Shown: piece after piece, positions 1-64,000 of the stretch | Layout: each line of letters opens with the position of its first letter | Numbering within the stretch: the first letter of the stretch is position 1 | IMG/VR virus record: IMGVR_UViG_3300017917_001342 | Span: 434,001 to 498,000 of that record | Reading direction: 5' to 3' (one strand) | Length of the DNA: 64,000 nucleotides | Notes under the pieces: generated by a model | Seen by the model: the letters and a program-made list of their open reading frames with translations, nothing else | What the model was told of the DNA's origin: nothing | Database searches by the model: none | Position numbers and translations under genes: made by a program

Positions 1-2
1 CT

Positions 3-3000
3 CAGCGAGAGTATTTGCGTTTTTACAACAGATTTATATCTGCACTGTTCAATTTGTATTCTAACGGTTATACTCTTAATCAATCGCCTAGCGACTGGGT
101 AAGTGTTGCGCTTAAACAAATTAACCTTGGCAAAACTCCTGCTAGTGCATTTGCTAATAGTGGACCAAGTACAACACAGGGTGCGTACTGCGATGTTAAG
201 AGTACTGATCCTACATATGTACCTCCAACAGCTACTCGTCTGGGTTGTGCTCCTGCATATCTTCCAACTGTTTATTACGACCGTGACAATCTAGTAATAC
301 AATGCCATGATGGTGCAAGAATTGTAATGGCAAAAGATGGCTTACCATTGGGCGGTATTGCAAATGGCTTGGCTAGTACAATTAGTCCTGCACTGTTGAC
401 CAATCCTGTTGCAGCAGCATGGTTGCAGTTTGAAATAGATCTGTATTTTAACTTACCATCAAGATATAGAAATCCGCAGGCAACACTTGCATTGGATATC
501 AGAGAATACACACCTGGAAAATGGCGTCAAGGTGATTACACAGTAGACGAATTTAAACAAATCCTGTCTCCTATGTTTGATAAGTGGGTAATTACCAATC
601 AAGTTGATTATCGAGCAAACACTACCTACGACGCAAATGATCCATTCACCTGGAACTACCATAACAGTGCAGATAAAGATGGACTGCCTGTGCCTGGATA
701 TTATCAGGGAATTTATCGCTGGTTCTACGACACAGACAGACCACATACACATCCTTGGGAAATGTTAGGTTTCACACAAGAACCAGATTGGTGGACAGTT
801 GAATACGGTGCAGCACCTTACACCGCAGGCAACGCAGTTATGTGGGAAGACCTAAGAGATGGCTATATAAGACAAGGACCAAGAGCAGGTTACCATCCTA
901 CTTGGGCAAGACCTGGTCTTATGTCATGTATACCAGTTGACAACCAAGGAAATCTATTGCCGCCGCTTGCAGCAGGCACAGTAACAAGTTTGCCTAGCAG
1001 TCAACAAGCACAAGCTGAGTGGGTATTTGGGGATGGGTCTCCGGTAGAATCTGTATGGATATACAGCAACGACTATAATTTCTCTATAGCAGAATACAGT
1101 TACTTGATGAAACCTGCACAGTTCATCGAATACAACTGGGACACAATACGCAGTAAATTAGTGTTTGGTGATCAACCTACTGGACAGTGGGTTTACATTG
1201 ATACCAACAACCGTCGACCAAACGGAGAATTTTATGTACACAGAGAAAATCCGTTAGCAATAGGCGGTAACATACATATACCAAACGAAAGTACGTTAAG
1301 CTACTTTGGTAGTTGTGGTGTTCAACACTGGATAAGCGAGTACCTTGTTAATAGAAATCTCAGTGTAACTCAATATTTCGGTAATATTATAAGAGGTACT
1401 AATGTACAACTTGCTCACCAAATGGGCAGTTTTGTCAGTAGTAATCTTTACTTAACTGCTGATAGTTTTGGTCAAATTGGTTATAAGAGTCAGATAGTAC
1501 CAGCAGAAAACGTAAAAACATATCTGTATAAAAGTTCCAGCATTAAAACAGCGTTCTACACTGGTGTAATCATTACACAGTTAAAAAATGGTTATCGTGT
1601 TGTAGGATACGACGGTGTTAAGCAGTATTTTGAAATCATACCAAGCAATGCGTTTGGGCCAAAGAGCTATGTTGTTGTAGGCAACGAACGTGTAGTATGG
1701 TTTAAACAGGGTGTTGACACTGTTCAACAGATACCATATGGTTATGTGTTTGGTACTAAACAAGAAGTTTTTGACTTCTTAATTGGTTTACAGCGTTTCC
1801 AAGAGCTAGAAGGTTGGGTATTTGACACATATAATAACGACGGAAACTATGTATATGATTGGCAACAAAGTGCTAAAGAATTCCTGTTCTGGAGTCAAGG
1901 TAACTGGGCAAATGGCAATTTTATTGCACTCAGTCCGCTTGCTAATCGTGTAAAATTCCTACAACGTTTTGGCAATATACAGTTTGTCAACGGTATTGTT
2001 GGCGGTACATATCCGCTGCTAGATAAAACTGGTAGTCCTATACAAGGTCAAAACGTAGAAGTATTGCGATACGATGATGAAATTGTAGTTGCTACAACAA
2101 ACATACAAAGCATCTATGGAATACGACTGTTTGCAACCACGCTAGAAAGTATTGTTGTCATAGACAATCAGACAGCGTTTGGAGATATAATTTACGATCC
2201 ATTATATAATCAAGCGCAACCGAGATTAAAACTCTATGCATATCGTACCAATGATTGGAACGGCCGAGTAGATGCACCCGGATATTTCTTGTACCAAAAT
2301 GGTACAGATAACCAGTGGAATCTAGTTGCTAACTTTGAAAAAACTGCTAACGATTTCAGAAAATACTTCAACATAGAACAACCTAAAAACTATGTTACGT
2401 TTGATCCGGTATCTGGTAATTTGGTACAAGCAAGCACAAGTCTTGCAGTTATTGATAATCAGCCTATATCAGAAATAAGCAAACATCTCATAGGTTACCA
2501 GCAAAGAGGATACCTACAAAATCTATTATTAGAAGATAGCACTGAGTTTCAATTCTATCAAGGGTTTATTAGACAAAAAGGTACACGAGGTGCCATTGAC
2601 AAAATACTACGTAATGACAGTGTAATACCTGTCACAAGTGACTTTGTGTATTATGAAGAATATGCGTTACGTATTGCAAGATTTGGTGACACTGCTCTTA
2701 ACATTGGTATTGATTTTATCATACCACAGTCGCTATATGTCAATGACCCGCAACAGATAACAGTGTACGGTACTCAAGGAACTGATAGAGACCTTGATGG
2801 TATCATAGTGCTTATACCTAATGATCCAAGAATTGTAGTACCGCCGCAGAGTTATAGTAGTGTAACCAATCCGTTATTCCCTACACGACCACAAAATGAC
2901 GAATACCGAGACAATGACTATCCAACTACTGGTTACGTTTTAATCGGAGAAACTGACTACACAGTAACAAACACTGCTGCTCTTACCAGTTTGTATAGTA

Positions 3001-6000
3001 CACAATTAGAGTCCAATGTCAGACTTAAAGACGGCGACACCATATGGCAATTTGTTGATGATCAAAACAGTTGGACAGTGTGGCAATATTCAAAAGCCAA
3101 TGTAAACATTGTCAACACATCACCGATTATATTGTCCGGTCAATCTACTGTTATCAACGCAAGCGGTAATGTAGGTGTGTCGCCGGGCGATATTGTAGTA
3201 TTGACAGGTATAAGCAACGTCAATGCGTTGGAAGGTACATGGACTGTTGGTAACATCATAGGCGATGGTAATAGCTTTACAGTTGACACTACTACATTCA
3301 CAGTTGGATCTGGTGGTGAATATTATGCATATAAAAAAGTGCGTTTTGACGACACTGCTGCTAGAGATGCATATCCACCGTTTGGTGGATGGAAGCAAGG
3401 TGATCTAGCCTGGGTCGACAAGACAAATATTGGTCTGCAAGGTTGGGCAGTTTATGAGTATGTAAACAATGCATGGATGCCTAAGCGACTTGAACAACCA
3501 AAAGTTGATGCGGCATTGATGCTTCAAGCTAAACTATACAATAAAAATCAATTAAACGTCTATGGTGATTTAGAATACTATGATCCAGCCAAAGGCTTTA
3601 TACCTAAGCAAGCAAGAAATAATATAAACTTTTCATCTCTATATGATCCAGCATCATACACAGATGGTGATCCAATGCTGTATCCTATAAACTCTTCAAG
3701 AGCATGGGGTCCAGAACATGTTGGCCAAACATGGTGGGATCTAAATGCTGTTCGCTATTATGATTATGAAATAGGTGATACTGCATATCGTTGGCAGCAT
3801 TGGGGAGAAATTGCAACTGACACAACCGTAGATGTGTACGAATGGGTGCAAAGTCCAGTGCTTCCAACTAAATGGGCAGAATTTGTAAAAAATGGATCAA
3901 ATTTTAATCAATATGGTATAGACTATACTCCAAGTGGCACAGTTCTTAATGCAGATAATCCAGCATGGACTACTGCAACAACATACACTGCTGCTGGTAC
4001 TCCTACTACCTACTATTACTTCTGGGTAAAAAATGCATACACAATACCATTCCCACCCGGAAGAGCCGTAACTACCATAGAAATATCAAACCTTATAGCT
4101 GATCCAACTGCATATGGGGTTCCGTGGTATGCTGCTATAGATGATAGAAACATAATAGTTGCAAATGTCGGTAGCATGCTGGTTGCCGATAGTACAGTTC
4201 TTAGTTTGCTCTATACACATAAAGCAAACGAGCAAGTGGACTTTAAAGAGTGGGATCTGGTAAGAGAAAATGATCCCACTAGCATGCCTGCTGACTATTA
4301 TTGGACTAAACTGAAAAACAGTTTAACTGGTAAAGATGGTCTCAGTAATATTGTACCAGATCCATATCTCAGTGATTTGATGAGATATGGTACACTTATA
4401 CGTCCAAGACAAAGTTGGTTTAAAGACCGTACTGCTGCTGCTGCAACATATGTTACCAAAGCAAACCAGTTGCTTCTTGATATATTGCTAGTACCAGATT
4501 CAAACCGCAGCACCTGGGTTGATTATTTCTACGCTGCTGAACCACCACCTGAGGCAGATTACACTGTAGGTACAATCAGCAGTAGAAATGCACTAGGCGG
4601 TACTATCAGTGATGGTAGCACAGTGTTGGTACTTGGCGGCGCAGATACTGCAAATCTTTGGATACTGTATGAATATTCATACAATGGCGGTAACTATCTG
4701 TGGACTGCGATTCGTGTACAAGAATACAACACTCCGAACTACTGGTCGTTTGTTGACTGGTATATGCCAGGATCTGGTGTAACTGCTAACACTATTCCTA
4801 CATATACAGTACCCGACTTGGCAAGCAGAATTACCTATGCTGGAATGCAAAACATCACGGTTAAAGTACTCAACATTGGTGATGGCCGTTGGGCTATATA
4901 TCGCTGGGGTAGTTTTGACGGCATTAATGGGTGGGTAACTGTTGGTTACCAAGATGGTACAATTCAAATCAATGATGGCATCTACAACGGCACTATCAAC
5001 ACTATGATGTGGGATACTACACCGTTTGACAGTGTTACATTTGACATCTATCCATATATAGAATTTGGTTACATCATTGACGGTTTGAGATATTCAGTGT
5101 TCGAAGACATTGATCCTCATAACTCATCTGGCAGCGCACCACTTAACAATCTATTCTTTACTATGATAAACTATGTGTTGGTAGAGCAAGGATTTGTTGA
5201 TTGGATAATCAAAACCAGTTACATTGTCCTTAAAGGTTTCAATATACCTCTAAGTACAAGTACTCTTTATAAGCCAGATAGTACAAGTTCGTTGTTGGCC
5301 TACATCAATGAAGTCAAACCATACCATGCCAAGGTGCGCGATTTTGTTACAGGTCGCACTTGGCAAGACAATGCCTATGTACATTCTACCGATTTTGATA
5401 ATCCTGCAAACGTATCAGTCTCAACAAACATTGCATATAGCAATGTAGACTGGCAAAACAATTATCTTACAAATCCGCAGCTTATACGTACACTAAAAAC
5501 CAAATTGATATTTGACCGAGTAGCTTCATTCCCAGAAGGCTGGGATACTAAACCTTGGGCCTCTGTTGGTTGGCAGCTTGAATCTGGTGCATTGAACCCA
5601 GAATTGATTGATTGGGGTGCCTGGACTCGTATTCAAGAATACTATGCACCTGGTCCGGATATGATAAGAAAAGATGATCCAAACTTGATCACTAATAGTG
5701 ATTACAGAGGCATCATCATTGACAGTATAGGTTTTAGATTCAGACCAGGCTGGGATCTTGCACCATGGGATTCGATAACTGGTTGGCAAGCAGACCAACG
5801 CAGTTTTGACAACTATCTTGATTTAATCATTGAAGGTGGTGTTGCGCCTCAATATGATTACTACTACGGCACAGGTACCAAAGTGTCGTTCAAGCTATCG
5901 AGAATACCACAGGACCCAGCAAGTGTTGTAGTATGGTCGGATCAGGTACTGCGAGACTATGGTGTGGATTGGATAATACCAAACCACGTTACATCTATGT

Positions 6001-8909
6001 TAATAGTACAAGGTGGTTCTCTGTATAGTGTAGGAGACAAGCTACAACTTGATTTCGAACCATACAATTCACCTACCTGTGTTACAGTAACTGAAGTTGA
6101 TGTCAATGGTGCAATCGTTTCAGTATCTATTGACACTAAAGGTCAATATGACATATTCACTGGTACAGAACTGCCATTGATTTACAGACCATATTACTAT
6201 GGTAGTGGTACAGGTGCTATTGTTAAACCTGTATGGGGCAGTAACACACTGGTATTTAGAAATCCACCAAGCAGTAATGCTTCACCTAATGTGTATGTAC
6301 TGTATGTTGGTACTACATTTATTGAAGCACCTACTGGTTCGCTTGATATCATTACAGATGGCAATCAATTTGTACAACCATATATTGCAGAAGATCATGC
6401 TGAGGAACTCTACACTACAAATATTCTAGAAAATATCAGAATGGACACCTACACAGAGCCTGCAGGTGGTGCACCAGTCATTTACATGAGAGTGTACCAG
6501 TTGAATGGTTTACAGGACCAATTTGATATGGGCCTACGTCCTATGAATACCAGCAGTGTTATTGTACAAAAAGACGGTGTGGTGTTAACATACGGTTTAG
6601 CAAATGATTACATTATCAATTGGGAAAGTAACCGTGTGGTGTTCTTACTACCGCCAACTGGTACATCACTACAGATAATGACTATATCCTCCGGTGGTAC
6701 TGGAACCGGAATTTACAATCCAATAGTTGTTAACAACGGTATAGGCTATGCTACTGGTGATATTGTTACATTTGCAGGCGGCAACGTTGTAGATTATAAT
6801 TTTGCATCTGTACAAGTAACTGCTGTAATGGCATCGCAATTAGAAATTGTAAGCAGTGGTAACGGTTATGCAGTTGGCGATGTTCTGATATTAGAAGACG
6901 ATTTTGCAACAGCAAAAACCTATGCTGTAGAATTAACTGTTACAGGTGTTGCAACCAATGGCGCAATAACAACTGTGGAGATTACTCAATCTGGTGAATA
7001 TCAATATACACCGTTATCAAACGTATGGCGCACTTCCGGTAACGGAACCGGTGCAGTAATTGATATACTTTGGGGTATTGAAAGTGTATCAAGCGTTAAC
7101 ACTGGTCTTTATATAAATCATCCGGAAACACCAATTCAACAATTGACTACAACTGGTAACGGTGTAGATGCAACATTCTCTTCGTTGTATACATTTGTAC
7201 GATGCCAAAATGTGTTCAAAGCAAATGGTTCGGTAAATCAATTTGAAATAGATTTCCCTGTTCCAAACAACGACACTAGTATGTTACTGGTAACAGTTGA
7301 CGGTGTGGTAACTAACTTTGTAAATGCAAACGGTCGTGACATAACAGTAATAAACGTACCGCCTGCAAACAGTATTGTTAGCATCACATTGTTTACAAGT
7401 AACAATTTCAGTGTTGTAAATGACCAGACAGTTATTTTACAAACTGGCATTTATGCTTATGCATTGTCTAGTTTGCCATACAGTACAACACCTCCATACT
7501 TGAGCACTACAGTAACACTGAATGGTAATGAATTAACTGCACCATACAGCGACCTGTTTAAAGCAAACGGATATGTAAACGAATACACTGCAACATACAT
7601 GCCATCTAATACTGCATATTTGCAAGTATGGCTCAATGGTTATCTGTTAACAGAGAACACAGAATACACAATTTCTGGTAATAAGGTAATATTCTATGTT
7701 GCACCAACAGCAGGTGCAATTGTTGTGCTTCTAGTAACAGACCCAACATATCCATATGATTATACTATAGAAGGTAACTTTATACGATTGGCAACAACTG
7801 TACCGTTTGTGAACGGCGACGAACTTAAAATAGTAACTTACAGCGAAGATACTAGTTATAAGTTTAGAACACAGACTTTTGCTGGTCCTATGTATCCTAT
7901 AGTACCTGGCAATGCGCCCGGTACATATCTATTAGCAGATAGACCGTGGAACGACAATGCCTTGATGGTCTGGGTTAACAACACGATACAAACCCTAATG
8001 TACGACTATAGATATGAAATAACAGATGGTATATCTGGTTGGGACGTAACACCTTGGGACACATATGGTTGGAATGCTGAATTTGCAGGCGACGGTGTAA
8101 TTATATTTGGTGACAATATTGCACATAGTTCAAGCGACACCGTTTATGTACAATACATGAGTGGTATGCCACAGAAGGTTGCAACCGCATTCAGAACCGT
8201 GAATACTGGCAATACAACCGTCAACAGCATTGCAATTAACAATGCTAGAAGCACCGTACTGCTATCAAATATGTCTGTGCTAGCTGATGCAATAGAAGTA
8301 TCGGACTATACAGTATTGAGCATGCCAACTGAATCTCAACCTGGTGCAGTGTGGATCAACAACGAACGAATTGCATTCTGGACAGTTGACTATGCACCTA
8401 CTATTGAATATCCAAATCGTGCATTCTTAAAAACATTACAGCGCGGTACGTACAACACACCAAGTGGTAATGTAAGCACATTGTATAACACGATATTTTA
8501 CGATGGCGATGGTCAGACCACATACTTTGCAACAGCGGAAGGTACACAGCCATTAGGCGGACCCGAAGTAGTTTATGTAGGAAATGCAATACAAGTGGAC
8601 GTTACTGTCGATTCTGATATAGGTACATACAGTATTGTGATTAATCCCGACGGATATCCAGCTGGCAGATATGTTAAATTTGAAACTGCACCACCATCTG
8701 GTTGGAGAAACGTTAGACTGTGTGCTCCTACATTAGAAGCAAAAATCACTAGTTTTGTTAGCCATCCAGTAAATTCGACTGTATTGGATGGCGGGTATGA
8801 CGTAGAAATACCAGGCGGATACGGATGGCAACCTGCACCAAATGGTTTGCAATACAATAAAACAGCTATGGCAAACTTCCTATTAGAGAACTCTGGTACA
8901 AGGAACTAA
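3..8909 (+). CDS. Giant virion structural protein, probable baseplate wedge/hub (5'-truncated by the window edge)
   Basis: The frame is open from base 3, so the true start lies upstream. >2960 aa, rich in beta-strand/Tyr/Trp, with repeated YxGxGxxxxF and DYxIxxNxxxF modules and GWDxxPWD motifs. Followed by other structural genes. Resembles large baseplate proteins of jumbo myophages (recall). Confidence 0.7.
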   Translation, partial: QREYLRFYNRFISALFNLYSNGYTLNQSPSDWVSVALKQINLGKTPASAFANSGPSTTQGAYCDVKSTDPTYVPPTATRLGCAPAYLPTVYYDRDNLVIQCHDGARIVMAKDGLPLGGIANGLASTISPALLTNPVAAAWLQFEIDLYFNLPSRYRNPQATLALDIREYTPGKWRQGDYTVDEFKQILSPMFDKWVITNQVDYRANTTYDANDPFTWNYHNSADKDGLPVPGYYQGIYRWFYDTDRPHTHPWEMLGFTQEPDWWTVEYGAAPYTAGNAVMWEDLRDGYIRQGPRAGYHPTWARPGLMSCIPVDNQGNLLPPLAAGTVTSLPSSQQAQAEWVFGDGSPVESVWIYSNDYNFSIAEYSYLMKPAQFIEYNWDTIRSKLVFGDQPTGQWVYIDTNNRRPNGEFYVHRENPLAIGGNIHIPNESTLSYFGSCGVQHWISEYLVNRNLSVTQYFGNIIRGTNVQLAHQMGSFVSSNLYLTADSFGQIGYKSQIVPAENVKTYLYKSSSIKTAFYTGVIITQLKNGYRVVGYDGVKQYFEIIPSNAFGPKSYVVVGNERVVWFKQGVDTVQQIPYGYVFGTKQEVFDFLIGLQRFQELEGWVFDTYNNDGNYVYDWQQSAKEFLFWSQGNWANGNFIALSPLANRVKFLQRFGNIQFVNGIVGGTYPLLDKTGSPIQGQNVEVLRYDDEIVVATTNIQSIYGIRLFATTLESIVVIDNQTAFGDIIYDPLYNQAQPRLKLYAYRTNDWNGRVDAPGYFLYQNGTDNQWNLVANFEKTANDFRKYFNIEQPKNYVTFDPVSGNLVQASTSLAVIDNQPISEISKHLIGYQQRGYLQNLLLEDSTEFQFYQGFIRQKGTRGAIDKILRNDSVIPVTSDFVYYEEYALRIARFGDTALNIGIDFIIPQSLYVNDPQQITVYGTQGTDRDLDGIIVLIPNDPRIVVPPQSYSSVTNPLFPTRPQNDEYRDNDYPTTGYVLIGETDYTVTNTAALTSLYSTQLESNVRLKDGDTIWQFVDDQNSWTVWQYSKANVNIVNTSPIILSGQSTVINASGNVGVSPGDIVVLTGISNVNALEGTWTVGNIIGDGNSFTVDTTTFTVGSGGEYYAYKKVRFDDTAARDAYPPFGGWKQGDLAWVDKTNIGLQGWAVYEYVNNAWMPKRLEQPKVDAALMLQAKLYNKNQLNVYGDLEYYDPAKGFIPKQARNNINFSSLYDPASYTDGDPMLYPINSSRAWGPEHVGQTWWDLNAVRYYDYEIGDTAYRWQHWGEIATDTTVDVYEWVQSPVLPTKWAEFVKNGSNFNQYGIDYTPSGTVLNADNPAWTTATTYTAAGTPTTYYYFWVKNAYTIPFPPGRAVTTIEISNLIADPTAYGVPWYAAIDDRNIIVANVGSMLVADSTVLSLLYTHKANEQVDFKEWDLVRENDPTSMPADYYWTKLKNSLTGKDGLSNIVPDPYLSDLMRYGTLIRPRQSWFKDRTAAAATYVTKANQLLLDILLVPDSNRSTWVDYFYAAEPPPEADYTVGTISSRNALGGTISDGSTVLVLGGADTANLWILYEYSYNGGNYLWTAIRVQEYNTPNYWSFVDWYMPGSGVTANTIPTYTVPDLASRITYAGMQNITVKVLNIGDGRWAIYRWGSFDGINGWVTVGYQDGTIQINDGIYNGTINTMMWDTTPFDSVTFDIYPYIEFGYIIDGLRYSVFEDIDPHNSSGSAPLNNLFFTMINYVLVEQGFVDWIIKTSYIVLKGFNIPLSTSTLYKPDSTSSLLAYINEVKPYHAKVRDFVTGRTWQDNAYVHSTDFDNPANVSVSTNIAYSNVDWQNNYLTNPQLIRTLKTKLIFDRVASFPEGWDTKPWASVGWQLESGALNPELIDWGAWTRIQEYYAPGPDMIRKDDPNLITNSDYRGIIIDSIGFRFRPGWDLAPWDSITGWQADQRSFDNYLDLIIEGGVAPQYDYYYGTGTKVSFKLSRIPQDPASVVVWSDQVLRDYGVDWIIPNHVTSMLIVQGGSLYSVGDKLQLDFEPYNSPTCVTVTEVDVNGAIVSVSIDTKGQYDIFTGTELPLIYRPYYYGSGTGAIVKPVWGSNTLVFRNPPSSNASPNVYVLYVGTTFIEAPTGSLDIITDGNQFVQPYIAEDHAEELYTTNILENIRMDTYTEPAGGAPVIYMRVYQLNGLQDQFDMGLRPMNTSSVIVQKDGVVLTYGLANDYIINWESNRVVFLLPPTGTSLQIMTISSGGTGTGIYNPIVVNNGIGYATGDIVTFAGGNVVDYNFASVQVTAVMASQLEIVSSGNGYAVGDVLILEDDFATAKTYAVELTVTGVATNGAITTVEITQSGEYQYTPLSNVWRTSGNGTGAVIDILWGIESVSSVNTGLYINHPETPIQQLTTTGNGVDATFSSLYTFVRCQNVFKANGSVNQFEIDFPVPNNDTSMLLVTVDGVVTNFVNANGRDITVINVPPANSIVSITLFTSNNFSVVNDQTVILQTGIYAYALSSLPYSTTPPYLSTTVTLNGNELTAPYSDLFKANGYVNEYTATYMPSNTAYLQVWLNGYLLTENTEYTISGNKVIFYVAPTAGAIVVLLVTDPTYPYDYTIEGNFIRLATTVPFVNGDELKIVTYSEDTSYKFRTQTFAGPMYPIVPGNAPGTYLLADRPWNDNALMVWVNNTIQTLMYDYRYEITDGISGWDVTPWDTYGWNAEFAGDGVIIFGDNIAHSSSDTVYVQYMSGMPQKVATAFRTVNTGNTTVNSIAINNARSTVLLSNMSVLADAIEVSDYTVLSMPTESQPGAVWINNERIAFWTVDYAPTIEYPNRAFLKTLQRGTYNTPSGNVSTLYNTIFYDGDGQTTYFATAEGTQPLGGPEVVYVGNAIQVDVTVDSDIGTYSIVINPDGYPAGRYVKFETAPPSGWRNVRLCAPTLEAKITSFVSHPVNSTVLDGGYDVEIPGGYGWQPAPNGLQYNKTAMANFLLENSGTRN

Positions 8910-8912
8910 ATA
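8907..8912 (+). promoter_or_regulatory. T4-type late promoter core (TAAATA)
   Basis: CTAAATA lies 4 nt before the ATG at 8917. The same motif recurs in correct orientation before many genes. Confidence 0.6.
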
Positions 8913-8916
8913 ACTC

Positions 8917-9054
8917 ATGATAGATAAACAAAATGTACCAGATGAAACAGCTAATAAACCGTTACCTGACGAAGATGGCACTGTCATGGTGTATGGCTTT
9001 GTTCAAATCAAAGATTTGGACACGGGCGAAGTTATTGTGAATGTGAGGTCTTAA
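8917..9054 (+). CDS. 45-aa small protein (absent from the ORF track)
   Basis: Translates as MIDKQNVPDETANKPLPDEDGTVMVYGFVQIKDLDTGEVIVNVRS*. It fills the gap exactly, follows TAAATA, and resembles the N-terminus of the next gene. Confidence 0.75.
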   Translation: MIDKQNVPDETANKPLPDEDGTVMVYGFVQIKDLDTGEVIVNVRS

Positions 9055-9057
9055 TAC

Positions 9058-9654
9058 ATGGCAATGATAGATTCGTCAGATCAATGGATTACAGGACATG
9101 TCCTGATTAAAGACTTGTCTACAAATGAAATATTAGTAGACAAGTTTAATGCTATCAACTACGAAAATTTCAGTATCAGTTTAGCAAGAACTATTGCAAA
9201 CAGACCTGATAGTTGGATACAGGAAATGTGTTTTGGTAACGGTGGCGCTCAAGTTAGCGAAACTGGTACTATAACATATCTACCTCCTAACGTAGTAGGA
9301 CAAACAGCAGAGTTATACAATCAAACCTATTATAAAGTTGTTGACGATCAAAGTCCATTGGACGTAGACCCGGCACAGAATTATATTAGCGTTTCTCACA
9401 TCGATGGCGCTACATTTACTGATGTAATAGTAACTTGTACCCTTGGATTATCCGAACCATCTGGACAAGATGCATTTGATACTGCAACAAATTTATCTGG
9501 AGATTACGTATTCAATGAATTAGGTCTAAAGGCTTACAGTTCTAATGGCCCGAATACAGGACGACTATTAAGTCACGTTATATTCAGTCCTGTACAAAAA
9601 AGTCTAAATAGACAAATTCAAGTAGTTTATACAATACGTATTCAAACAGTGTAA
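9058..9654 (+). CDS. Baseplate/tail-associated structural protein
   Basis: 198 aa with FGNGG...ITY...LYNQTYYKVVD and EPSGQDAFD...VFNELGL motifs; located in the structural cluster. Confidence 0.6.
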   Translation: MAMIDSSDQWITGHVLIKDLSTNEILVDKFNAINYENFSISLARTIANRPDSWIQEMCFGNGGAQVSETGTITYLPPNVVGQTAELYNQTYYKVVDDQSPLDVDPAQNYISVSHIDGATFTDVIVTCTLGLSEPSGQDAFDTATNLSGDYVFNELGLKAYSSNGPNTGRLLSHVIFSPVQKSLNRQIQVVYTIRIQTV

Positions 9655-9662
9655 GAAGGGAT

Positions 9663-9668
9663 TAAATA
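9663..9668 (+). promoter_or_regulatory. Late promoter core TAAATA overlapping a small hairpin (aaatatg-ccag-catattt, 9664-9681)
   Basis: Intergenic, correctly oriented upstream of the ATG at 9696. Confidence 0.55.
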
Positions 9669-9695
9669 TGCCAGCATATTTCACAGGTAAACAAC

Positions 9696-10817
9696 ATGGC
9701 AACTAACATATATCAATTTAACGGAACTTTGTTGGCGACCGTGGCAGATGGCACGCTTAACACTTCTGCGGCACCAATAGCATTCCCTGGTAAGGGATAT
9801 AGTAACTACGGCGCACCCGTAATGCAAGACATTCTTTGGGTGATGCAAAATTTTGCAGGTGCAGTAACACCTACTCCTGCAATGCAAGGGATGTTTTGGT
9901 ATGACACTGGTAGCAGTAGCTTAAAACTCTATACAGGCAGCACTTGGAATAGTGTTTTCAAAGATAACCAAAACAATTTACCGGCTGCCGACGGTACGTA
10001 TTCTTTAGGATCACCTACATTTAAATTCAGTGATGTTGTAGCTAATACTTTAATTGCACAATCTGAAGAAGCTACAGGTGCTGCTGGTCCAGACGTTGCG
10101 CTGTTTAGAAATAGTCCTTCGCCCGCAGCCAATGATGATATTGGTAGAATAGTTTTCAGCGGTAACAATTCTTCCAATAGTGAAATTGTATACGGTCGCA
10201 TAAAAAATAAAATTGTAAGTCCAACTGGCGGCAATGAACAAAGCACTTTGCAATTTGCTGTGCAGAAAAACGGTTCAATAACAACAGTGCTTAACCTCAA
10301 CAGTGATGGTTCAACTGAGATGCTGTACAATGCATCAGTGGCCGGTAATTTAACTGTTACAGGCAATGTTGTATCAACTACTGGTGGCATGTATGCAGAT
10401 GTGTTCTACGGTGTTGCAACATCTGCTAGATATGCAGACGTTGCAGAACGTTATGAATCTGATGCTGTTTTAGAAGTAGGCGATGTTGTTGTCATAGGCG
10501 GCGAAAAAGAAATTACCAAATCTACAATTGACTGCGACGTTAATGTATTTGGCGTAATATCTGATAAACCTGCATTAAAGATGAACGATAAAGCAGGCAA
10601 CGACAAAACACATCCACTTGTTGCACTGTTGGGTAGAACACCTTGTAAAGTGCTAGGACCTGTAGGCAAAGGTCAACGTTTAGTAGCAAGTAGTATACCT
10701 GGTGTTGCTCGAGCAGCACATGGTAATGAACCTTCGCTATCTATTTTAGGCAGGTCATTAGAAGCAAAAACTACTGATGGTATCGAATTAGTTGAGATTG
10801 TTATAGGACGTTCGTAA
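9696..10817 (+). CDS. Tail fibre/spike protein with C-terminal peptidase G2-like intramolecular chaperone domain
   Basis: N-terminal GKGYSNYG...QNFAG...QGMFWYD baseplate-attachment motif. C-terminal ARYADVAERY...GDVVVIGG...VALLGRTPCKV. Confidence 0.65.
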   Translation: MATNIYQFNGTLLATVADGTLNTSAAPIAFPGKGYSNYGAPVMQDILWVMQNFAGAVTPTPAMQGMFWYDTGSSSLKLYTGSTWNSVFKDNQNNLPAADGTYSLGSPTFKFSDVVANTLIAQSEEATGAAGPDVALFRNSPSPAANDDIGRIVFSGNNSSNSEIVYGRIKNKIVSPTGGNEQSTLQFAVQKNGSITTVLNLNSDGSTEMLYNASVAGNLTVTGNVVSTTGGMYADVFYGVATSARYADVAERYESDAVLEVGDVVVIGGEKEITKSTIDCDVNVFGVISDKPALKMNDKAGNDKTHPLVALLGRTPCKVLGPVGKGQRLVASSIPGVARAAHGNEPSLSILGRSLEAKTTDGIELVEIVIGRS

Positions 10818-10818
10818 T

Positions 10819-11772
10819 ATGACTTATTCCGTTGGTAGTATAGCACAGGCATCAGATTACAACAGTTTTGTTGGTAACACTGCTGTTAATACTGCATATG
10901 CCAGTAGTGCTGCTGCACAGAATAAAATTTCTGCACTGATTGGTGTTGGATATGGTGACAGAGGTTATGGACAAACTTCTACTAACGTATCACCTACATC
11001 AACTGGACTAGTAATCACTGCGGGGCAGTGGAACAACCTGCGCAATGCAATGAGTACTGTGAACACGCATACTGGTTCTGCGTTGACATTACAACCTGCG
11101 GTTTCAACAACTACATTAATAGAAGCACAAAACGGTACACTAGGTAGACCAGATATTGCAACACTGTTAAGTACCTTGGATACCAATAGACTGAATGCCA
11201 GTATTTTACAAATGGCAGTATCAAGTGCATTAACCAGTACTCGTACCACAGCCTGGGGTACAATTATCAGGCATGAATTTACAGTTGCGTTCTTAGATGA
11301 AAACGCAGCTAGATACTTTTTTAACTCCAGTGGGGAAATTCGTTTTTCTGGATTTAGAACAGGTGGAACAGCCAGTACTATAAACGCTGCATGGACAGCA
11401 TTGTTGATACTAGTGGGTACTGTGAAATTTGGTGCAACATCTACTACCTATACTGGATCGGGTGGATTCCCAACTACTATAGGATATTATGATCTAACTG
11501 ATACATATCAGCAGGTATTTTCCCATAATGGTGCCGGTCCATATTACTCTAGCATCAGCTATATTATACAAGCTCGTAGAGAAAACTATGTTGGTGCTAA
11601 TGGCGGCAATGGATCAACAATTCGATTCGTAGTCACATTCAACGATTCATCTGCGTACACTTATTATGGTAATACAGTAGATGGTACCATTGTTAGTCAA
11701 ATTGACCAATACAAAGCAAGCGGTGTACTAACAATAGCGTCACCTACCTACACAACTGTAGTTAATCTATAA
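10819..11772 (+). CDS. Virion structural protein (tail-associated)
   Basis: 317 aa, S/T/G-rich, starts MTYSVGSIAQASDYN; last gene of the structural run. Confidence 0.55.
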   Translation: MTYSVGSIAQASDYNSFVGNTAVNTAYASSAAAQNKISALIGVGYGDRGYGQTSTNVSPTSTGLVITAGQWNNLRNAMSTVNTHTGSALTLQPAVSTTTLIEAQNGTLGRPDIATLLSTLDTNRLNASILQMAVSSALTSTRTTAWGTIIRHEFTVAFLDENAARYFFNSSGEIRFSGFRTGGTASTINAAWTALLILVGTVKFGATSTTYTGSGGFPTTIGYYDLTDTYQQVFSHNGAGPYYSSISYIIQARRENYVGANGGNGSTIRFVVTFNDSSAYTYYGNTVDGTIVSQIDQYKASGVLTIASPTYTTVVNL

Positions 11773-11774
11773 AT

Positions 11775-11803
11775 TTGACATCTGTTTAAAAATGCATCAT
11801 GCT
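11775..11803 (+). promoter_or_regulatory. Possible sigma70-type promoter (TTGACA-17-CATGCT)
   Basis: Perfect -35 and 17-bp spacer but an imperfect -10. Intergenic, ahead of the glycosyltransferase cluster. Confidence 0.4.
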
Positions 11804-11833
11804 GTAGTGTGAGTACTTCGCACGGGTGTATAT

Positions 11834-12193
11834 ATGGATGAACGATTAAAGAAAGCGTTGGAGTTTTCTAACTACAGAATAAGTCTTTTTCAGAAAAAAG
11901 AAGACCTTAAACTCAACTTGTCTAACATGCTTACATATGCAAACAATGGTGGTATATTTAAAATAGATCAGTCATTGATATGTTTTGTAAAAGCTATTAT
12001 CGATCAAGGCAAAGAACGTATTGTATTGATCGATTCAAACGAAAATCCCATTGTTGTTACCGACATTAAAGAATTTTACAATGAAATATTCAATAGATAT
12101 TTCGAAGCAACTAATCTCTACCACACTGAATACACTAAACTTAAAAAAAGCCGCACTGTGGGCAGTTTACATGATTTCATAGAGGAAGAATAA
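11834..12193 (+). CDS. Hypothetical protein (119 aa)
   Basis: Clean ORF, first gene of an overlapping operon. Confidence 0.75.
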   Translation: MDERLKKALEFSNYRISLFQKKEDLKLNLSNMLTYANNGGIFKIDQSLICFVKAIIDQGKERIVLIDSNENPIVVTDIKEFYNEIFNRYFEATNLYHTEYTKLKKSRTVGSLHDFIEEE

Positions 12194-12194
12194 C

Positions 12195-13076
12195 GTGGAC
12201 AAAGGTTATCTAATGTTTGCGTATAATAACACCAGCATTGATTATATATCAATGGCACTATGCAATGCATTGCTTATCAAGAAACATTTAAAACACAACA
12301 ACGTTGCATTGGTTACCAACGAATATTCTATGACCTATTTAAAATCAATAACCAATGACGAATTAATTGAACGTGCATTTGATATTGTAATCTATGATGA
12401 TATAAAAGATGGTAACAACGCAATTAGAGTTTTTAAAGATACTCGTTATACCGAATTTAGAGACAAGTACCAAAATATAAACAGAATAAATGCCTACAAT
12501 ATAACACCGTTTGAACAAACTGTTGTATTAGACACAGATTATCTCATGTTAGATTCTAGCATGGACCTGGTTTGGGATTGTGAAGAAGATTTTATGTGTA
12601 ATAGAAAAACTGTTACATTGGATCATGAAAAAAACTCATTTGGTTTTAATAATCGTTTCAATGAAATGAGCATACCGCTGTATTGGGCAACAGCAATATA
12701 TTTTAAAAAATCTGAACGCAGTAGATCTGTCTTTGAACTTATTAATTTTATCAAAGAAAATTACGAATATTACGGCTATTTGTATAGTTTTCAACCATGC
12801 GGATATTTCCGTAATGATTTTGCATTGAGTATTGCTATACATATGATTGACAATTGTATGGAATACAACTCAGTTAAACCATTTCCAATTGATTATATTC
12901 TAGTAAGTTTAGATGTAGATGAAATACATTCTTTTAAAAATGGTAGATTCCATATAACATCTGAACCAGATCCCGGTCAATTCAAATTGCACAACACATT
13001 TAATAACGTTCATGTCATGAATAAACGTGCAATACTTCGATACAAAGATGAGATTATAAATTATGCCTGTTTATAA
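12195..13076 (+). CDS. GT-A fold glycosyltransferase-like protein (GT8-like)
   Basis: GYLMFAYNN...DYI, RINAYNITPFEQTVVLDTDYL (DxD motif), WATAIYF. Confidence 0.6.
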   Translation: MDKGYLMFAYNNTSIDYISMALCNALLIKKHLKHNNVALVTNEYSMTYLKSITNDELIERAFDIVIYDDIKDGNNAIRVFKDTRYTEFRDKYQNINRINAYNITPFEQTVVLDTDYLMLDSSMDLVWDCEEDFMCNRKTVTLDHEKNSFGFNNRFNEMSIPLYWATAIYFKKSERSRSVFELINFIKENYEYYGYLYSFQPCGYFRNDFALSIAIHMIDNCMEYNSVKPFPIDYILVSLDVDEIHSFKNGRFHITSEPDPGQFKLHNTFNNVHVMNKRAILRYKDEIINYACL

Positions 13077-13938
13077 AACACCTGATCCTACCAGAGGGTT
13101 TTTTACTATTGCGCAAAACAGTGGTGACAATGATTATGTTAGAATGGCATATGCATTGTCGTTGAGTTTAAAAGCAAGTCAATCTAAGGTTAAAAATCTC
13201 AGCATTGGAATTACACCCGGTACTACTGTGCCAGATGAGTATGCCTGGGCATTTGATCACATTGTAGAAATTCCCTGGGGCGACCACGCTGCCAATAGCG
13301 AATGGAAATTGGAAAATGAATGGAAAACCATTCATATGAGTCCCTATGATGAAACTGTAAAACTTGATGCAGATATGCTGTTTTTCAACGATATTAATCT
13401 ATGGTGGGATAAAATGGCAATAGAAGATTTTACATTCTGCAATCAAGTGTTGTCTTATAGGGCCGAAGTTGTTAACAGTGATTATTATAGAAAAACTTTT
13501 ACTTCTAATAACCTACCAAATATATACACAGCTTTTATGTTTTTCAAAAAAACACCAATCTGTTATGACCTCTTTAGTCTCGCTAAAATTGTTTATTTTA
13601 ACTGGGAACGATTTTTTGAACAGTATCTGTTGCCAGAAGACCGACCAAAATACCCAAGTACAGATGTGATATTTGCATTGGTTCTTAAAATTTTTGATAT
13701 AGATCAGACGCTATACAAACGCAGATCTATTCCAACCTTTACACATATGAAACCAAAATTGCAAGGATGGAATATAGCAGATGTAAAAAATTGGCAATCT
13801 AAAATTCCTGTATTTTTTACACCAGAATTGCAATGTAGAATAGGAAATCATTTGCAATTTTTCCCGTTGCATTATCACAATAAAACTTTTGTCACCGATA
13901 ACATATTGAGCTATTATGAACAACAACTTAATACCTGA
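13063..13938 (+). CDS. GT-A fold glycosyltransferase-like protein (paralogue of 12195)
   Basis: GFFTIAQN...DYVRMAYAL, SPYDETVKLDADMLF (DxD motif), YTAFMFF. Confidence 0.6.
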   Translation: MPVYKTPDPTRGFFTIAQNSGDNDYVRMAYALSLSLKASQSKVKNLSIGITPGTTVPDEYAWAFDHIVEIPWGDHAANSEWKLENEWKTIHMSPYDETVKLDADMLFFNDINLWWDKMAIEDFTFCNQVLSYRAEVVNSDYYRKTFTSNNLPNIYTAFMFFKKTPICYDLFSLAKIVYFNWERFFEQYLLPEDRPKYPSTDVIFALVLKIFDIDQTLYKRRSIPTFTHMKPKLQGWNIADVKNWQSKIPVFFTPELQCRIGNHLQFFPLHYHNKTFVTDNILSYYEQQLNT

Positions 13939-14458
13939 TTTAACCAATGCCTGGGCCTGGTTTGAAAAAGACACTGGTTTAATAAAACACGTGAGTTTTA
14001 TTGACAACCAGTTATCGGAAGATAGCGGTCTAACTAAGATTAAAATTGACCCTAAAACTGCAACTGACATTATCACAGGTGTTAGCAATTTCTCACATTA
14101 CAAAGTTGTACAAAAAAACAATGAATATGTTGCAATTTACATAGCGTCTAACCTACTGAGTATGATTTCAGTTTTTTGGTCATTGAAAGAACTTAAACCA
14201 TTTGATCGAAAATGGTTACTATTTACTGAACCCGAAAGTCCTATTAGATTAGTGACTACTGAAACCGGATACGACATGTATGTAGTATCTTATGTACAAA
14301 ACGGTAAACTTTATATTACCATTAAAGAAGACCCAAGTTGGTTAGTAAAAACTGTAGACATTTCATCTGCTGTAGCTAATAATGGTTTAGGACCAATACC
14401 AATTTCATTAGACATGAGTAGAAATTACAGTGTATATGTGAGGCAAGATGCAGCGTAA
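13916..14458 (+). CDS. Hypothetical protein (180 aa)
   Basis: Overlaps both neighbours in the operon; no recognised motif. Confidence 0.65.
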   Translation: MNNNLIPDLTNAWAWFEKDTGLIKHVSFIDNQLSEDSGLTKIKIDPKTATDIITGVSNFSHYKVVQKNNEYVAIYIASNLLSMISVFWSLKELKPFDRKWLLFTEPESPIRLVTTETGYDMYVVSYVQNGKLYITIKEDPSWLVKTVDISSAVANNGLGPIPISLDMSRNYSVYVRQDAA

Positions 14459-15353
14459 TATTATTGAATTTGATTTTGTATTTTTAAGTTACGATGAACC
14501 AAACGCAGAAATGCTATATGCAGAACTGTTAAACGTTGTACCGTGGGCAAAGAGAGTACACGGAGTCAAAGGATTTGATGCTGCGCACATTGCATGCGCA
14601 GATGCGTCCGACACTGATTTTTTTGTAACAGTTGATGGTGACAATCGCATAGATCCAAAATTTTTAGACATTTCTATCGAAATTGAAGATTATCAGAATG
14701 ACCATGCATGGACTTGGGCTAGTCGCAATCACATAAACGGATTGGTATATGGCAATGGCGGTTTAAAATTATGGAGTAAATCGTTTGTGTACAACATGAA
14801 AAGCCATGAAAATAGCAGTACAGATGCTGGTAAGGTAGATTTCTGTTGGAATCACAAATACCATGATGTGTTCGGTACGTACAGTACTACTATGGCAAAT
14901 GGCAGTGCCTATCAAGCATGGAGAGCAGGATACCGCGAAGGTGTCAAAATGAGCCTCAATAACGGCAAACGAGTAAACCCGCCGGACTTTGCAAGAACTA
15001 TATGGGTATACAACCTACACAAACTTTTAATTTGGTGCAGTGTAGGTGCAGACGTTACCAACGGCATATGGAGTATTTTAGGTGCTAGACAGGGTGCATA
15101 CGATTGCAATTTAACTGATTGGGATTATACTCAGATACATGACTACAATTGGTTCAAGTCTAAATGGGATACGATAAAAGACTGTGATCCTGCTGCTAAA
15201 GCAATGGAGTTTGGTAAGGACCTAAGAAAAGGGTTAAACATCGACATTGCAGATTTTGATGCACAACAAAGTAAATTTTTTAAGAGTGTGTATATCAATC
15301 CGCCAAGACCACTAATTGGCTACGATATGATTTCTCATATATCTGCAACATAA
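14448..15353 (+). CDS. GT2-like glycosyltransferase-fold protein, paralogue 1
   Basis: FLSYDEPNAE...VHGVKGFDAAH...TVDGD, NGLVYGNGGLKLW, AWRAGYREGVK. Confidence 0.6.
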   Translation: MQRNIIEFDFVFLSYDEPNAEMLYAELLNVVPWAKRVHGVKGFDAAHIACADASDTDFFVTVDGDNRIDPKFLDISIEIEDYQNDHAWTWASRNHINGLVYGNGGLKLWSKSFVYNMKSHENSSTDAGKVDFCWNHKYHDVFGTYSTTMANGSAYQAWRAGYREGVKMSLNNGKRVNPPDFARTIWVYNLHKLLIWCSVGADVTNGIWSILGARQGAYDCNLTDWDYTQIHDYNWFKSKWDTIKDCDPAAKAMEFGKDLRKGLNIDIADFDAQQSKFFKSVYINPPRPLIGYDMISHISAT

Positions 15354-15371
15354 TTTAAATCATTTACAAAA

Positions 15372-16535
15372 TTGAGCAGTTTAATGTACGATATAGTATA
15401 TGTAAAACTGTCAGACAATTTAGATGGGTATAATTCGTTAAAACAACAGTACCCACATATTATATTGCTTGACGGTTATACAGACTTAATAGACACTATG
15501 CATAGAGTAAAATCATTGTGTTTTACTAATATGTATTGGTTGGTATCAGACTGCGACGATGACAACCTAAATACTATATTGCAATGGCGGCCCTGGGATT
15601 GTGATAAACTGGTACCATATTTTTGGAAAAACAGCAAACACAGTGATGCCAACTTAGATGATGTCAAGACAGGCAACAACACATTAACACAGGGTGCATA
15701 TCTCTTACCGTTGGATTATCAGTTCAACAGTGAAGAAATTAAAAACCACAGACTGTTAGATATTGCAATTATCAGCGGCAACAGTCCTGGGTCGTTACCC
15801 TTTGACATATTTTTTGTTAGCTATAACGAACCAAATGCAGATGAAAATTGGCAGCGTGTCGTTGATAGATTTCCTTACGCTAGACGAGTACATGGTATTA
15901 AAGGTATTGACAAGGCACACAGGCGCTGTGCTGAACTTAGTCGGTCTGGTATGTTTTGGACAATCGATGCCGATGCTGTGATACATGACGACTTTAATTT
16001 TGATTATGTTCCTGACATAAAAGAACGACCGTATCTATACATATGGCACAGTTTGAATCCTGTTAACGGATTAGAATATGGCTGGGGTGCAGTTAAGTTA
16101 TGGCCTACCAAACTGGTTTTAGATTTCGACGGCAATTGGTTAGATTTTACTACAACTGTGGGCAACATTCGTATGATGCCAGAAGTTGTTGCAACCAGTG
16201 CATTTAATATCGATGCGTGGACATCCTGGCGAAGTGGATTTAGAGAAACAATCAAACTCTGTGTTAATGTATCCAATGGTGATCACGAAGAAAGTCTATA
16301 CAGACTCATAACCTGGTTGACTGTTGCAAAATCGGTACCGTATGCTAATGATACAAGAAACGGTGCAATAGAAGGGGTTGAATTCTTTTTGTCTGCTACA
16401 TCTCTATCTGATCTATTAGTAATCAATGATTTTGATAAACTAAAACCCATATTCAATAATAGAAAAACAACTGTGGTTTTTGATACACCGTTAGACAAGC
16501 TTGTTGAAAAATTAAAGGCCCATTGTCTTGTATGA
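15372..16535 (+). CDS. GT2-like protein, paralogue 2 (degenerate N-terminal copy plus intact C-terminal copy)
   Basis: C-terminal half has FFVSYNEPNADENW...VHGIKG...TIDAD...NGLEYGWGAVKLW...WRSGFRE. N-terminal half is a diverged copy (YDIVYV...MYWLVSD). Confidence 0.6.
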   Translation: MSSLMYDIVYVKLSDNLDGYNSLKQQYPHIILLDGYTDLIDTMHRVKSLCFTNMYWLVSDCDDDNLNTILQWRPWDCDKLVPYFWKNSKHSDANLDDVKTGNNTLTQGAYLLPLDYQFNSEEIKNHRLLDIAIISGNSPGSLPFDIFFVSYNEPNADENWQRVVDRFPYARRVHGIKGIDKAHRRCAELSRSGMFWTIDADAVIHDDFNFDYVPDIKERPYLYIWHSLNPVNGLEYGWGAVKLWPTKLVLDFDGNWLDFTTTVGNIRMMPEVVATSAFNIDAWTSWRSGFRETIKLCVNVSNGDHEESLYRLITWLTVAKSVPYANDTRNGAIEGVEFFLSATSLSDLLVINDFDKLKPIFNNRKTTVVFDTPLDKLVEKLKAHCLV

Positions 16536-17220
16536 TATTGTTTTTATAAGCTACAACGAAACCAATGCAGAAGAAAACTGGGAACTGCTAAAACGTAGAA
16601 TGCCTAGAGCTATGAGATTGCATGGTATAAAAGGTTTACATGCTGCACACGCAACTGCCGCAGCTATGGTATCTACTGACATGTTTTATGTTGTTGACGG
16701 CGATGCAGAAATACTGGATAATTTTGATTTTGACTATAATGTAGATGATCACAAAAAACAGTGTGTCCATGTGTTCAGAGCTAAAAATCCAGTAAACGAT
16801 CTTGTGTATGGGTACGGTGCAGTAAAACTACTGCCTACTAAAGATGTGTTATCTATTACGTCAACTAAACTCAAACCAGATGTTACCACAAGCATCAATC
16901 GACGTTATGAAATAATTCATAAAATATCTAACATAACCAGATTCAATACCAATGAATTTAACACTTGGAGAAGTGCATTTAGAGAATGTGCTAAACTTGC
17001 TAGTAAAATAATACCAGAACAAGTAGACACAGAAACAGAACATCGTTTGAAAATCTGGTGTAATGTTGGGTCTGATCGACCCTTTGGTGAATGGTCTATT
17101 TTGGGTGCGCAAGCAGGTAAAAATTTCGGATTAACCTATAGAAACGATGTTGATCGTATGATGATGATTAACAACGTAGACACAATGCGTCTACTCTATG
17201 ATAGATACAAGTTGGTGTAA
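16528..17220 (+). CDS. GT2-like protein, paralogue 3
   Basis: YDIVFISYNETNAEENW...LHGIKG...VVDGD...YGYGAVKL...WRSAFRE. Confidence 0.6.
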   Translation: MYDIVFISYNETNAEENWELLKRRMPRAMRLHGIKGLHAAHATAAAMVSTDMFYVVDGDAEILDNFDFDYNVDDHKKQCVHVFRAKNPVNDLVYGYGAVKLLPTKDVLSITSTKLKPDVTTSINRRYEIIHKISNITRFNTNEFNTWRSAFRECAKLASKIIPEQVDTETEHRLKIWCNVGSDRPFGEWSILGAQAGKNFGLTYRNDVDRMMMINNVDTMRLLYDRYKLV

Positions 17221-18112
17221 TATGAACACTGCACCTTTAACTGATAGCTTCACTGTTAACACTCTTGATATATTTTTTATCAGCTATGACGAACCTAATG
17301 CAGAAACCAATTGGAAACATCTACAAGAAATTACCAATAACCGAGCAAAGCGTATTCATAATGTAAAAGGTTTCGACAAAGTACATAAACTCTGTGCTAA
17401 ATCAAGTACCACACGGCGCCTCGTTATTGTAGACGGTGACAGTTGGGTAAATTCCAACATCTTAGATGTCACGTTAGACGATGCCGAACACAAGACTGCA
17501 TGTTTTAGTTTTAAAAGCATTAATTTTATCAATGGTCTGGAATACGGCAACGGTGGTATAAAAATCTGGGACAAGAACACACTGTTAGATTCCAATACAC
17601 ACGAATCATCGAATACAACAGACTTTTGCTGGGATATACCATATTATCAAATTGACCAAATAAGTGGTACTACCGTTCAAAACGCTAGCCCATATCAAGC
17701 ATGGCGGGCAGGTTACCGCGAAGGTGTTAAATTAACATACCTAAACGGTAAACCCATTAACAACTGGAACAGTGATCGCAAAAAACTATGGAAAGGCAAT
17801 TTGAGTAAATTGTCAGTGTGGTGCTCAGTTGGTCGTGATATAGAAAACGGAATCTGGGCAATACTAGGTGCTAGACAAGGACTGTGTGAAACATTAGGGT
17901 CTGAGCTAGATACTACTGTTATCAATGACTACGACTGGTTCAATACTAAATGGCAAACCGTACAAGACGGCAATCCAGAATCTTTGGCAATACAATATGC
18001 AGCTACTCTCGACACACATTATGATTTTTATATACCAGAACTTGATGTTAAGAGCAGCAAATGGTTTAAGAACACCTATATCAATCCTGCAAGACAGGGG
18101 CTAATGAAATGA
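17198..18112 (+). CDS. GT2-like protein, paralogue 4
   Basis: DIFFISYDEPNAETNW...IHNVKG...IVDGD...NGLEYGNGGIKIW...AWRAGYREGVK; closest to paralogue 1. Confidence 0.6.
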   Translation: MIDTSWCNMNTAPLTDSFTVNTLDIFFISYDEPNAETNWKHLQEITNNRAKRIHNVKGFDKVHKLCAKSSTTRRLVIVDGDSWVNSNILDVTLDDAEHKTACFSFKSINFINGLEYGNGGIKIWDKNTLLDSNTHESSNTTDFCWDIPYYQIDQISGTTVQNASPYQAWRAGYREGVKLTYLNGKPINNWNSDRKKLWKGNLSKLSVWCSVGRDIENGIWAILGARQGLCETLGSELDTTVINDYDWFNTKWQTVQDGNPESLAIQYAATLDTHYDFYIPELDVKSSKWFKNTYINPARQGLMK

Positions 18113-19179
18113 CAATGCAATTACACGATAAAAATATTTTAGTTCAGTTACATAATGATCCTGCAATATTAAGTTTCATTCTTAAATTAACTGACAGCGA
18201 TAAAGTTGCATTCAAACAGTTATTGGTTTGGCCTCGATCATTGATTAGTATGATGTCTAAAAGTGACACTAATGTTATTGAATTTTTAAACAAATGTACT
18301 CAAGATGAAATGGTATATGTAAAAGACATAGTGTCGTGGCCTCAAACACTGTTTGCACTATTGACAAAAAACAATAACAAAGTACTGAAGTTTCTAAATA
18401 GGATTTCTGATACTGAACGTTTTAGCATTGAACAAATATTAGAATGGTCGCCAGTACTGTTGAAAACGCTGCGTGACACACCAGAACACGTTACCGTAAT
18501 ACATCGTATGTGGGATATCGTACCCGACATGCCACGGTTCCTTAAAACCTATTTTGCAGTATACACGCATCCAAACTTCAACAATAAAGAAATGATGGAT
18601 GCCTTTAGTAATGGACAGCTTAATAGCAAACTATGGTTAATTGATACTGTTGAGTCATTGAACATATCGTTGAACAGAGTATGGACGCTGTGTGGGTGGA
18701 TAGGCACATTGGCCTATTTGATGTTTATTCGTAGACAGAGTCTTGACATAACTCATATTCGCAGTTTTGATATAGATGATAACTGTCACGAATTAGCAGA
18801 TACAATGAACAGAGAGCAGGTAGTAGAAGGTTGGGATTTTAAAGCATCTACATTAGACGTGAATCTATTGCAATATGACGACTTTACATTTAACACTATG
18901 AGACGCAATGGTACTGTTCAGCCTGTGTTTGATTCGGCTGACACTATAATCAACACCAGTTGTGACCATATGGGCAACTCGGACGTTTGGTGGAACAATA
19001 TTCCAAGTGGTAAATTGGTTATATTACAAAACAACGATTTCTTTGAACATGACGAACACAGCAATTGTTGTTTTTCGTTAGAGCAATTTAAGTTAAAATA
19101 TCCTATGCAACAAATTCTATATGAAGGTGCTCTTGATTGCACAATATACAATAGATTTATGTTGATAGGCTATAAATGA
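18109..19179 (+). CDS. Class I SAM-dependent methyltransferase-like protein with three N-terminal 36-aa repeats
   Basis: C-terminal DAFSNGQLNSKLW...LCGWIG...RSFDID...IINTSCDH Rossmann-like pattern. Trp at residues 41/77/113 marks the repeat. Confidence 0.55.
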   Translation: MTMQLHDKNILVQLHNDPAILSFILKLTDSDKVAFKQLLVWPRSLISMMSKSDTNVIEFLNKCTQDEMVYVKDIVSWPQTLFALLTKNNNKVLKFLNRISDTERFSIEQILEWSPVLLKTLRDTPEHVTVIHRMWDIVPDMPRFLKTYFAVYTHPNFNNKEMMDAFSNGQLNSKLWLIDTVESLNISLNRVWTLCGWIGTLAYLMFIRRQSLDITHIRSFDIDDNCHELADTMNREQVVEGWDFKASTLDVNLLQYDDFTFNTMRRNGTVQPVFDSADTIINTSCDHMGNSDVWWNNIPSGKLVILQNNDFFEHDEHSNCCFSLEQFKLKYPMQQILYEGALDCTIYNRFMLIGYK

Positions 19180-20519
19180 CAGTGGATTTGTCAACTTTAA
19201 CAATTAGGCAATTACAAGAAGAATCTGCAAGAGTACTTGCCGCAGGAGATGGCTTTGGCAACAATGAATTGGTAAAATTCAATAAAGTTGCTAACCATAA
19301 CAGTCATGATTGGTATCGTGCTGTTATCGCATGGTACATAGAGCAGTATGGCAATTTGCCAAGTGTTGCAGGACCAGGTAAACAGGTTAAGTTGCTATTA
19401 CAAAACACACCGACTGTGCAGCAACCTGTTTCACAGATATATCCCTATGATAAAATCAGTGTAGTACATCTTGAAATCACATCTAAGTGCAATGCCAGTT
19501 GTCCGATGTGCGCAAGAAATAAATTCGGCGGACCTGTAAATGATCTGTTGCCACTAACTGAACTCAGTCTCATTGATATACAGCGTATCATGCCAATTGA
19601 GTTTGTACAGCAATTAACCAGACTTTATATGTGTGGTAACTATGGTGACCCTATTGTTGCCGCTGACATGTTAGAAGTGTGCGAATGGCTAAGGTCTATA
19701 AACCCTGGAATAAAATTAGGCATACACACAAATGGTAGTGCAAAAACCGAGGGGTGGTGGAAACAACTTGGCAAATTGCTTTGTAAAAAAGGTGATTATG
19801 TAAAATTTGGTATAGATGGCTTACAAGACACAAACCATATCTATCGCAGAGGCACCTATTGGCAAAAGCTTATGAATAACGCACAGGCATTTATCAACGC
19901 TGGTGGTATTGCGCAATGGGAATTTATTGTTTTTAAACACAACGAACATCAAATCGAAGAAGCTGAACAACTGAGTAAATCTATGGGTTTTCAACAGTTC
20001 AGAGTTAAGAAGACTGGCAGGTTTTTCAGTAATACGCGATTAGAAGGTAAAGACCGTCAAGAAGTATGGAATAGAAACGGCGACGTAGAATACTATATCG
20101 AAAAACCAACTAATCCTGTGTATACTAATGACAGTTTAGAAAAAGAACAACAGCTTGTAGACACCTTCGGCAGTATGCAAAATTATGTAGATCAAACCTG
20201 TGTTAAGTGTAAAGTTGCTGAAGATCATAGCATTTACATATCTGCTGAAGGATTGGTGTTCCCATGCTGCTGGACTGCCAATCAAATGTACATATGGTAT
20301 ACGCCGTTTAAGAAGAATGAAATATGGTCGTTGTTAGACGGTGATACTACACAGATAAGTGCATTAGAAAATGACCTGAAATCTATAATAGAGGGTAAGT
20401 TTTTCAATGACATAGCTAGTAGCTGGTCGAAGTCTAACACTAGTGACGGTAAACTAAAAGTCTGTGCTAAAACCTGTGGTACAGGCTTTGACCAATTTGC
20501 AAGCCAATTTAAAAAGTGA
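19176..20519 (+). CDS. Radical SAM protein with C-terminal SPASM/twitch-like domain
   Basis: CNASCPMC (CxxxCxxC), CGNYGDP, HTNG, C-terminal C...GLVFPCCW...CAKTC. Confidence 0.85.
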   Translation: MTVDLSTLTIRQLQEESARVLAAGDGFGNNELVKFNKVANHNSHDWYRAVIAWYIEQYGNLPSVAGPGKQVKLLLQNTPTVQQPVSQIYPYDKISVVHLEITSKCNASCPMCARNKFGGPVNDLLPLTELSLIDIQRIMPIEFVQQLTRLYMCGNYGDPIVAADMLEVCEWLRSINPGIKLGIHTNGSAKTEGWWKQLGKLLCKKGDYVKFGIDGLQDTNHIYRRGTYWQKLMNNAQAFINAGGIAQWEFIVFKHNEHQIEEAEQLSKSMGFQQFRVKKTGRFFSNTRLEGKDRQEVWNRNGDVEYYIEKPTNPVYTNDSLEKEQQLVDTFGSMQNYVDQTCVKCKVAEDHSIYISAEGLVFPCCWTANQMYIWYTPFKKNEIWSLLDGDTTQISALENDLKSIIEGKFFNDIASSWSKSNTSDGKLKVCAKTCGTGFDQFASQFKK

Positions 20520-21922
20520 ACACTATGACAAACGATTTACCAAGTCCAACTTTTTGTGTATTACCTTGGATACACCTAAGCAGTAGACCAGACGGTGCTA
20601 TGCGTGTTTGCTGCACAGCCAATGCCAGCAGTGTTCAAGATCCTGACAGTACTAAAAAAAGCGGCGGCGGTCAGATAGGTGTACTACGCACTGCTGATGG
20701 TACACCAGCCAATCTCAACAACACTACACTAATGGAAGCGTGGAACAACGATTACATGCGCAATGTTAGAAAGATGATGTTGCGAGGCGAAAAACCACCT
20801 AGCTGTTTAAAGTGCTATAAAGAAGAAGCCGCAGGAGTACAAAGCAAACGCAATTGGGAAACTGCTTATTGGATAGGTCAGCTTGGTTTGGATGATATTA
20901 TAGGAGACACTGCCGAAGATGGATCTGTAAGTCCTAGAATACGTTATATAGATCTCAGACTTGGTAGCAAGTGTCAGCTGGCATGTGTAATGTGTAGTCC
21001 CCATGATTCCAGTGGGTGGGTCAAGGAATGGACACAGATGCATCCTCAGATTCAAAATCAACGTCTCAAAGAAAGTTGGAGTTGGGAAAACAAAGGCAAA
21101 GCCCATGGTGCCAGTTACAATTGGCATTTGAATAATCCTGTGTTTTGGGAACAGCTTTATGACCAAATACCGCATATGAAGCAGCTTTATTTTGCAGGCG
21201 GCGAAAGTACTATCATCGACAAGCACTATACACTGCTAGAAGAAGTAATTCGCAGAGGCTATGCCGATAAAATAGAATTGCGTTACAACAGCAACGCAGT
21301 TGAACTACCAAACAAATTGTTTATGCTTTGGGATCAGTTTAGAGAAGTAAAGTTTCATTTCAGTATTGATTCGATCGGTGCAAAAAACGATTATATCAGA
21401 TATCCCAGTAACTGGGACCAACTGGTTACCAATATGGAATTATTAGACAGCACTGCTGACAACATAACGGTGACCACTGCGGTAACAGTTATGGCATTGA
21501 ACATCTATTACATACCAGACATGATAAAGTGGAAAATGCAAAAGAATTTTAAAAAATTCAACGCATGGCCCAATGGTGCAGGAATGATAAATTGGCATTT
21601 AGCGTATTGGCCGCCACAATTAAATGTTAAGGTTTTGCCTAAGTGGGCAAAACAAATGGTTAGAGAAAAATTTGAAGAATTTTTTACATGGCTTGATGAA
21701 AATTGGAAACAAACAACAGGATTAGATGAAACAGTCAGTAAGGACACATTCATGTCTGCTGGGTATGGTATAAAGCGTTTACGAAGTCTACTAGACTTTA
21801 TGGATAGTGAAGATTGGAGTGAACGCATGCCTGAATTGCAAGAGTGGATATGTCTTATAGACAAACAGCGAAATCTTGATTTTAAACAGATATTTCCGGA
21901 GATGGCCGGATTATTAGATTGA
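20516..21922 (+). CDS. Radical SAM protein with N-terminal Cys-rich SPASM/twitch-like domain
   Basis: N-terminal FCVLPW...VCC...CLKCY; CQLACVMC; FAGGE; YNSN. Confidence 0.85.
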   Translation: MNTMTNDLPSPTFCVLPWIHLSSRPDGAMRVCCTANASSVQDPDSTKKSGGGQIGVLRTADGTPANLNNTTLMEAWNNDYMRNVRKMMLRGEKPPSCLKCYKEEAAGVQSKRNWETAYWIGQLGLDDIIGDTAEDGSVSPRIRYIDLRLGSKCQLACVMCSPHDSSGWVKEWTQMHPQIQNQRLKESWSWENKGKAHGASYNWHLNNPVFWEQLYDQIPHMKQLYFAGGESTIIDKHYTLLEEVIRRGYADKIELRYNSNAVELPNKLFMLWDQFREVKFHFSIDSIGAKNDYIRYPSNWDQLVTNMELLDSTADNITVTTAVTVMALNIYYIPDMIKWKMQKNFKKFNAWPNGAGMINWHLAYWPPQLNVKVLPKWAKQMVREKFEEFFTWLDENWKQTTGLDETVSKDTFMSAGYGIKRLRSLLDFMDSEDWSERMPELQEWICLIDKQRNLDFKQIFPEMAGLLD

Positions 21923-21955
21923 GGAAAAACATGCAATTTGGACTACCAGGTACCA

Positions 21956-21961
21956 TAAATA
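21956..21961 (+). promoter_or_regulatory. Late promoter core TAAATA
   Basis: ATAAATA lies upstream of an AAGGGG RBS and the ATG at 21991. Confidence 0.5.
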
Positions 21962-21990
21962 GTAGTGTAAGCTCGCAAGGGGTAACTGTT

Positions 21991-22413
21991 ATGGCAACTT
22001 CTCAAAAAAAGACCACTGCTGCTGACGAATACTGGAACGAGATATTCGATAGTTTAGTAATTGAAAACGAACCTCCAATTGAATACATTAAAAGGGTAAT
22101 AATCGTAACAAAAGATGGCAATCAGTACAAAGTAAGTGCTCAACATTTTGCTCAAATAATTGAACACGAAAAACACTTGCATCCAGATGAAAGTGAAATA
22201 CGCAGTTGTAAAATGAGCATAGACTATAACAAACTGCGATATGATGTAGAAAATTGGGCAGGCCAGCTTTTGAGTGATTTAGAAGGTGTGCCGTTTGAAA
22301 AAGAACAGCCAGTTAAACCTACGAGAAAACCTAGAGCAGTTAAATCAAAACCTGAGACTGCCGAAGAACAACCGACAAAAACACGTCGTAATAAACCTAA
22401 GCCGTCAGAGTAA
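21991..22413 (+). CDS. Hypothetical protein with basic K/P/R-rich C-terminal tail
   Basis: Start moved from the track's 21919 to the ATG at 21991, which has an RBS and late promoter. Confidence 0.65.
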   Translation: MATSQKKTTAADEYWNEIFDSLVIENEPPIEYIKRVIIVTKDGNQYKVSAQHFAQIIEHEKHLHPDESEIRSCKMSIDYNKLRYDVENWAGQLLSDLEGVPFEKEQPVKPTRKPRAVKSKPETAEEQPTKTRRNKPKPSE

Positions 22414-23640
22414 CGGCTTAGGTAACCATTTTGCCAGCAATGGCATTGATTCGTGTACGTCACGTTTGAATAGTTTGTCTTCTAAATAGACACTGTTAGC
22501 AAAATCCTGCCATGTTGGTATACCCATTGAAGGTAAGCCATAAGGTAATTCGTTTATGTCACCCAACATGTAATTAATTGGATGACTACCCACTGCTTTA
22601 GCCCGTGCATATTTCACAGGGTCGTTTATACTAGCAAGATAATCATTCCACTTTGACAAAATCTCCTGTTTAACTTCGTCCGGTGCAACTCTTGGGCTTA
22701 TTATCAATGGTGACTGTACTATTGCACTGCTTAGATCTATTGACAAATTGTTATCATAGAGATAGTCTATAGTTTCAGATAGATAAAACAATTGATACAC
22801 ACTACAGGTTATCTCAGAGTATACATCATACCCTGCTGCACGAAATGCTCTCATGTTTTTTTCAACAACTGACCAATTGGCACCTTGTCTGAAATAATTG
22901 TAACGTTCTAACACCCCATCGGTGCTAACAACTACTACAACCTTTTTGAATTTTTTCCAAAGATCAAACACGTTGTATTTTTTATACTCTGTAACTGTGC
23001 CATTGGTTACATATAACAGTTGTATGTGTGCAGCATGCTCTTCTGGTATTGCTGCGATAAATTCATAATGCTGTTGCTGATACAGTGTTTCACCTCCTGC
23101 AAATGATATGTGCATGAGATTAGGAACTAGATTTTTTAAAATGTCGTCTATGTATTCCTGTCGTAGATTTTTTCCGTCAACTGGTTCTGCATCCTGCCAT
23201 AATAACGGTTGCCATAGCGTCGGATTGCGCTTTAGCAATGCTGCCCATTTGCTGCTGTATGCAGGGCTGCAATGCCTGCATGACAAATTGCATTCGTTGC
23301 CAAATCTAATTTCGATAGTTTTTAAATGCGATATTTCGCCAGTAGTATGGTCATAGTCATTGAGATTTAATCCAAATTCAGGATGCTGCAACCCTTCAAG
23401 TCTTGTACTAATAAGACCACTGGCTTCAAAATCTCTGCACGACCCGCAGCCTTCTGGCCACTCACCGTTCATCAATGTCTGTCTATGAGTTCTTGCTTCT
23501 TGCGAATTAACAATTTCACTCATTAATTGTTGTTTATGATCACCTAGTTTGGCGACACATCTAAAACACGACGATACGCGGTCTTGTTGTAGTTGATGGT
23601 TTAGATGTCCTAATGCATATGCACAGATTTTTGGAGTCAT
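22405..23640 (-). CDS. Radical SAM protein with N-terminal Cys-rich domain
   Basis: N-terminal C...SSCFRC...CGSC; CNLSCRHC; FAGGE; VTNGT; STDG. Confidence 0.85.
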   Translation of the reverse strand: MTPKICAYALGHLNHQLQQDRVSSCFRCVAKLGDHKQQLMSEIVNSQEARTHRQTLMNGEWPEGCGSCRDFEASGLISTRLEGLQHPEFGLNLNDYDHTTGEISHLKTIEIRFGNECNLSCRHCSPAYSSKWAALLKRNPTLWQPLLWQDAEPVDGKNLRQEYIDDILKNLVPNLMHISFAGGETLYQQQHYEFIAAIPEEHAAHIQLLYVTNGTVTEYKKYNVFDLWKKFKKVVVVVSTDGVLERYNYFRQGANWSVVEKNMRAFRAAGYDVYSEITCSVYQLFYLSETIDYLYDNNLSIDLSSAIVQSPLIISPRVAPDEVKQEILSKWNDYLASINDPVKYARAKAVGSHPINYMLGDINELPYGLPSMGIPTWQDFANSVYLEDKLFKRDVHESMPLLAKWLPKPLL

Positions 23641-23684
23641 GCTGATATTTGATATCCGAATTGATTGATATATTATGTATGTCG

Positions 23685-23702
23685 TTATAAACTAGTTTAT
23701 AA
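23685..23702. promoter_or_regulatory. 18-bp perfect palindrome TTATAAACTAGTTTATAA between divergent genes
   Basis: Equals its own reverse complement; lies between the radical SAM gene (-) and the queF-like gene (+). Confidence 0.6.
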
Positions 23703-23720
23703 AAATCAGCAGGCAAATTA

Positions 23721-24116
23721 ATGAAATTATGGCAATCCATCGAAAATACTTTAAAGTCTCTACCAAACGCAGCAGAAGGCTATGAGCAGCAAATAGACAT
23801 ACCTGAATTTACATTTCTTGGTGTAAAGAATCAGCCAGATTTTGGACATATTAAAATATGGTTTCATGGCAAAGAAAAAACCATTGAACTCAAAAGCCTA
23901 AAAGAATATCTGCTGCAATATCGAGACACTGTTATCAGCTACGAACGTGCAACAGATGTAATGTATAAACATCTAATGGAAGCCTATGCTCCGTTTAGAT
24001 TGCGTATGGAAATTGCGTTTAGGCCGCGCGGTGGCATCAGCAGTAAAATGGTAGTAGACAGCGATTGGGGTCATCTAGGTGGCACTGATAAACTTTGGCA
24101 ACATCACAAGGACTAA
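23721..24116 (+). CDS. queF: QueF-family T-fold protein lacking the catalytic Cys
   Basis: PEFT, QPDF, ELKSLKEY, SYE and PRGGIS align with B. subtilis-type QueF, but EFTSLCP reads EFTFLGV. Confidence 0.75.
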   Translation: MKLWQSIENTLKSLPNAAEGYEQQIDIPEFTFLGVKNQPDFGHIKIWFHGKEKTIELKSLKEYLLQYRDTVISYERATDVMYKHLMEAYAPFRLRMEIAFRPRGGISSKMVVDSDWGHLGGTDKLWQHHKD

Positions 24117-24119
24117 GCT

Positions 24120-24605
24120 ATGATACGTGCAATACTAGCCTGCGACGACAACTGGGGCATTGGTAAAAATGGCACACTGCCTTGGCCACATAACAGTGCA
24201 GATCTCAAATGGTTTAAAGAATCAACAACAGGTGGCGTTGTTGTTATGGGTAAAACTACCTGGGACAGTTTACCAGAAAAAAGTAAACCATTGCCGAACA
24301 GAAATAACATTGTGGTTACATCATCTATTAAAGATAAAGATGGCCCGTATCATTTTGTTAAGTTTGAAAATGCCAAAGACCATATTGTGTCTATGAGTAA
24401 ACTACAACCAGTTTGGATCATCGGTGGTGCAAAATTAGTTGAAAGCATGATAGATATTATGGATGAACTTTGGTTAAATCGAATCGCTGGTAACTTTGAC
24501 TGTGATACCTTTTTGCCAAGCGAGTTAATAATGAGACAGTTTGTGCAAGCAGATGTTGCACAACATAATACTGAATTAAACATAACACGATGGGTTAGGA
24601 GATAA
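24120..24605 (+). CDS. folA: Dihydrofolate reductase
   Basis: GIGKNGTLPW...DLKWFK, VVMGKTTWDSL, PLPNRNNIVV, WIIGGA, CDTF. Confidence 0.95.
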   Translation: MIRAILACDDNWGIGKNGTLPWPHNSADLKWFKESTTGGVVVMGKTTWDSLPEKSKPLPNRNNIVVTSSIKDKDGPYHFVKFENAKDHIVSMSKLQPVWIIGGAKLVESMIDIMDELWLNRIAGNFDCDTFLPSELIMRQFVQADVAQHNTELNITRWVRR

Positions 24606-24606
24606 C

Positions 24607-25452
24607 ATGCAAAATTACTTAGACTTATTGCAAAAAATATTAGACCGTGGTATAGACAGTGCCGATCGTACAGGTGTAGGTACTAGAAGCCTGTTTGCTG
24701 AACAGCTACGCTTTGATCTTAAACAGGGATTTCCTGCTGTAACTACTAAAAAGTTAGCATGGAAATCAATGGTAGCAGAACTGCTATGGTTCCTCGAAGG
24801 CACAGGCGACGAACGCAGACTTGCTGAAATACAACACGGTACACGTAAGCCAGAAAAGACCACAATATGGACTGCAAATGCCAATGCAGACTACTGGAAA
24901 CCCAAAGCACGCTATGAAGGTGACCTTGGTCGTGTCTACGGTGTACAGTGGCGCAACTGGCGCAAAGTTGATGGTTGGAAAACTGTCGATCAACTTAAGA
25001 ACTTGATCGAAGGCTTGCAGAACGACCCAACTGGCCGCAGACATATTATAAGTGCATGGAACCCAGGTGAAATTGATCAAATGGCATTGCCTCCGTGTCA
25101 TATGATGGCACAGTTCTACATTAGGAACAATCAGCTAAGTTGCCAAATGTATCAGCGTAGCTGTGATGCATTTTTGGGATTGCCCTTTAACATTGCCAGC
25201 TACGCACTGCTTACTCATTTGATTGCAAAAACCATAGGTGCAGAAGTTAATGAACTCATCATCACGCTTGGCGATGTGCATATCTATAACAATCACTTTG
25301 ATGCAGTGACTACACAGTTATCAAGGACACCATATGCATTGCCAAAACTGCATATTGCAGACTCTGCAACAGTATGGAACTCTAAACTTGATGACTTTAC
25401 ACTAGTTGATTATCAGCATCATCCTGCTATACAAGCAGAGATGGCGGTATAA
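24607..25452 (+). CDS. thyA: Thymidylate synthase
   Basis: DRTGVGT, ELLWFL, GRVYGVQWR, MALPPCH, QRSCDAFLGLPFNIASY, HIYNNH. Confidence 0.97.
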   Translation: MQNYLDLLQKILDRGIDSADRTGVGTRSLFAEQLRFDLKQGFPAVTTKKLAWKSMVAELLWFLEGTGDERRLAEIQHGTRKPEKTTIWTANANADYWKPKARYEGDLGRVYGVQWRNWRKVDGWKTVDQLKNLIEGLQNDPTGRRHIISAWNPGEIDQMALPPCHMMAQFYIRNNQLSCQMYQRSCDAFLGLPFNIASYALLTHLIAKTIGAEVNELIITLGDVHIYNNHFDAVTTQLSRTPYALPKLHIADSATVWNSKLDDFTLVDYQHHPAIQAEMAV

Positions 25453-25453
25453 G

Positions 25454-25481
25454 AAAAAGGACGGTAAAACCGTCCTTTTTT
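25454..25481. terminator. Bidirectional rho-independent terminator
   Basis: AAAAA-GGACGGT-AAA-ACCGTCC-TTTTTT between convergent genes. Confidence 0.9.
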
Positions 25482-25499
25482 CCTAACTATTTCAAAGAT

Positions 25500-26225
25500 T
25501 TATTTTTTAGCTAATACAGATGTTTTGCGTTGTACAGCAGGTGCTTTTGCAGGCGTAGCAGCTTTAGTAGCAGCCTTTGCAGCAGCTTTGGTCACTGTGG
25601 GTACTGCAACAGTTTCCTCGGCTTTAACAGACTTATTTGCAGGGTTTAACGTGGGGTCTATTCTGTATGCTTCTGCACGTTTACTAACAGCATCTGCTTC
25701 TAGCATTTCTGCCATACGTATTAGATTCCTTGCTGATTCAGCCTGACCTTCTGCGGTAGTGCCTTCCATGTTGGTCTTATGCACATTGAACTTGCCCATT
25801 TCTGCAATGACCTGTGCTCTAGTCACGGGATCTAGATCATTAAGGTCTGCGGGTGTTTCCGTTTCAACTTGTTTCATAGTTTCAAGTATCTGACGAAGTG
25901 GGAACTTCATACCACGACGCGGGGTCATGTGTACTAGATCAACCGGCACTTTCATTAGTCGCTGACTTACATGAAGCTTTTGTAGCATAGTTTGTCCACT
26001 GCCATCTGGACTAGGTCTACGACCAAGAATGTCGCCTAGATCCTTTGCTTGTTGACCTTCTACACTTTCAACAATACGACGCAGTGCTTCGTTGTATTGA
26101 TCTGGTAATGCGTCGGTATCAATTACCAATGCATTTTCTTCGTCTTGTGGCAAACTCATGAACACAACTACAACGTTCTTGCCTGTATTTTCGAGCATGC
26201 CTATATGTTTAAGCATATCAGCCAT
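25500..26225 (-). CDS. Hypothetical protein (241 aa) with A/K/T-rich tail
   Basis: Clean ORF overlapping its upstream neighbour. Confidence 0.75.
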   Translation of the reverse strand: MADMLKHIGMLENTGKNVVVVFMSLPQDEENALVIDTDALPDQYNEALRRIVESVEGQQAKDLGDILGRRPSPDGSGQTMLQKLHVSQRLMKVPVDLVHMTPRRGMKFPLRQILETMKQVETETPADLNDLDPVTRAQVIAEMGKFNVHKTNMEGTTAEGQAESARNLIRMAEMLEADAVSKRAEAYRIDPTLNPANKSVKAEETVAVPTVTKAAAKAATKAATPAKAPAVQRKTSVLAKK

Positions 26226-26442
26226 TGACTTGTTGACCTTCCTGTTGTGCTGCGTTCAATGCAATAGCATTGTCTACAAAGCGTTTAAATTTGTTGTAAA
26301 GTTGTCCTACTGGTTCTAGCTCGGGTCCACGGAATGCACCTCGGCTGCTAGCTAGATCCAATACTGAAATGATGTTTTGCAAATCAGTTAGCGTGATAGA
26401 TGCTTCTTCTGATTGCTGTTCAGTTACTGGTTGATCGTTCAT
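26218..26442 (-). CDS. Hypothetical protein (74 aa)
   Basis: AAGGAG RBS; ITLTDL...ASSRGAF...VGQLYNK. Confidence 0.75.
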   Translation of the reverse strand: MNDQPVTEQQSEEASITLTDLQNIISVLDLASSRGAFRGPELEPVGQLYNKFKRFVDNAIALNAAQQEGQQVNG

Positions 26443-26517
26443 ATAATTCTCCTTGACACACCGAGTCTAAAAATTATTGACTATAATCTAGTCGGAGGTC
26501 AAATTAATTTATCGGAA

Positions 26518-26703
26518 TTATACTATACTATTATAGATATGCATCGCATAATGGCCTAAAAAACCAAAAGATCCTAGAAACGACACAGTGCTGACAACTA
26601 AATCGTTGTGAAATTTTTCACATAATATACCAACGCAGCCGGCTACGATGAACACAGCAAATAACAAAGCAAACATACCGAGGTACTTCAACATTTTACG
26701 CAT
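26518..26703 (-). CDS. Small membrane protein (two hydrophobic segments)
   Basis: 61 aa; preceded by TATAAATA (26739-26746, minus strand). Confidence 0.55.
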   Translation of the reverse strand: MRKMLKYLGMFALLFAVFIVAGCVGILCEKFHNDLVVSTVSFLGSFGFLGHYAMHIYNSIV

Positions 26704-26738
26704 CGCATAACTCGCCCCATTAACATATGGTATTAAAC

Positions 26739-26746
26739 TATTTATA
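26739..26746 (-). promoter_or_regulatory. T4 late promoter consensus TATAAATA
   Basis: Exact match upstream of the 26703 start. Confidence 0.6.
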
Positions 26747-26757
26747 GTACGAGTTAA

Positions 26758-26783
26758 ATGTACCGCCTAATGTGGCGGTACAT
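26758..26783 (-). terminator. Stem-loop, probable terminator
   Basis: ATGTACCGCC-TAATGT-GGCGGTACAT, a 10-bp stem just after the stop at 26788; short U tract. Confidence 0.6.
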
Positions 26784-26787
26784 CTAG

Positions 26788-27015
26788 TTACTGTTTTTGC
26801 GACAATGCAGATCGTTGCTGTAGGGCTTTAATAGCATCAGCAATGACACGTTGATCGTCTGGACGCATGTCATTGATAGATTTAGGCATTCTTGGTGCAC
26901 CTAGCTGTGTCAGTATTTGACCAATCCTTGCCCAATCGCAGCACTGCTTATCATCTTGCAGATCGCCGCTTGCTATCATCATTTCTCTACCTAGATTCAT
27001 ATGGTCCATTTTCAT
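26788..27015 (-). CDS. Hypothetical protein (75 aa)
   Basis: AGGAG RBS; tightly packed ORF. Confidence 0.65.
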   Translation of the reverse strand: MKMDHMNLGREMMIASGDLQDDKQCCDWARIGQILTQLGAPRMPKSINDMRPDDQRVIADAIKALQQRSALSQKQ

Positions 27016-27018
27016 CTC

Positions 27019-27282
27019 CTAGTGGCTAAGTACAAATCTCAATGCATCTTCCTGTTTAGAAAATCTTATCTTAACAGTATCGTAATTCTTCTTTTTGTAT
27101 TTTGTATCGTTTGACTCTGTTAGTATTGCAGCATCTGGGTATTCCATTTGCAAGTGCATTTCTAAAATAGCCATAGCGAAGCTGTCGCAGTTAACAAGCT
27201 CTACCACCACGTCATTGCCTTGTAACTTTGTACCTAGTATCAATCCAGACTTATGAATTTCTTGGCCCATGTATCGGCCCAT
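27019..27282 (-). CDS. Hypothetical protein (about 87 aa, start uncertain)
   Basis: Fills the operon gap. Confidence 0.55.
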   Translation of the reverse strand: MGRYMGQEIHKSGLILGTKLQGNDVVVELVNCDSFAMAILEMHLQMEYPDAAILTESNDTKYKKKNYDTVKIRFSKQEDALRFVLSH

Positions 27283-27512
27283 TCGTCTAGGTGTTCTTCT
27301 AAGTACTGTACTCCCTGTGCGCTGTGCAAGCTAGGTGTTTTAGCAATGGTGTTTGCAATAACTGCTGGCAACTGTCCTTCTATCATATCCATAACACGCT
27401 TTCGTTCTGCGCTATTGATATCTTTACTCCAGTGCGCAAGTCTTTCTGCTACCATTACACTGAGCTGAGCAGTGAGTTGCATAAGCTGCGGTTTAAATTC
27501 TCCCGGTGTCAA
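27240..27512 (-). CDS. Hypothetical protein (90 aa)
   Basis: 4-bp overlap with the upstream stop codon. Confidence 0.65.
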   Translation of the reverse strand: MTPGEFKPQLMQLTAQLSVMVAERLAHWSKDINSAERKRVMDMIEGQLPAVIANTIAKTPSLHSAQGVQYLEEHLDEWADTWAKKFISLD

Positions 27513-27712
27513 CGTGATTCTCCTGATCGGTTGTGAACAAAGCCATTGTTCTTACATAGTATATCTATCCGATCTTTGAGCATGAGTTTTTGTTTTTTTA
27601 ACTCATGAACTTCAATAGTGTCATAACCAGGGTGTGCAGTTAGATGTTTGATCTGTTCGTCTAACACCTTGTGTTCTTTTACAAGACGATCTAGATGACC
27701 TTCTATACTCAT
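27509..27712 (-). CDS. DUF465/YdcH-like coiled-coil protein
   Basis: HLDRLVKEHKVLDEQI...ELKKQKLMLKDRI; AAGGAG RBS. Confidence 0.65.
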   Translation of the reverse strand: MSIEGHLDRLVKEHKVLDEQIKHLTAHPGYDTIEVHELKKQKLMLKDRIDILCKNNGFVHNRSGESR

Positions 27713-27763
27713 GCTGAGATTCTCCTTTAACAGCTATCAAAGTATAACCGCAGAAATAGAGAA

Positions 27764-28072
27764 TCACGAATATTTCAGTCGCGCTTCCATAAAAAGAGGG
27801 CAGTTATCGTCGAAGTCTAAACCGTATGCAGCACTACCAGATCCATCACCTAGATCGGGTAGCGACCATAGATCTACTTTCCAATTTTTAGTCTTTGCCC
27901 ATTTGATCAAATATGGCAAACCTCTGCGATAATCTGCTAGATATTTTTTAAATGTGTGGGAGATCTTAATGTCATGATCGCTACAAAAGTCTGCAATCAT
28001 GTTTTCAAGTATGCTGTTGACTACATCATGACCGCGACCTAAACTGGTCTTGCTGTGCATATTACACTTCAT
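27764..28072 (-). CDS. Hypothetical protein (about 100 aa)
   Basis: Fills the gap on the operon strand. Confidence 0.55.
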   Translation of the reverse strand: MKCNMHSKTSLGRGHDVVNSILENMIADFCSDHDIKISHTFKKYLADYRRGLPYLIKWAKTKNWKVDLWSLPDLGDGSGSAAYGLDFDDNCPLFMEARLKYS

Positions 28073-28102
28073 GATAACCCCAATTGGTAATAGTGCAGTC
28101 TC

Positions 28103-29386
28103 TTACGAGACTGCACCGATTTCACTAACACCTTCTGCGTGATCGTAGTAAGCATACTCGCCGAACGGCGGCTTAACACGAGTCTTAGCACCTTCTGTGA
28201 TAACCCACAGCGTGTCGCAGTAGTTTTCGGGACCCCAAGTACCAAACGGATAACCGTCGGTGAACACCACAGCCTTCTTAGGCTCAATGTCGTTCTCCAT
28301 CCAGTAATTCCAGAACGCCATGAAGTCAGTGCCGCCGCCACCTTTGCATTCGTAGCTAAGCAGATCATCAGCAGTGTCCTTGGTAAACACCTGATAGTTG
28401 TAGGTCTGCGTATCGAAGCAGATGATGCTGATAGTAAAGTCGTTGTAGCAGCTCATCATACCGTAGACTTCGCTAAGGAAATCCTTGGCCATACGATCGC
28501 TGATAGACCCCGACATGTCAATTGCAACTGCAATGTCAATAGTCTCATCCTTGTCAAGCACAGGAAGGAACACACCTGAATACATGTGCTTACGGTTAGG
28601 ACGCATCCAAGTAAAGTCATCAGTGATGCAGCTTTGGATGTTTTGTTGCAGCAGATCGCGCCAGCTGATCTTAGGCTCAACAAGATCGTCAATCAGTCGC
28701 TGCATGCTAGCAGGCATCTTACCCGCAGCAGCCTGCGCAGCTTGCAGAACCTTGTTCTTGAATTCGTCACGGATCTTCTTGAGATCTTCTTCGCTGATCT
28801 TAATGGGATTGCCATTGCCATCAACAGGCTGCTTACCACCTTTACCGTTCTTGTTGTTACCGTCCTTACCCATTTCAAGGTGAACGTCGAGTGTCATCTG
28901 CTTCTTGACCTTGCGCTTTTCAAGATCGTCATACACAGCTTCTGACGTCCAACCAAGATAGCGTTCGTCGTAAAGACCAACACGCTGGTTAGTTTCGCCG
29001 TTTTCATCAACGTCCATTACCTTCTTAGTAGGCATCTTACCGATCTTGTCAGTAGTCAGCATACCGTTGATAATGTAGTCGTTGGCCATGTTCCACCAGC
29101 TGGGATCACGATGTGTACGACGACCAAAGTGATCAAGTGCAACGTGCAGCACTTCGTGACACAGAACGAACACGATCTCATCGACATCCAGTTCTGCGAA
29201 AAACTCACGGTTGAAGTAGATGTTACGGCCATCAACCGCAGCAGTCTTACACCAACCCGAATCAGTTGCATCAACGAGCGGCAGTTGCATAGTCAGCGTA
29301 CCAAAGAACGGCTGCGAGAACAGCAGTTTAAGCCGTGCCTGGCTGATCTTCTTCTTAACAGCTTCTTTGTTAACAGTCATTGCCAT
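28103..29386 (-). CDS. DUF2201-type metallopeptidase-like/VWA domain protein
   Basis: HEVLH (HExxH); MIDAS motif DMSGS; GGGGTDF; VFTDGY; GGAGGA RBS. Confidence 0.85.
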   Translation of the reverse strand: MAMTVNKEAVKKKISQARLKLLFSQPFFGTLTMQLPLVDATDSGWCKTAAVDGRNIYFNREFFAELDVDEIVFVLCHEVLHVALDHFGRRTHRDPSWWNMANDYIINGMLTTDKIGKMPTKKVMDVDENGETNQRVGLYDERYLGWTSEAVYDDLEKRKVKKQMTLDVHLEMGKDGNNKNGKGGKQPVDGNGNPIKISEEDLKKIRDEFKNKVLQAAQAAAGKMPASMQRLIDDLVEPKISWRDLLQQNIQSCITDDFTWMRPNRKHMYSGVFLPVLDKDETIDIAVAIDMSGSISDRMAKDFLSEVYGMMSCYNDFTISIICFDTQTYNYQVFTKDTADDLLSYECKGGGGTDFMAFWNYWMENDIEPKKAVVFTDGYPFGTWGPENYCDTLWVITEGAKTRVKPPFGEYAYYDHAEGVSEIGAVS

Positions 29387-29424
29387 GTTTTAGTCCTCCT
29401 ATACACCGCATAATAGCATAGATT

Positions 29425-29454
29425 AAACGAGCGTCAATCACAATGACGCTCGTT
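29425..29454 (-). terminator. 12-bp stem-loop between the AAA+ and VWA genes
   Basis: AAACGAGCGTCA-ATCACAA-TGACGCTCGTTT. Confidence 0.6.
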
Positions 29455-29469
29455 TTGTTGTCGTTGATC

Positions 29470-30666
29470 TTACATGCTCGGGATAAGATCGGTGTAACGC
29501 TTGGTGAACTCAACCCAATTCTTGAGTTTCGGTGCGTTGATCGGCAGCTTGTAAAGACCGAGCACAGTCTTAGCAGCCATAACAGCCAGTTCGTCCTCAA
29601 AGTTGTCCATGATGAACCGGAAGAACCGGTCGGTCATCTCGTGGAACTCAGTGAACGCCTTGGGGTTGGTCTTCACGTCGCGGCTAGCATCTTGCAGTTC
29701 GTAGCACAGCGCAGTGGTCAGCGCATACATGATGTCGATCTGCTTGCTGTTCAGCTTGGTGACCTTACCGCTAAGAATGTCTTTAGCAGCCGGCAGGTTA
29801 GCAGCCTGTTTGCGATAAGTCATAAACTTAACGCCCGGACCTTCCCCAACGGTACCTTTGATCAAGTCACCCAGCACTTCGGTCGGAAGATCGGTGTCAA
29901 CCAAGTCACCGTTGTCGTCGGGTTCTTGCAGCAGTTCGCTAGCAAAGTACCACGAACGCGGAGTTGCAAACGCATAGCTGTCGCCGCTGGGTTTGAACTG
30001 GTTCAGGTCGTTCGGTTGGAAGCTGAGGTAGCCAACAATGTCCTTGTGGACACGATTCAGCACAGCCCATTCTTGCCAATCGTCGAAGCTAACGTCCAGC
30101 GTCACGTGAGTGAAGCGGTTAGCCAGCGGCATCGGCATGTTGTATGCAACACCCTTGTCCTTAACACGGTTACCAGCAGCAACGATAACCACATCCTTAG
30201 GCAGCGTGTAAGTACCAATCTTACGGTTAAGGATGATCTGATAGGTTGCAGCTTGAACGCTGGGCGGAGCCGCGCTCATTTCGTCGAAGAACACCAGCGC
30301 ACGGCTGTTGGGATCAGTTGGCAAGTCCGACGGAGTGGACCAGCGGAAAACCTTGTCAGTCAGCGGCACACCAGATTCATCTTTAACAAGGTTACCGTCC
30401 TTGTCGTAGATTTTCACATCTGCCAGATACGGGATACCGCGCATGTCAGTGGGTTCCATCAGCGGCAGACGAATGTCGATCAGCGGACGATTTTGTTCGC
30501 GAGCAACTTCGGCAACAATGTCCGATTTACCAATGCCCGGAGGACCCCAAACGAACAGCGGACGCTTGCGATTCAAGCTATGGCGCATAGCCATCTTAAG
30601 GCGGGAGGGAGTGACGCTTGCAGTTTCAAGCATACGATTCTTAGTAGCAGTGTTAGCGTTAGCCAT
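29470..30666 (-). CDS. MoxR-like AAA+ ATPase
   Basis: Walker A GPPGIGKS, Walker B FFDEM, AAGNR, LANRF, ATPRSW; paired with a VWA gene. Confidence 0.88.
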   Translation of the reverse strand: MANANTATKNRMLETASVTPSRLKMAMRHSLNRKRPLFVWGPPGIGKSDIVAEVAREQNRPLIDIRLPLMEPTDMRGIPYLADVKIYDKDGNLVKDESGVPLTDKVFRWSTPSDLPTDPNSRALVFFDEMSAAPPSVQAATYQIILNRKIGTYTLPKDVVIVAAGNRVKDKGVAYNMPMPLANRFTHVTLDVSFDDWQEWAVLNRVHKDIVGYLSFQPNDLNQFKPSGDSYAFATPRSWYFASELLQEPDDNGDLVDTDLPTEVLGDLIKGTVGEGPGVKFMTYRKQAANLPAAKDILSGKVTKLNSKQIDIMYALTTALCYELQDASRDVKTNPKAFTEFHEMTDRFFRFIMDNFEDELAVMAAKTVLGLYKLPINAPKLKNWVEFTKRYTDLIPSM

Positions 30667-30702
30667 CTTGTGTGTCTCCGTAGTGTTGTTGTCGATGAGT
30701 TA

Positions 30703-30730
30703 CATTTAGCACATTATTAGATACTGTCAA
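30703..30730 (-). promoter_or_regulatory. Possible sigma70-type promoter for the AAA+ gene
   Basis: TTGACA-16-TAAATG preceded by TGTGC; the -10 is imperfect. Confidence 0.45.
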
Positions 30731-30914
30731 CCACTTTTTTCTCTGTGGGTTGCAGTGTTTCTGTGTCAATCCATTGAGCGCAGAATGCTTCGGTGTAATC
30801 AGCATTGGGATTAGGACCGATACCAAACCGACGCTTGTAGCTGGCAACAAACTGTGCCCACAACTGCGGATTGCAGCTATAGCAGGGTTCATTGCAAGGG
30901 AATTCGTCAGTCAT
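30717..30914 (-). CDS. Small Cys-containing hypothetical protein (65 aa)
   Basis: CNEPCYSC motif; on the operon strand. Confidence 0.5.
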   Translation of the reverse strand: MTDEFPCNEPCYSCNPQLWAQFVASYKRRFGIGPNPNADYTEAFCAQWIDTETLQPTEKKVVDSI

Positions 30915-30975
30915 GTGCAGTTCGCTTTCTTAGTTAACAATTGAACTATACAGCTATTGCACCTAACAAAGCAAG

Positions 30976-31374
30976 CTAGTTTTTAAAGCCTATGTACTGT
31001 TGTGCGCTACCGTTGCACATTTGCAACTCGAAATGTATGGTATGGTCAAACACTATAATAGTAGCGTCTTTATAACCCCATGGACCTTTCACAGCATTGT
31101 CCATGTTTAACAATACTTTACCTGTCATGATACGATTATCTTCATGTGTGCTAGTGTAATGGTTATACATGCTAGTAAAGAGGTTTACACCGCGTCGTGA
31201 CAGTCGCCATCCTTGGTTAACAAACAACTGCTGTCTCAACAGTATGTGTTGTTTGTATGTGGGATCTTGTTCTTCTGTAAAGACCAATTCAGGCTGCGGC
31301 GACCGCAGCCCGTATTGTTTGATCCATGTCATTGGATCACTGCATGGTATCCAATCTGTTAGATTATTTTTCAT
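30976..31374 (-). CDS. Hypothetical protein (132 aa)
   Basis: Overlaps the upstream gene by 11 bp. Confidence 0.7.
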   Translation of the reverse strand: MKNNLTDWIPCSDPMTWIKQYGLRSPQPELVFTEEQDPTYKQHILLRQQLFVNQGWRLSRRGVNLFTSMYNHYTSTHEDNRIMTGKVLLNMDNAVKGPWGYKDATIIVFDHTIHFELQMCNGSAQQYIGFKN

Positions 31375-31654
31375 CTATCTGCTGACCGCTAGTTAACAGT
31401 ACAACAGTGAATTTGTCAGTCTTAAACAGGCTGTTTAACTTTGTGCAAAGATTAAACGCATGTCCCGGATTACTAAAACTGACTTTGCGATATTTTGGAC
31501 CTGGGTAACTGATCAAACTGTTTAGAGTGCGAAGATTGATCGGTTTATTCTCATAAAAAACTGCGTATATACCAGTGGCTTCTAATATTTCTTCAGCTTT
31601 GTAAGTCTTTGGATCTGTGTAAGAAAGTAACACATTTGGCTTTGGTCTTGACAA
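31364..31654 (-). CDS. Hypothetical protein (96 aa, MSRPKP...)
   Basis: AGGAG RBS, TTG start, TAAATA at 31679-31684. Confidence 0.75.
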   Translation of the reverse strand: MSRPKPNVLLSYTDPKTYKAEEILEATGIYAVFYENKPINLRTLNSLISYPGPKYRKVSFSNPGHAFNLCTKLNSLFKTDKFTVVLLTSGQQIDEK

Positions 31655-31697
31655 TATCGTAACTCCTAGACAGCACGATATTTATCAATTACAGGGT

Positions 31698-31919
31698 TTA
31701 AAACCCTCCGCCATCCTGTTGAACTTCTGCACTGGCAATCTGTGATTGCAACTCAATTATCTGATTGGCCATGTCCAATTCTTTACTTAACAAGATTCCC
31801 AGTGCAATGCCCAACTGTTCTGCTTCTTGTATGGTAACACGTATTTCTTTACTGTTTGCAGATTTTGCAACACGTACCTTGTCGAGAAAACTGCGTATTT
31901 GTAATGTGTCGTTATTCAT
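31698..31919 (-). CDS. Hypothetical protein (73 aa)
   Basis: ATGA overlap with the upstream gene. Confidence 0.7.
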   Translation of the reverse strand: MNNDTLQIRSFLDKVRVAKSANSKEIRVTIQEAEQLGIALGILLSKELDMANQIIELQSQIASAEVQQDGGGF

Positions 31920-32395
31920 AGTTTACTGACTCTCTTTTTCTGCGACATAGCATTCTGCATTTCTAGTTTACTGCGGAATGGTCCAATGTATGTGTTGTTT
32001 AATACAGTTTGTATTCTCGGACAGTAGCTAGGTGTCCATCCATGATCAAACTCAATAGCAAAATAACCAGCAGCATATCTAGCTTTGCTTTTAGTTGCTT
32101 TGGTATAGGTAACAATTTCATCTTCTACAATGTCAAATGCTACACGATGTTTGATAGGATAGCCGTTTACCTCACCTATTTCATCACCATCTTCATTGTC
32201 AGCATCGCGAGATTCGATAGTTAGTGTGCCACCTAGATAAGAACCTAGTTCGTCAGCACTTTCAAACAGTTTGCGTTCAACATTGCCGATGACTTTTAAG
32301 CCGTCTGCTGTTGCAACAACCAATGCAGACATAGTACCGTCTTTTGACAATATCCAACTGTTTTCAGATACGTCTTTTAATTGCCAATGTATCAT
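31916..32395 (-). CDS. Hypothetical protein (159 aa)
   Basis: ATGA overlap with the RNase H gene. Confidence 0.7.
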   Translation of the reverse strand: MIHWQLKDVSENSWILSKDGTMSALVVATADGLKVIGNVERKLFESADELGSYLGGTLTIESRDADNEDGDEIGEVNGYPIKHRVAFDIVEDEIVTYTKATKSKARYAAGYFAIEFDHGWTPSYCPRIQTVLNNTYIGPFRSKLEMQNAMSQKKRVSKL

Positions 32396-33381
32396 TGAGA
32401 CTCCATTTTAAGATTGCCTTCGTATAGCGAACTCAGTGTAGACGAAAATTCACCTACTTGCTTTTCAATTCTTACCAACCCGTGTACATTACAGAAACGC
32501 ATGAGATTGATACCGATTTGCTTACGAGGTTCTTTATTTGTACTCTCAATAATAACTCTGTCAAACTTTTCAATTAGGTCAATTGGCTGTTGAGTTAGAT
32601 CAATCAGTTGACGGTTGCGTTCGTAATCATCGCGAACTCGATGTTCAACATTTTCATGATCTAGCCATTTGCTAAGCATGAGATTATTCCACACATAGCC
32701 TTTGGTATGTCGGTCTTGAAATGCTGCTTCTAGTTTAGTTTTGCGAACACCTGGGAATGCACTCATCACATTGTCACTGTCGTCACCGCGCATGCACTTT
32801 TCAAACAGCAACCATTCTGGATTAGGTACTGCAAGATCTGCGCCCTGTTTGTTTTTAGCAATCTTCCCATCTTTATCGAAGATACCTTCGTGTGTGTATA
32901 GTAGACCTGCAATGCCGTTATAGATGACAACATTTTTAGCAATCAACTGCTGGAAGTCGCTGTCGCTGCTGATAACAACATGCTGATCATCTGGATGCAA
33001 TGCAATCCATCTTGCAATCATATCGTCTGCTTCTGCATTGGGATGTCGTAGCACAGTACAATTAGTTTGATCAGTAACAAACTTTATAAATTCGTCCATG
33101 CTTTCAAAGAATACTTTGTCTTCTTCGACTTCACGTTCTGATCGCTTTGCTGCGGCAACTTTTCTGTTGGCCTTGTATGGCGGATAAAAGTCTTTACGCC
33201 AACTGCGACCTTCAAGGCAAAACACTGTATGTGTGCCATTGAACTCGTTCCACACTTTTTTAACACTGTTGAAAATAATGTGAAGCGCCATACCAATTTG
33301 TTGGTCGATATCGGGTGCTCGAATACCGTGACGAACACGCATAAACAGATTTTGTGTATCGATTACAATGTAAGTTGCCAT
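32392..33381 (-). CDS. rnh: T4 RNase H-like 5'-3' exonuclease (FEN fold)
   Basis: IVIDTQN, RSWRKDFYPPYKANR, EADDMIA, ISSDSDFQQL, MRGDDSDNV...PG. Confidence 0.85.
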   Translation of the reverse strand: MATYIVIDTQNLFMRVRHGIRAPDIDQQIGMALHIIFNSVKKVWNEFNGTHTVFCLEGRSWRKDFYPPYKANRKVAAAKRSEREVEEDKVFFESMDEFIKFVTDQTNCTVLRHPNAEADDMIARWIALHPDDQHVVISSDSDFQQLIAKNVVIYNGIAGLLYTHEGIFDKDGKIAKNKQGADLAVPNPEWLLFEKCMRGDDSDNVMSAFPGVRKTKLEAAFQDRHTKGYVWNNLMLSKWLDHENVEHRVRDDYERNRQLIDLTQQPIDLIEKFDRVIIESTNKEPRKQIGINLMRFCNVHGLVRIEKQVGEFSSTLSSLYEGNLKMESQ

Positions 33382-33408
33382 GTTATAGAATCCTGATTGC
33401 TAACGTAT

Positions 33409-33437
33409 ACTGTAGCACATTAACAATAGATGTGCAA
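33409..33437 (-). promoter_or_regulatory. Sigma70-type promoter for the rnh operon
   Basis: TTGCAC-17-TACAGT with TG just upstream of the -10. Confidence 0.6.
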
Positions 33438-33442
33438 CTGTT

Positions 33443-34033
33443 TTAATTGTCGGTTTTATACCAAAACCAGCATTCGTTAGGTGCTTGCTTTAAAAGGGAA
33501 AGATCCCAACCTTTGCTTTTGTACCAACTTGAAACTGCAAAATTCACACTGAACAAATTGCTGTCATGCCCTGCAATAATGCCGCCAGTTCGTACCTTTG
33601 GATACCAACTGTCAAGGTCGGACAACACCTGCTTCATGCTGTGTCCACCATCTATAAACACAAAGTCGTATACATCGTCATCTAACATACTAGCAGCAGT
33701 TTGACTATCTTCTTTTATCAACTTAAAGCGATCGCCCATCAACGGTATGTTTTTCAACAACACACGGTAGTTCAACTCTTGTTCAAGTTTGGTAATTGGT
33801 CTATCCCAATCAATGTATGGTTGGTAATGGTCAACACCTATCAGAGAACTGATATTCGGACATTCCTGCAACATATACCAACTGTTTATACCTCGATTGA
33901 CACCTATTTCTATGCCAATTGCTGGATAAGGTAATTTCTTAAGTTCTTTCACAATGCCACGAGCAGCCTGCTGTTTGTATATCGCAGGCCAATCGGCACT
34001 TTCTAATAATGAGTTAATAGATTTGTCGTTCAC
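33443..34033 (-). CDS. Class I SAM methyltransferase (Methyltransf_24-like)
   Basis: IEIGVNRG, DFVFIDGGH, GGIIAGHD. Confidence 0.8.
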   Translation of the reverse strand: MNDKSINSLLESADWPAIYKQQAARGIVKELKKLPYPAIGIEIGVNRGINSWYMLQECPNISSLIGVDHYQPYIDWDRPITKLEQELNYRVLLKNIPLMGDRFKLIKEDSQTAASMLDDDVYDFVFIDGGHSMKQVLSDLDSWYPKVRTGGIIAGHDSNLFSVNFAVSSWYKSKGWDLSLLKQAPNECWFWYKTDN

Positions 34034-34037
34034 ATAG

Positions 34038-34045
34038 TATTTATA
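34038..34045 (-). promoter_or_regulatory. T4 late promoter consensus TATAAATA, 4 nt before the GTG start
   Basis: Exact match overlapping the upstream stop codon. Confidence 0.6.
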
Positions 34046-34577
34046 TTGGTTTTTGCCATAACCAACTGGTAACTATGCCATAACCTTGATTTGGTACAGA
34101 CGGATCAACTTCCCTATGATCGGGTATCAATTCACAACAGGCCTGTTTGACGCCTTCATGTTGCGGATGATTGTAGTCATGTCCGCCCATCCATCCTCCG
34201 GGTTTTACTTTTGGCAACCACGCAGTGATGTCTTGTACAACAGCTTCGTACGAATGATCACCATCTATCCATACAAAGTCTAAACTGTGATCTTCGTATT
34301 CAGTTGCAGCTTCTGTGCTAGGAATCTGTTTGTGAGTATAGCGTCCACAGACTTGAATCAAATTGTTGTTAAATTCAGTTTGATAGCCTACGTCAACACA
34401 GTCTAACTTGATGTTCTTGCCGCTATTAATAATCTCTACAAGCATGTATGCTGCACTTCTGCCCATGTAAGAACCGACCTCTACAAAATGTGCAGAGTCT
34501 GATACCTGTGCAATCATATCGTCGTAGATACCGGGATAGTCAAACCATCCTTCGATTTTGTTATAAAAGTGTTCCAT
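34041..34577 (-). CDS. Class I SAM methyltransferase (Methyltransf_24-like)
   Basis: VEVGSYMGRS, DFVWIDGDHSY, PGGWMGGHDY. Confidence 0.85.
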   Translation of the reverse strand: MEHFYNKIEGWFDYPGIYDDMIAQVSDSAHFVEVGSYMGRSAAYMLVEIINSGKNIKLDCVDVGYQTEFNNNLIQVCGRYTHKQIPSTEAATEYEDHSLDFVWIDGDHSYEAVVQDITAWLPKVKPGGWMGGHDYNHPQHEGVKQACCELIPDHREVDPSVPNQGYGIVTSWLWQKPI

Positions 34578-34601
34578 TAACCTATCCTGTTAATGGTGTA
34601 T

Positions 34602-35195
34602 TTAACTGTGTTCTATCTTGCCATCGTCGCGACGTATTTTTCTCACTGTGGTGACAAAATCAGTATCAACAGGTTCCATTTCACTGAGAATACTGTTGCA
34701 TACATCGTTCAACCAACGAGAAATAATGTCATCTTCGGCACCAGTGTAGCCATTACTTTGTAGATATTCTACAAACGCAGGATTGTAATCTAACTCAAAA
34801 AATGTCTTGCTTGGATCAGTGGGATCCCAACTGATTTTTGGCATTGCCATATAGGGTTCGTTTAACAGATCAGCACGTTTACGATCATACTCTTGTTGTG
34901 CAATGCGACTATGCTTGAGATCAAGATCTAGCTTTGCAAGTTCTGTGGCATTTGGATTATCTGCATTATCAAGTTCTAACAGTTTCAATTCTGCTAGATA
35001 TTGATCAATACGACCGTATTGCAGATCAATTTTAATCACTGACCTTGTAAATTCTCTACTGTCTTCACCGTGCTCAATCTTTGCAAGTTCCACAGCAAGA
35101 TCGTAGCCACTGAGATTGTATTCTGCTTCGGCAATCAATCTTGATTTGCCTTTTAAGCCCCAACTTGCAGGCAAATATTTAAACGGTATTTTCAT
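34602..35195 (-). CDS. Hypothetical protein (197 aa)
   Basis: Clean ORF with FFELDYNPAFV...GYTG. Confidence 0.75.
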   Translation of the reverse strand: MKIPFKYLPASWGLKGKSRLIAEAEYNLSGYDLAVELAKIEHGEDSREFTRSVIKIDLQYGRIDQYLAELKLLELDNADNPNATELAKLDLDLKHSRIAQQEYDRKRADLLNEPYMAMPKISWDPTDPSKTFFELDYNPAFVEYLQSNGYTGAEDDIISRWLNDVCNSILSEMEPVDTDFVTTVRKIRRDDGKIEHS

Positions 35196-35206
35196 TATGA
35201 GTATCC

Positions 35207-36079
35207 TTATGCCAGACTAGCATACAAGTGTATTTGCAAGTTTAGAGTAAATCCATACTTGACACAATATTCTGCTGCATATTCATGGTTGCGTTGATTA
35301 GATTCTGCGTTAAGCAGGCCCGGGGTCCAGAATGAAACTACTTCGTCAATAGTGCTGCGCTCTTGCATAGTTGTCTGGTTAGAAGTTAGTCGCAGTTTCT
35401 TTGATGCAAGTGGTACTTCGTTATAGACATTCATTGGACTTACATAGATTTCTTTGCCTGTCTTGTTGCGCCACTCATGCGCCCAATCCGGTACCTCTGC
35501 ATATGGAGAACCTTCTGTAGCTTCCATAACAAATTTCAAACAGTCTGCACGTTCGAGTATTTCTGGACGCGGTTTCAAATACCGCACTGCAATCTTATTC
35601 TTTTCTAAACATTTTGGTGAACATACTAACACAGTGGACGCTGGTATAGCTGTATTCTGTGTACCGTTTGATTCAATCTGAGTTTTAGTAAAAATTCTGT
35701 CCATGTATTCTAAAAACGGACCAATGTTGTCTTGCAGCATTGGTTCCCCACCTGTCATAACAAGCACCATTTTTTTACGAGCAACGTCGCTATGATGTGT
35801 CCATGCAGGCCTATCTAGTTTTTTATCTGTGTAGAATTGCTCGATTGTCTGTTCTACACGTTCTGCGATCTGATCAAATGTTAGCCAATCACCGTCGTCG
35901 AAGAATGTATCACAGAATTGACAATCTAAGTTACATTTTGCAAGACGAATAAAGAACGCAGGTTCTCCACGAAAGGGTCCTTCACCTTGCAGTGTCATAA
36001 ACATACTAGTTACAAACAGTTGATCTTTGCTTGCGTCTTTAAAGTATTTTTTACCAATGATTTCGTTTGTACCAAACAT
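35207..36079 (-). CDS. queE: 7-carboxy-7-deazaguanine synthase (radical SAM)
   Basis: FMTLQGEG, FIRLAKCNLDCQFCDT, TGGEPMLQ, IESNGT, CSPK, LQIH. Confidence 0.9.
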   Translation of the reverse strand: MFGTNEIIGKKYFKDASKDQLFVTSMFMTLQGEGPFRGEPAFFIRLAKCNLDCQFCDTFFDDGDWLTFDQIAERVEQTIEQFYTDKKLDRPAWTHHSDVARKKMVLVMTGGEPMLQDNIGPFLEYMDRIFTKTQIESNGTQNTAIPASTVLVCSPKCLEKNKIAVRYLKPRPEILERADCLKFVMEATEGSPYAEVPDWAHEWRNKTGKEIYVSPMNVYNEVPLASKKLRLTSNQTTMQERSTIDEVVSFWTPGLLNAESNQRNHEYAAEYCVKYGFTLNLQIHLYASLA

Positions 36080-36082
36080 GTT

Positions 36083-36268
36083 TTAACCTTTGTTATCTAT
36101 TGTATGATTATGTGCTACATCGTCTGATATATCAAGTGTATCTATAGAATCCCATCCAACTTGGTCCATTGAGTCTAAAGATACAACTAATTCTACCAGA
36201 TCATTACCGTCTTTGACCTGTATTACCCAACGTCCGTCTTCAAGTTTATGTGGATATGTTTTCATCAT
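36083..36268 (-). CDS. Hypothetical protein (about 60 aa)
   Basis: Fills the gap before queE. Confidence 0.5.
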   Translation of the reverse strand: MMKTYPHKLEDGRWVIQVKDGNDLVELVVSLDSMDQVGWDSIDTLDISDDVAHNHTIDNKG

Positions 36269-36479
36269 CTTTACTCAAAATATATAACAGTTTAACTTGT
36301 GCGATCATTTCAGCCAATGCAGTATTGGTTTCAGCGGCAGCAAGAATATCGCGCCACTGCGGTTCTTCCTGTTTAGGCGATGTTGATTTGAATCGGTCTA
36401 GTAGTGGCCCTGGTAGAAACCCAAACTCTCTAGAGTATACTGTTTTGCCACCATCTGGACTTTCGTAGATCTTAGGCAT
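36246..36479 (-). CDS. Hypothetical protein (YESPDGGKTVY motif)
   Basis: Start moved to the ATG at 36479, which overlaps the upstream stop. Confidence 0.65.
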   Translation of the reverse strand: MPKIYESPDGGKTVYSREFGFLPGPLLDRFKSTSPKQEEPQWRDILAAAETNTALAEMIAQVKLLYILSKDDENIST

Positions 36480-36681
36480 TAGGTCCAACAGGGCCTTCTG
36501 TCTTAGCCTTGCGAGCAACTACTCTACCGTGGTCGTCTGTGTCCCATTCAATGACATCACCTTCTTGCCATCCAAGATGTGCAATCATTTCTTCTGGAAA
36601 TGTGATATACAGTTCGCCGTGTTCATCTTCTTCTACTGTGCCAATAAATGTCACTGCGTCTTGGTTTAGGGTCTCGGGCAT
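36472..36681 (-). CDS. AbrB/MazE-like swapped-hairpin DNA-binding protein
   Basis: EDEHGELYITFPEEMIAHLGWQEGDVIEW matches the AbrB/SpoVT pattern. Confidence 0.65.
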   Translation of the reverse strand: MPETLNQDAVTFIGTVEEDEHGELYITFPEEMIAHLGWQEGDVIEWDTDDHGRVVARKAKTEGPVGPNA

Positions 36682-37085
36682 TGATCTGAATCCTTGGTTA
36701 ATGCATGATATACTTTGGCTTCGTTTTTTAAACGTTCGTAATCATCTGCATGTTGTTTCATAGTGTTAATCGCAATGTTCATAATATCTGCAATGGCATC
36801 GTCCAACACTGCGTCATACTTATCGCCAGCTTCTCTCAGGGGTTCGTAGGCATTTTCTAGAGCTTTGTCTCTACGCAGTATTCCCATCATGCGTTCAATG
36901 CGTTCTAATCTATCGAACACACCGTCTTTGACTTGATTACCTGTTGTCATTCTATAGATGTCTCCATCTTGTAAAGTAATACCACTGCGAGTTATATCAA
37001 CTGTGGTAAGTGCAGGTTCCCAGCCATTGGTTGTGAGAATAGAACCTTCTATTAGATTAGCGGGTACTGTTATTACGCTAGTCAT
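36666..37085 (-). CDS. Hypothetical protein (139 aa)
   Basis: ATGA overlap with the upstream gene. Confidence 0.65.
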   Translation of the reverse strand: MTSVITVPANLIEGSILTTNGWEPALTTVDITRSGITLQDGDIYRMTTGNQVKDGVFDRLERIERMMGILRRDKALENAYEPLREAGDKYDAVLDDAIADIMNIAINTMKQHADDYERLKNEAKVYHALTKDSDQCPRP

Positions 37086-37381
37086 CCGTTCCTCAGATGA
37101 TGCTGCATTATGATACTGGAAACTTCTTGTCCCAGATCTTTATCTTCGCTGATAATGTAAAGTTCTGATTCATATCTATCACGTTTTGAATCATACCAAC
37201 TAACCTGTGCAACAGTACCACCGTTTGCAGTGTGAAATTTAAAATTTGCACTGCTTCTGGTACTGAGGTCATCATCAACAGCAGATGCCTTAACAATGCC
37301 AGATGATCTGCTGTTAGTAAGACGCTGATTGTCCCAGTCTTCGCGTATCCATTTAATCACTAGTTTTTTTAGAAAATTCAT
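37082..37381 (-). CDS. Hypothetical protein (99 aa)
   Basis: ATGA overlap with the folE stop. Confidence 0.7.
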   Translation of the reverse strand: MNFLKKLVIKWIREDWDNQRLTNSRSSGIVKASAVDDDLSTRSSANFKFHTANGGTVAQVSWYDSKRDRYESELYIISEDKDLGQEVSSIIMQHHLRNG

Positions 37382-38073
37382 CTAGGTGCAAACTCCTGTT
37401 GCAATTTGATATTATCAAAGAATTCTTTCTTAGTACCGGTGTCGTGATTAAATGCACCTTTCAACACTGTGGTTTGTGTTAGGCTGCTGTGTGCCATAAT
37501 ACCACGATTTTCGCAACAGCCATGTGTTGCCTGAATATACACACCTACGTCTTTACTGCCGGTGGCTTTCATAATCTCCCTGGCTATATCGTTACAGAGT
37601 TCTTCTTGTAGTGTACCACGTCGAGCACACCACTGTGCAATACGAGTATATTTGCTAAGTCCAATTAGTTTTTGTGCAGCAATAATACCGATATATGCAA
37701 CACCAGTTACTGGTTGATGATGATGGCTGCAAACGCTTTTGATTTCACTGCGTACTACCAACATACCTTCGTAACGGTCTTCGCTGTCGTTGGGAAATGC
37801 AGTTGGATTGGGAGACTTATCATAACGTCCTGACATCAGTTCGTTATAATACATCTTAGCAAGCCTGCGTGCTGTGCCTTTGCTGTTTGGATCTGTTTCT
37901 TTGTCGATTAACAGAGTATCTAACACTGCTTCAAATGCCAGTTCGGCTTCGTCAATCAGTTTCTTTTTTATGTCTTCTGTAATGAATTGAGAAATGTTAT
38001 CACCTGCCCAGTATCTTGTACCAGATGATTTGAGTTGTTCGCGAATTTTCGCGCTAACGGGATAGTTTGTCAA
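37378..38073 (-). CDS. folE: GTP cyclohydrolase I
   Basis: SVCSHHHQP, IGLSKYTR, LQEEL, HGCCENRG, TTVLKGAF. Confidence 0.95.
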   Translation of the reverse strand: MTNYPVSAKIREQLKSSGTRYWAGDNISQFITEDIKKKLIDEAELAFEAVLDTLLIDKETDPNSKGTARRLAKMYYNELMSGRYDKSPNPTAFPNDSEDRYEGMLVVRSEIKSVCSHHHQPVTGVAYIGIIAAQKLIGLSKYTRIAQWCARRGTLQEELCNDIAREIMKATGSKDVGVYIQATHGCCENRGIMAHSSLTQTTVLKGAFNHDTGTKKEFFDNIKLQQEFAPR

Positions 38074-38130
38074 TATTGTCTCCGATGGTAAGCAGTGGAT
38101 TGCTAAGAACTTCTTAAGTTACTTAAAATG

Positions 38131-38159
38131 ATTATAGTCTAAAATAGTAGTCAATGCAA
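38131..38159 (-). promoter_or_regulatory. Sigma70-type promoter for folE
   Basis: TTGCAT-17-TATAAT. Confidence 0.7.
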
Positions 38160-38165
38160 CATTGA

Positions 38166-38600
38166 CTACACTCTTAATTTTGCGCTGGCAGACGACACAC
38201 TGATCATGCCATTATACGAGCCTGTGCCACCGTTGGTAATACTGCTAGATGCACCAACTGCACCCATTGCACCAATTGATGCTAAGTTATAGTGTCTGTC
38301 ATGCCACAGTGTTTGTTGTTGATGTTCTTCAGTCTTTAGTTTAGCTTCTACTGGATCACAGCCAGTATCTAGCATAAATGTAACGATTCTGCGCATTCTG
38401 TTAAGTCGTTGGTATAGTTCTTCACTAGACTCTTGTAGATCACTCATTAAATGATTAAATCGTTCTTCTTCGTCTTTTATTCGTGTTTTAATATTTGCAA
38501 ATTGTTCAGCAGCTTGACGGTATTCTTCAAAATACTGTTCTCTAGCAGCAACTCGTTCTTCGTTGGTCATATAGGTTGGTCCTTTCCATATTCTTGCCAT
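38166..38600 (-). CDS. Hypothetical coiled-coil protein (144 aa)
   Basis: Helical N-terminal half, G/S-rich tail. Confidence 0.6.
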   Translation of the reverse strand: MARIWKGPTYMTNEERVAAREQYFEEYRQAAEQFANIKTRIKDEEERFNHLMSDLQESSEELYQRLNRMRRIVTFMLDTGCDPVEAKLKTEEHQQQTLWHDRHYNLASIGAMGAVGASSSITNGGTGSYNGMISVSSASAKLRV

Positions 38601-39109
38601 GATGTAAATGTATCACGTGTCATCAATTCGTGTAGACTATGACACCAAACACCTGGGTTAGATGCTTTGAAATCAGTGTCATCTATTTTCAACATTGTGT
38701 TGTAGTTGAACTGTTTGATATAGGGTATTTTGACACTGATCTGTGGAATGAAATTATCATACTCGCACCATCCAGATTCTAACACTGTGTTGCAATGCGT
38801 TACATCAAAATCCAATGTTACTAGATAATCCAGCTTCAACAATGGTTTGATCATACTATCCCATTTTTGCATAGCATCGTACAAATCCACGTTGTATTTT
38901 GACATTGTTGCAGCAGGATCAAAACACTGATTTGCACCAACAAATATGTGCTTACAATCATGCTTGTTTGCATAATCTACAATAGCAATTGGACTTTGAA
39001 TATCTACCACAAACAGTGTGCGTTGACCATATGCCGGTGTGCGTTCTATTTCTGTACCAACAAAAAATACCACATTGTTTTTTACGCCGTCTGCATAATC
39101 TCGTTCCAT
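38567..39109 (-). CDS. Uncharacterised protein directly downstream of dpdA (180 aa)
   Basis: FFVGTEIERTPAYGQRTLFVV...KIDDTDFKASNPGVWC; its start overlaps the dpdA stop (TAATG). Confidence 0.75.
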   Translation of the reverse strand: MERDYADGVKNNVVFFVGTEIERTPAYGQRTLFVVDIQSPIAIVDYANKHDCKHIFVGANQCFDPAATMSKYNVDLYDAMQKWDSMIKPLLKLDYLVTLDFDVTHCNTVLESGWCEYDNFIPQISVKIPYIKQFNYNTMLKIDDTDFKASNPGVWCHSLHELMTRDTFTSWQEYGKDQPI

Positions 39110-40767
39110 TACATATCCTCTATGTCCATACTGACATCGTTGTTGGCATCCATGCCTGTGATCTGCTGTAGCATTTTTGCATGTTTATTGATCAAATCCA
39201 TTGGACGCTCGCTAGTGAATATTTCCGGACAGAGATCTCTAAACTCTAATAGGTCTGGTGTTAGATGATGCCTAGCTTCTTCGATTGCCATGTCTTGATA
39301 TTTGTTTGCAGTTTGAATTGCATCAATGTGTACTTCCACATTGTGATTCATTGCCAACAGATAACTGAACCCATCCATGCTGCTTGGCCACTTGAGCTGA
39401 TACTTGTTGCGGTCATTGTTATAGTCTACATTACCCATATCAAACAAGCCACCATTTTCGTGACTGTGCAACAGATACTCTTTGTATTCTTTAGTCCAAC
39501 GGAACTTGTCACCTGCACGACCTTCGGGTGTTTTACTCCATTCGCCGTTTTCAATTTCTTTCTTTGTAAACTGTACTTTCTTGTATTCGAGATCATCATA
39601 GCCGCGAACACAGATATCACCAACTGTACAAGCATCGCCGATACGCGAACGATAGGGATAGCAACTTTTAATACGGTTTTCAATTAACCAGTCATTTAGA
39701 CTCTGCATACCGCCCTTGAGTTCTTTTTTATCAACAATTGGTCCACCTTTGAATCCTACACTGGTTGGACTTAGTTCGTATCCATAGTACATCTGACCTT
39801 TAGCTGTCATAACAAAAGGTGATGCAGCATCAAAGCTTACAGTAAGTTCCGGATCTACATATTTTCTCAATGCACGCTGTACAGTGGTTAATGCACAGCC
39901 TGCTTTGATCTTACCGTTACCAAGATAATGCAGCCATTCACGACCTTGTAGATAACCATCGTCGCGCATGATAATCAGTCGACGTAGATTGATGCTAAAG
40001 TTACTGGCCTGTACGTTTGAGAATGCCCAGCTTTCAAATGGCAAGTCTTTGGTTGCTTCCCACCATATATCGCCTTCTTCTTGGTTACGACCTTGAAGAA
40101 CGTTTAGGAATTTAGTAGCACCTTCTTTGCGATTCTTAATAAAGAACTCGTGATTTTCTAAACTACCACGTAGGCAGTCGCCGAAGTTTTTCAAACTTGG
40201 ATGTAGACTTGCACCAGTTACTGGATCAAGACCAAACTTAACCAGTGCATAGGTAGGCCAGTCTAGTACCATACTGTAGTCACTAGTTGCTTCTAACCAG
40301 CGCAGCAGTTTCATACGAACATCATCTTTATCATTTAGATGCTGTTCGGGTGTTTGATTTGGCTTAGGATGCCATGGGTATTTTAGCACACCTGTTGCAG
40401 CTTGGAAACCACCACTGTCACCAATCATCACAGTGCGACTTCTGTCACGCTGTTGAACTAGGCTTTCTTGTTCCCAACTCTGTTCTGGATCAAGTATTGC
40501 ATGTCCTGCCGAATACAGTGCAACAGGATAATAAAACATGCTGTTTGCAGGATCTAGAAAATCTAGATCCTTGAGTCCGTTGACCATACCTGGTGGCAAC
40601 GATTCTCTCATGTTGTAGTTTTTCATGCTGGCAATTCTAGCATAGATAGCACTGATACTAGGCAAGAAACATGCATAGTCTTTTTGCGGATCAGCAAGAT
40701 TTTTAGCAGCGGGATTTAGGTTTAATCCGTCTGTTGTGAATTGAAATCGTTTAAATGTGTTTGTCAT
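39109..40767 (-). CDS. dpdA: TGT-fold guanine transglycosylase, probable DNA 7-deazaguanine insertase (DpdA-like)
   Basis: GDSGGFQ TGT motif, VLDWP, LNVLQG, HYLG, SFDAASP; no CxCxxC zinc site seen; flanked by folE and queE. Confidence 0.72.
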   Translation of the reverse strand: MTNTFKRFQFTTDGLNLNPAAKNLADPQKDYACFLPSISAIYARIASMKNYNMRESLPPGMVNGLKDLDFLDPANSMFYYPVALYSAGHAILDPEQSWEQESLVQQRDRSRTVMIGDSGGFQAATGVLKYPWHPKPNQTPEQHLNDKDDVRMKLLRWLEATSDYSMVLDWPTYALVKFGLDPVTGASLHPSLKNFGDCLRGSLENHEFFIKNRKEGATKFLNVLQGRNQEEGDIWWEATKDLPFESWAFSNVQASNFSINLRRLIIMRDDGYLQGREWLHYLGNGKIKAGCALTTVQRALRKYVDPELTVSFDAASPFVMTAKGQMYYGYELSPTSVGFKGGPIVDKKELKGGMQSLNDWLIENRIKSCYPYRSRIGDACTVGDICVRGYDDLEYKKVQFTKKEIENGEWSKTPEGRAGDKFRWTKEYKEYLLHSHENGGLFDMGNVDYNNDRNKYQLKWPSSMDGFSYLLAMNHNVEVHIDAIQTANKYQDMAIEEARHHLTPDLLEFRDLCPEIFTSERPMDLINKHAKMLQQITGMDANNDVSMDIEDM

Positions 40768-40797
40768 GTCTAAGTATGGTCACTGGTTATTATATTG

Positions 40798-41898
40798 TCA
40801 AGCTGATTTTACTAAACTGTTTACCAATGGCGTCGCATCAGTAAACTGTGATATTTTGTTAACTTGTTCTGCAATATCCTGTTGCAATTGGTTGTCTCGA
40901 TTTAGTACAGCGTTTACGTCTGCTTTTATACGAGCAATTAGATTATCTTTATTTTTGAGGTAATTGTCAAAATTAATTGTCCATTCGCTAGGATACTTAA
41001 AACGATCATTCCACATTTCTTTATAGCTTAGCCTATCTGGTACCATTGGCACAGCACCTGCAAGCAGACCTTCGATAACACTAATGCCATAGGTCTCTTG
41101 CAAATTAGCACTGAACACTATTGCAGCAGATCCCAGTATCTCATGATATTGATCCTTTGTTAGGGTACGTTCTTGACACACTATCCATTCATACTCGGGC
41201 ATTGACTCTGCAAGGTCTTTGAAAATCACTAGTTGCTTTTCTGGTGCTAGTCTGTGTGGGAATACAATCTGTGGCTTCTTAACTGGTTGTGCATACGCAG
41301 GCATAATATCATGTAGATATTCCATTGGCCAGCCTGTTAGCTGTACGCGGCCTTGAGAATTCTCATGCCATTTGTTCCATTCTTCGATACTGCCGTTGTC
41401 ATCAAACAGTGTATTCAAAAACAGTTCGGCATGAAAATCAGTTGCAAACCAATTTACATCATAGGTGTAGAACATTGTGCCTTCTGCATTGCGAACCCAG
41501 GGTTTGTTGCCAATCAGCCTACCTAAGAAGTCTTGCGGGTCATAGCTGCCAGCATGCCACATGCCATGTATTTCAATATTTTTCCCAAGTAATTCAGCCA
41601 TGTAGCGTAGCTGAATTACAGTTGGGTTCCATGCATCTGTATACAAAAATTTGTCACCATCTTGTATTTTGCCGTCTCTGAATAGCTGTGCAATTACACT
41701 TAGTTGCGAACCTTTATAGATGTTTGTTGCACCAAAATCTAGAAATGCACCCGGTGTTGGTTGTGCCGGTACATCTTCACCTTCTATGACTGCAACGGTT
41801 TCTGCACCTGCTGCGTCTAGCAGTTTGGGAATATGATCATACCATTGTCTGGTATAGCGAGTGTCAATTGGTTCAATTGGTACTACGTATATAGTCAT
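40798..41898 (-). CDS. GT-B fold (GT4-like) glycosyltransferase
   Basis: FPHRLAPEK, SANLQETYGISVIEGLLAGAVPMVPDRLSY (ExFG...E-type signature). Confidence 0.8.
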   Translation of the reverse strand: MTIYVVPIEPIDTRYTRQWYDHIPKLLDAAGAETVAVIEGEDVPAQPTPGAFLDFGATNIYKGSQLSVIAQLFRDGKIQDGDKFLYTDAWNPTVIQLRYMAELLGKNIEIHGMWHAGSYDPQDFLGRLIGNKPWVRNAEGTMFYTYDVNWFATDFHAELFLNTLFDDNGSIEEWNKWHENSQGRVQLTGWPMEYLHDIMPAYAQPVKKPQIVFPHRLAPEKQLVIFKDLAESMPEYEWIVCQERTLTKDQYHEILGSAAIVFSANLQETYGISVIEGLLAGAVPMVPDRLSYKEMWNDRFKYPSEWTINFDNYLKNKDNLIARIKADVNAVLNRDNQLQQDIAEQVNKISQFTDATPLVNSLVKSA

Positions 41899-41899
41899 G

Positions 41900-42352
41900 T
41901 TACATTCCCCACATGTTGTCTTCGTATCGACGTATCACACGTTCGATTATATCTTGTGCATCTTTATTGGCTTTGGTAGTGTGAATAGCATTCTTCAACG
42001 ACCGTATCATATGCTTGCGCATAATTTCTTGATTTTCTATGTATCGATCCATAGATATTTTACCAATGTCATTGCTGTTAGAATGCCATTCATTGTAAAC
42101 GCGAACTAATTCATCAAAGTTGCGTTTGCTTTCTTCGTCCCACATGCTAACTGGCTCATAGGGATCGTCACAACCATTGATATAGTTGCACAATCCGCTA
42201 TCCATTAGATTAACAATACTTTCTAAGTCTTGAATACGTTTTTGTTGATCGACGATAGTGTCAATGGCTTCTTTGATCAAAAGATGTACTTTACTATCAG
42301 CCATATGCGATTCTAATCGGTTTACCAAATTAGCAAGTGTGGCGTCATTCAT
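41900..42352 (-). CDS. Hypothetical protein (150 aa)
   Basis: Start overlaps the upstream stop (TAATG). Confidence 0.65.
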   Translation of the reverse strand: MNDATLANLVNRLESHMADSKVHLLIKEAIDTIVDQQKRIQDLESIVNLMDSGLCNYINGCDDPYEPVSMWDEESKRNFDELVRVYNEWHSNSNDIGKISMDRYIENQEIMRKHMIRSLKNAIHTTKANKDAQDIIERVIRRYEDNMWGM

Positions 42353-42759
42353 TATGCTAGTCCTTTAATGTGTTCAGCACGGTCCCACTTGATTAGTGCG
42401 CCGTTTTCATTGTCTTCGCTAACTTCGATCCACACACTGCGATTTGGATAACGAGCAGAAATTTCTGCATACAAATCATCTGCAATCATCTCGCAGCTTT
42501 TGTAATCTAGATTGAGTATGTTGTCGCCATAGAGATTTTGCAGCCAACGTTTGAACTGAATAAATTCAATGTCCCTGTCGTCGTGTGTTACACTGATCCA
42601 AACTTGAAAGTGAAAAATGTGACGATGCGGATGCCCTAGAAAACTAACATCATATTTGTCACCAGTTGCAAGTTTTGGATCAGTTAATGCCGCAGGATAT
42701 CTGTGAATACCTTCCTGGGTAAACTTTACCCAGATCATTTTGCTTGTAGCATCAACCAT
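42352..42759 (-). CDS. dpdL: QueD-like T-fold protein with LxxxHRHxF motif (DpdL-like CDG decarboxylase candidate)
   Basis: LGHPHRHIF replaces the QueD CxxxHGH motif; SCEMIADDL...EVSEDNENG C-terminus; AGGAG RBS. Confidence 0.6.
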   Translation of the reverse strand: MVDATSKMIWVKFTQEGIHRYPAALTDPKLATGDKYDVSFLGHPHRHIFHFQVWISVTHDDRDIEFIQFKRWLQNLYGDNILNLDYKSCEMIADDLYAEISARYPNRSVWIEVSEDNENGALIKWDRAEHIKGLA

Positions 42760-42818
42760 TAGAAGTCTCCTATACTGTGATTCTACAGTATAGCGTCAAT
42801 ACCGCAAATCAGCTAGTA

Positions 42819-45800
42819 TCAAAGATCGATAGTAGTTCTAACGGTTTTAATAACCATAGTACCACTATTAGCAGGAGTGAATATTAATTCCACAACTCCG
42901 CCTACAATGTCTGCATCAAACTCGCCTAAGCTGCCACTGGTATAGATGTAGTTGTATTCGGTAATGTACACATCAGTACCGTCATGTATTAACATAACCT
43001 GTCCGGATTGATAAGTGCTATTGGTTTGATCTGTAATCTGTATAAAGTAGTGAGCAGTTCTGTATTCTGTTGCAGGCCATGAGTCTACTACCTGTTGGAA
43101 CGTGCTAGAACTAGTATATGAATTACCATCTAGTACCCAGGTGTTACCGCTTACAGTAGAATTGCTGTTGAGTTTTTCTACAGTAACAGTACCTCTAGAA
43201 GTCAATGCACTGACGTTAGCATGACCGGCAACAGCAATGTTACCGCCCGCATTAACATCACCGCCAAGACCTATGCCACCACCTACTACCAATGCACCTG
43301 TGGCAGTGTTTGTGCTTGCATTAGTTGAGTTAACTGTTACATTCTGTCCAAACTGACCATAGACGTTGCTTACCAATGCATTTACTGTTGCAGTACCACT
43401 ACTCTGTAGTGATGTAACTGTAAATGCAGTGCCGCTAATAGCACCATTTGATATCAAACTGCCTACTGAGAGACTGCTGTTAAAATTGGATGCACCGGTA
43501 ACACCAACACCGCCGCGTACATCCAAGTTACTGTTTGGTGTTGTAGTGTTTATACCAATACTGCCAGTGAATGCAGTATAACCACTCAGGCCACCGGTTA
43601 TATCTAGATAAGCACCTGTATCGTTATTGATACTGCCTCTAAAACTAGCAACGTTGCTTACATATAATCCAGTACCCGGTCCGTCTGCTAAGATTGCACC
43701 GCCCATAACTTCAAGTTGTGTAGCTGGATTATTAGTGCCGATACCAACACGACCTGCGAAATAGTTTACACTACCACCAGTGACAATGTTGCCACCTATA
43801 CCAATACCGCCGCCTACAACCAACGCACCGGTAGTTGTACTGATACTAGGATTGGTACTGTTAACAGTTACGTTTTGACCAAACAAACCATAGACGTTTG
43901 AAATCAATACGTCTGTTAAGGTTGTGGTGCTGCTTTGTATAGATGTAAATCCGGCATGTGTACCCGTAACTGTGCCGTTACTAGCTAGAGAACTTACACT
44001 GGCTCTACCAACTGATTGTATGTTAGTTGCTACAACATTGGTATTACTTGATAAACTGTTAACAGATGTGTGACCGATGACTTTTAATTCGTTGACAGTC
44101 AGTCTTGTTGCATTGTTGTCCCAGAATAAGTTGTCACCGTTACCTGAGAAGCTGTTTGCTGCGCCCGCAAATTGCACTGTACCTGGAATACCATAACTCA
44201 GTGTGCTGGTAGCAGATGTAGTTTGGAAACTGCCGTCTGGGAATATTATGCCGCTGGCTGTATTGGAATTACCTATATGTATATTTCCGTATACGTCCAA
44301 TGGATAATTGTAAGTTGCAGTGCCTATACCGATTGCAACATTGGCAATAATGTAAGTACCAGCAGTAATACTGGTGTTGCTAACCAACACATTGAACTGC
44401 GAACTACCGCCAACAGTTATATTGTTAGCAGTAAATCCTATATTTGCAACAACATAATTTGCTTGTAACGTGCCACTTGATTGAATATCACCGTTGCTTA
44501 CTAATCGTTGACCGGTGATAGTACCGTTTGCTTGTATAAATGTATTACTGCGTAGAGAATCACCTACGATTTTATCGTTGGCCTGTATGGCAATATTAGA
44601 ATAGAGATTCTGTGCAACAATCTGGCCGGTGGATTGTATAAAACTGTTACTGTAAATTTCGCCAGCCCACAGTGTACCATTGGCCTGTATTGTAGTATTA
44701 CTTGTTAGTTTGTTACCTAATACGTAACTATCAGCCTGAACAAAGTTATTACTATAATATCCATTGGCATATACAAAAGATGCTGCTCGTACAGTGGAAT
44801 TACTTGAAAATGTGTCAACAATTACAATACCAGTAGCATTCAAACTACCAGTTTTCATGTCAACGTTGCTGTAAATGCTGTCCCCTAAAATTACAGTAGC
44901 AGCTTGAATTGTAGAATTGCTAAAAATTCTATTTGCAGTTATATCACTGCGAGCAGAAATGCTGTCTGCATTCACATAGGTATTGGAGTCTAAATATCCA
45001 GTCTGTGTACCTAAATGTGTATAGGTATAATTTGATACAGTTTGAGAAAAATTACCTTGTGTTGCATTTAACACAGATGCTTGTACAAAGGAATTGCTGA
45101 TAATAGCATTGGCTATTATTCTGTCAGATGCATTAACTACTGGTGAAAATACTGAAATGTTACCAACTAGAACATTACCAGTAATATAGTTTAATGCTGT
45201 AATATTGTTACTAGTAACCGAATCATTTGCTGCCAACAACAATCCAGTTATTGTGTTTGTAGCAGACATGTTGGTAGCACTGATTGCAGTGTTACTCTGT
45301 ATATTATTACCTGTGATAGTACCTGCGGCGCTGACAAAACTGTTGCTTCTTATACCGTTTGATTGTATGTCGTTTACAGCTCGTATACCGTCTAGCGAAG
45401 AAATTTGACCGCCGGTGTTCAGAGAATCTCCGATACCAACACCACCTGCAACAATTAATGCACCTGTGGTAGTATTAGTACTTACAGTAGTATTGCTGAG
45501 ATATTGACTACCAAAGTGAGCTCTACCATAGACATATCCGGCTATCGCTTCAAATGGGTTATATACATTACTAGAATTTGGTTGCACATTGGTGATGTAA
45601 ATGAGATCACCTGTGCTGTTTTGCCAACCTAAGAATGCATTATTATCATCAATGACATAATAATTCATTATCATGCCACGATCATAACCATCGTTAACAG
45701 TTAATGGGTCATTGTTAATCGATTCGTTACCAACTATGATAGTTGGACCTAGTATAGAAACTACGTTACTGTTGATAATAGAACTGTTACCAGTGACGAT

Positions 45801-47597
45801 TAAGTTACCGGCAACACGCAGGTTACCAGCTATAAATGCAGCACCTCCTACGTTAAGGTTGCCGCCAATTCCCACACCGCCTGTAACAGTCAATGCACCG
45901 CTTGCTGTACCATAGCTCTGTGCAGTGTTTGTAACGTTAACGATACCGGATACATTTAAATCTGCTGTGACAACTGTGGTATTTGCAGTTATGATATTTG
46001 CACTTATTTGATTAAATGCATTGATGTTTTCAGAAGTTACGTTGAGATTTGCGTATATTTGATCGGCTATTACATCAGCAGATTGAATGGTAGTATTACT
46101 GACAATTTGTTGCGATACTATACCGGTAATTACGTTTACAGTGTTTGCAGTTATCTCAGTGTTGGTAATTACAGAATTTAACTGTGCAACACCGACAGAT
46201 TTTATAGTAGATGCTTCTACAAATCCATTACTGCGAATATCGTTGCCTATTATTAAATCTGCGGCGGTCATAGTAGACAAACTGTCAACTGCCCCGCCTA
46301 GTATTCTACCGGCAGCATAGATCACAGTATTACTTGATAGAGAATCTACATTTGCGTGAAAATGTACGGTTATTCTCTGAGTTGTGGTACTACCAGTTAC
46401 TTCTAATGTGTTAAGCGTAGTGTCACTCAACACCTGTAGATTATTTGACGTAATGGTATTATTAGTGTTTAAACTGTCTACACTAGTTAAACCAGTTGAT
46501 TGTAGATTGGTAGCAACTACATTGGTATTGCTATTCAAACTTTGAACAGTGGTAGTTCCACTATTTTGCAGCGATGTAAATGTGCCAGCAGTACCGTTTA
46601 TAGTAGTACCAACAATTGCGCCGTTGCTATTCAATGAATTTACAGTAGCAACTCCGGCGGTATTAAAATCACCGCTATACAGCGTGTTAGTAAATGTGCC
46701 GTTGACTGCGTCTACATAGGTATTGCTTGTAAATGCGTTGACAACTGCATTACCACTTACCTGCAGATTGGTAAATGTACCAGTGTTAAAATTGATTACA
46801 TTGCCACTAATAGTGGTATTGCTTACAAGTGCGTTTACTGTTGCTGTTCCGCTGCTTTGTAAACTGTTAAATGTACCATCAGTGCCATTTATACTTGTGC
46901 CATTGATTGCACCATTACTCGCAAGCGCATTTACTGTTGCAGTACCAGAAACATTTAACTGGCCAGCGTAGGCATCACTGGCAAATATACCAGTTAAACC
47001 GCTAACCGCAGTGTTGCTTGCTAACGAGTTGACAGTAGCAACACCCGCAGTGTTGAGCTCAGCACTATAGATTGCAGTATTTGATACAAAATTGTTAACG
47101 GTTGCAGTGTTTGAAACAGTTAAGTCGTTGCCGATGATATTAAGTGCAGCAGCATAACCATTTACAATTAGATTCGCACCGTTGTCTAACACAAGGTTAT
47201 TGCTGGTGTAATCCCAAAATAAGTGCGACGAATCGCCGGCAAATGCGTTGCCAACACCGGCAAACTGTATAGTACCTTGAATACCAAAGCTTGGTGTATT
47301 TTTAGTAGCAGTGCTTTGAAATGTTCCGTCTGGAAATATTATACCGCTTGAAGTTGCAGTATTGCTGATATGCACATTACCCCAAACATCTAATGGATAG
47401 ACGATTTGAGATGTGCCTATGCCAATAGCTGTAAAATTACCTTGGTTTATTATTACGTTGCCTGGTAATCCGGATGCAGTTAGCAGTTGAAGGTCGCCGC
47501 CAGAATTGACTAAGCGAGGTCCGCCTTTGCCAAAGCTCAGGTCTCCAGAAACGCCACTCTGTCTAAAATCAAAAGTTGGGTTAGTTGGTAAAGTCAT
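42819..47597 (-). CDS. Long tail fibre-like protein (1592 aa)
   Basis: N/S/T/G-rich, repeated TVNxLxSN and GALxVxGGxGIG motifs, internal duplication, globular C-terminal domain; late promoter upstream. Confidence 0.75.
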   Translation of the reverse strand: MTLPTNPTFDFRQSGVSGDLSFGKGGPRLVNSGGDLQLLTASGLPGNVIINQGNFTAIGIGTSQIVYPLDVWGNVHISNTATSSGIIFPDGTFQSTATKNTPSFGIQGTIQFAGVGNAFAGDSSHLFWDYTSNNLVLDNGANLIVNGYAAALNIIGNDLTVSNTATVNNFVSNTAIYSAELNTAGVATVNSLASNTAVSGLTGIFASDAYAGQLNVSGTATVNALASNGAINGTSINGTDGTFNSLQSSGTATVNALVSNTTISGNVINFNTGTFTNLQVSGNAVVNAFTSNTYVDAVNGTFTNTLYSGDFNTAGVATVNSLNSNGAIVGTTINGTAGTFTSLQNSGTTTVQSLNSNTNVVATNLQSTGLTSVDSLNTNNTITSNNLQVLSDTTLNTLEVTGSTTTQRITVHFHANVDSLSSNTVIYAAGRILGGAVDSLSTMTAADLIIGNDIRSNGFVEASTIKSVGVAQLNSVITNTEITANTVNVITGIVSQQIVSNTTIQSADVIADQIYANLNVTSENINAFNQISANIITANTTVVTADLNVSGIVNVTNTAQSYGTASGALTVTGGVGIGGNLNVGGAAFIAGNLRVAGNLIVTGNSSIINSNVVSILGPTIIVGNESINNDPLTVNDGYDRGMIMNYYVIDDNNAFLGWQNSTGDLIYITNVQPNSSNVYNPFEAIAGYVYGRAHFGSQYLSNTTVSTNTTTGALIVAGGVGIGDSLNTGGQISSLDGIRAVNDIQSNGIRSNSFVSAAGTITGNNIQSNTAISATNMSATNTITGLLLAANDSVTSNNITALNYITGNVLVGNISVFSPVVNASDRIIANAIISNSFVQASVLNATQGNFSQTVSNYTYTHLGTQTGYLDSNTYVNADSISARSDITANRIFSNSTIQAATVILGDSIYSNVDMKTGSLNATGIVIVDTFSSNSTVRAASFVYANGYYSNNFVQADSYVLGNKLTSNTTIQANGTLWAGEIYSNSFIQSTGQIVAQNLYSNIAIQANDKIVGDSLRSNTFIQANGTITGQRLVSNGDIQSSGTLQANYVVANIGFTANNITVGGSSQFNVLVSNTSITAGTYIIANVAIGIGTATYNYPLDVYGNIHIGNSNTASGIIFPDGSFQTTSATSTLSYGIPGTVQFAGAANSFSGNGDNLFWDNNATRLTVNELKVIGHTSVNSLSSNTNVVATNIQSVGRASVSSLASNGTVTGTHAGFTSIQSSTTTLTDVLISNVYGLFGQNVTVNSTNPSISTTTGALVVGGGIGIGGNIVTGGSVNYFAGRVGIGTNNPATQLEVMGGAILADGPGTGLYVSNVASFRGSINNDTGAYLDITGGLSGYTAFTGSIGINTTTPNSNLDVRGGVGVTGASNFNSSLSVGSLISNGAISGTAFTVTSLQSSGTATVNALVSNVYGQFGQNVTVNSTNASTNTATGALVVGGGIGLGGDVNAGGNIAVAGHANVSALTSRGTVTVEKLNSNSTVSGNTWVLDGNSYTSSSTFQQVVDSWPATEYRTAHYFIQITDQTNSTYQSGQVMLIHDGTDVYITEYNYIYTSGSLGEFDADIVGGVVELIFTPANSGTMVIKTVRTTIDL

Positions 47598-47630
47598 TAT
47601 GTTTCCGGCCGGTGTAAATACCTACGACGA

Positions 47631-47636
47631 TATTTA
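47631..47636 (-). promoter_or_regulatory. Late promoter core TAAATA forming one arm of an inverted repeat (47615-47636)
   Basis: Minus strand reads TAAATATC-GTCGTA-GGTATTTA, upstream of the tail fibre ATG at 47597. Confidence 0.55.
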
Positions 47637-47666
47637 GTTGAACCTGTTTTTGTAAAACCGGGTTGG

Positions 47667-49685
47667 TCAATTGTAATCTAATACGATTTTAAATTCTCCA
47701 GAGGTACTAGACCCTGGATTTATAAATGCTTTGACACTGGTTGTAGATAATACTGGATATGACAATGTTGTTGTGTATAGACCCACTGTTGTTGGATCAA
47801 TTAATGCACCGTCCATTAATAAACCATGCACAGTGTCAGTGCCAATTTCAATGTTGCTGCTGTTGTCGTTGAATGCCTGTATGATTTCGATGTTTAATCT
47901 AGTCAAAGTTTTAGTCGGCGCTAGTATACCAACTGTAACAGGACTAGTACTGAGATAACTGCCGGTTGCAGTAAAACTATTCACTAGTGTTGTATCACCA
48001 GATGTAGTGTTGCCAACGTTTTGACCATTCTGACTTAGCCCTAGTTGCATCCATACAGTCGGACCGGTATCAACTGCTACATATGCTTGGTTGTGACCAG
48101 CACCGTCGTTATAAACAAACGCAATAGCACCTCGTGTGGGTGTTAGTGCATTTCTAGCTGCAATATCTTGTACAAAGTATCCAAACGCAACACCAGTTGG
48201 ACCTGTTGGACCTGTTAATTGGCTTAGACTTGATATTGACCATGCGATAAGGTCAACCTGATCACCTGCAACAGACGGTGCATTTAATGTAACAGTTATA
48301 CCATCATCTGCTGTGTACTCAGTTGGCGGTAATTTGAGTCCATTTACATACACATCTATATATGGTGCTGTATATAGAGCATTGAATATAGTCTGGCCGC
48401 TTGTAGCGGTGTAGTTATATTCTTGGTATGCACCAACTGCGGCCGGACCAGTTGGACCTGTTACATCGCTGGCAGCACCAGTTGGACCTATAAAACCCTG
48501 TGGACCAGTAGGACCAGTTACTACGCTGTCTGCGCCAGTCGGGCCAATAGGACCAGTAGGACCGCCTAACGGACCAGTGGGACCTGTAGCACCTACTCCT
48601 GTTGCTCCCGTAGCACCAGTTGGTCCAGTAGGACCTGCTGCACCACCTACGCCTAGACGTTGCCAATTTGCATTACCAAGTGTAGGGTTAATACAAATGT
48701 ATGCAGTGTTTGTGCCGATGTCTATCCAAAGACTACCGTAACTGTAACCAAATGCTTCATCATCGTAGATAGTAGGCGGTACTACACTGGTAAAATTGTT
48801 TAGAGGTCCTGATAAACTGCCTTGTGATAATTTTACTGCGCTGGTATTGTTTATTTTTATAAACAATGGCATAGCAAAATTATTTGGTTTAACTGCGGTT
48901 AGTTTTCCCGGTACAGTGGTACTTAGATATAGGACATCACCTGGATTACCAGGCAGTGTAGGTAAATCATAAAGTACTTTGCCTTTTGGTTCCCAGCTAA
49001 AGTAATCATATCCAGGAATGCCTAATTGTCTTACAGTACCAATTACATTAACAGTTGAAATGTCATCAGCAATTGCCAGCGCATAGGTGCCATCAGATTT
49101 AAGATAGATCTGATCGCCTATATCAAATCCATTGCTGGGTTGTAAAACAGTTAACAGATTCTGTTTAATGTTTCTAGCATTGAATTTGCTAATAACATCT
49201 TCTAAAAATCCCGGATAGGGTTGAAGAAAACTGTTGTATAAGGTTAGTGTATGGAATACTGGAATGCCATCTTCGTCTAACGCAAAAATAAAACCAGGCT
49301 CACCTGTTGCTGCAACACCGTCTGGAGCAGAAAACTGCTCATATCTTCCGGTATCTTCTATTGTACAAACCAGTGTTGTGCTGTTAGTTAATAGTGGGTC
49401 TATTGCAATGATCTGGCAGCATTTACCAGTGGATGCTTCCGCATACCACATGCCTACTTTGATATCTAATGCATTATAAACATAGAGTTGTTCGGTACTG
49501 AAACTGCTGTGGTTTTGTTGAGTTACAGCAGCAGTCATAATAAAACGATATGGTTGCGGTGCTGGCCCGCCAGCCCACCATTGATCTTCTCCGTATATAG
49601 GACCTTCGTCTACAGGCCAATACCCATCAGGTACAATACTGATATTGTCTACATATAACGTAATGATAGGAAGTATAGATGCCAT
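47667..49685 (-). CDS. Collagen-like tail fibre/virion appendage protein (672 aa)
   Basis: Central (Gly-Pro-Thr)n tract, followed by the YTATSGQT...VYVNG fibre module. Confidence 0.75.
48438..48653 (-). repeat. Gly-X-Thr collagen-like coding repeat
   Basis: [13 protein letters not shown]... interrupted triplet repeat. Confidence 0.9.
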
Positions 49686-49698
49686 CAGTTAAATCCTA

Positions 49699-50763
49699 TC
49701 ATGCTGTGAATATCAGCGTCACCCAGAGATATCCATTGCCGGATGCAGGTACACCTGTATTACCAGGTGACAATGCATATAAACTTGTACTGTTAACAGT
49801 AGTACTCAGCGCAGAATAGCTACCAGTTGTAGCACCAGATGGTATTGTTTGTCTAAATGCTCCGGCTGGTAATACACCCGGCCCGCCTTGACAAGATATC
49901 ATAACAGGATAGAGATTTCTGTTGTGATTTACAGTGATCTGTGTATCGCCCAGTCTTGTGATTTGACCTAATGTGATATTTGTTAAATTGTCAACATAGT
50001 CAGATGGCAATATTACACCGTCTGCAAACAGCAATCTGAAATTGATAAGCGATGTTGCAGCAGGGCCTGTTGCACCAGTTGGTCCTACAACACTAGAACC
50101 AGTTGCACCAGTTGGACCTGTAATTGTGCTAGCTGCACCAGTTGGGCCTTGATCTCCCTGTGGTCCTGTAGCACCTTGATCACCTTGACTACCAGTAGGA
50201 CCAGTTGGACCGCCTAAAGGACCAGTAGGACCAGTTACAGTACTATCTGCACCTTGAGGACCAGTTACGCCAGTAGGACCAGTTGGACCTAACGGACCAG
50301 GTGGGCCCATTGCACCACCGCCGCTACCACCGGATGGTAATGGATTGCTAGGAGCAATTGCGCCATAATTTAAAAGTATTTGAAGAACTTCGCCTACTAG
50401 ATAGGAATTACTTGGTGGTGGCACCAAATAGGTTCTGTCAATTTTTGCACGAACCCAAACATAGTTGCCAGAGAAACTATATGCATAGTTACCTGTATCA
50501 CCAGTTTGTCCTGTGGGATATGCAGGGTCTAGTGGATATTGTACATATGGTGCAGTTGTACCAATTGGTATATCAAACCAGTCGAGTTCACCCGGGTCTC
50601 TAGCTAGACTGCCCTGAATGTATATACGACCAGTAAAATTGCTAAGCGATATACTAACGGTATGATTGTTACCGATAGTGTTATTGTAGCCAGCGCCTTT
50701 TTGTTTCTGGCCTGTTACATTGATTTGTTCGTTGGTAGTTGATAAAAGAATTACACTGATCAT
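49699..50763 (-). CDS. Collagen-like virion protein (354 aa)
   Basis: Central GPT/GAT/GPQ tract; late promoter upstream. Confidence 0.75.
50055..50320 (-). repeat. Gly-X-Thr collagen-like coding repeat
   Basis: [30 protein letters not shown]... Confidence 0.9.
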
Positions 50764-50784
50764 GATGCCGCCTAATACTTGAAT

Positions 50785-50790
50785 TATTTA
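50785..50790 (-). promoter_or_regulatory. Late promoter core TAAATA inside an RBS-sequestering hairpin (50766-50796)
   Basis: Minus strand reads TGCCGC-TAAATA-ATTCAAG-TATTA-GGCGGCA-TC-ATG. Confidence 0.65.
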
Positions 50791-50801
50791 GCGGCAGCGC
50801 A

Positions 50802-50984
50802 TTACTCTAATTCTGCAAGTTCCACTATAACCGAAGAGTCGTTCAATACTTCGTCTACAAGAGCTGGAACCGTGGCAAGCAACAGTGCTTTTTGCTCATC
50901 GCTTAAGACACTGTTGTTACCACTGTGATCTTTTACTAATTTACTGAGTTTTAAAACTACAATTTCTTCAACAAGTTTGGCCAT
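50802..50984 (-). CDS. Hypothetical protein (60 aa)
   Basis: AAGGTG RBS before the ATG at 50984; TAAATA at 51015-51020. Confidence 0.7.
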   Translation of the reverse strand: MAKLVEEIVVLKLSKLVKDHSGNNSVLSDEQKALLLATVPALVDEVLNDSSVIVELAELE

Positions 50985-51036
50985 TTTAAACACCTTATGT
51001 TAGGCAATACTTGATATTTATTAAATTAGTAGTTAA

Positions 51037-51369
51037 TTATACACGAGGTTTTGGTTTTCTACCACGTTTGCGGCCAGTTGATCTGTTACTGCCATCTGCA
51101 TTTATGTTGTAGACTTCTGCGTATCTGTCTAAACTCATGCCTTCTATACTGGTAATTAGATCCATTGATATTTTTATTGCTGCTGAGGTATACGGGTCCC
51201 TCAGCAGCAAAATGTATCCATCTACAGCACCGTCGATTTTATCTATTACCATATCTCGATAATGATGAGTGACTGTTCCATATTTAGAATGCTGTGGTAT
51301 TTTTGCTGTAACCACAGTGTCTTCAACTAATACTCCTGATAGAATCAATCGTTCTATAACTGCTGTCAT
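51037..51369 (-). CDS. Hypothetical protein with basic C-terminal GRKRGRKPK motif
   Basis: ATGA overlap with the clpA stop. Confidence 0.7.
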   Translation of the reverse strand: MTAVIERLILSGVLVEDTVVTAKIPQHSKYGTVTHHYRDMVIDKIDGAVDGYILLLRDPYTSAAIKISMDLITSIEGMSLDRYAEVYNINADGSNRSTGRKRGRKPKPRV

Positions 51370-53660
51370 TCATTGACCTCAGTAATACTGGTAGAATCTA
51401 ACAATAGCAATTCTGTTTCATTAGTGAATTCCGGATTGCTAAGATAGTCAAAAACCAACTGCGAATCCTTTACAGTGATCATCACTGCACCACCGTTTTT
51501 CAATTTACCAAACAGTATTTCTTTACTGATAGGCTTTTTAACATTTTCTGCAATGACTCTCGACAGCGGTCTAGCACCCATCTTTTTGTCAAAGCCCTTG
51601 TCAATAAGCCACTGTTTAGCAGCAGGATCACAAATTATGTTAACATTCTTTTTAGCAGACAGTTCATTCATTTGATTGATAAACTTGTCAACAATGTGTT
51701 CCATATTTTCTTTAGCAAGGCTACCAAACCGTACTATTGCATCAAGACGGTTACGGAATTCGGGAGTAAAGTATCTATTGATTGCTTGAGTATCTTCGTC
51801 TCTCAACGCATTCTCACTACCAAACCCGATACGGTCTTTTTCCATATCTGCTGCACCTAGGTTACTGGTAAAGATAACAATTGCATTTCTTGCACTTGCA
51901 CTCTTACCTTGACTACCTGTCACAGTACCGCTATCCATCATAGCAAGGAACACGTTATAAACATCGGGGTGTGCTTTTTCGATTTCATCAAACAGCAACA
52001 CACAATGCGGATGTGTTTCTAATTCATTGATAAGAAGACCGCCACCTGCTCCACCGTCGCTGTATCCTACATAACCCGGAGGGCTACCTAGGAATTTACT
52101 GACAGTGTGTCGTTCTTGGAATTCGCTCATATCAAATTTAGTAAAGTGAATTCCCAGACTCTTTGCCAATTGTTTAGCAACTTCTGTTTTACCTACACCA
52201 CTTGGCCCACTAAACAGGAAACTACCTATAGTTTTGTCATTTTCACGTAGACCGCTACGGCTCATGTAGATTGCATCAGTTACACGATTAATTGCTTCGT
52301 CTTGTCCGAAGATCACTGTTTTAAGATCAGACTCTAAACGTTCTAGACGATCTGCTTCTTTACTCTTAACTGAAGTCACTGGCACTTTGGCAACACGGCT
52401 TACTTCTGCTTCGATTTCAGTTTTAGTAATAGTTTTAATACGTAGTTCTTCTGGGCGTATTTTTTGCCATGCTGCTGCACTGTCAATTACATCAATTGCT
52501 TTGTCTGGCAAAAATTTATCATGCATATGACGGCTAGTAAGTTCAACTGCTGCATCCAGTGCCGCGGTTTCATATTGCACGCCATGGAATTCTTCGTAGT
52601 ATTTGGCAATACCTCTGAGAATACGCTTGCTGTCCTCGATGCTGGGTTCAAAAATATCAAGTTTTTGGAAACGTCGTACCATTGCACGGTCTTTTTCAAA
52701 ATGCTTGCGATATTCTTCAGCAGTTGTACTACCTATGCAGCGAATGTCGCCTCGACTCAGAGCCGGTTTAAGCATGTTGGCAGCATCCATACTGCCTGAA
52801 CCACCGCCACTGCTACCTGCACCCATGATCATATGTATTTCATCAATGAACATAATGTGTTCAGGTAGTGCTGTAAACGCAGCAATGATATGCTTCATGC
52901 GTTCTTCAAAGTCACCGCGGAATTTTGTACCTGCTACTAGGCTTGCAATATCTAGATTCCAAATTGTGCAGTTAGCAAGACTTTCTGGTACATCGCCTTC
53001 AACAATGCGTTTTGCAAGACCTTCGACAATAACAGTTTTACCAACACCAGGGTCACCTGTCATAATGACATTGTGTTTGTTGCGTCTTGCAAGTATTTGA
53101 CAGATTTGTTCAACTTCGCGTTCACGTCCGATCAATGGGTCAATACGACCCGCTTCGGCTTTTGAATTAAGATTGATACAATATGTCTGCAATATTTCTA
53201 TAGCAGAATTTTCATCCATTGTTGATTGTTCTTCTGCTGCAACCTGATTTATCTGTGCAACTATTTTGTCTTTTGATGCAGAGTGCTGTTGAATGATCCA
53301 ACTTGCAGGACTATCTTGAATGCCATACAGTGCAAGGTAGATGTCTTCTGGACCAATTTCTTTTCTGCCACTAAACATGCTGTGTGTTTTGGCTTTTTTA
53401 ATAACCTGTGCAAGCAATGTAGTGTGTCTTGGTTGATATGAACCCTGTTTAACAATTACATGATTGCGATCATCGTTTAACCAATCGCTAGTATCTTTGA
53501 TCATTGCATCAAGATCGCCGCCTGTGCGTTTGATTAGTTTTTGAATAATACCATTTTCAAGCAGTCCAGCCAATAGATGTTCAAGAGTCACTAATTCGTG
53601 ATTCATGCTTGCAGCCAATTGGTATGCACGTTGAATAGTCTGTTCGAAGCTGTTTTCCAT
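51366..53660 (-). CDS. clpA: ClpA-type Hsp100 AAA+ unfoldase
   Basis: Clp N domain; NBD1 GDPGVGKT/FIDEIH; NBD2 GPSGVGKT/LLFDEIEKAHP; IGF ClpP-docking loop; no ClpB middle domain. Confidence 0.92.
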   Translation of the reverse strand: MENSFEQTIQRAYQLAASMNHELVTLEHLLAGLLENGIIQKLIKRTGGDLDAMIKDTSDWLNDDRNHVIVKQGSYQPRHTTLLAQVIKKAKTHSMFSGRKEIGPEDIYLALYGIQDSPASWIIQQHSASKDKIVAQINQVAAEEQSTMDENSAIEILQTYCINLNSKAEAGRIDPLIGREREVEQICQILARRNKHNVIMTGDPGVGKTVIVEGLAKRIVEGDVPESLANCTIWNLDIASLVAGTKFRGDFEERMKHIIAAFTALPEHIMFIDEIHMIMGAGSSGGGSGSMDAANMLKPALSRGDIRCIGSTTAEEYRKHFEKDRAMVRRFQKLDIFEPSIEDSKRILRGIAKYYEEFHGVQYETAALDAAVELTSRHMHDKFLPDKAIDVIDSAAAWQKIRPEELRIKTITKTEIEAEVSRVAKVPVTSVKSKEADRLERLESDLKTVIFGQDEAINRVTDAIYMSRSGLRENDKTIGSFLFSGPSGVGKTEVAKQLAKSLGIHFTKFDMSEFQERHTVSKFLGSPPGYVGYSDGGAGGGLLINELETHPHCVLLFDEIEKAHPDVYNVFLAMMDSGTVTGSQGKSASARNAIVIFTSNLGAADMEKDRIGFGSENALRDEDTQAINRYFTPEFRNRLDAIVRFGSLAKENMEHIVDKFINQMNELSAKKNVNIICDPAAKQWLIDKGFDKKMGARPLSRVIAENVKKPISKEILFGKLKNGGAVMITVKDSQLVFDYLSNPEFTNETELLLLDSTSITEVNE

Positions 53661-54175
53661 TAGCGTCCCTTTGTCAAAATAGCTTTAAGCCTAGCGTTCT
53701 TAGCGGCTTTTTTCTTTGCTAGCATAAGCTTAACTGGTCCTACACGATCGTCAATCAGTATTCCTTGCAAATGGTCAAATTCGTGCAAGAATATTCTTGC
53801 CCACCATTCATCAAAGTCAGTTACCTGTTGATTACCGTGTTCATCTCGATACATGGCTTTGATACGTTTGCTACGTGGTATATCTAACACAAGCCCTGGT
53901 ATGCTCAAACAGCCTTCTGGTTGTACAGACATTTCGTCGCTGGCTTCTATTACCACAGGATTAATAAAAACGTAGTCTTGTCCTTCGAGACTGATTACAA
54001 ACAAACTGAGATCACTACCAACCTGCGGTGCAGCTAAACCAACTCCGCCATGTTTTTTAAGTGTATCAAACATGTCGCGAATCAGTGTTTGATGATTGAC
54101 AATATCTTCCGGTTCAATGACAGTGGTCTTTTGCCTAAGTATGGCATTTGGTTTTTTAACGATATCTAATATCAT
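53660..54175 (-). CDS. def: Peptide deformylase
   Basis: GVGLAAPQ, EGCLS, HEFDH. Confidence 0.95.
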   Translation of the reverse strand: MILDIVKKPNAILRQKTTVIEPEDIVNHQTLIRDMFDTLKKHGGVGLAAPQVGSDLSLFVISLEGQDYVFINPVVIEASDEMSVQPEGCLSIPGLVLDIPRSKRIKAMYRDEHGNQQVTDFDEWWARIFLHEFDHLQGILIDDRVGPVKLMLAKKKAAKNARLKAILTKGR

Positions 54176-55044
54176 AAAGTTGGTTCGCCTCTTTGTTGTG
54201 CTATTGTTTTGATTTGCTCAAACTGTTCAACATTTAAATCTTTTGGTATACTGATGTTAACAGTGATAAACAAATCACCGCGTTGTCTTGCATTGTTGTG
54301 TACAGGCATACCGTTTCCGGCTACTCGTAAAATTGCACCAGTCTGTGTGCCTGCCGGAATGTTAATAGACAGATGTGTACCATCTATAGCTGTTAGCTCA
54401 CGCTTTGTTCCAACTATTGCAGATAGTGCATCTAACTTCAATGCCATGTGCAGATGCGGTCCATCTCTCCTAAAAACAGGATGATCGTTGATACTCACTG
54501 TTACAAACAAATCACCTGGTGGTAAATTGTTGATAGACTTGTCACCGTAACCTTGATAGCGCAATCGTGTACCATGTTGCACACCTGCTGGTATGTTGAC
54601 AACTATGTTTCTAGATTGGCCATTTACTTCAAAGTTTATCGGTAAACTTTTACCTGCAAATGCTTCTTCTAATGTGATATTCAGAGTAAATTGATAGTCT
54701 TTGTTTTTTACAGGATGTTGTTGTCTAAATGCCTGTCCAAAGAACTGATTGATCATGTCGTCAAATGGGTTACCATGACCAAAATCAAATGTAAACCCAC
54801 CTGGTCCAAACGGCGATCCGCCATTCATATTACCAAACTTGCGCTGTTGGTCATATTGAGCACGTTTTTGCGGGTCGCTTAATATATCATTGGCTTCGTT
54901 TATTTGTTTAAACTTAGCTTCAGCATCGGGATTATCTTTGTTGAGATCCGGATGCCATTTTTTTGCGAGATTGCGATACGCAGTTTTTATTTCATCCTGC
55001 GACGCAGAGTCTGATAATCCTAAAGTACTATAATGGTCTGTCAT
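54172..55044 (-). CDS. dnaJ: Class II DnaJ (CbpA-like) co-chaperone
   Basis: J domain with HPD, G/F-rich linker, C-terminal GDL/LRVAGNGMP domains; no zinc finger. Confidence 0.9.
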   Translation of the reverse strand: MTDHYSTLGLSDSASQDEIKTAYRNLAKKWHPDLNKDNPDAEAKFKQINEANDILSDPQKRAQYDQQRKFGNMNGGSPFGPGGFTFDFGHGNPFDDMINQFFGQAFRQQHPVKNKDYQFTLNITLEEAFAGKSLPINFEVNGQSRNIVVNIPAGVQHGTRLRYQGYGDKSINNLPPGDLFVTVSINDHPVFRRDGPHLHMALKLDALSAIVGTKRELTAIDGTHLSINIPAGTQTGAILRVAGNGMPVHNNARQRGDLFITVNISIPKDLNVEQFEQIKTIAQQRGEPTL

Positions 55045-55050
55045 ATCATA

Positions 55051-55078
55051 AGTTTATAAATTTTCTAACGTTTGTCAA
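55051..55078 (-). promoter_or_regulatory. Sigma70-type promoter for the dnaJ-def-clpA operon
   Basis: TTGACA-16-TAAACT; the -10 ends 6 nt before the dnaJ ATG. Confidence 0.6.
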
Positions 55079-55091
55079 GGTATTAGATTTC

Positions 55092-55099
55092 TATAAATA
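55092..55099 (+). promoter_or_regulatory. T4 late promoter consensus TATAAATA
   Basis: Exact match, followed by an AAGGTG RBS and the GTG at 55128. Confidence 0.7.
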
Positions 55100-55127
55100 T
55101 TGCGACTTGCGAAAAAAGGTGCATAAA

Positions 55128-55841
55128 GTGGCAGAATCGAGAAAAATACCAACATTTTCAAGAGCAGTACCTATTCTGGATGCATTGTTAAAGTATCTAA
55201 CTAGAACTTCTCCATTGATGTTAGCAGTGCATTTAATTTATATCAGCACTGCTAGTATATTCATAAGCATGGCATATGTTGTTAGTTTCCATTGGGAAAG
55301 TCTAGTACGACTATACGAAGAAGCACACGATATACAATCATTTTCTGCCAATTTGAAAACATCTGTAGAAAACGACAACAAAATCTACGGACACCTCAAT
55401 ACTATTATCAGCAATTCTGGAGGTATGCGTGCTTATGTATATCGCTATCACAACGGACTAGCTGCAATTTCAGGTGTGCCTTTTTTCTTTCAAACTATGA
55501 CACACGAAGTAATCGCCAATGGTGCAACTCGTATTATACAATTTGAACAGCGTATACCAGCAAGCATACATATGGCAATTAACAATGATTTTGTAGAAGA
55601 TAAATGTGCTATTATCGAAAATGCAGATAAAGATCCAAGCAGCCAAAACTATTACTTCTATCAAAGCAAGAACGCTAAGTCATTGATACGTTGTCCAATT
55701 TATATGGAAAATGGTGATTTGTTTGGATTTGTTGGAGTTGACTTTGCAGATCATATTCCTTCTGATACTAAGAAAACTGTAGATGAAATCAAAAACACTG
55801 CTAAAGATATAGGTAGATTATTCGCTACTACTGCCAAGTGA
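55128..55841 (+). CDS. T4 gpT-like holin candidate (single TMD plus GAF-like periplasmic domain)
   Basis: Amphipathic N-terminus, one hydrophobic span, C-terminal RCPIYMENGDLFGFVGVDF similar to T4 T SCPYFNLDNIYAGTITMYW. Start reassigned from 54963. Confidence 0.55.
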   Translation: MAESRKIPTFSRAVPILDALLKYLTRTSPLMLAVHLIYISTASIFISMAYVVSFHWESLVRLYEEAHDIQSFSANLKTSVENDNKIYGHLNTIISNSGGMRAYVYRYHNGLAAISGVPFFFQTMTHEVIANGATRIIQFEQRIPASIHMAINNDFVEDKCAIIENADKDPSSQNYYFYQSKNAKSLIRCPIYMENGDLFGFVGVDFADHIPSDTKKTVDEIKNTAKDIGRLFATTAK

Positions 55842-55871
55842 TTTTTTTAGGTAATCCGCCGTTTATGCCAT

Positions 55872-55877
55872 TAAATA
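55872..55877 (+). promoter_or_regulatory. Late promoter core TAAATA in the loop of an RBS-sequestering hairpin (55852-55897)
   Basis: TAATCCGCCGTTTATG ... CATAACGGATGGATTA flanks TAAATA; ATG at 55900. Confidence 0.65.
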
Positions 55878-55899
55878 TGTACATAACGGATGGATTAAC

Positions 55900-56622
55900 A
55901 TGCAGATTCTTATACCAATGAGCGGAGCCGGCAAGAGATTTGCCGATATGGGTTATCAAAAACCAAAACCTTTAATAGAGTTTTTTGGTAAACCTATGAT
56001 AGAACATGTGTTGGAAAATCTAGGTGCAGACAACGATTACATTCTCTGTGTGCAAAAAGCACACTATGATGCAGACCCAACTCTGTTCGAAAGATTAAAA
56101 ACCAAAGTTAAAAGTTTATCTATAGTTCTAGTAAACGGTGTAACACAGGGTGCAGCAGAAACCTGTCTGCTTGCAAAACAGCTATTGGATCTAGATAAAC
56201 CGTTGTTCATTGCCAACTGTGATCAAATGATGGTATGGGATCAAACACATTTTGAAAATTGGTTTGCAGCAGAGAACCTGGATGGTGTTATGTTTGTGTT
56301 TGACAGCGACAGTACAAAAAACAGTTATGTAGAATTAGATAGCAACGGTATTGCTGTTAGAACTGCTGAGAAACAGGTTATCAGTCCCTATGCTACCAAC
56401 GGCATCTATGTATGGAAACGTGCAGGCGACTTTGTCTGGGCAGCCGAAAAGATGATTGCAGATGATATACGTGTAAACAACGAATTCTATGTGTGTCCTG
56501 TATACAATGAAAACATTGCAAGAGGTGATCGTATAGGCATCTACTATCCAACTGAGCATTGGCCTATTGGAACACCAGAAGACCTGGACATCTACATAAA
56601 GGCACACTATGAAACTGTTTGA
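55900..56622 (+). CDS. Sugar-phosphate nucleotidyltransferase (BcbE-like)
   Basis: IPMSGAGKRF...PKPLI, GAAET, ANCDQ, EKQVIS, NEFYV, GTPEDL. Confidence 0.85.
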   Translation: MQILIPMSGAGKRFADMGYQKPKPLIEFFGKPMIEHVLENLGADNDYILCVQKAHYDADPTLFERLKTKVKSLSIVLVNGVTQGAAETCLLAKQLLDLDKPLFIANCDQMMVWDQTHFENWFAAENLDGVMFVFDSDSTKNSYVELDSNGIAVRTAEKQVISPYATNGIYVWKRAGDFVWAAEKMIADDIRVNNEFYVCPVYNENIARGDRIGIYYPTEHWPIGTPEDLDIYIKAHYETV

Positions 56623-56941
56623 TCCTGACGAATTTAAAGGCGGATGGTTTATAGGAGATTTTGAACCTAGTATTTGGCGTACAACTGGTTTTGAAATAGG
56701 TTATAAACATCATATTGCAGGCGAAGCATGGCCTGCACACTACCATGAACACATGGACGAAGTTACTTTTCTTCTAGAAGGTACAATGCAAATTTGCAAT
56801 CAGACCATAACTGGTCCTATTATATTTTTAATAGGCCGTAATGAAATCGCTGACCCCGAATTTATAACAGACTGCAAGGTATTCATAATAAAAACTCCGT
56901 CTGTACCCGGAGATAAAGTTTTAATTGGAGATAAAACATGA
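56609..56941 (+). CDS. Cupin-fold protein (possible sugar epimerase/isomerase)
   Basis: GGWFIGDFEP, HYHEHMDEVTFLLEG cupin metal motif. Confidence 0.75.
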   Translation: MKLFDPDEFKGGWFIGDFEPSIWRTTGFEIGYKHHIAGEAWPAHYHEHMDEVTFLLEGTMQICNQTITGPIIFLIGRNEIADPEFITDCKVFIIKTPSVPGDKVLIGDKT

Positions 56942-58161
56942 GCGCAATTGACATTGTGAGAGACGAAAAAAATCTTGCAAAATATTTTTATGTAACATAC
57001 GACGTTGAAAGTACAAAAAGCGTATACGATGCTGCCTGGAATATTGCAGTCGGACAAAGTATAGGTAATCCAAATACTCGCAGTATTTGGGAAACTGACG
57101 ATATGATCGAAGCATACAGTGCTAAGATTTTACGCAATAGTAATTTTGAAAAGAAAAAAGGCAAAGTTGTAATTGCATACCCCAATGCTAATATTGACTG
57201 GGACACCGATGGTATTGCACAGCTATTGTGTATAGTACAAGGTGGTCAGGTTGATATTGACAGCATTAAAAAATGCAGAGTGTTGGATATAGAAATACAT
57301 CCTCAAATAATAGACAGCCACTTTAAAAAGCCTGCGCATGGTATAACAGGTATGCGCGAGTTCACTAACACCTATGGTAAACCAATGTTCGGCGGTATCG
57401 TAAAACCAAAAACAGGTATTACTCCTCAGGTACTGTTGGACATGACCAAAGAACTTGTAGAGGGTGGTGTTAACTTTATCAAAGAAGATGAAATTCTCAG
57501 CAACCCTGCTGTATGTAGATTGCAAGATCGAGTAGAACTTATCAGCAATTACATACAAGGTAAGAACGTAGTATACTGTTTCTGTATCAACAGTGATCCT
57601 GCATACGTAGTAGACCGCGCACGCTTTGTTGCACAGAATGGCGGTAATGGTGTGCATGTTAATATTTGGAGCGGATTAGGCAGCTATCGCAGTATACGCA
57701 ACGCAGACCTCGGTCTGTTTATACACTATCAAAAGAGCGGCGACAAAGTAATTACAGGTAAACAAAATCCCTTTGGTATTGAGTGGACAGTGCTTTGTAA
57801 ACTGGCTGCAATGTGTGGTGTAGACACTATTCATGCAGGTATGTGGGGCGGATATCTCAGCGACGACGAAGAGGAACTGCGTAAAACACTTGCTGTACTG
57901 CATGATAGAAACGTATTACCTGCACTAAGCTGTGGTATGCATCCTGGTATTGTTAACGCAACATCTGAGAAATTTGGTGTAGATTTCCTTGCTAACGTTG
58001 GCGGTGCTATTCACGGACACCCAGGTGGTACACTTGCTGGCGCTAAGGCTATGCGTCAAGCAATAGATAAGACTCCGGGTCCAGAATTCAAAACTGCAAT
58101 TGACAAATGGGGTTATGAAACCAACGGTGGTTCAATGCCGGAATGGGTATTGGAATTCTGA
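56938..58161 (+). CDS. RuBisCO-like protein (form IV RLP)
   Basis: GGIVKPKTG, FIKEDE, DTIHAG, LSCGMHP, VGGAIHGHP; the Lys334 position is Tyr. Confidence 0.9.
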   Translation: MSAIDIVRDEKNLAKYFYVTYDVESTKSVYDAAWNIAVGQSIGNPNTRSIWETDDMIEAYSAKILRNSNFEKKKGKVVIAYPNANIDWDTDGIAQLLCIVQGGQVDIDSIKKCRVLDIEIHPQIIDSHFKKPAHGITGMREFTNTYGKPMFGGIVKPKTGITPQVLLDMTKELVEGGVNFIKEDEILSNPAVCRLQDRVELISNYIQGKNVVYCFCINSDPAYVVDRARFVAQNGGNGVHVNIWSGLGSYRSIRNADLGLFIHYQKSGDKVITGKQNPFGIEWTVLCKLAAMCGVDTIHAGMWGGYLSDDEEELRKTLAVLHDRNVLPALSCGMHPGIVNATSEKFGVDFLANVGGAIHGHPGGTLAGAKAMRQAIDKTPGPEFKTAIDKWGYETNGGSMPEWVLEF

Positions 58162-58667
58162 TAGAAAGGTATAGGATTTTGCCATCTGTAATAATTGCAC
58201 ATAGAGGGTTGTTGGAGGGACCAGATGTAAATCTGCAGAATCGTCCAGATCAGGTGAAGAAAGCAATTGGCTTAGGCTTTCAAGTTGAAGTTGATGTGTG
58301 GTATATAGATGGCAAATGGTTTTTAGGACACGACGGACCTGAGCATAGTATAGATTGGCAGTTTCTAGCTGATCACAGCAATGACCTTTGGATACACTGT
58401 AAAAATCTAAATGCGTTCTTTGAGCTAAAAACTGATAGATCACATCAGTTAAATTACTTTTATCACGACAGTGACGCAGTTGTGTTAACAGCTAAAAACC
58501 ACGTTTGGACATATTTTGGTAAACGCGAAACCATGCATCGCAGCAGTGTATGTGTAATGCCGGAAGTTAGTTATGAGTGGGAAGAAATAGTACAAATGGC
58601 AACAAACAATCAATGGTTTGCCATTTGTACGGATTACCCAAGAAAGCTCAAGGAATGTCTCGCGTAG
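58143..58667 (+). CDS. GDPD/PI-PLC-like phosphodiesterase-fold protein (start uncertain, possibly TTG 58179)
   Basis: IIAHRG, GFQVEVDVW, FLGHD, LWIHCKN. Confidence 0.7.
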   Translation: MGIGILIERYRILPSVIIAHRGLLEGPDVNLQNRPDQVKKAIGLGFQVEVDVWYIDGKWFLGHDGPEHSIDWQFLADHSNDLWIHCKNLNAFFELKTDRSHQLNYFYHDSDAVVLTAKNHVWTYFGKRETMHRSSVCVMPEVSYEWEEIVQMATNNQWFAICTDYPRKLKECLA

Positions 58668-59317
58668 CACTTTGCTTTGCAGGTCTACCAAGAATGTCTA
58701 CAATCAGCACAGATAGCTGGCGTAGATTAATATCTCAACACCATACAGATGTTTTTGTACATACTTGGGCTGATAATGATCCGCAACAGCTACAGCAATC
58801 TATTGCTGCAACCTATGCACCAAAAGAATTGATTGTTGAACAACAACGTCAATTTGATACAGCTATCTATACTGATCGCATATGGGCATACCGTAGTTTT
58901 CCCAACAATGTATTGAGCATGTGGTACAGCATAGCACAGAGCCTACAGATGGCTGATAGATATGCTGCAAAATACAACATCACATATGATTATGTTTGTC
59001 GTGCTAGATTTGACTGGCACTGTAATCAATTTGATTTGCAACCATTTGATGGCTTAACAGTACCAGATGATCCCGGTTTAAGTGGACATCATTTTCAACA
59101 TAGAGGCCACTGGTATGTTGCACATAACGATCAATTTGGCTATGGCAGCATGAATGTCATGCGCGATTATGGTGAGACCTTTTATCGCATACCATGGTTA
59201 TATCAAATCGACAAAATAGACTTTTGCAGTGAATTATTCCTTACAACAAATATGATTACAAAAAAAATTCCTGTAAAATTACAAAAGGGATGGGTTTATA
59301 GGATGGTACGCGAATGA
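58655..59317 (+). CDS. Glycosyltransferase-like protein
   Basis: VALCFAGLPR, DVFVHTW, SMWYS, YDYVCRARFD, NDQF; start moved to the ATG at 58655 (AAGGA RBS). Confidence 0.5.
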   Translation: MSRVALCFAGLPRMSTISTDSWRRLISQHHTDVFVHTWADNDPQQLQQSIAATYAPKELIVEQQRQFDTAIYTDRIWAYRSFPNNVLSMWYSIAQSLQMADRYAAKYNITYDYVCRARFDWHCNQFDLQPFDGLTVPDDPGLSGHHFQHRGHWYVAHNDQFGYGSMNVMRDYGETFYRIPWLYQIDKIDFCSELFLTTNMITKKIPVKLQKGWVYRMVRE

Positions 59318-60387
59318 AAATAGCTGTATATACAATTGCACTTAATGAAATAAAACACTGTGAACGCTGGGCAGAATCTGTAAAAGATGCAGACTATCGA
59401 ATCGTTTTAGACACTGGTAGTACAGATGGTACAGTAGAAAAACTGCGCGAACTAGGTGTAACTGTATACGAACAGCAGTTTACACCTTGGCGTTTTGATG
59501 TTGCACGCAATGCTGCATTGAATTGTGTACCAGAAGATGCTGATATCTGTATAAGCCAAGACATGGATGAATTTTTAGAGCCGGGATGGCGTGCAAAAAT
59601 GGAAGCAGTTTGGCAGAAAGGTCAAACTACTAGATTGGCTTACACCTATGTATTTGATTATAGACCAGGTGGTAAGAATGACGGCTATCGTATGGATAAG
59701 ATTCATGCTAGACAGGGTTACGAATGGCGCAGGCCAGTGCATGAAACTGTATGGAGCACACTGAGTTACGAAAACATTGCAGAAGATCTGTCTATTGTAT
59801 TGAATCAAATACAAGACAGAAACAAAACAACTCGCAGCAACTATTTGCCATTGATGGCTATGGCCACAGCAGAAAATCCCAATGACAGCCAATTGAGCTT
59901 TTGGTATGGACGCGAGTTAATGTACGCAAATCAACATGAAGCTGCTATCACAGAATTGAAACGCTATCTTGATCTAGAAACCAGTCGTTGGCCAGTAGAA
60001 CGTAGCGAAGCTATGATTTATCTGTCTAGACTAACAGACAGCAGCAAATTTGACTATTTGCACAGGGCATTGATCTGTGCGCCAGAACGCAGACAGGTAT
60101 GGTTAGAACTTGCTAGATATTATTACAGTAAACAAGACTGGCATGGATTGCTATGGGCCTGTGGTAGCGGGCTTGAACACAGCCGCAGGGACAACAGCTA
60201 TCTTGATCATGCAGATGCCTGGGGCAATCAACTACACGATTTTGGAAGCATTGCAGCAGCTAACTTAAAATGGTACGAAAAAGCTGTGGAATGGTGCCAA
60301 TTAGCGATAAACATACAACCAACTGATGATAGATTGCGTGCAAACTTAAATTGGATGCAAAGCAAACTAGGAGAGATTTCAAAATGA
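59314..60387 (+). CDS. GT2 glycosyltransferase with C-terminal TPR domain
   Basis: IAVYTIALNE, LDTGSTDGT, FDVARNAAL, QDMDE, followed by TPR-like helices. Confidence 0.85.
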   Translation: MKIAVYTIALNEIKHCERWAESVKDADYRIVLDTGSTDGTVEKLRELGVTVYEQQFTPWRFDVARNAALNCVPEDADICISQDMDEFLEPGWRAKMEAVWQKGQTTRLAYTYVFDYRPGGKNDGYRMDKIHARQGYEWRRPVHETVWSTLSYENIAEDLSIVLNQIQDRNKTTRSNYLPLMAMATAENPNDSQLSFWYGRELMYANQHEAAITELKRYLDLETSRWPVERSEAMIYLSRLTDSSKFDYLHRALICAPERRQVWLELARYYYSKQDWHGLLWACGSGLEHSRRDNSYLDHADAWGNQLHDFGSIAAANLKWYEKAVEWCQLAINIQPTDDRLRANLNWMQSKLGEISK

Positions 60388-61448
60388 AAATAGCTATATA
60401 CGGTCCGGCAAAAAACGAATTCAAACATGTCGAAGCATGGTATGACAGTTGCAAAGATGCAGACATTATCTGCGTTGCAGACACTGGTAGTACAGATGGT
60501 ACACCAGAATTAATGCGACAACTTGGTGTACAAGTTACAGATGTACGTATATCACCTTGGCGATTTGATGATGCATTTAATACAGCAATGTATCTGGTGC
60601 CCGATTGGGTCGATGTTTGTATTCGATTAGACACAGACGAGCGTCTTGTAGAAGGTTGGAGAGCAGCGTTAGAAGCAGCATGGACACCTGAAACAACACG
60701 TTTACGTTACCCTTATGTATGGAATTGGAACCCAGATGGCACACCAGGCCGTACATGGTATGGCGATCGTATCCACAAGCGAGTTGGTTACAGATGGATG
60801 GGTGCAACACACGAAGGGCTTGTTAGCAGGTTGCCGGAAATTCAAACCTATACAGACACTGTGAAGATACATCATTTCCCGGATGTAAAAAACAAATCGG
60901 GCGATTTGCCATTGCTGTTAGAATCTGTAAAAGAGTGGCCGCATGATGCTAGAATCCGTGCTTACCTTGCTAGAGAATACATGTATGCTAGAAACTACGA
61001 GAAAGCAGCAGAAACCTACAAAGAATTCCTAGGAATGAGCTGGGACACTGCCGAACGCTGTCAGGCAATGACATCACTGGCACAAGCAGAACCAGAAAAT
61101 AAAATCTACTGGTTAAGGCAAGCTGCGTATGAAGTACCAACACACAGAGAACCTCTAGTATATCTTGCACAACACTATTACGACAAAAGTGAATGGCAAA
61201 AGTGTTATGAATATGCACACAAGGCTTTGGCAATTACCAGACATCCTATGGATTATACCTGCACACCGGAAGCATGGGGATGGCAACCACACGATTTGTT
61301 AAGCATTGCAGCATGGAATCTCAAGCTGTACAAAGAAAGTCTCGAACATGCTAAACTGGCATTGTCACATGCTACACATGATGTAAGGCTGCAAAACAAT
61401 GTCAAGCTCATTGAAGAATTTATAGCTAAGAATCTCAGTGACAGTTGA
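60384..61448 (+). CDS. GT2 glycosyltransferase with C-terminal TPR domain (paralogue)
   Basis: IAIYGPAKNE, DTGSTDGT, LDTDE, HEGL, TPR helices; start moved to the ATG at 60384. Confidence 0.85.
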   Translation: MKIAIYGPAKNEFKHVEAWYDSCKDADIICVADTGSTDGTPELMRQLGVQVTDVRISPWRFDDAFNTAMYLVPDWVDVCIRLDTDERLVEGWRAALEAAWTPETTRLRYPYVWNWNPDGTPGRTWYGDRIHKRVGYRWMGATHEGLVSRLPEIQTYTDTVKIHHFPDVKNKSGDLPLLLESVKEWPHDARIRAYLAREYMYARNYEKAAETYKEFLGMSWDTAERCQAMTSLAQAEPENKIYWLRQAAYEVPTHREPLVYLAQHYYDKSEWQKCYEYAHKALAITRHPMDYTCTPEAWGWQPHDLLSIAAWNLKLYKESLEHAKLALSHATHDVRLQNNVKLIEEFIAKNLSDS

Positions 61449-61452
61449 TCAC

Positions 61453-61458
61453 TAAATA
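61453..61458 (+). promoter_or_regulatory. Late promoter core TAAATA, 5 nt before ATG
   Basis: CTAAATA-TCACT-ATG. Confidence 0.6.
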
Positions 61459-61463
61459 TCACT

Positions 61464-61640
61464 ATGAGAGCAACTGAATTCATAAATGAGTCAGGCGGAG
61501 CAGGCCGCGTTGTGCCAGGTGTGAATACCACACCTGATGTTGGACCGGATGAAATACCAAAGCAAGCTGCAAAGCTAGGTATGAAAACTGATAGAGACGG
61601 TAGACCGCCTATTGCTAGAACTGATGGGAAAATTGAATAA
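61464..61640 (+). CDS. 58-aa late protein (absent from the ORF track)
   Basis: Translates as MRATEFINESGGAGRVVPGVNTTPDVGPDEIPKQAAKLGMKTDRDGRPPIARTDGKIE*; bounded by a late promoter and a terminator. Confidence 0.8.
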   Translation: MRATEFINESGGAGRVVPGVNTTPDVGPDEIPKQAAKLGMKTDRDGRPPIARTDGKIE

Positions 61641-61641
61641 T

Positions 61642-61668
61642 AAAAAAGGGCGCCTAAGCGCCCTTTTT
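61642..61668. terminator. Bidirectional rho-independent terminator
   Basis: AAAAAA-GGGCGC-CTAA-GCGCCC-TTTTT between convergent genes. Confidence 0.9.
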
Positions 61669-61670
61669 AG

Positions 61671-61868
61671 TTAGATACGACTGCGTCGACTTGCAGCTTC
61701 TGCGTCTTCTTTTGTACGCTCAATTGCGATAGGAACCCACCGTTGCGGAATAGCAAGGCCGCTCTTGCGGTAATAGTCTAGATCAGCATCGGGATCATCT
61801 ACCTGAGCCCAAACTGTCCACTTACCATCAAAAGGACGCTGCGTAATTTCGTGTCGGGATTTTTCCAT
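61671..61868 (-). CDS. Hypothetical protein (65 aa)
   Basis: GAGG RBS; ends at the terminator. Confidence 0.65.
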   Translation of the reverse strand: MEKSRHEITQRPFDGKWTVWAQVDDPDADLDYYRKSGLAIPQRWVPIAIERTKEDAEAASRRSRI

Positions 61869-61954
61869 TATCTTAATTGCCTCATATTTTGAGTTAGTGT
61901 TATGCGTATTACTACGCGGCTAATATTATTGCATGTTATTATGCAATAATTTCG

Positions 61955-62470
61955 TTATGGTGTAGTCTTGCTCCACCATTTGTCCCAAGGAAAGCTAATT
62001 TCTGTATCGGTTGATTCAGTTGCGCTGTAGTTAACTATAAAGTCACTTTCGACGTTGTCAACCAATACTGCAAATTTTGTAGATTTATACCAAACATCGT
62101 CCCAGATGTTTGACATAGGCATGCAGCCACTTTGCCAATCTTTTTTGATCCAATTAAAAACAGTTGGATCATTTACATGATTGACAATGAGAATATTTTT
62201 TGGTGTACAAGGTTTCCAATTATTGTTGCAATCTAAACCAAATGCATCCTCTGCCATCCATAGGTTAGATTCAGCCGAATCGATATGTAGCTGTGTGTTG
62301 AGAGTGTAACAAGGTACATCAAACCATTCACTGATGAGCGCAGCAGGTAATGTACCGTTCTTAACAAGACCTACGACGTAGTCTGGTTTCCAGTTGTTGC
62401 AGTGCATCTGTTGAACAATGTCTAAACATTGTGCATGAACATCTTTATATGTAAATGCTGTTGCGGCCAT
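61955..62470 (-). CDS. Type I phosphoribosyltransferase-fold protein with degenerate PRPP loop
   Basis: WKPDYVVGL...GTLPAALIS, KNILIV; the expected VDDxxxTG motif reads VNHVNDP. Confidence 0.65.
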   Translation of the reverse strand: MAATAFTYKDVHAQCLDIVQQMHCNNWKPDYVVGLVKNGTLPAALISEWFDVPCYTLNTQLHIDSAESNLWMAEDAFGLDCNNNWKPCTPKNILIVNHVNDPTVFNWIKKDWQSGCMPMSNIWDDVWYKSTKFAVLVDNVESDFIVNYSATESTDTEISFPWDKWWSKTTP

Positions 62471-62491
62471 AGTGTCTCCAATCTATGCCGC

Positions 62492-62519
62492 AGTATAACA
62501 CAGTGTTGTTAGTTGTCAA
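62492..62519 (-). promoter_or_regulatory. Sigma70-type promoter
   Basis: TTGACA-16-TATACT with TGn extended -10; GGAG RBS downstream. Confidence 0.75.
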
Positions 62520-63303
62520 CTGCCAATGTTAAGTTGAAAGTACCGTCTGTAACAACAACATGCCCGTCGCCACATTCGACATGATAAGAAGGACCTAGCA
62601 GCGATTGCAATGCAATGCTTTCTCTTAGTGCAGAGTTACCTATAGTAAGTCCGAATACTGGCATCGGAGATGTGCCTTTGCGCCAATCAGTGATTTGATA
62701 CACTCTGTCGCGGCCTCTGTCAGAAATACAAATCCAGTCGCCTTTGATTTCGACACTTTCTACTAGCGAATGCTTTAAAAACTCACCAACTTGTTCGTAG
62801 ATTTTTACTTCACCTGCTGGTGCAACTTCAAGTTTATCTTCTGGTGATTCAACCGGCGGCTCAGTTGTGTCGCCTTCAATCTCAATTTTGTCTGGATTTA
62901 GATTAACGTATTCTCTAACGTTGTCTTCGGTTAGATCTAAAAACTCGTCGTCGCCGAGACCATAAGGCTTGAATTTCCATTTGTTGACAAATGTTAGATT
63001 TTTCAGTTGATTTGCCATGTCTATTAAACGTGACGGATAATCTTCGTTTCTGGACATTTCCACGAACACCATGTAGAATCCGTCATCTGTTGGTGCAGGA
63101 CTAACTTCTGTGTCCAGCGGTCGTATGCTGCTTTTTTCTACAAACACACTTAGATCAGCTGCTGGATTTTTATCTTTTACATAAAATCCGGTAACAATTA
63201 CTCTGCGATCATCGATCTTGCTTTCATATTCGTCAACTGAAATCAACGGCAATACTAGATGTTCTAATGCACCTCGATCAAGACCTTCGTTTATTCTTTT
63301 CAT
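62509..63303 (-). CDS. Hypothetical protein (264 aa)
   Basis: ISVDEYESK...FYVKD...PAADL...YMVFVE; ATGA overlap with the upstream gene. Confidence 0.75.
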   Translation of the reverse strand: MKRINEGLDRGALEHLVLPLISVDEYESKIDDRRVIVTGFYVKDKNPAADLSVFVEKSSIRPLDTEVSPAPTDDGFYMVFVEMSRNEDYPSRLIDMANQLKNLTFVNKWKFKPYGLGDDEFLDLTEDNVREYVNLNPDKIEIEGDTTEPPVESPEDKLEVAPAGEVKIYEQVGEFLKHSLVESVEIKGDWICISDRGRDRVYQITDWRKGTSPMPVFGLTIGNSALRESIALQSLLGPSYHVECGDGHVVVTDGTFNLTLAVDN

Positions 63304-63812
63304 TGCTGTGGCGCTCCATCAGCATCAACACCTGCTGCTGCTGCGTCGTCAAGTGTTTCAACGTCAACTTCTTCTTCGTATTGGTCCATGATTTTATTAT
63401 CAATGTTTTGAACAAACTTACGAGGTATAAGCATATCTATCAGCCAAATCTTACGTTTTTTCATCTTTGGCTTTTTAGTACCTGGTTGGTAGTCAGCTTC
63501 GCTTTTTACCTTGACAGGATATTTTTCCAGTGCAACACGATATGAAATTTTTGTACCGTGCATAAGAAGTCTTAGACCGCCTTCGGGGTCTGGCATTTTT
63601 TCGTATGGATATTTCAGTGTGATCTTTACCCAATACTGTTTGGTATAAGGGCCAGCTACAACTTCACCAAGTTTCCAATTTTTGTAAACGTACAGGTTGT
63701 TACCATCGAGGTAATCCTCAATGTCAATTAGTATATCTACAAGATCTTCAGAGTCCGTAATTCTACGGACTACTTCTGCTGCTTTTGATGTGTTAAATTC
63801 TTCGTGTGCCAT
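63300..63812 (-). CDS. Hypothetical late protein (170 aa)
   Basis: Start moved from 63833 to the ATG at 63812, 5 nt after TATAAATA; LYVYKNW...GEVVAGP...MPDPEGG. Confidence 0.75.
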   Translation of the reverse strand: MAHEEFNTSKAAEVVRRITDSEDLVDILIDIEDYLDGNNLYVYKNWKLGEVVAGPYTKQYWVKITLKYPYEKMPDPEGGLRLLMHGTKISYRVALEKYPVKVKSEADYQPGTKKPKMKKRKIWLIDMLIPRKFVQNIDNKIMDQYEEEVDVETLDDAAAAGVDADGAPQQ

Positions 63813-63817
63813 GTAGA

Positions 63818-63825
63818 TATTTATA
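63818..63825 (-). promoter_or_regulatory. T4 late promoter TATAAATA within a perfect 12-bp inverted repeat (63804-63835)
   Basis: GTGTGCCATGTA-8 nt-TACATGGCACAC. Confidence 0.75.
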
Positions 63826-63848
63826 CATGGCACACAAGTTTCGTTATA

Positions 63849-64000
63849 TCATTCTTCGCCGTACATGCGAAGAATATCTGTTATCACAGGATGGCGTTCT
63901 ACACTGTCTTTATCAAACTTACAGATTCGTATACGGGACGATCCGTCGAAGCGATTAACAAAGTCTGCAAGTCCATTATTGTTCATACCTCTATCGCTTT
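63849..64000 (-). CDS. phoH: PhoH-family ATPase, C-terminal fragment (5'-truncated)
   Basis: Manual translation SDRGMNNNGLADF...KFDKDSVERHPVITDILRMYGEE* matches the PhoH C-terminus. Confidence 0.8.
   Translation of the reverse strand, partial: SDRGMNNNGLADFVNRFDGSSRIRICKFDKDSVERHPVITDILRMYGEE

Follow-up and report, generated by a model that had tools for sequence, protein, structure and literature searches.

Why would a giant phage carry a homologue of RuBisCO in the middle of a set of sugar-handling genes, and what could such a protein do there? We addressed this for a 64,000-nucleotide stretch (here, the window) of the IMG/VR record IMGVR_UViG_3300017917_001342, positions 434,001 to 498,000, where an earlier note, made from the sequence alone, had described seven overlapping genes behind a late promoter and had read them as a complete phage pathway that makes an unusual, possibly branched or rearranged, NDP-sugar and attaches it to virion proteins. 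We find that the genes are as the note described them, and that its reading of them is supported in part: the RuBisCO-like protein (RLP) is not a carboxylase and belongs to a widely shared four-gene cassette, also found in SAR11 and other microbes, that most likely makes a nucleotide-activated sugar.

Gene content and boundaries of the unit

All seven open reading frames (ORFs) exist on the + strand, with successive overlaps of 14, 4, 19, 13, 4 and 4 nt, and their domain assignments match those of the note. They encode a nucleotidyltransferase (NT), a cupin, the RLP, a mini GDPD-type phosphodiesterase (PDE), a DUF7796 protein and two GT2-TPR glycosyltransferases (Table 1). Two starts were revised, as the DUF7796 gene most likely begins at ATG 58655 and not at GTG 58577, and the second GT2-TPR gene begins at ATG 60384 and not at TTG 60351. 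Whereas the note ended the unit at these seven genes, one further ORF on either side is conserved and syntenic in the four closest relatives, and the unit is therefore probably one of nine genes that ends at a strong hairpin.

Table 1. Features of the unit and of the neighbouring collagen-like genes, with positions in the window.
Position	Strand	Size	Assignment	Basis
47667-49685			Gly-Pro-Thr collagen-like repeats
49699-50763			Gly-Pro-Thr collagen-like repeats
55128-55841	+	237 aa	Conserved upstream ORF, probable first gene of the unit	N-terminal hydrophobic helix; no Pfam or other family hit; start taken as GTG 55128; 54-65% identical in the four closest relatives
55900-56622	+		NT of the RmlA/GalU class (sugar-phosphate to NDP-sugar)	PF00483, 7.9e-11; phrog_3980, 1e-61; PDB 4evw, 1.9e-16
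56609-56941	+	110 aa	Mini cupin, candidate sugar(-phosphate) isomerase	No Pfam hit; canonical cupin motif 1 (G-x5-H-x-H-x4-E-x6-G) with an H44/H46/E51 metal motif invariant in the alignment; AlphaFold pLDDT 95; best fold hits 7zvm and 7zvy (archaeal mini phosphomannose isomerases), TM about 0.67-0.71
56938-58161	+	407 aa	RLP, non-carboxylating, probable Mg-dependent enolase/isomerase of a keto-sugar phosphate	PF00016, 2.5e-39, plus PF02788; below every NCBIfam cutoff
58143-58667	+	174 aa	Mini GDPD-type phosphodiesterase	No Pfam hit; GDPD catalytic motif HRG..EN..E.D..GHD; PDB GDPD 7e0v, 1e-4; hhalign to E. coli UgpQ, 2.6e-4
58655-59317	+		DUF7796, predicted GT-A fold, GT6-like glycosyltransferase	PF25072, 9.4e-10; AlphaFold pLDDT 94, pTM 0.92; top 50 PDB fold hits essentially all GT-A glycosyltransferases, nearly all GT6, led by BoGT6a 4ayl, 9e-7
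59314-60387	+		GT2-TPR glycosyltransferase a	PF00535, 1.1e-6, plus sub-threshold TPR; phrog_13126, 3e-88; PDB SunS, 9.6e-5, and GmaR, 2.9e-3
60384-61448	+		GT2-TPR glycosyltransferase b, paralogue of a	GT2 plus TPR; 38% identical to a over 355 aa, starting MKIA; phrog_13126, 4e-91
61464-61640	+	58 aa	Conserved ORF	59-67% identical in the four closest relatives, downstream of b
61643-61668		11-bp stem	G+C-rich hairpin, probable bidirectional terminator closing the unit	6 GC pairs in the stem; flanked by A and T runs

The late promoter proposed in the note has no support in our data. TATAAATA occurs at 55092 but is not enriched in the window (4 found, 6 expected), and ATTAAATATG occurs 30 nt upstream of the NT gene and upstream of one other gene only.

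The active site of the RuBisCO-like protein

To ask whether the RLP could fix CO2, we aligned it to 2cwx and compared its active site over 123 viral and cellular homologues. It keeps the Mg/carbamate triad (K201, D203 and E204), K175, K177, H327 and the P1 phosphate cradle, with S379, G381, G403 and G404 also retained, whereas E60G, T65N, W66P, N123G, T173I, H294Q, R295K, H298D, K334Y and G380C are invariant replacements, or nearly so, across these homologues. Public sources name the homologues ‘ribulose-bisphosphate carboxylase large chain’, viral rbcL is reported as a carbon-fixation auxiliary metabolic gene (PMC12615777, PMC11160803) and the best-scoring HMM is indeed that of form III RuBisCO. 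However, its score of 191 bits is far below the cutoff of 497, no small subunit, PRK or AMP-pathway genes are nearby, and the host range includes heterotrophs (SAR11). A role in carbon fixation is thus all but excluded, and databases that call this a carbon-fixation gene are probably wrong.

A salvage or catabolic module, which would recycle SAM- or nucleotide-derived pentoses during infection, is also very unlikely. The combination of RLP and cupin, with a HAD protein in some loci, parallels MtnW/MtnX/MtnD of methionine salvage and the RLP-cupin pair of the R. rubrum MTA-isoprenoid shunt, but MtnW NCBIfam scores are far below cutoff (129 versus 409 and 98 versus 514), the neighbours are glycan genes and not mtn genes, and the most constant partner, the NT, has no place in those pathways.

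Gene linkage across viruses and cells

The co-occurrence of RLP homologues with the NT and the cupin had been set beforehand as a point on which the note's reading could fail, and it held. Among 79 other viral loci, the NT occurs in 78, the cupin in 72, the PDE in 71 and DUF7796, often as several paralogues, in 42. Among 43 cellular loci, from SAR11, Verrucomicrobia, Nonomuraea, Azospirillum, CPR and DPANN, the NT occurs in 38, the PDE in 29 and the cupin in 14, and in 9 cellular loci, from DPANN, Planctomycetota and Verrucomicrobiota, a full-length PF03009 GDPD replaces the mini PDE. After dereplication at 80% identity (73 clusters), the NT lies within 1.5 kb of the RLP in 35 of 39 viral and 29 of 34 cellular representatives, across more than 20 gene orders. 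Fusions link the same genes (NT-cupin in 22 ORFs, with the cupin C-terminal, HAD-NT in 6, NT-PDE in 1 and PDE-DUF7796 in 1), and the tree interleaves viral and cellular sequences. This association is far beyond chance. Culturable carriers of the cassette are Nonomuraea rosea JCM 17326 and Azospirillum oleiclasticum RWY-5-1-1.

The neighbourhoods, in viruses and cells, are sugar-nucleotide and glycan clusters, with SDR epimerase/dehydratases, DegT aminotransferases, FkbM/TylF and sugar C-methyltransferases, UDP-GlcNAc 2-epimerase, UDP-Glc/GDP-Man dehydrogenase, GT2, GT4 and GT9. By contrast, the GT2-TPR pair accompanies the cassette in only 5 of 80 viral loci, and only in the closest relatives, so that the coupling proposed in the note is lineage-specific.

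This context bears on where the sugar would go. It is possible, but less likely than transfer to virion proteins, that the same activated donor decorates host cell-envelope glycans (LPS, capsule, S-layer) during infection, for example to block superinfection or the adsorption of progeny to debris. Cellular copies sit in envelope-glycan islands, as in a Pelagibacter locus next to a GT9 heptosyltransferase, a CMP-sugar synthetase-like gene and a HAD-NT, cyanophage clusters with NT, PDE and DUF7796 lie among LPS-type genes, and most viral loci carry ordinary GT2, GT4 or DUF7796 transferases and not GT2-TPR. In this phage, however, the transferases next to the cassette bear TPRs and have the protein/peptide glycosyltransferases SunS and GmaR as nearest solved relatives, and the operon is embedded among virion and fibre genes.

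Transfer to modified bases of phage DNA, to evade restriction, is very unlikely. Phage sets of NT, sugar isomerase and glycosyltransferase for DNA glycosylation are known (a related preprint came up in our literature search), and the Nonomuraea island has a deoxynucleoside-kinase-like and a SAH-hydrolase-like gene next to the cassette. However, the cassette is common in cellular envelope-glycan clusters of SAR11, CPR and DPANN, no base-modifying enzymes (hydroxymethylase and the like) are adjacent in the window, and the GT2-TPR proteins resemble protein glycosyltransferases.

Proposed pathway and its relation to known systems

We interpret the region as a phage glycan-decoration operon built around a mobile cassette of NT, cupin, RLP and GDPD-type PDE, a reading that we consider somewhat more likely than not. 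What the analysis establishes is that the RLP cannot carboxylate while retaining its Mg-carbamate and phosphate-binding residues, that the four genes travel together through phages, bacteria and archaea inside sugar-nucleotide and glycan gene clusters, and that the operon also encodes three glycosyltransferases, of which DUF7796 is assigned from its predicted fold. The chemistry, the acceptor and the timing of expression in this uncultured phage are, on the other hand, inferred from sequence, predicted structure and gene context alone. In this view, the RLP would bind a keto-sugar phosphate and enolise or isomerise it on Mg2+, as every characterised member of the superfamily does, to yield an uncommon sugar phosphate; the metal cupin would carry out a follow-up aldose-ketose or epimer isomerisation, mirroring the cupin half of bifunctional type II phosphomannose isomerase/GDP-mannose pyrophosphorylases, whose NT-cupin order is reproduced by the natural fusions; and the NT would convert the product into an NDP-sugar. 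The GDPD-type enzyme would perform a phosphodiester step that we cannot place, but that is linked to the NT/transferase side because the enzyme persists in cyanophage clusters that lack the RLP and occurs fused to DUF7796. DUF7796 and the two GT2-TPR enzymes would then transfer the sugar(s) to proteins, plausibly the collagen-like Gly-Pro-Thr fibre proteins encoded 5-8 kb away.

Not every part of the note's pathway is carried by these data. No kinase or phosphomutase that would give an anomeric sugar 1-phosphate lies in the window, and HAD_2 domains fused to the NT occur only in some relatives, so the claim of completeness is not supported; neither are the claims that virion proteins are the acceptors and that the sugar is branched. 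The cupin matches no one subfamily, as hhalign to the E. coli ManC cupin gives an E value of 0.16 and nothing to RfbC.

An alternative that we regard as unlikely, although not negligible, is that the NT activates an open-chain ketol or polyol phosphate at a primary phosphate, in the style of CDP-ribitol, CDP-glucitol or CDP-ME. The RLP, with the cupin, or RibB in other phages, would make a 1-deoxy- or rearranged ketose phosphate, and its installation as a phosphodiester-linked substituent would explain the constant GDPD-type partner. In cyanophage S-SKS1 the homologous NT is fused to a genuine DHBP synthase (RibB), whose product carries a primary and not an anomeric phosphate, which fits an NDP-ketol/polyol donor better than a classical NDP-sugar. 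In R. rubrum, an RLP followed by a cupin gives DXP, pairs of ketose-phosphate cytidylyltransferase and SDR reductase exist (PMC10918830), SDRs are found near 22 of 79 viral and 13 of 43 cellular loci, and the NTs have weak IspD-family hits. However, known ketose/polyol-phosphate NTs are PF01128, whereas this NT is PF00483 and is hit by RfbA/GalF (E. coli RfbA hits cassette NTs down to 1e-10) while IspD hits none, no Dxr, IspD, IspF or RibB is found in 123 RLP neighbourhoods, and DUF7796 has the predicted fold of a classical NDP-sugar glycosyltransferase.

Parts of the unit have counterparts in known systems. Characterised RLPs, namely the DK-MTP-1-P enolase MtnW/YkrW, the R. rubrum MTRu-1-P isomerase, which is followed by a cupin methylsulfurylase, and the 3-oxo-isoapionate-4-P decarboxylase OiaX, share the fold, the Mg site, the P1 phosphate cradle and the loss of carboxylase residues, but our RLP scores far below each family's cutoff, its set of replaced residues is different, and their known roles are all catabolic or salvage, whereas this one sits with an NT and glycosyltransferases. 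Type II phosphomannose isomerase/GDP-mannose pyrophosphorylases (ManC/CpsB, AlgA) likewise combine an RmlA-class NT with a metal cupin, in the order found in the fusions, but the cupin here is half the size, has no significant sequence match to that of ManC, and comes with an RLP and a GDPD-type enzyme as extra obligatory partners. The glycan clusters of the cultured cyanophages S-CAM9 and S-SKS1 have a homologous NT (35-46% identity), a mini-GDPD (8.5e-60 in S-CAM9) and three DUF7796 paralogues each, but no RLP or cupin, and their NT is fused to a HAD_2 domain in S-CAM9 or to the DHBP synthase in S-SKS1, which suggests that the precursor-forming enzyme is exchangeable. SunS- and GmaR-type enzymes share with our GT2-TPR proteins a GT-A (GT2) catalytic domain followed by a helical-repeat, substrate-binding region, at a similarity of only about 1e-4, and phage-encoded glycosyltransferases that act on capsid or tail proteins are documented, as in mycobacteriophages (cited in PMC11256854), although here the donor sugar would be made by a phage-encoded RLP cassette.

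Phage RLPs as such are not new. Jaffe et al. 2019 (Mol Biol Evol; PMC6389311) described about 80 of these ‘form IV-like’ RuBisCO homologues, some on large phages, that lack carboxylase residues and group with Beckwithbacteria (CPR) proteins, and our genome scan recovers a Beckwithbacteria homologue (49% identity) inside the same clade. That paper left their function ‘unclear’ and did not report the gene neighbourhood, and as our literature search found no report of the gene context or of an anabolic role, the cassette context and the implied anabolic role appear to be new. Here, the clade is shown to be part of an NT-cupin-RLP-GDPD cassette that is also present in SAR11, Verrucomicrobia, Actinobacteria, Azospirillum and DPANN.

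The seven-gene unit and its genomic setting

The plus strand between 55.9 and 61.45 kb holds seven tightly packed open reading frames (ORFs), and searches with Pfam, NCBIfam and PHROGs identify among their products a PF00483 nucleotidyltransferase (NT), a RuBisCO large-subunit homologue (RuBisCO-like protein, RLP), a DUF7796 protein and two GT2+TPR proteins. The two proteins without a family hit were resolved by alignment: one, of 110 aa, has a canonical cupin motif 1 with invariant H44, H46 and E51, whereas the other, of 174 aa, carries the GDPD catalytic signature HRG..EN..E.D..GHD, which matches solved GDPDs and E. coli UgpQ over the same stretch. The observation made in the earlier note, that of a run of overlapping genes that couples an RLP to an NT and to GT2-TPR proteins, is thus confirmed, with refined start codons at 58655 for the DUF7796 gene and at 60384 for the second GT2-TPR gene, and with gene overlaps of 14, 4, 19, 13, 4 and 4 nt. 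A 237-aa ORF upstream and a 58-aa ORF downstream are conserved and syntenic in the four nearest relatives, and a strong hairpin closes the unit.

The late promoter proposed in the earlier note could not be confirmed. The T4-type late promoter TATAAATA is not enriched, and a k-mer screen of upstream regions, with ATTAAATATG, returned only two exact sites, a number too small to give statistical support to a phage promoter element.

The unit lies on a 518,643-bp IMG/VR contig, where flanking genes encode virion and fibre proteins, a Clp-type ATPase and a peptide deformylase, and its G+C content is like that of the rest of the window. The Clp protein is closest to those of Sinorhizobium phage Phosso (469 kb) and Agrobacterium phage Atu_ph07 (490 kb), with 45-49% identity, which places the contig near that megaphage group. 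Phosso, the nearest cultured megaphage, keeps the DnaJ-like/deformylase/Clp trio but has no comparable operon nearby, and no clean 'empty site' could be defined by synteny.

Coordinates of features in the window and in two cultured cyanophages
Record	Coordinates	Strand	Feature	Observation
Window	15-8909	+	ORF of 2964 aa	Very long; TTG start near the window edge, so possibly longer
Window	9661-9670		Decamer ATTAAATATG	30-35 nt upstream of the plus-strand gene start at 9696; possible promoter element
Window	28001-30720		Local G+C rise	0.49 against about 0.40; coincides with long ORFs on both strands
Window	29443-30720	+	ORF of 425 aa	Within the G+C rise
Window	29470-30666	-	ORF of 398 aa	Within the G+C rise
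Window	42819-47597	-	ORF of 1592 aa	Very long
Window	47667-49685 and 49699-50763	-	Two tail-fibre-like proteins	Collagen-like G-X-Y runs rich in Gly-Pro-Thr, 7-9 triplets each
Window	51366-55044	-	DnaJ-like protein, peptide deformylase and 764-aa Clp-family ATPase	Trio also adjacent in Phosso
Window	55870-55879		Decamer ATTAAATATG	30-35 nt upstream of the plus-strand NT gene start; possible promoter element
Window	61643-61668		Hairpin	Closes the unit
Window	61955-62470	-	ORF of 171 aa just past the terminator	Weak PHROG match to a phosphoribosyl transferase (2.3e-6, C-terminal 40 aa only); no established relation to the operon
Synechococcus phage S-CAM9 (KU686205)	9043-9501		Mini-GDPD homologue	8.5e-60 to the family profile; annotated only as a 96-aa hypothetical protein; ORF appears truncated in the record
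Synechococcus phage S-SKS1 (HQ633071)	7001-8428		NT fused to a bona fide DHBP synthase (RibB) domain	Unusual architecture flanked by three DUF7796 paralogues

The active site of the RuBisCO-like protein and its gene neighbourhood

The best solved relative of the RLP is the Pyrococcus horikoshii form III RuBisCO (2cwx, 1.4e-41), and the alignment to it lets the classical residues be read off. Whereas K175, K177, K201, D203, E204, H327, S379, G381, G403 and G404 are kept, E60G, T65N, W66P, N123G, T173I, H294Q, R295K, H298D, K334Y and G380C are replaced, and an extra invariant arginine (R48) appears. This signature is invariant or nearly so in 80 viral and 43 cellular homologues, and is therefore a selected, specific active site and not the result of decay. 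The retained residues are those that bind Mg2+ through the carbamylated lysine, stabilise an enediolate and hold the C1 phosphate, whereas the lost ones are needed for CO2 addition, hydration and loop-6 closure. On its active-site residues, the RLP is not a carboxylase.

To test whether the association with other genes is conserved, which the earlier note had set as the condition that could refute its reading, we scanned IMG/VR and obtained more than 100 loci, of which 80 were kept, at 46-100% identity. A scan of one genome per prokaryotic species found 43 cellular loci, which include a complete Pelagibacter chromosome, many SAR11 single-cell genomes, a complete Verrucomicrobiae chromosome, the isolates Nonomuraea rosea and Azospirillum oleiclasticum, CPR (Beckwithbacteria, Saccharibacteria) and DPANN archaea. 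GenBank phages hold no RLP homologue by megablast or tblastn, and the clade is known only from metagenomes.

Partners of the RLP in other viral loci (profile HMMs) and in cellular loci
Partner	Other viral loci (of 79)	Cellular loci (of 43)
NT	78	38
Cupin	72	14
Mini-GDPD / PDE	71	29
DUF7796	42	14
SDR	22	13
HAD	8	1

Nine cellular loci that lack the mini-GDPD carry a full-length PF03009 GDPD 0.7-4 kb from the RLP. After dereplication at 80% RLP identity (73 clusters), the NT lies within 1.5 kb of the RLP in 35 of 39 viral and 29 of 34 cellular representatives, in more than 20 different gene orders and orientations. Natural fusions are NT-cupin (22), HAD-NT (6), NT-PDE (1) and PDE-DUF7796 (1), and the RLP tree interleaves viral and cellular sequences, needing at least 4-8 switches. 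Such conservation through rearrangement, fusion and transfer across domains is strong evidence for one pathway.

In viral loci, the cassette is surrounded by SDR NDP-sugar epimerase/dehydratases, FkbM- and TylF-type methyltransferases, UDP-GlcNAc 2-epimerase, UDP-Glc/GDP-Man dehydrogenase, GT2 and GT4, whereas cellular loci have GT2, GT9 heptosyltransferase, a DegT-type aminotransferase, a sugar C-methyltransferase and a CMP-sugar synthetase-like gene. These are sugar-nucleotide tailoring and glycan-assembly genes, and not Calvin-cycle, AMP-pathway or methionine-salvage genes. Contigs binned as giant-virus MAGs, which may be true giant viruses or large phages (our loci L018, L023, L027, L035, L038 and L053), carry the cassette with NT and cupin fused, and one of them (L035; IMGVR GVMAG-M-3300010158-59, 201 kb) adds a TPP-dependent enzyme, an HMGL-like protein, a HAD and a eukaryote-type PI-PLC X/Y protein. 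In the culturable actinomycete Nonomuraea rosea JCM 17326 (NZ_BAABDQ010000069), the cassette, with a GT2, a SAH-hydrolase-like NAD protein and a deoxynucleoside-kinase-like protein, lies between integrase and transposase genes, next to a radical SAM gene, and looks like a mobile island.

Partner proteins and a proposed mechanism

The NT belongs to the RmlA/GalU class of sugar-1-phosphate nucleotidyltransferases (PF00483), scoring 42.4 bits against a gathering score of 21.2, and its PMSGAGKRF segment aligns to the N-terminal G-x-G-x-R nucleotide loop of 4evw, the best structure; its substrate is inferred from family alone. E. coli RfbA and GalF detect cassette NTs, whereas E. coli IspD finds none, and the score to the IspD-type polyol/ketose-phosphate cytidylyltransferases (PF01128) is 18 bits against a gathering score of 27. 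The cupin models confidently (pLDDT 95), and its best fold matches are the 105-115-aa archaeal phosphomannose isomerases, followed by generic cupins, which are also all that a profile search of the PDB lists. The mini-GDPD motif is invariant and matches GDPDs, but the protein is only about 150-174 aa, compared with a full TIM barrel of about 240 aa in glycerophosphodiester phosphodiesterases (PF03009), and has no Pfam hit.

Sequence comparisons of DUF7796 with the PDB, with the first GT2-TPR protein and with WcaE gave nothing, and only its predicted fold was informative. It models at pLDDT 94 and pTM 0.92, and its top 50 fold matches are essentially all GT-A glycosyltransferases, nearly all of family GT6 (BoGT6a, human GTA/GTB; 1e-6 to 1e-5, TM 0.5-0.59), although the usual DXD position reads R-x-D, with R116 and D118 invariant. 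The two GT2-TPR proteins are 38% identical paralogues with GT2 and TPR hits, and their only solved relatives by sequence are SunS, a peptide S-glycosyltransferase (9.6e-5), and GmaR, a flagellin glycosyltransferase (2.9e-3).

The NT also has 35-46% identical homologues in cultured cyanomyoviruses. S-CAM9 has a HAD_2-NT, a mini-GDPD and three DUF7796 paralogues, whereas S-SKS1 has an NT fused to a genuine DHBP synthase (5.4e-65) and three DUF7796 paralogues; neither has an RLP or a cupin. The NT, mini-GDPD and DUF7796 proteins, the last predicted to be transferases, therefore form a backbone in which the precursor-forming enzyme is exchangeable: RLP+cupin, RibB or HAD. Both RibB and RuBisCO-family enzymes work on ribulose phosphates through Mg-bound enediolates, which suggests, by inference only, a pentulose-phosphate origin for the donor.

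What the analysis establishes is a non-carboxylating but intact RLP active site, an almost constant linkage to an NT and a usual linkage to a cupin and a GDPD-type enzyme, a glycan-cluster context and the presence of three predicted glycosyltransferases in this operon. The chemistry, in contrast, is inferred: the RLP would enolise or isomerise a keto-sugar phosphate, the cupin would isomerise the product, the NT would make the NDP derivative and the GT6-like and GT2-TPR enzymes would transfer it to protein, whereas the phosphodiesterase step cannot be placed. The product, the acceptor and the timing of expression are likewise not shown by these data. The two collagen-like fibre proteins are plausible acceptors by analogy, as such repeats are O-glycosylated on Thr in other systems. 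A variant in which the donor is an NDP-ketol or polyol, installed as a phosphodiester, is retained as an alternative, but is weakened by the family of the NT, by the GT6-like predicted fold and by the absence of Dxr, IspD, IspF and RibB from all 123 RLP neighbourhoods, which also gives no support to an MEP-like continuation of the pathway. The interpretation in the earlier note, of a complete phage pathway that makes an unusual NDP-sugar and attaches it to virion proteins, is partly supported.

A further possibility, which we hold only tentatively, is that the RLP catalyses the committed step in the synthesis of a so far undescribed nucleotide-activated sugar, possibly deoxy, rearranged or branched, that would decorate surfaces of some of the most abundant microbes (SAR11, CPR, DPANN) and of their large viruses. 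This would be the first biosynthetic (anabolic, glycan-directed) role for the RuBisCO superfamily, and would also mean that many 'viral rbcL' carbon-fixation auxiliary metabolic genes are misassigned. As the cassette moves repeatedly between viruses and cells and sits in surface-glycan islands, it is probably part of the phage-host arms race over cell and virion surfaces in SAR11-type plankton and in episymbiotic CPR/DPANN.

Comparison with known RuBisCO homologues and sugar-activation enzymes

[quoted passage not shown] The active site and the gene context say otherwise: H294Q, K334Y, E60G, N123G, R295K, H298D, T65N and W66P, which are invariant in 123 homologues, set the protein apart from bona fide RuBisCO of forms I-III, and the form III HMM scores 191 bits against a cutoff of 497. 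Jaffe et al. 2019 reported about 80 divergent RLPs on phage contigs, including a phage of about 200 kb, that group with Beckwithbacteria, and left their function open, whereas the GOS study had already seen unassigned RuBisCO-homologue branches. We found more than 100 IMG/VR homologues, and a Beckwithbacteria homologue lies in the same tree, which was built without the sequences of Jaffe et al. Our literature searches found no paper that links an RLP to a nucleotidyltransferase, a cupin or glycan synthesis in viruses or SAR11.

The NT-then-cupin order of the 22 fusions is that of type II PMI/GDP-mannose pyrophosphorylases (ManC/AlgA), although profile comparison of the cupin with the E. coli ManC cupin (E 0.16) and with RfbC (RmlC) is not significant. 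The RLP itself belongs to the RuBisCO superfamily, or form IV in the broad sense, with PF00016 at 2.5e-39, PF02788 at 2e-7 and K182/D184/E185 kept, but all NCBIfam RuBisCO and RLP models score far below their cutoffs, including those for the MtnW/YkrW DK-MTP-1-P enolase (129.2 bits against 409 for NF007095 and 97.8 against 513.6 for TIGR03332) and for the OiaX 3-oxo-isoapionate-4-phosphate decarboxylase (148 against 700 for NF042437). Whereas every characterised RLP works in salvage or catabolism, a conserved RLP-NT-cupin-phosphodiesterase cassette inside glycan clusters points to a new reaction class for a very heavily studied enzyme superfamily, one made directly testable by three culturable carriers and two cultured cyanophages with part of the system. 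What differs from the known members of this superfamily is a mobile, RLP-containing, putative sugar-activation cassette, coupled here to three predicted glycosyltransferases in a phage of about 518 kb.

What the first reader, a model, noticed from the sequence alone, without database searches (positions are those of the whole stretch)
56938..58161. Phage RuBisCO-like protein with a distinctive active site
Seen, by manual alignment to spinach numbering: K175, K177, K201, D203, E204, H327 and the phosphate-binding G403/G404 are kept; K334 is Y, H294-R295 appear as Q-K (IHYQKSG), and E60 appears as G (AVGQSIG). Established: K334 is needed for carboxylation. Inference: a Mg/carbamate-dependent enolase or isomerase of a separate RLP subfamily.
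Basis: partly seen in the sequence, partly recalled or inferred. Interest (0 to 1): 0.68.

Follow-up and report, generated by a model that had tools for sequence, protein, structure and literature searches.

The report
RuBisCO-like enzyme in glycan cassette
A 518-kb phage carries a RuBisCO relative that cannot fix CO2 and belongs to a clade, also found in SAR11, Legionella and tiny archaea, that almost always sits beside a sugar-nucleotide-forming enzyme, so it probably helps build an unusual sugar for a surface glycan.

Summary
The ORF at 56938-58161 (+, 407 aa) is real and is a RuBisCO large-chain homologue. The Mg/carbamate set (K175, K177, K201, D203, E204), H327 and the P1-phosphate glycines are kept. 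E60, T65, W66, N123, H294, R295, H298, K334 and G380 are replaced by G, N, P, G, Q, K, D, Y and C. This pattern is shared by 55 aligned relatives, so it is a selected design. The family forms its own clade (SH-aLRT 100), apart from forms I-III and from OiaX-like and MtnW-like RLPs. It scores far below every curated equivalog cutoff.

It is not new as a sequence clade. It fits the phage/Beckwithbacteria "Form IV-like" RLPs of Jaffe et al. 2019, whose function is unknown. It is also not phage-specific: Pelagibacter, Legionella, Nonomuraea, Azospirillum and CPR/DPANN genomes carry it.

The context appears unreported in the papers I could search. In about 130 loci the RLP sits beside a sugar-1-phosphate-type nucleotidyltransferase (about 93%). 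A small cupin (fused to the transferase in 22 loci) and a miniature GDPD-fold phosphodiesterase usually accompany it, inside glycan-building islands.

Best reading: a non-carboxylating enolising isomerase or epimerase that feeds a nucleotide-activated sugar pathway. The substrate is unknown.

The parts
55900..56622 (+). Sugar-1-phosphate-type nucleotidyltransferase (240 aa); the RLP's near-universal neighbour.
   Evidence: Pfam NTP_transferase 42.4 bits. Best NCBIfam hits are archaeal GlmU N-domain, MurU and RmlA, all below their cutoffs. Best PDB hit is 4evw, an NDP-sugar pyrophosphorylase, E 1.9e-16. It lies next to the RLP in 80 of 83 viral loci and 45 of 50 cellular loci. It is the only PF00483 gene in the 518-kb genome.
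56609..56941 (+). Small single-domain cupin (110 aa). Its stop overlaps the RLP start codon (56938-56941).
   Evidence: Invariant H44-x-H46-x4-E51-x6-G58 cupin motif in 27 homologues. The profile hits cupins in PDB: 1y3t 9.4e-6, 3d82 1.7e-5, and the 113-aa 'mannose-6-phosphate isomerase' 7zvm 2.3e-4. Present in 76 of 83 viral loci. Fused C-terminally to the nucleotidyltransferase in 22 ORFs.
56938..58161 (+). RuBisCO-like protein (407 aa) of the 'Form IV-like' clade; this is the finding itself.
   Evidence: as set out in the observation check.
58143..58667 (+). Miniature GDPD-fold phosphodiesterase-like protein (174 aa; homologues about 145-160 aa). Its start overlaps the RLP stop by 19 nt.
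   Evidence: Invariant H20, R21, G22, N33, E49, D51, G62, H63, H85, K87, H108, D111 and D164 in 29 homologues. The profile hits GDPD 7e0v (E 1.9e-4) over the HRG..EN..ExD..HD segment. AF2 model pLDDT 93.1. The six Foldseek hits at E <= 0.001 are all GDPDs, and most lower hits are too (prob 1.00, TMq 0.48-0.58). Present in 75 of 83 viral loci. Replaced by a full-length Pfam GDPD in 10 DPANN and other cellular loci.
58577..59317 (+). DUF7796 protein (246 aa from GTG; a public record starts it at residue 13). A frequent accessory gene of the cassette.
   Evidence: Pfam DUF7796 38.3 bits. Atlas clusters are mostly viral DUF7796. Found in 46 of about 130 loci by clustering. No similarity to LicD.
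59314..60387 (+). GT2 glycosyltransferase with C-terminal TPR (357 aa).
   Evidence: Pfam Glycos_transf_2 plus TPR. phrog_13126 'beta-1,4-glycosyltransferase' 297.5 bits. Shared only with the closest huge-phage relatives, 6-7 loci.
60351..61448 (+). Second GT2-TPR paralogue (365 aa).
   Evidence: phrog_13126 307.1 bits. Pfam shows weak TPR_2 and Glycos_transf_2 hits.
61643..61668 (.). Strong palindromic hairpin (11-bp stem, 6 GC pairs) flanked by A and T runs. Probably a bidirectional terminator that closes the + strand gene string.
   Evidence: This is a consensus scan only, and the total number of terminator-like sites did not exceed the shuffled controls.

Best explanation
The ORF encodes an active, non-carboxylating member of the RuBisCO superfamily. 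It belongs to the clade published as 'Form IV-like' RLPs.

Shown:
- It keeps the carbamylatable Lys (K182), the two acidic Mg2+ ligands (D184, E185), K156, K158, H299 and the glycine/serine phosphate cradle.
- It has invariant replacements for E60, N123, H294 and K334, which act after enolisation in true RuBisCO.
- Its N-domain loop is also rebuilt, into the invariant motif GQSxGNPxxR.
- It is the signature gene of a mobile cassette: the RLP, a sugar-1-phosphate-type nucleotidyltransferase, usually a small cupin and usually a mini-GDPD phosphodiesterase.
- The cassette sits inside glycan-biosynthesis islands of phages, bacteria and archaea.

Inferred:
- The RLP binds a phosphorylated keto-sugar through the conserved phosphate site.
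- It abstracts a proton next to the carbonyl via the Mg2+-carbamate centre and reprotonates. This makes it an isomerase, epimerase or enolase, possibly with Y306 as a new acid/base.
- Its product is adjusted by the cupin (aldose-ketose or epimerase step) and by the GDPD-like or HAD enzyme (phosphoryl trimming).
- The product is then converted by the nucleotidyltransferase into an NDP-linked donor.
- In this phage, DUF7796 and the two GT2-TPR transferases would use that donor to decorate a host-surface or virion glycan during infection.

The identities of the substrate and of the sugar are unknown.
For: Residues and fold.

Distinct clade: the family-profile HMM scores members at 321 bits or more, against 195 or less for the best outsiders. 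The tree gives SH-aLRT 100 on a stem of 1.0 changes per column.

Linkage to the nucleotidyltransferase: 80 of 83 viral loci, 45 of 50 cellular loci, and 121 of 130 by clustering. It holds across Alphaproteobacteria, Gammaproteobacteria, Actinomycetota, Verrucomicrobiota, CPR and DPANN, and despite reshuffled order and strand.

Fusions: the partner enzymes are tied to one another by 22 nucleotidyltransferase-cupin fusions. HAD_2-nucleotidyltransferase fusions occur in 5 loci, with a sixth HAD-bearing locus and one C-terminal HAD.

GDPD: a GDPD fold of one size or another is present in 105 of 130 loci.

Wider neighbourhood: nucleotide-sugar tailoring and transfer genes. SDR epimerase/dehydratase 48 loci, DUF7796 46, DegT aminotransferase 13, FkbM/TylF/MT24 methyltransferases, and GT2. 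There is LicD in Legionella, and GT9 plus CTP_transf_3 in Pelagibacter.

In the window: the genes from 55900 to 61448 overlap or abut (start/stop overlaps at 56609-56622, 56938-56941, 58143-58161 and 59314-59317) and end at a hairpin.
Against: - There are no biochemical data on any member.
- The RLP itself was never seen fused to a partner. Its link rests on adjacency, which in glycan islands can be partly guilt by association.
- The loci were not dereplicated (for example L013/L014 and L039/L040 are near-identical), so the counts overstate independent observations.
- The distal-phosphate residues are altered (R295->K, H298->D). Mono- versus bisphosphate substrates cannot be told apart.
- The nucleotidyltransferase's specificity is not assigned by any curated model.
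- The cupin and GDPD are missing from some loci, such as the Legionella ones, so the pathway may differ between lineages.
- An SDR is absent from this window's cassette; the genome's two SDR genes lie far away.
Confidence: 0.5

Rival explanations
1. The nucleotidyltransferase acts first. The RLP then works on a nucleotide-linked keto-sugar, as an NDP-sugar epimerase or isomerase alongside the cupin, much as RmlC/FdtA-type cupins do. The conserved phosphate cradle would hold part of the diphosphate.
For: SDR 4,6-dehydratase-like genes, DegT aminotransferases and sugar methyltransferases are frequent neighbours. These are classic NDP-4-keto-6-deoxy-sugar tailoring enzymes. The N-domain loop that closes the RuBisCO site is rebuilt, which could make room for a larger ligand.
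Against: No RuBisCO-superfamily enzyme is known to bind a nucleotide-sugar (my own knowledge). The SDR is present in only 48 of about 130 loci and is not in this window's cassette. HAD-nucleotidyltransferase fusions point to chemistry on free sugar phosphates before activation.
Confidence: 0.15
2. The cassette makes a CDP-activated phospho-alcohol or polyol-phosphate, on the LicC/LicD or TarI/TarJ logic. The RLP makes the phosphorylated head group, and a phosphotransferase adds it to a glycan as a phosphodiester.
For: A LicD-family gene lies divergently beside the RLP-nucleotidyltransferase pair in Legionella drozanskii. The transferase gives weak MobA-like and IspD-like hits. GDPD enzymes act on phosphodiester head groups (family knowledge). 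A 2-hydroxyacid dehydrogenase is in the Pelagibacter locus.
Against: The IspD/MobA hits are below cutoff, and the best matches are sugar-1-phosphate transferases. I saw LicD in only one lineage. DUF7796 shows no similarity to LicD.
Confidence: 0.15
3. It is a methionine-salvage or MTA-type RLP (a DK-MTP-1-P enolase or 5-methylthioribulose-1-P isomerase) that recycles SAM by-products during infection.
For: RLPs and cupins work in sequence in the Rhodospirillum rubrum MTA-isoprenoid shunt (my own knowledge; papers listed). Methyltransferases are common in the neighbourhood.
Against: MtnW models score 129 and 98 bits against cutoffs of 409 and 514. MtnW-like RLPs form a separate clade at SH-aLRT 100 and have a different residue pattern. 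The phage genome has no MtnA/IF-2B or MtnB/Aldolase_II homologue. The constant partner is a nucleotidyltransferase, not a salvage enzyme.
Confidence: 0.04
4. It is a working carboxylase/oxygenase, like form III in an AMP/RuBP nucleotide-salvage route, as the public annotations of its relatives say ('ribulose-bisphosphate carboxylase large chain').
For: Closest in sequence and fold to form III RuBisCO. Source annotations of relatives call it RuBisCO.
Against: K334, E60, N123 and H294 are all replaced in every member, and K334 is established as required for carboxylation. rubisco_III scores 191 bits against a cutoff of 497. The genome has no phosphoribulokinase and no R15P-isomerase family gene.
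Confidence: 0.03
5. It is a catalytically dead scaffold or regulatory subunit that has merely kept the fold.
For: Nine of the 19 canonical active-site positions are changed.
Against: The changed positions are themselves invariant. So are the metal ligands, K175/K177 and the phosphate cradle, across phages, bacteria and archaea at down to 34% identity. That pattern fits a conserved, redesigned active site.
Confidence: 0.03

Closest known systems
'Form IV-like' RLPs of phages and Beckwithbacteria (Jaffe, Castelle, Dupont & Banfield 2019, Mol Biol Evol; PMC6389311)
   Same: A divergent RuBisCO-superfamily clade found on IMG/VR phage scaffolds, including very large phages, and grouping with Beckwithbacteria. 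Key residues differ from known form IV, and the function is unknown. My family includes many IMG/VR phage contigs and a Beckwithbacteria MAG at 49% identity that nests among them.
   Different: The paper does not describe, in the text I could read, the nucleotidyltransferase/cupin/GDPD cassette. It also does not mention the clade in SAR11, Legionella, Nonomuraea, Azospirillum or DPANN. I could not compare sequences directly because no supplements are held.
Archaeal form III RuBisCO (e.g. Pyrococcus horikoshii 2cwx/2d69, Thermococcus kodakarensis 3a12)
   Same: Best sequence match (E 1.4e-41) and best structural match (TM 0.85-0.86, 29% identity). Same Mg/carbamate ligands, K175, K177, H327, S379, G381, G403 and G404.
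   Different: Lacks E60, T65, W66, N123, H294, R295, H298, K334 and G380. Scores 191 bits against a 497-bit cutoff. Forms a separate clade. No AMP-pathway partners in the genome.
IV-NonPhoto-type RLPs: 3-oxo-isoapionate-4-phosphate decarboxylase OiaX and relatives (NCBIfam NF042437; PDB 3nwr)
   Same: Non-carboxylating superfamily members that act on phosphorylated keto-sugar acids. Second-best class by PDB sequence score (3nwr, E 4.6e-35).
   Different: OiaX-like references keep E60, T65, N123, H294, R295 and K334 and change K177. They form a separate clade at SH-aLRT 100. The query scores 148 bits against a cutoff of 700. Their role is catabolic, not in glycan-synthesis islands (my own knowledge).
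IV-YkrW/MtnW DK-MTP-1-P enolase and the MtnW-like (DeepYkr-type) RLPs, including the R. rubrum RLP-plus-cupin pair
   Same: An enolisation-only use of the RuBisCO active site. In R. rubrum an RLP is followed by a cupin enzyme (my own knowledge).
   Different: Different residue pattern: E60 and N123 kept, K177Q, E204H, R295P, H327I/V, K334R. Separate clade. Below cutoffs. No salvage genes in the genome.
Bifunctional type II phosphomannose isomerase/GDP-mannose pyrophosphorylase, and the GmhB-HddC (HAD phosphatase then nucleotidyltransferase) step of GDP-heptose synthesis
   Same: The architectures NTP_transferase + C-terminal cupin, and HAD + NTP_transferase, recur in the cassette as fusions. 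This matches the logic of sugar-phosphate isomerisation, then a phosphoryl shift or trim, then nucleotidylation (family knowledge).
   Different: Here the cupin is a minimal domain of about 107 aa with no Pfam match. No phosphomannomutase or kinase is conserved. A RuBisCO-like protein and a mini-GDPD are added, which no described NDP-sugar pathway uses (my own knowledge; nothing found).

Membership tests
RuBisCO large-chain superfamily | N-terminal alpha/beta domain plus C-terminal TIM barrel, recognised by Pfam PF02788 and PF00016 | tested here: met
   PF00016 135.8 bits and PF02788 31.7 bits, both over cutoff. AF2 model at TM 0.85 to 2cwx/2d69.
Bona fide RuBisCO (forms I, II, III) | The complete catalytic set, including K334, E60, N123 and H294, in addition to K175, K201, D203 and E204 | tested here: not met
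   K334->Y, E60->G, N123->G and H294->Q in all 55 family members. The labelled form I, II and III references keep all four.
Bona fide RuBisCO (forms I, II, III) | Score above the curated NCBIfam cutoffs (TIGR03326, NF003252, NF010002) | tested here: not met
   191.3 against 497, 180.8 against 438, and 99.1 against 489 bits. The references pass their models.
MtnW / IV-YkrW DK-MTP-1-P enolase | Equivalog score, clade membership and methionine-salvage context | tested here: not met
   129.2 against 409 and 97.8 against 513.6 bits. MtnW-like references are a separate clade at SH-aLRT 100. No MtnA or MtnB in the genome. True Bacillus-type YkrW sequences were not in my tree. Their PDB chains (2oej, 2zvi, 3fk4) score lower than form III.
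OiaX/OiaK (IV-NonPhoto) RLPs | Equivalog score and clade membership | tested here: not met
   148 against 700 bits. Separate clade at SH-aLRT 100. Different residues at K177, H294, R295 and K334.
'Form IV-like' phage/Beckwithbacteria RLP clade (Jaffe et al. 2019) | A monophyletic group of phage-encoded RLPs together with Beckwithbacteria sequences, outside the classical form IV clades | tested here: met
   The family clade holds IMG/VR phage sequences and a Beckwithbacteria MAG (L102), and excludes all the reference groups. This fits the published description.
'Form IV-like' phage/Beckwithbacteria RLP clade (Jaffe et al. 2019) | Direct identity or co-clustering with the sequences used in that paper | not testable with these tools
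   No supplementary files are held for the paper.
IV-GOS RLP clade (Tabita et al. 2007) | Co-clustering with the Global Ocean Sampling RLP sequences that define the clade | not testable with these tools
   The defining paper is not held. Only a one-line mention was found. It is a plausible synonym because SAR11 and marine-looking contigs carry the family, but this is a lead only.
GDPD / PLC-like phosphodiesterase fold (for the neighbour at 58143-58667) | The catalytic HRG..E(N)..ExD..HD residues on a GDPD TIM-barrel fold | tested here: met
   Invariant residues. Profile hit to 7e0v. The six Foldseek hits at E <= 0.001 are all GDPDs. The barrel is shortened (about 150 aa against about 240) and there is no Pfam hit, so it is a reduced variant. 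Activity is untested.
Cupin superfamily (for the neighbour at 56609-56941) | Motif 1, G-x5-H-x-H-x3,4-E-x6-G, on a small beta-barrel | tested here: met
   Invariant H44, H46, E51 and G58. Profile hits to cupin structures. A conserved motif-2 histidine was not seen, so the metal site may be atypical.

The most novel reading that the evidence does not exclude
The 'Form IV-like' RLPs are the committed enzyme of an undescribed route to a nucleotide-activated sugar or sugar-phosphate. That would be the first RuBisCO-superfamily enzyme working in glycan biosynthesis. In this route a phospho-keto-sugar is isomerised or epimerised by RuBisCO-type enolisation. It is then trimmed by a miniature GDPD or a HAD enzyme and activated by a dedicated nucleotidyltransferase. 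The cassette is traded between phages and hosts such as SAR11, Legionella, CPR and DPANN to vary surface glycans.
Probability: 0.35. Interest if true: 0.8.

Novelty: new member of a known kind. Interest (0 to 1): 0.55.

Why it matters
- **Annotation.** Public pipelines label this family 'ribulose-bisphosphate carboxylase large chain'. Read at face value, that would credit phages, SAR11 and DPANN with carbon fixation. The residue pattern says these proteins do not carboxylate.
- **Function.** The function of the phage 'Form IV-like' RLPs has been open since 2019. The conserved cassette and its fusions turn that into a concrete hypothesis that can be tested at the bench.
- **Test organisms.** The clade's presence in cultured bacteria (Legionella drozanskii, L. 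maceachernii, L. nautarum, Nonomuraea rosea, Azospirillum oleiclasticum, a Pelagibacter strain) gives organisms to test it in.
- **If the hypothesis holds.** It would add a new reaction class and a new physiological role (glycan building) to the RuBisCO superfamily. It would also point to a sugar modification that phages and abundant marine bacteria exchange.

Tried and rejected
- **Phage genome collection.** Megablast of 7 kb and tblastn of the RLP against the INPHARED phage genomes found nothing.
- **PHROGs.** No family matches the RLP.
- **orf110 and orf174.** Single-sequence Pfam and NCBIfam scans gave nothing. Only family profiles and a fold identified them.
- **DUF7796 as a LicD-like phosphotransferase.** Rejected by BLASTP, E 0.98. 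The Atlas search only returned DUF7796 clusters.
- **IV-GOS identity.** The Tabita 2007 paper is not held, and Jaffe's supplements are not held.
- **Later literature.** Searches for later work on the clade, or for an RLP-nucleotidyltransferase link, found nothing relevant.
- **Promoters.** The scan did not exceed shuffled controls (29 sites against 22.7 +/- 5.0), so no promoter is claimed.
- **RNA genes.** No tRNA or Rfam family was found in the window.
- I labelled one reference (L170) form I from its Pfam score alone. The tree puts it with form II. This does not affect the conclusions.
- **Not run.** I also did not run complex prediction, the sequencing-run search or read laying.
Full report
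**1. The observation**

The ORF 56938..58161 on the + strand (407 aa, ATG start) is present as described. It carries both RuBisCO large-chain Pfam domains: PF00016 at 135.8 bits and PF02788 at 31.7 bits. The best solved relative is the form III RuBisCO of Pyrococcus horikoshii (2cwx, E 1.4e-41).

I then aligned the protein with 96 relatives and references whose form was assigned by NCBIfam. Using the canonical motifs to carry spinach numbering (my own knowledge), the mapping is:

| Spinach position | Residue here | Status |
|---|---|---|
| K175 | K156 | kept |
| K177 | K158 | kept |
| K201 | K182 | kept |
| D203 | D184 | kept |
| E204 | E185 | kept |
| H327 | H299 | kept |
| S379 | S331 | kept |
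| G381 | G333 | kept |
| G403, G404 | G355, G356 | kept |
| E60 | G39 | changed |
| T65 | N44 | changed |
| W66 | P45 | changed |
| N123 | G103 | changed |
| H294 | Q265 | changed |
| R295 | K266 | changed |
| H298 | D269 | changed |
| K334 | Y306 | changed |
| G380 | C332 | changed |

Five further substitutions were not listed: T65, W66, N123, H298 and G380.

**2. This is a selected design, not decay**

In a 45-sequence alignment spanning 47-90% identity to the query, both the retained and the substituted positions are invariant. So are further family-specific residues: Q40, S41, R48, E52, D106, S267 and G268. Across 26 viral and 29 cellular members, 16 of the 19 canonical positions are identical in every sequence. 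The exceptions are R295 (2 of 55 have R), H298 (4 of 55 differ) and G404 (1 of 55).

The AlphaFold2 model built on that alignment is confident (mean pLDDT 93.6, pTM 0.90). It superposes best on form III RuBisCO (TM 0.85-0.86). The solved RLPs 2oem, 1tel, 4nas and 2qyg lie at about 0.79-0.83.

**3. The genome is a phage**

The window is bases 434001-498000 of a 518,643-bp virus record. The record has direct terminal repeats and an estimated completeness of 100%. The window also holds collagen-like tail-fibre genes, an HNH endonuclease, an exonuclease and radical-SAM genes by PHROGs. So 'phage' is right, and this is one of the very large phages.

**4. What family it is**

No curated equivalog claims it:

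| NCBIfam model | Score (bits) | Cutoff (bits) |
|---|---|---|
| rubisco_III (TIGR03326) | 191 | 497 |
| form I (NF003252) | 181 | 438 |
| OiaX (NF042437) | 148 | 700 |
| MtnW (NF007095) | 129 | 409 |
| form II (NF010002) | 99 | 489 |
| MtnW (TIGR03332) | 98 | 514 |

The word-index protein search found 2670 proteins at E <= 1e-10. The 120 listed range from 99% down to about 62% identity. A scan of IMG/VR found 103 viral loci at 46-78% identity, on contigs up to 294 kb.

A profile of the family separates members from everything else. Members score at least 321 bits, including Legionella, Nonomuraea and Azospirillum. The best outsiders, archaeal form III, score at most 195 bits.

I built a maximum-likelihood tree of 97 rows (IQ-TREE, LG+C20+F+G4, quick search, SH-aLRT support). 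All 55 family rows fall in one clade with support 100 on a stem of 1.0 changes per column. Forms I, II and III group together (95). OiaX-like RLPs (100) and MtnW-like RLPs (100) are separate. The backbone between these four groups is unresolved.

Limits of the tree: it used the quick method, and it holds no true Bacillus YkrW, IV-Photo, IV-AMC, IV-Aful or IV-GOS references. Solved YkrW, Photo and NonPhoto chains all score below form III against the query.

**5. Prior art**

Jaffe et al. (Mol Biol Evol 2019, PMC6389311) reported about 80 non-redundant 'Form IV-like' RLPs. These were on IMG/VR and groundwater phage scaffolds, including a curated phage of about 200 kb. They grouped with two Beckwithbacteria sequences as an outgroup to the other RLPs. 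Their key residues diverged from known form IV, and the function was left open.

My clade contains IMG/VR phage sequences and a Beckwithbacteria MAG (L102, 49% identity) nested among them. It therefore fits that description. I could not compare sequences directly, because no supplements are held.

The older 'IV-GOS' clade of Tabita et al. 2007 may be the same thing, since SAR11 carries the family. That paper is not held. The clade as a sequence group is therefore already known.

**6. It is not phage-specific**

A scan of one genome per prokaryotic species found 50 cellular loci at 34-58% identity. They include:
- a complete Candidatus Pelagibacter chromosome and many SAR11 single-cell genomes
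- a complete Verrucomicrobiae chromosome
- Legionella drozanskii, L. maceachernii and L. nautarum, plus Tatlockia and Francisellaceae
- Nonomuraea rosea, Azospirillum oleiclasticum and Turneriella
- Beckwithbacteria and Saccharibacteria
- Woesearchaeota, Nanoarchaeia and Micrarchaeota MAGs

Some short MAG contigs could be mis-binned phage, but the chromosomes and isolates cannot. In the tree, viral and cellular rows interleave, and starred branches force at least five switches. That indicates repeated exchange. The window's protein groups first with other huge-phage contigs (L010, L003), then with L016 and L021, and beside a group holding SAR11 sequences.

**7. The cassette**

This is the main new clue. 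Around the RLP in 83 viral loci, tblastn with the window's proteins gave these counts:

| Neighbour | Viral loci (of 83) |
|---|---|
| nucleotidyltransferase | 80 |
| 110-aa ORF | 76 |
| 174-aa ORF | 75 |
| DUF7796 | 18-22 |
| GT2-TPR, DnaJ, peptide deformylase, ClpB | 6-8 (closest relatives only) |

In the 50 cellular loci the transferase is adjacent in 45, the 174-aa ORF in 23 and the 110-aa ORF in 16. Clustering all neighbour ORFs over about 130 loci gave:

| Gene family | Loci |
|---|---|
| RLP | 130 |
| nucleotidyltransferase | 121-122 |
| 174-aa family | 95 |
| stand-alone cupin | 67-68 |
| SDR epimerase/dehydratase | 48 |
| DUF7796 | 46 |

Gene order is most often transferase > cupin > RLP > 174-aa gene (> DUF7796). 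It is shuffled and inverted in many loci without the genes separating. The loci were not dereplicated, so the counts overstate the number of independent cases. The spread across phyla and two domains does not depend on that.

**8. The partner proteins**

- **Nucleotidyltransferase.** It matches PF00483. It is nearest to sugar-1-phosphate transferases: the archaeal GlmU N-domain, MurU, RmlA, and PDB 4evw at E 1.9e-16.
- **110-aa protein.** It is a minimal cupin. H-x-H-x4-E-x6-G is invariant, and its profile hits cupin structures, including a 113-aa 'mannose-6-phosphate isomerase'.
- **174-aa protein.** It is a shortened GDPD-fold enzyme. H-R-G, E-N, E-x-D, G-H-D and H-x-K are invariant. Its profile hits GDPD 7e0v. 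A confident model (pLDDT 93.1) has GDPDs as all six of its significant Foldseek hits.
- **Full-length GDPD.** In 10 DPANN and other cellular loci a full-length Pfam GDPD (82.8 bits) stands in place of the short form. Counting both forms, a GDPD fold of some size is present in 105 of 130 loci.
- **Fusions.** Fusions tie the partners together. 22 ORFs are transferase-cupin fusions, always in that order. In L039/L040, L046, L078 and L088 an N-terminal HAD_2 phosphatase/mutase domain is fused to the transferase, and L022 has a C-terminal HAD.
- **Two transferase paralogues.** A SAR11/DPANN subclade has two, one beside the RLP and one beside the GDPD.
- **Wider neighbourhood.** It consists of nucleotide-sugar tailoring and transfer genes: DegT aminotransferase, FkbM/TylF/MT24 methyltransferases and GT2. 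There is LicD in Legionella, and GT9, CTP_transf_3 and a 2-hydroxyacid dehydrogenase in Pelagibacter.

**9. Anatomy in the window**

The genes from 55900 to 61448 on the + strand overlap or abut:
- transferase and cupin share 56609-56622
- cupin stop and RLP start share 56938-56941
- RLP stop and mini-GDPD start share 58143-58161
- DUF7796 stop and GT2 start share 59314-59317

The string ends before a strong palindromic hairpin at 61643-61668. This layout suggests one transcription unit, but that is an inference. The promoter scan was not above background. The cassette's transferase is the only PF00483 gene in the whole 518-kb genome. The genome's two SDR genes are far away.

**10. Mechanism**

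*Shown:*
- The Mg2+/carbamate ligands, K175, K177, H327 and the P1-phosphate cradle are conserved.
- The residues that act after enolisation in RuBisCO are all replaced. K334 and its partner E60 act in CO2 addition. N123 and H294 act in the later steps (established enzymology, my own knowledge).
- The N-domain loop that closes the neighbouring subunit's site is rebuilt into the invariant GQSxGNPxxR.

*Inferred:*
- The enzyme still binds a phosphate ester next to a carbonyl and abstracts the adjacent proton.
- The reaction ends with reprotonation, making it an isomerase, epimerase or enolase.
- Y306 on loop 6, C332, and R48/E52 are candidate new catalytic or binding groups.
- K266, D269 and H299 shape the distal pocket. 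The H298->D change argues weakly against a second phosphate.
- The near-obligate pairing with a nucleotidyltransferase suggests the product is destined for nucleotide activation. So do the cupin fusions (as in type II phosphomannose isomerase/GDP-mannose pyrophosphorylase) and the HAD fusions (as in GmhB followed by HddC).
- The activated product would then be transferred to a glycan. In this phage the candidates are DUF7796 and the two GT2-TPR enzymes.
- Whether the target is the host envelope or the virion cannot be told.

I put about 0.8 on 'active, non-carboxylating enolising enzyme of a distinct clade'. I put about 0.5 on the full cassette model.

**11. Rivals**

- **RLP acts on the NDP-sugar, after the transferase (0.15).** This fits the SDR/DegT neighbourhood. 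It has no precedent in the superfamily.
- **CDP-phospho-alcohol or polyol-phosphate logic (0.15).** This is suggested by LicD in Legionella and the GDPD partner. The transferase looks more like sugar-1-phosphate enzymes, and DUF7796 is not LicD-like.
- **Methionine salvage (0.04) and true carboxylation (0.03).** Scores, residues, clade position and the lack of MtnA/R15P isomerase, MtnB and phosphoribulokinase in the genome all speak against these.
- **A dead scaffold (0.03).** This does not fit invariant metal ligands across domains.

**12. Verdict**

The gene is a new member of a described but uncharacterised clade.

The value added here is threefold. First, the clade's host range, including cultured bacteria. 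Second, the conserved transferase/cupin/mini-GDPD cassette and its fusions. Third, a warning that public annotations call these proteins RuBisCO.

No reads tools, complex prediction or the large representative search were used. No alternative genetic code was invoked, and no step needed referral.

Noticed in passing
window 58143-58667 and alignment A1 (homologues in L003-L089): The GDPD-like partner has only about 145-175 residues, against about 240 for normal GDPDs. It still keeps the catalytic H-R-G, E-N, E-x-D, H-D and H-x-K residues and folds confidently (pLDDT 93.1). A reduced barrel of this kind may be of structural interest in its own right.
   Followed up: partly
L101, L103, L107, L110-L113, L115-L122, L125, L139 (cellular loci): A SAR11 single-cell/DPANN subclade carries two nucleotidyltransferase paralogues, one beside the RLP and one beside the GDPD (full-length in DPANN). 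Their loci usually lack the cupin. This hints at a two-branch or two-step activation variant.
   Followed up: partly
L039/L040 10572-11966, L046 3774-5135, L078 4602-5972, L088 4916-6271, L022 5580-6683, L025 3786-6407: HAD_2-nucleotidyltransferase fusions and one transferase-HAD fusion occur. L025 encodes an 874-aa protein with about 520 unassigned N-terminal residues ahead of the transferase-cupin part.
   Followed up: partly
Relatives P0004, P0070, P0092, P0093 and members of their clusters: Source annotations name this family 'ribulose-bisphosphate carboxylase large chain'. Given the active-site residues this is a likely systematic mis-annotation. It could inflate counts of viral or SAR11 carbon-fixation genes.
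   Followed up: partly
window 51366-55044 (- strand): A ClpB-like AAA+ chaperone (764 aa), peptide deformylase (171 aa) and a DnaJ with its C-terminal domain (290 aa) lie divergently upstream of the cassette. The same trio sits in the same place in the closest huge-phage relatives (L003, L008).
   Followed up: partly
window 3-8909 (+ strand): A giant ORF of at least 2968 aa runs off the 5' end of the window. It was not examined.
   Followed up: no
window 42819-50763 (- strand): A 1592-aa ORF is followed by two ORFs (672 and 354 aa) with collagen-like tail-fibre PHROG matches, probably a tail-fibre module. The neighbouring 552-aa and 366-aa ORFs (39109-41898) have no PHROG match.
   Followed up: partly
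window 19176-21922 (+ strand): Two adjacent radical-SAM-domain ORFs (447 and 468 aa) lie within a long + strand string of unassigned genes (about 12-22 kb).
   Followed up: no
window 28000-30800: A local GC peak (0.49 against about 0.40 elsewhere) covers an HNH endonuclease ORF (28103-29386, phrog_1314, 385 bits). It also covers a pair of long ORFs that overlap on opposite strands (29443-30720 + and 29470-30666 -). Only one of that pair can be the real gene, and the patch may be a mobile insertion.
   Followed up: no
L127 (Nonomuraea rosea) 3087-4232: A phage-integrase-family gene lies about 1.2 kb from the cassette's nearest gene (the GDPD-like ORF) in this actinomycete. This is consistent with the cassette arriving on a mobile element.
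   Followed up: no

What the first reader, a model, noticed from the sequence alone, without database searches (positions are those of the whole stretch)
59314..61448. Tandem GT2-TPR paralogues as candidate O-glycosyltransferases for the GPT collagen fibres
Seen: two ~355-aa enzymes with the same architecture. Established (recall): GT2-TPR enzymes glycosylate flagellins and glycocins, and an adjacent GT2 glycosylates C. difficile BclA3 collagen. Inference: initiating and extending transferases, or one per collagen protein.
Basis: partly seen in the sequence, partly recalled or inferred. Interest (0 to 1): 0.6.

Follow-up and report, generated by a model that had tools for sequence, protein, structure and literature searches.

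The report
Phage collagen-fibre glycosylating enzyme pair
Two neighbouring genes of a 519-kb phage encode distant relatives of the one enzyme known to put sugars on bacterial collagen-like repeats, and across hundreds of phages and bacteria this enzyme family sits beside collagen-like fibre genes, so phages probably sugar-coat their own collagen fibres.

Summary
Genes at 59314-60387 (357 aa) and 60384-61448 (354 aa; true start is the ATG at 60384, not 60351) are 38% identical paralogues with a GT2/GT-A domain and a C-terminal TPR domain.

What they resemble:
- The only solved structures spanning both domains are the peptide glycosyltransferases SunS and ThuS (Z about 20-21).
- Both proteins are full-length remote homologues of C. 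difficile SgtA (profile probability 98.9%). SgtA is a 358-aa GT-A+TPR enzyme shown in vitro to add O-GlcNAc to Thr in the GPT repeats of BclA3.

Association with collagen-like genes:
- In 24 of 28 phage lineages a collagen-like gene lies in the flank. In 18 it is within 2.5 kb, against a 5-15% baseline.
- 47 of 80 bacterial species loci also carry one, usually immediately upstream on the same strand.

In this megaphage the pair is not directly adjacent to collagen genes (3.3 kb and 8.5 kb away). It ends a conserved operon with a sugar-1-P nucleotidyltransferase, a RuBisCO-like protein and a GT6-like third transferase.

The A/B duplication is ancient and conserved. The likeliest reading is two peptide-directed initiating transferases, with the TPR-less enzyme extending the glycan. 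There is no biochemical proof. I rate this a new variant of a known kind.

The parts
59314..60387 (+). GT_A: 357-aa SgtA-like GT2(GT-A)+TPR glycosyltransferase
   Evidence: ORF and translation. Pfam GT2 29.2 bits, above cutoff. phrog_13126 E 3e-88. AF2 pLDDT 94.5. SunS/ThuS are the top fold hits. BLASTP to the SgtA orthologue E 1e-15 over 349 residues.
60384..61448 (+). GT_B: 354-aa paralogue (38% identical to A); ATGA start/stop overlap with A
   Evidence: phrog_13126 E 4e-91. All invariant family columns are kept. BLASTP to the SgtA orthologue E 5e-13. It forms its own conserved clade, always 3' of the A-type gene.
58655..59317 (+). DUF7796 protein (220 aa from ATG 58655; the ORF rule gives GTG 58577): TPR-less GT-A fold, GT6-like; candidate glycan-extending transferase
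   Evidence: Pfam DUF7796 E 9e-10. AF2 pLDDT 93.6, pTM 0.91. Foldseek top hits are BoGT6a, ABO GTA/GTB and a3GalT, E 1.5e-6, TM 0.5-0.58. Start codon read.
58143..58667 (+). 174-aa conserved operon protein of unknown function (phrog_34507)
   Evidence: Conserved in related megaphage loci. Only weak GDPD/Menorin leads; no PDB sequence match.
56938..58161 (+). RuBisCO-like protein (form-IV type, 407 aa) inside the glycosylation operon
   Evidence: Pfam RuBisCO_large E 2.5e-39. Below every NCBIfam equivalog cutoff. Alignment to P. horikoshii RuBisCO 2cwx keeps the KPK and K-x-D-E sites but replaces H294, R295, H298 and K334. Conserved at this position in L005, L006 and L008.
56609..56941 (+). 110-aa conserved operon protein of unknown function (phrog_24762)
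   Evidence: Only a sub-threshold Pirin/cupin hint.
55900..56622 (+). Sugar-1-phosphate nucleotidyltransferase (240 aa): supplies an NDP-activated donor
   Evidence: Pfam NTP_transferase E 8e-11. PDB 4evw NDP-sugar pyrophosphorylase E 2e-16. phrog_3980 E 1e-61.
55128..55841 (+). First conserved gene of the operon, function unknown (about 237 aa from GTG 55128; the ORF rule gives TTG 54963, which overlaps the DnaJ gene)
   Evidence: Homologues of 217-226 aligned residues occupy the same position in L005, L006, L008 and L009. No family match.
61643..61668 (.). GC-rich palindromic hairpin with T-runs on both strands: bidirectional terminator that closes the + strand operon and the convergent - strand virion genes
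49699..50763 (-). 354-aa collagen-like fibre protein (G-P/A-T repeats): candidate acceptor
   Evidence: Translation. Pfam Collagen sub-threshold and PHROG tail-fibre families. Thr at 41% of Y positions.
47667..49685 (-). 672-aa collagen-like fibre protein: candidate acceptor
   Evidence: Translation. PHROG tail-fibre families. Thr at 60% of Y positions.

Best explanation
GT_A and GT_B are cytoplasmic, metal-dependent, inverting GT2 protein O-glycosyltransferases of the SgtA type. The GT-A domain binds an NDP-sugar through the DTGSTD loop, the DxD motif (DMD in A, DTD in B) and the W..P-V/T-H-E motif. The C-terminal TPR solenoid holds an unfolded collagen-like chain. Sugars are transferred to the Thr (or Ser) in the Y position of G-X-T triplets of the phage's collagen-like fibre proteins, before or during trimerisation. 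This genome has at least nine such proteins, with Thr at 41-81% of Y positions.

The two paralogues are an ancient, conserved pair. They most likely both initiate glycosylation but differ in donor sugar or acceptor context. The TPR-less GT6-like enzyme encoded just upstream would extend the glycan. The nucleotidyltransferase, the RuBisCO-like protein and the small unknown proteins of the same operon would make a phage-specific activated donor.

The likely benefit is stabilisation of hydroxyproline-free (G-P-T)n triple helices, plus a glycan coat on the fibres.

Shown here: gene structure, paralogy, fold, conserved catalytic motifs, homology to SgtA, the genomic association of the family with collagen-like genes, and operon conservation.

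Inferred: the acceptor, the residue modified, the sugars, the division of labour, and the benefit.
For: 1. Architecture and fold. GT2 plus TPR. AF2 model pLDDT 94.5. The only solved structures that span both domains are the peptide glycosyltransferases SunS and ThuS (Foldseek E 8e-16 to 4e-14 against 1e-7 or worse for the rest; VIA Z 21.1, 20.1 and 19.8). The best PDB sequence hits are SunS and the flagellin enzyme GmaR.
2. Homology to the characterised collagen-repeat enzyme. A 358-aa gene sits next to a BclA3 ORF that holds the exact published peptides. It aligns with A over 349 residues (E 1e-15), with B (E 5e-13) and with the family profile (hhalign probability 98.9%, E 2.7e-17, 337 columns). 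It shares the DTGSTD, ARN, DxD and W..P.HE motifs. SgtA's activity on GPT peptides is reported in PMC7157674.
3. Association in phages. 61 of 80 viral loci carry a collagen-like ORF, which is 24 of 28 lineages at 80% identity. In 18 lineages it lies within 2.5 kb and in 11 within 100 nt. In 48 of the 61 loci the nearest one is upstream on the same strand. Only 5-15% of the same records lies within 2.5 kb of a collagen hit in seven of the eight records with collagen hits (28% in one short 9%-complete fragment), giving a binomial p of 4e-9 or less at a 15% baseline (and 4e-7 even at 20%). In two records the only collagen cluster abuts the GT.
4. Independent association in bacteria. 47 of 80 species loci carry one. 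In Firmicutes 32 of 35 are within 150 nt. Mesorhizobium has a giant (G-A/S-T)n ORF divergent from the GT cluster.
5. Thr dominates the Y position in GT-linked collagens, 59% on average.
6. Both paralogues keep all invariant catalytic columns. The A and B clades are each conserved and always in the order A then B.
7. The operon supplies a nucleotidyltransferase and a third GT.
8. The own genome has only these two family members and at least nine collagen-like genes.
Against: - There is no biochemical or proteomic evidence for this phage or for any phage homologue.
- In this genome, and in the other A/B-bearing megaphage contigs, the pair is not adjacent to a collagen gene (3.3 kb and 8.5 kb here; 3.4 to about 19 kb in relatives). 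About 11% of this genome is as close to a collagen gene or closer.
- Identity to SgtA is only 23%, and SgtA's own catalytic and acceptor-binding residues are not mapped.
- Some family members have no collagen-like gene in reach. These include two viral fragments, 14 of 33 well-flanked Firmicutes loci, and one 2.4-Mb alphaproteobacterial contig. The family may therefore have other acceptors.
- In isolated jumbo phages (PaBG, Lu11, Alexandra, NCTB) the homologue lies 17 kb or more from the collagen genes.
- Databases name the family 'beta-1,4-glycosyltransferase' of LOS.
Confidence: 0.68

Rival explanations
1. The enzymes modify a host surface glycan (LPS/LOS core, O-antigen, capsule or teichoic acid) to block superinfection or alter receptors. 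This is the usual reading of phage GT clusters, and here the operon would make the donor sugar.
For: PHROG and GenBank name the family 'beta-1,4-glycosyltransferase' or 'LOS glucosyltransferase'. Reviews read jumbo-phage and pelagiphage GT clusters as capsule or O-chain modification (PMC7824862; PMC7029224). The GT-A domain alone resembles TarS, TarP, RmlT and WrtF, which are polysaccharide enzymes. The operon carries its own sugar-activation genes.
Against: Those names are transferred annotation, not tests. The polysaccharide enzymes match only residues 1-170 to 1-190, whereas SunS, ThuS and SgtA match both domains. TPR domains bind peptides. The AF2 model shows no membrane segment, only a soluble two-domain protein. 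The family-wide linkage to collagen-like genes in phages and bacteria is not predicted by this model.
Confidence: 0.1
2. They are protein glycosyltransferases, but the acceptors are other proteins. Candidates are capsid or tail proteins (as in glycosylated mycobacteriophage virions), other Thr/Ser-rich virion proteins, or host proteins such as flagellin.
For: The protein-directed fold applies equally. GmaR, a flagellin enzyme, is a sequence hit. Virion structural genes lie immediately downstream on the opposite strand (62509-63833). Some family members lack a nearby collagen-like gene. Phage-encoded GTs are taken to glycosylate capsids in mycobacteriophages (PMC11256854).
Against: The family's conserved neighbour is specifically a collagen-like gene, not a capsid or tail-tube gene. 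The characterised homologue SgtA acts on GPT repeats. The GmaR match covers the GT domain only.
Confidence: 0.13
3. Only one paralogue is the working transferase. The other is a non-catalytic or regulatory partner, for example a heterodimer subunit that presents the substrate or, like GmaR, has a second role as an anti-repressor.
For: B scores below the Pfam GT2 threshold. There are 19 fixed A/B differences, four of them flanking the catalytic H143-E144. The pair is always kept together and in the same order. GmaR is known to be bifunctional (my own knowledge, not tested here).
Against: B keeps every invariant column of the 29-sequence alignment, including DTGSTD, DxD and H-E. Single-copy enzymes suffice in most phages.
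Confidence: 0.06
4. The enzymes glycosylate phage DNA (hypermodified bases) to evade restriction.
For: DNA protection is a commonly proposed role for phage GTs (PMC10202952). The operon has a nucleotidyltransferase.
Against: No similarity to known DNA glycosyltransferases appeared in any fold or sequence search. The TPR domain and the SgtA/SunS kinship point to peptide acceptors. The collagen linkage is unexplained by this model.
Confidence: 0.03

Closest known systems
Clostridioides difficile SgtA (CD3350), the BclA3 exosporium collagen-like-region O-GlcNAc transferase (PMC7157674)
   Same: Same length (358 vs 357 and 354 aa). Same N-terminal GT-A plus C-terminal TPR layout. Full-length sequence homology. 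Shared DTGSTD, ARN, DxD and W..P.HE motifs. The family's gene lies beside a (G-P-T)n collagen-like gene. SgtA is metal dependent (Mn > Mg).
   Different: Only about 23% identical. Encoded by a phage, with virion fibres rather than a spore exosporium as presumed target. Present as an ancient tandem pair. Embedded in an operon with its own sugar-activation genes, a RuBisCO-like protein and a GT6-like enzyme. Not immediately adjacent to a collagen gene in this genome. Donor sugar unknown (SgtA uses only UDP-GlcNAc).
Glycocin S-glycosyltransferases SunS and ThuS (PDB 7msp, 7msn, 7msk)
   Same: They are the only solved structures matching both domains (Z 19.8-21.1). They are peptide-directed GT2 enzymes. 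SunS is the best PDB sequence hit (E 1e-4).
   Different: 17-20% identity. The window proteins score 21 bits against a 350-bit cutoff for the SunS equivalog model. SunS and ThuS modify Cys (and Ser) on small bacteriocin precursors and carry about 55 extra N-terminal residues. No glycocin genes were noticed here.
Listeria GmaR flagellin O-GlcNAc transferase (PDB 22ao)
   Same: A GT2 catalytic domain that targets a protein. Weak sequence hit, E 3e-3 for A.
   Different: The match covers the catalytic domain only. GmaR's target is flagellin and it doubles as an anti-repressor. There is no flagellar context in the phage.
Bacillus anthracis BclA: O-glycosylated (GPT)n collagen-like region of the exosporium (cited in PMC3368898; otherwise my own knowledge)
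   Same: Thr-rich G-P-T repeats carry O-linked oligosaccharides that include methylated and unusual sugars made by dedicated operons. Many phage loci place an O-methyltransferase between the collagen gene and the GT.
   Different: The initiating enzyme for BclA was not compared here. That system belongs to spores, not virions.
Thr(beta-Gal) stabilisation of hydroxyproline-free collagen ('Sweet is stable', Bann et al. 2000, cited in PMC3368898) and Mimivirus collagen modification by L230 (my own knowledge)
   Same: Glycosylation of collagen repeats as a stabilising or decorating step. Mimivirus gives a viral precedent.
   Different: Riftia is an animal system. Mimivirus L230 hydroxylates and glucosylates Lys with an unrelated enzyme. 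No bacteriophage case was found in the literature searched.
Mycobacteriophage virion glycosylation by phage-encoded GTs (mentioned in PMC11256854)
   Same: Phage-encoded transferases decorate the phage's own structural proteins.
   Different: The targets there are capsid and tail-tube C-termini, the enzymes are not GT2+TPR as far as tested here, and no collagen repeats are involved.

Membership tests
SgtA-type GT2+TPR collagen-repeat O-glycosyltransferases | N-terminal GT-A/GT2 domain with a nucleotide-binding loop and a DxD motif | tested here: met
   Pfam GT2. Invariant D33-T-G-S-x-D38, D83-x-D85 and H143-E144 in both A and B. The same motifs align with the SgtA orthologue.
SgtA-type GT2+TPR collagen-repeat O-glycosyltransferases | C-terminal TPR domain in a protein of about 358 aa | tested here: met
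   Eleven helices at 172-356 in the AF2 model. TPR Pfam hits. SgtA is described as GT (1-260) plus TPR (262-358) in PMC7157674.
SgtA-type GT2+TPR collagen-repeat O-glycosyltransferases | Full-length sequence homology to SgtA | tested here: met
   BLASTP E 1e-15 for A (23% identity, 349 residues) and E 5e-13 for B. hhalign probability 98.9% over 337 columns. The SgtA orthologue was identified through its BclA3 neighbour, which holds published peptides SML7 and SML8, and through its 358-aa length.
SgtA-type GT2+TPR collagen-repeat O-glycosyltransferases | Gene lies beside a (G-X-T)n collagen-like gene: family level | tested here: met
   24 of 28 phage lineages, 18 within 2.5 kb against a 5-15% baseline. 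47 of 80 bacterial species loci.
SgtA-type GT2+TPR collagen-repeat O-glycosyltransferases | Gene lies beside a collagen-like gene: this window | tested here: inconclusive
   The nearest collagen-like genes are 3.3 kb downstream (outside the window) and 8.5 kb upstream. About 11% of the genome is as close or closer.
SgtA-type GT2+TPR collagen-repeat O-glycosyltransferases | Transfers a sugar (beta-O-GlcNAc from UDP-GlcNAc for SgtA) to Thr/Ser of GPT-repeat peptides | not testable with these tools
   This needs enzyme assays or glycoproteomics.
SunS-family peptide S-glycosyltransferases (TIGR04195) | Score at or above the equivalog cutoff (350 bits) | tested here: not met
   21.4 bits for A and no hit for B. 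Fold-level similarity only.
SunS-family peptide S-glycosyltransferases (TIGR04195) | Two-domain GT-A + TPR fold | tested here: met
   VIA Z 21.1 (259 residues, rmsd 3.2) for SunS and Z 19.8 (298 residues, model 1-357) for ThuS.
Pfam PF00535 Glycos_transf_2 | Gathering score 23.3 bits | tested here: met
   A scores 29.2 bits. B scores 17.1 bits (below), but it is 38% identical to A, and all 29 aligned family members hit PF00535 at E <= 0.1.
PHROG 13126 ('beta-1,4-glycosyltransferase') | Profile match | tested here: met
   E 3e-88 (A) and 4e-91 (B), full length. The family name is an untested transferred annotation.
Bona fide RuBisCO (for the operon's 407-aa protein) | Complete catalytic set (K175, K177, K201, D203, E204, H294, R295, H298, H327, K334) | tested here: not met
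   In the alignment to 2cwx, H294 becomes Q, R295 becomes K, H298 becomes D and K334 becomes Y. The KPK and K-x-D-E sites and H327 are kept. It scores below all NCBIfam equivalog cutoffs. It is therefore a RuBisCO-like protein.
GT6 retaining glycosyltransferases (for the DUF7796 protein) | GT-A fold matching BoGT6a and the ABO transferases | tested here: inconclusive
   Foldseek E 1.5e-6, TM 0.5-0.58, 10-13% identity. No sequence-level match. Catalytic residues were not mapped.

The most novel reading that the evidence does not exclude
Thr O-glycosylation by SgtA-like GT2+TPR enzymes is a general, phage-encoded maturation step. It would substitute for hydroxyproline in stabilising (G-P-T)n triple helices of virion fibres across many phage lineages. 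Megaphages would have expanded it into a full pathway: two initiators, a GT6-like extender, and an activated donor made by a route that uses a RuBisCO-like protein. That would be a new biochemical role for the RLP family.
Probability: 0.25. Interest if true: 0.8.

Novelty: new variant of a known kind. Interest (0 to 1): 0.62.

Why it matters
- Bacterial and phage collagen-like proteins lack hydroxyproline, and how their Thr-rich triple helices are stabilised and decorated is largely untested. Only one initiating enzyme (SgtA) has been characterised, and only two papers in the searched library mention it with BclA3.
- Databases and reviews currently assign this phage GT family to LOS, capsule or DNA modification.
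- This work shows that the family has at least 479 viral and 436 bacterial relatives in the scans. It shows homology to SgtA and a systematic position beside collagen-like genes.
- That turns a vague annotation into a directly testable hypothesis: phages glycosylate their own collagen fibres. It bears on fibre stability, host recognition, antigenicity of phage particles, and the making of recombinant bacterial collagens.
- The linked RuBisCO-like protein offers a new genomic context in which to look for an RLP function.

Tried and rejected
No docking evidence exists either way.
There is no expression evidence, and read laying was not used.
- Nucleotide search of the operon against isolated phages gave only a 60-nt match.
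- The careful ML tree did not finish in 300 s. The quick IQ-TREE result with SH-aLRT support is what I cite.
- A first attempt to use a locus as the centre for a taxon search failed and was redone through a handle.
- PDB sequence searches for the DUF7796 and 174-aa proteins found nothing usable.
- ESM Atlas gave only self-family or weak GDPD/Menorin leads.
- Relaxed Pfam scans of the 110-, 174- and 292-aa proteins gave nothing beyond a sub-threshold Pirin hint.
- A call on a mis-set small-ORF coordinate failed.
- Considered and rejected: a bona fide phage RuBisCO (catalytic residues missing) and a recent duplication of A and B (they form old separate clades).
- Weak lead, not relied on: 21 of 29 family members give sub-threshold hits to the TPR of collagen prolyl 4-hydroxylase (PF23558). 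TPR families cross-match, and P0001 itself does not hit.
- Not done: a phyletic baseline for collagen genes in jumbo phages that lack the GT, and the reverse frequency (how many phage collagen genes have such a GT nearby).


Full report
**Observation**

The two ORFs are real. Gene A is 59314-60387 (357 aa). Gene B is listed from TTG 60351, but it almost certainly starts at ATG 60384. That ATG follows a GGAG site and overlaps A's stop as ATGA, giving 354 aa. The proteins align end to end at 38% identity, E 8e-72.

A passes the Pfam GT2 gathering score. B falls below it. Both have weak C-terminal TPR hits, and both match phrog_13126 at about 1e-90.

**Genome context**

The window is bases 434001-498000 of a 518,643-bp IMG/VR virus record with direct terminal repeats, judged complete by CheckV. 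It is a megaphage. The genome holds only these two members of the GT family.

It holds at least nine collagen-like ORFs in five clusters. In between are ClpB-like, peptide deformylase and DnaJ genes and five operon genes. The nearest collagen-like gene (1440 aa, followed by one of 2634 aa) starts 3.3 kb downstream of GT_B, just past the window end. About 11% of this genome is as close to a collagen gene or closer, so position in this genome alone proves little.

**What the proteins are**

The AF2 model of A, built from a 29-sequence alignment (pLDDT 94.5, pTM 0.83), is a GT-A domain at residues 1-165 followed by an all-helical TPR solenoid at 172-356.

- Foldseek puts the glycocin S-glycosyltransferases ThuS and SunS first, at E 8e-16 to 4e-14. 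Everything else is at 1e-7 or worse and covers one domain only.
- VIA-align gives Z 21.1 and 20.1 for SunS and Z 19.8 for ThuS, the ThuS alignment spanning residues 1-357.
- By sequence, the best PDB hits are SunS (E 1e-4) and the flagellin enzyme GmaR (E 3e-3).
- The alignment's invariant columns are present in both A and B: the DTGSTD nucleotide loop, R60/D62/N66, the DxD motif, H131/R133 and H143-E144. A set of polar TPR residues is also invariant.

**Link to the characterised enzyme**

PMC7157674 describes C. difficile SgtA as a 358-aa protein with a GT-A domain and C-terminal TPRs, encoded immediately upstream of bclA3. In vitro it transfers beta-O-GlcNAc from UDP-GlcNAc to Thr (and Ser) of peptides from the GPT collagen-like region of BclA3, and it is Mn/Mg dependent.

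A search of 401 genomes of one clostridial order with A found a group of 360-366-aa open frames matching over the full length at about 25% identity. Next to each is a GPT-rich ORF. In L184 that ORF contains the paper's BclA3 peptides SML7 and SML8 exactly, and the adjacent gene encodes 358 aa.

This SgtA orthologue aligns with A at E 1e-15 (23% identity, 349 residues) and with B at E 5e-13. It aligns with the family profile at hhalign probability 98.9%, E 2.7e-17, over 337 columns. It shares the DTGSTD, ARN, DxD and W..P.HE motifs. The window proteins are therefore remote but full-length homologues of the only enzyme shown to glycosylate collagen-like repeats in bacteria.

**Family-wide association with collagen-like genes**

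*Phages.* A scan of IMG/VR found at least 479 relatives, and 80 loci with up to 10-kb flanks were analysed.

- 61 of the 80 loci carry a collagen-like ORF (at least 8 G-X-Y triplets). In 48 of these 61 the nearest one is upstream on the same strand.
- After dereplication at 80% identity there are 28 lineages. In 24 a collagen-like ORF lies in the flank, in 18 within 2.5 kb, and in 11 within 100 nt.
- Most negative loci are cut off within 3 kb upstream.

*Baseline.* Whole-record Pfam Collagen scans of ten of these contigs give the baseline. In seven of the eight records that have collagen hits, 5-15% of the record lies within 2.5 kb of a hit (28% in G008, a short 9%-complete fragment). That gives a binomial p of 4e-9 or less for 18 of 28 at a 15% baseline, and about 4e-7 even at 20%. 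Fisher's combined p over the ten records is 0.013. In two records (94.6 kb and 64 kb) the only collagen cluster abuts the GT. Two fragments have no collagen at all.

*Isolated phages.* Five isolated phages with a homologue all encode collagen-like proteins. The genes are adjacent in Actinomycetia phage DSL-LC01 and 17 kb or more apart in PaBG, Lu11, Alexandra and NCTB.

*Bacteria.* In species-representative bacterial genomes, 47 of 80 loci have a collagen-like ORF.

- In Firmicutes, 32 of 35 are within 150 nt, and 29 are upstream on the same strand.
- In Mesorhizobium the GT sits in a multi-GT/methyltransferase cluster divergent from a giant, uncalled (G-A/S-T)n ORF.

*Composition.* Thr occupies on average 59% of Y positions in the GT-linked collagens and 41-81% in this genome's own. 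By contrast, the non-glycosylated E. coli prophage collagens use charged triplets such as GPK and GER (PMC3368898).

**The pair and its operon**

In a quick ML tree, A groups with the first gene and B with the second gene of tandem pairs in other large viral contigs (SH-aLRT 98 and 100). Both lie inside a 14-sequence clade whose outgroup member L066_2 lies 67 nt from a 1410-aa collagen gene. The duplication is therefore old and the order A then B is conserved.

The whole module is conserved down to 35-45% identity. On the - strand it is ClpB, (PDF), DnaJ. On the + strand it is an unknown protein, the nucleotidyltransferase, a 110-aa protein, (the RLP), the 174-aa and DUF7796 proteins, then GT_A and GT_B. 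It ends at a bidirectional hairpin terminator at 61643-61668.

- The DUF7796 protein models confidently (pLDDT 93.6). Its fold matches GT6 retaining transferases such as BoGT6a and the ABO enzymes (E 1.5e-6, TM up to 0.58). It has no TPR domain.
- The nucleotidyltransferase resembles NDP-sugar pyrophosphorylases.
- The 407-aa RuBisCO homologue keeps the KPK and K-x-D-E sites and H327 but has lost H294, R295, H298 and K334. It is a RuBisCO-like protein, not a carboxylase. It has more than 2600 unnamed metagenomic relatives, many on contigs of the same lengths as those that carry the GT homologues.
- A and B differ at 19 clade-fixed positions. Nine are in the GT domain, four of them flanking H143-E144, and ten are in the TPR.

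**Mechanism proposed**

Shown here: two catalytically intact SgtA-like GT2+TPR paralogues, a conserved operon with a sugar-activating enzyme and a third GT, and the family's linkage to G-X-T collagen genes.

Inferred:
- The TPR holds an unfolded collagen-like chain.
- The GT-A domain transfers a sugar with inversion to Y-position Thr.
- A and B both initiate, with different donor or acceptor preferences.
- The GT6-like enzyme extends the glycan.
- The operon makes a phage-specific donor.

The benefit would be stabilisation of a hydroxyproline-free triple helix, as known for Thr(Gal) collagen peptides (Bann et al. 2000, cited in PMC3368898), plus a glycan coat on the fibres. In many smaller phages an O-methyltransferase gene lies between the collagen gene and the GT, or is fused to the GT. 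This recalls the methylated sugars of BclA glycans (my own knowledge).

**Rivals**

- Host LPS or capsule modification is the standard annotation. It rests on transferred names and on similarity of the catalytic domain alone, and it does not explain the TPR, the SgtA/SunS kinship or the collagen linkage.
- Other protein acceptors remain possible for some family members that lack nearby collagen genes.
- One paralogue might be a non-catalytic partner. This could not be tested.
- DNA glycosylation has no support.

**Novelty and limits**

I found no paper linking phage GT2+TPR enzymes to collagen-like fibres. Phage papers that mention both features assign the GTs to DNA or LPS modification.

The enzymes belong to a known kind (SgtA-type). 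The setting is new: virion fibres, a conserved initiator pair, a dedicated donor operon with an RLP, and a GT6-like extender.

All functional statements are inference from sequence, fold and gene neighbourhood. The tree is a quick search. Expression and complex prediction could not be obtained.

Noticed in passing
window 56938-58161 (+): A RuBisCO-like protein sits inside the glycosylation operon. It keeps the KPK and K-x-D-E sites but lacks H294, R295, H298 and K334. It is conserved at this position in related megaphage contigs and has more than 2600 unnamed metagenomic relatives. No known RLP function involves nucleotide-sugar or glycan synthesis.
   Followed up: partly
window 58655-59317 (+): The DUF7796 protein, a family found mostly in viruses, models as a GT-A glycosyltransferase closest to GT6 enzymes (BoGT6a, ABO transferases). 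This suggests a function for the Pfam DUF.
   Followed up: partly
window 51366-55044 (-): ClpB/ClpA-like AAA+ chaperone (764 aa), peptide deformylase and DnaJ genes form a block divergent from the sugar operon. The ClpB-DnaJ block is conserved next to it in relatives (the deformylase only in the two closest), down to 40-50% identity. It may be a protein-maturation island serving the giant fibres.
   Followed up: partly
G000:C1:498724-511402 (3.3 kb past GT_B, beyond the window end): Two giant collagen-like proteins (1440 and 2634 aa, Thr at 75-81% of Y positions) are the collagen genes nearest to the GT pair. The same arrangement occurs in L005 and L006.
   Followed up: partly
window 3-8909 (+): An open frame of at least 2968 aa runs off the 5' end of the window. 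It was not examined.
   Followed up: no
L085:1-4812 (-) (Mesorhizobium CP083956): A 1604-aa ORF with 371 G-A/S-T triplets (Thr at 99% of Y positions) and a globular N-terminus is not in the record's gene calls. It lies divergent from a cluster holding a 1246-aa TPR+GT protein, the GT2-TPR homologue, a GT25/GT1 protein and a methyltransferase.
   Followed up: partly
L013:9414-9998, L018:9415-9999, L028:9416-9991, L081:2992-5126: In smaller phages a SAM-dependent O-methyltransferase-like gene (Methyltransf_24/_3) lies immediately upstream of the GT in the loci checked, and between the collagen gene and the GT in L013, L028 and L081. In L081 a further methyltransferase domain is fused to the GT-TPR protein itself. 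A subtilase gene follows the collagen gene in L013.
   Followed up: partly
L001:6433-8004 (Actinomycetia phage DSL-LC01): A gene annotated 'tryptophan halogenase' (FAD-dependent) lies between the two collagen genes and the GT2-TPR homologue. It may mark a further modification of the fibre.
   Followed up: no
alignment A1 (family of GT_A and GT_B): 21 of 29 family members give sub-threshold Pfam hits to PF23558, the TPR peptide-substrate-binding domain of collagen prolyl 4-hydroxylase. One member hits the leprecan TPR. TPR families cross-match, so this is a lead only.
   Followed up: no
L173 (G011), L172 (G105), L171 (G236); L063 and L078: Tandem duplication of the GT2-TPR gene has happened repeatedly. 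There are pairs in several Firmicutes genomes and triplets in two viral contigs, each next to collagen-like genes.
   Followed up: no
window 61465-61642 (+): A short ORF-like stretch begins with an ATG at about 61465, between GT_B and the terminator hairpin. Its frame and coding status were not settled.
   Followed up: no
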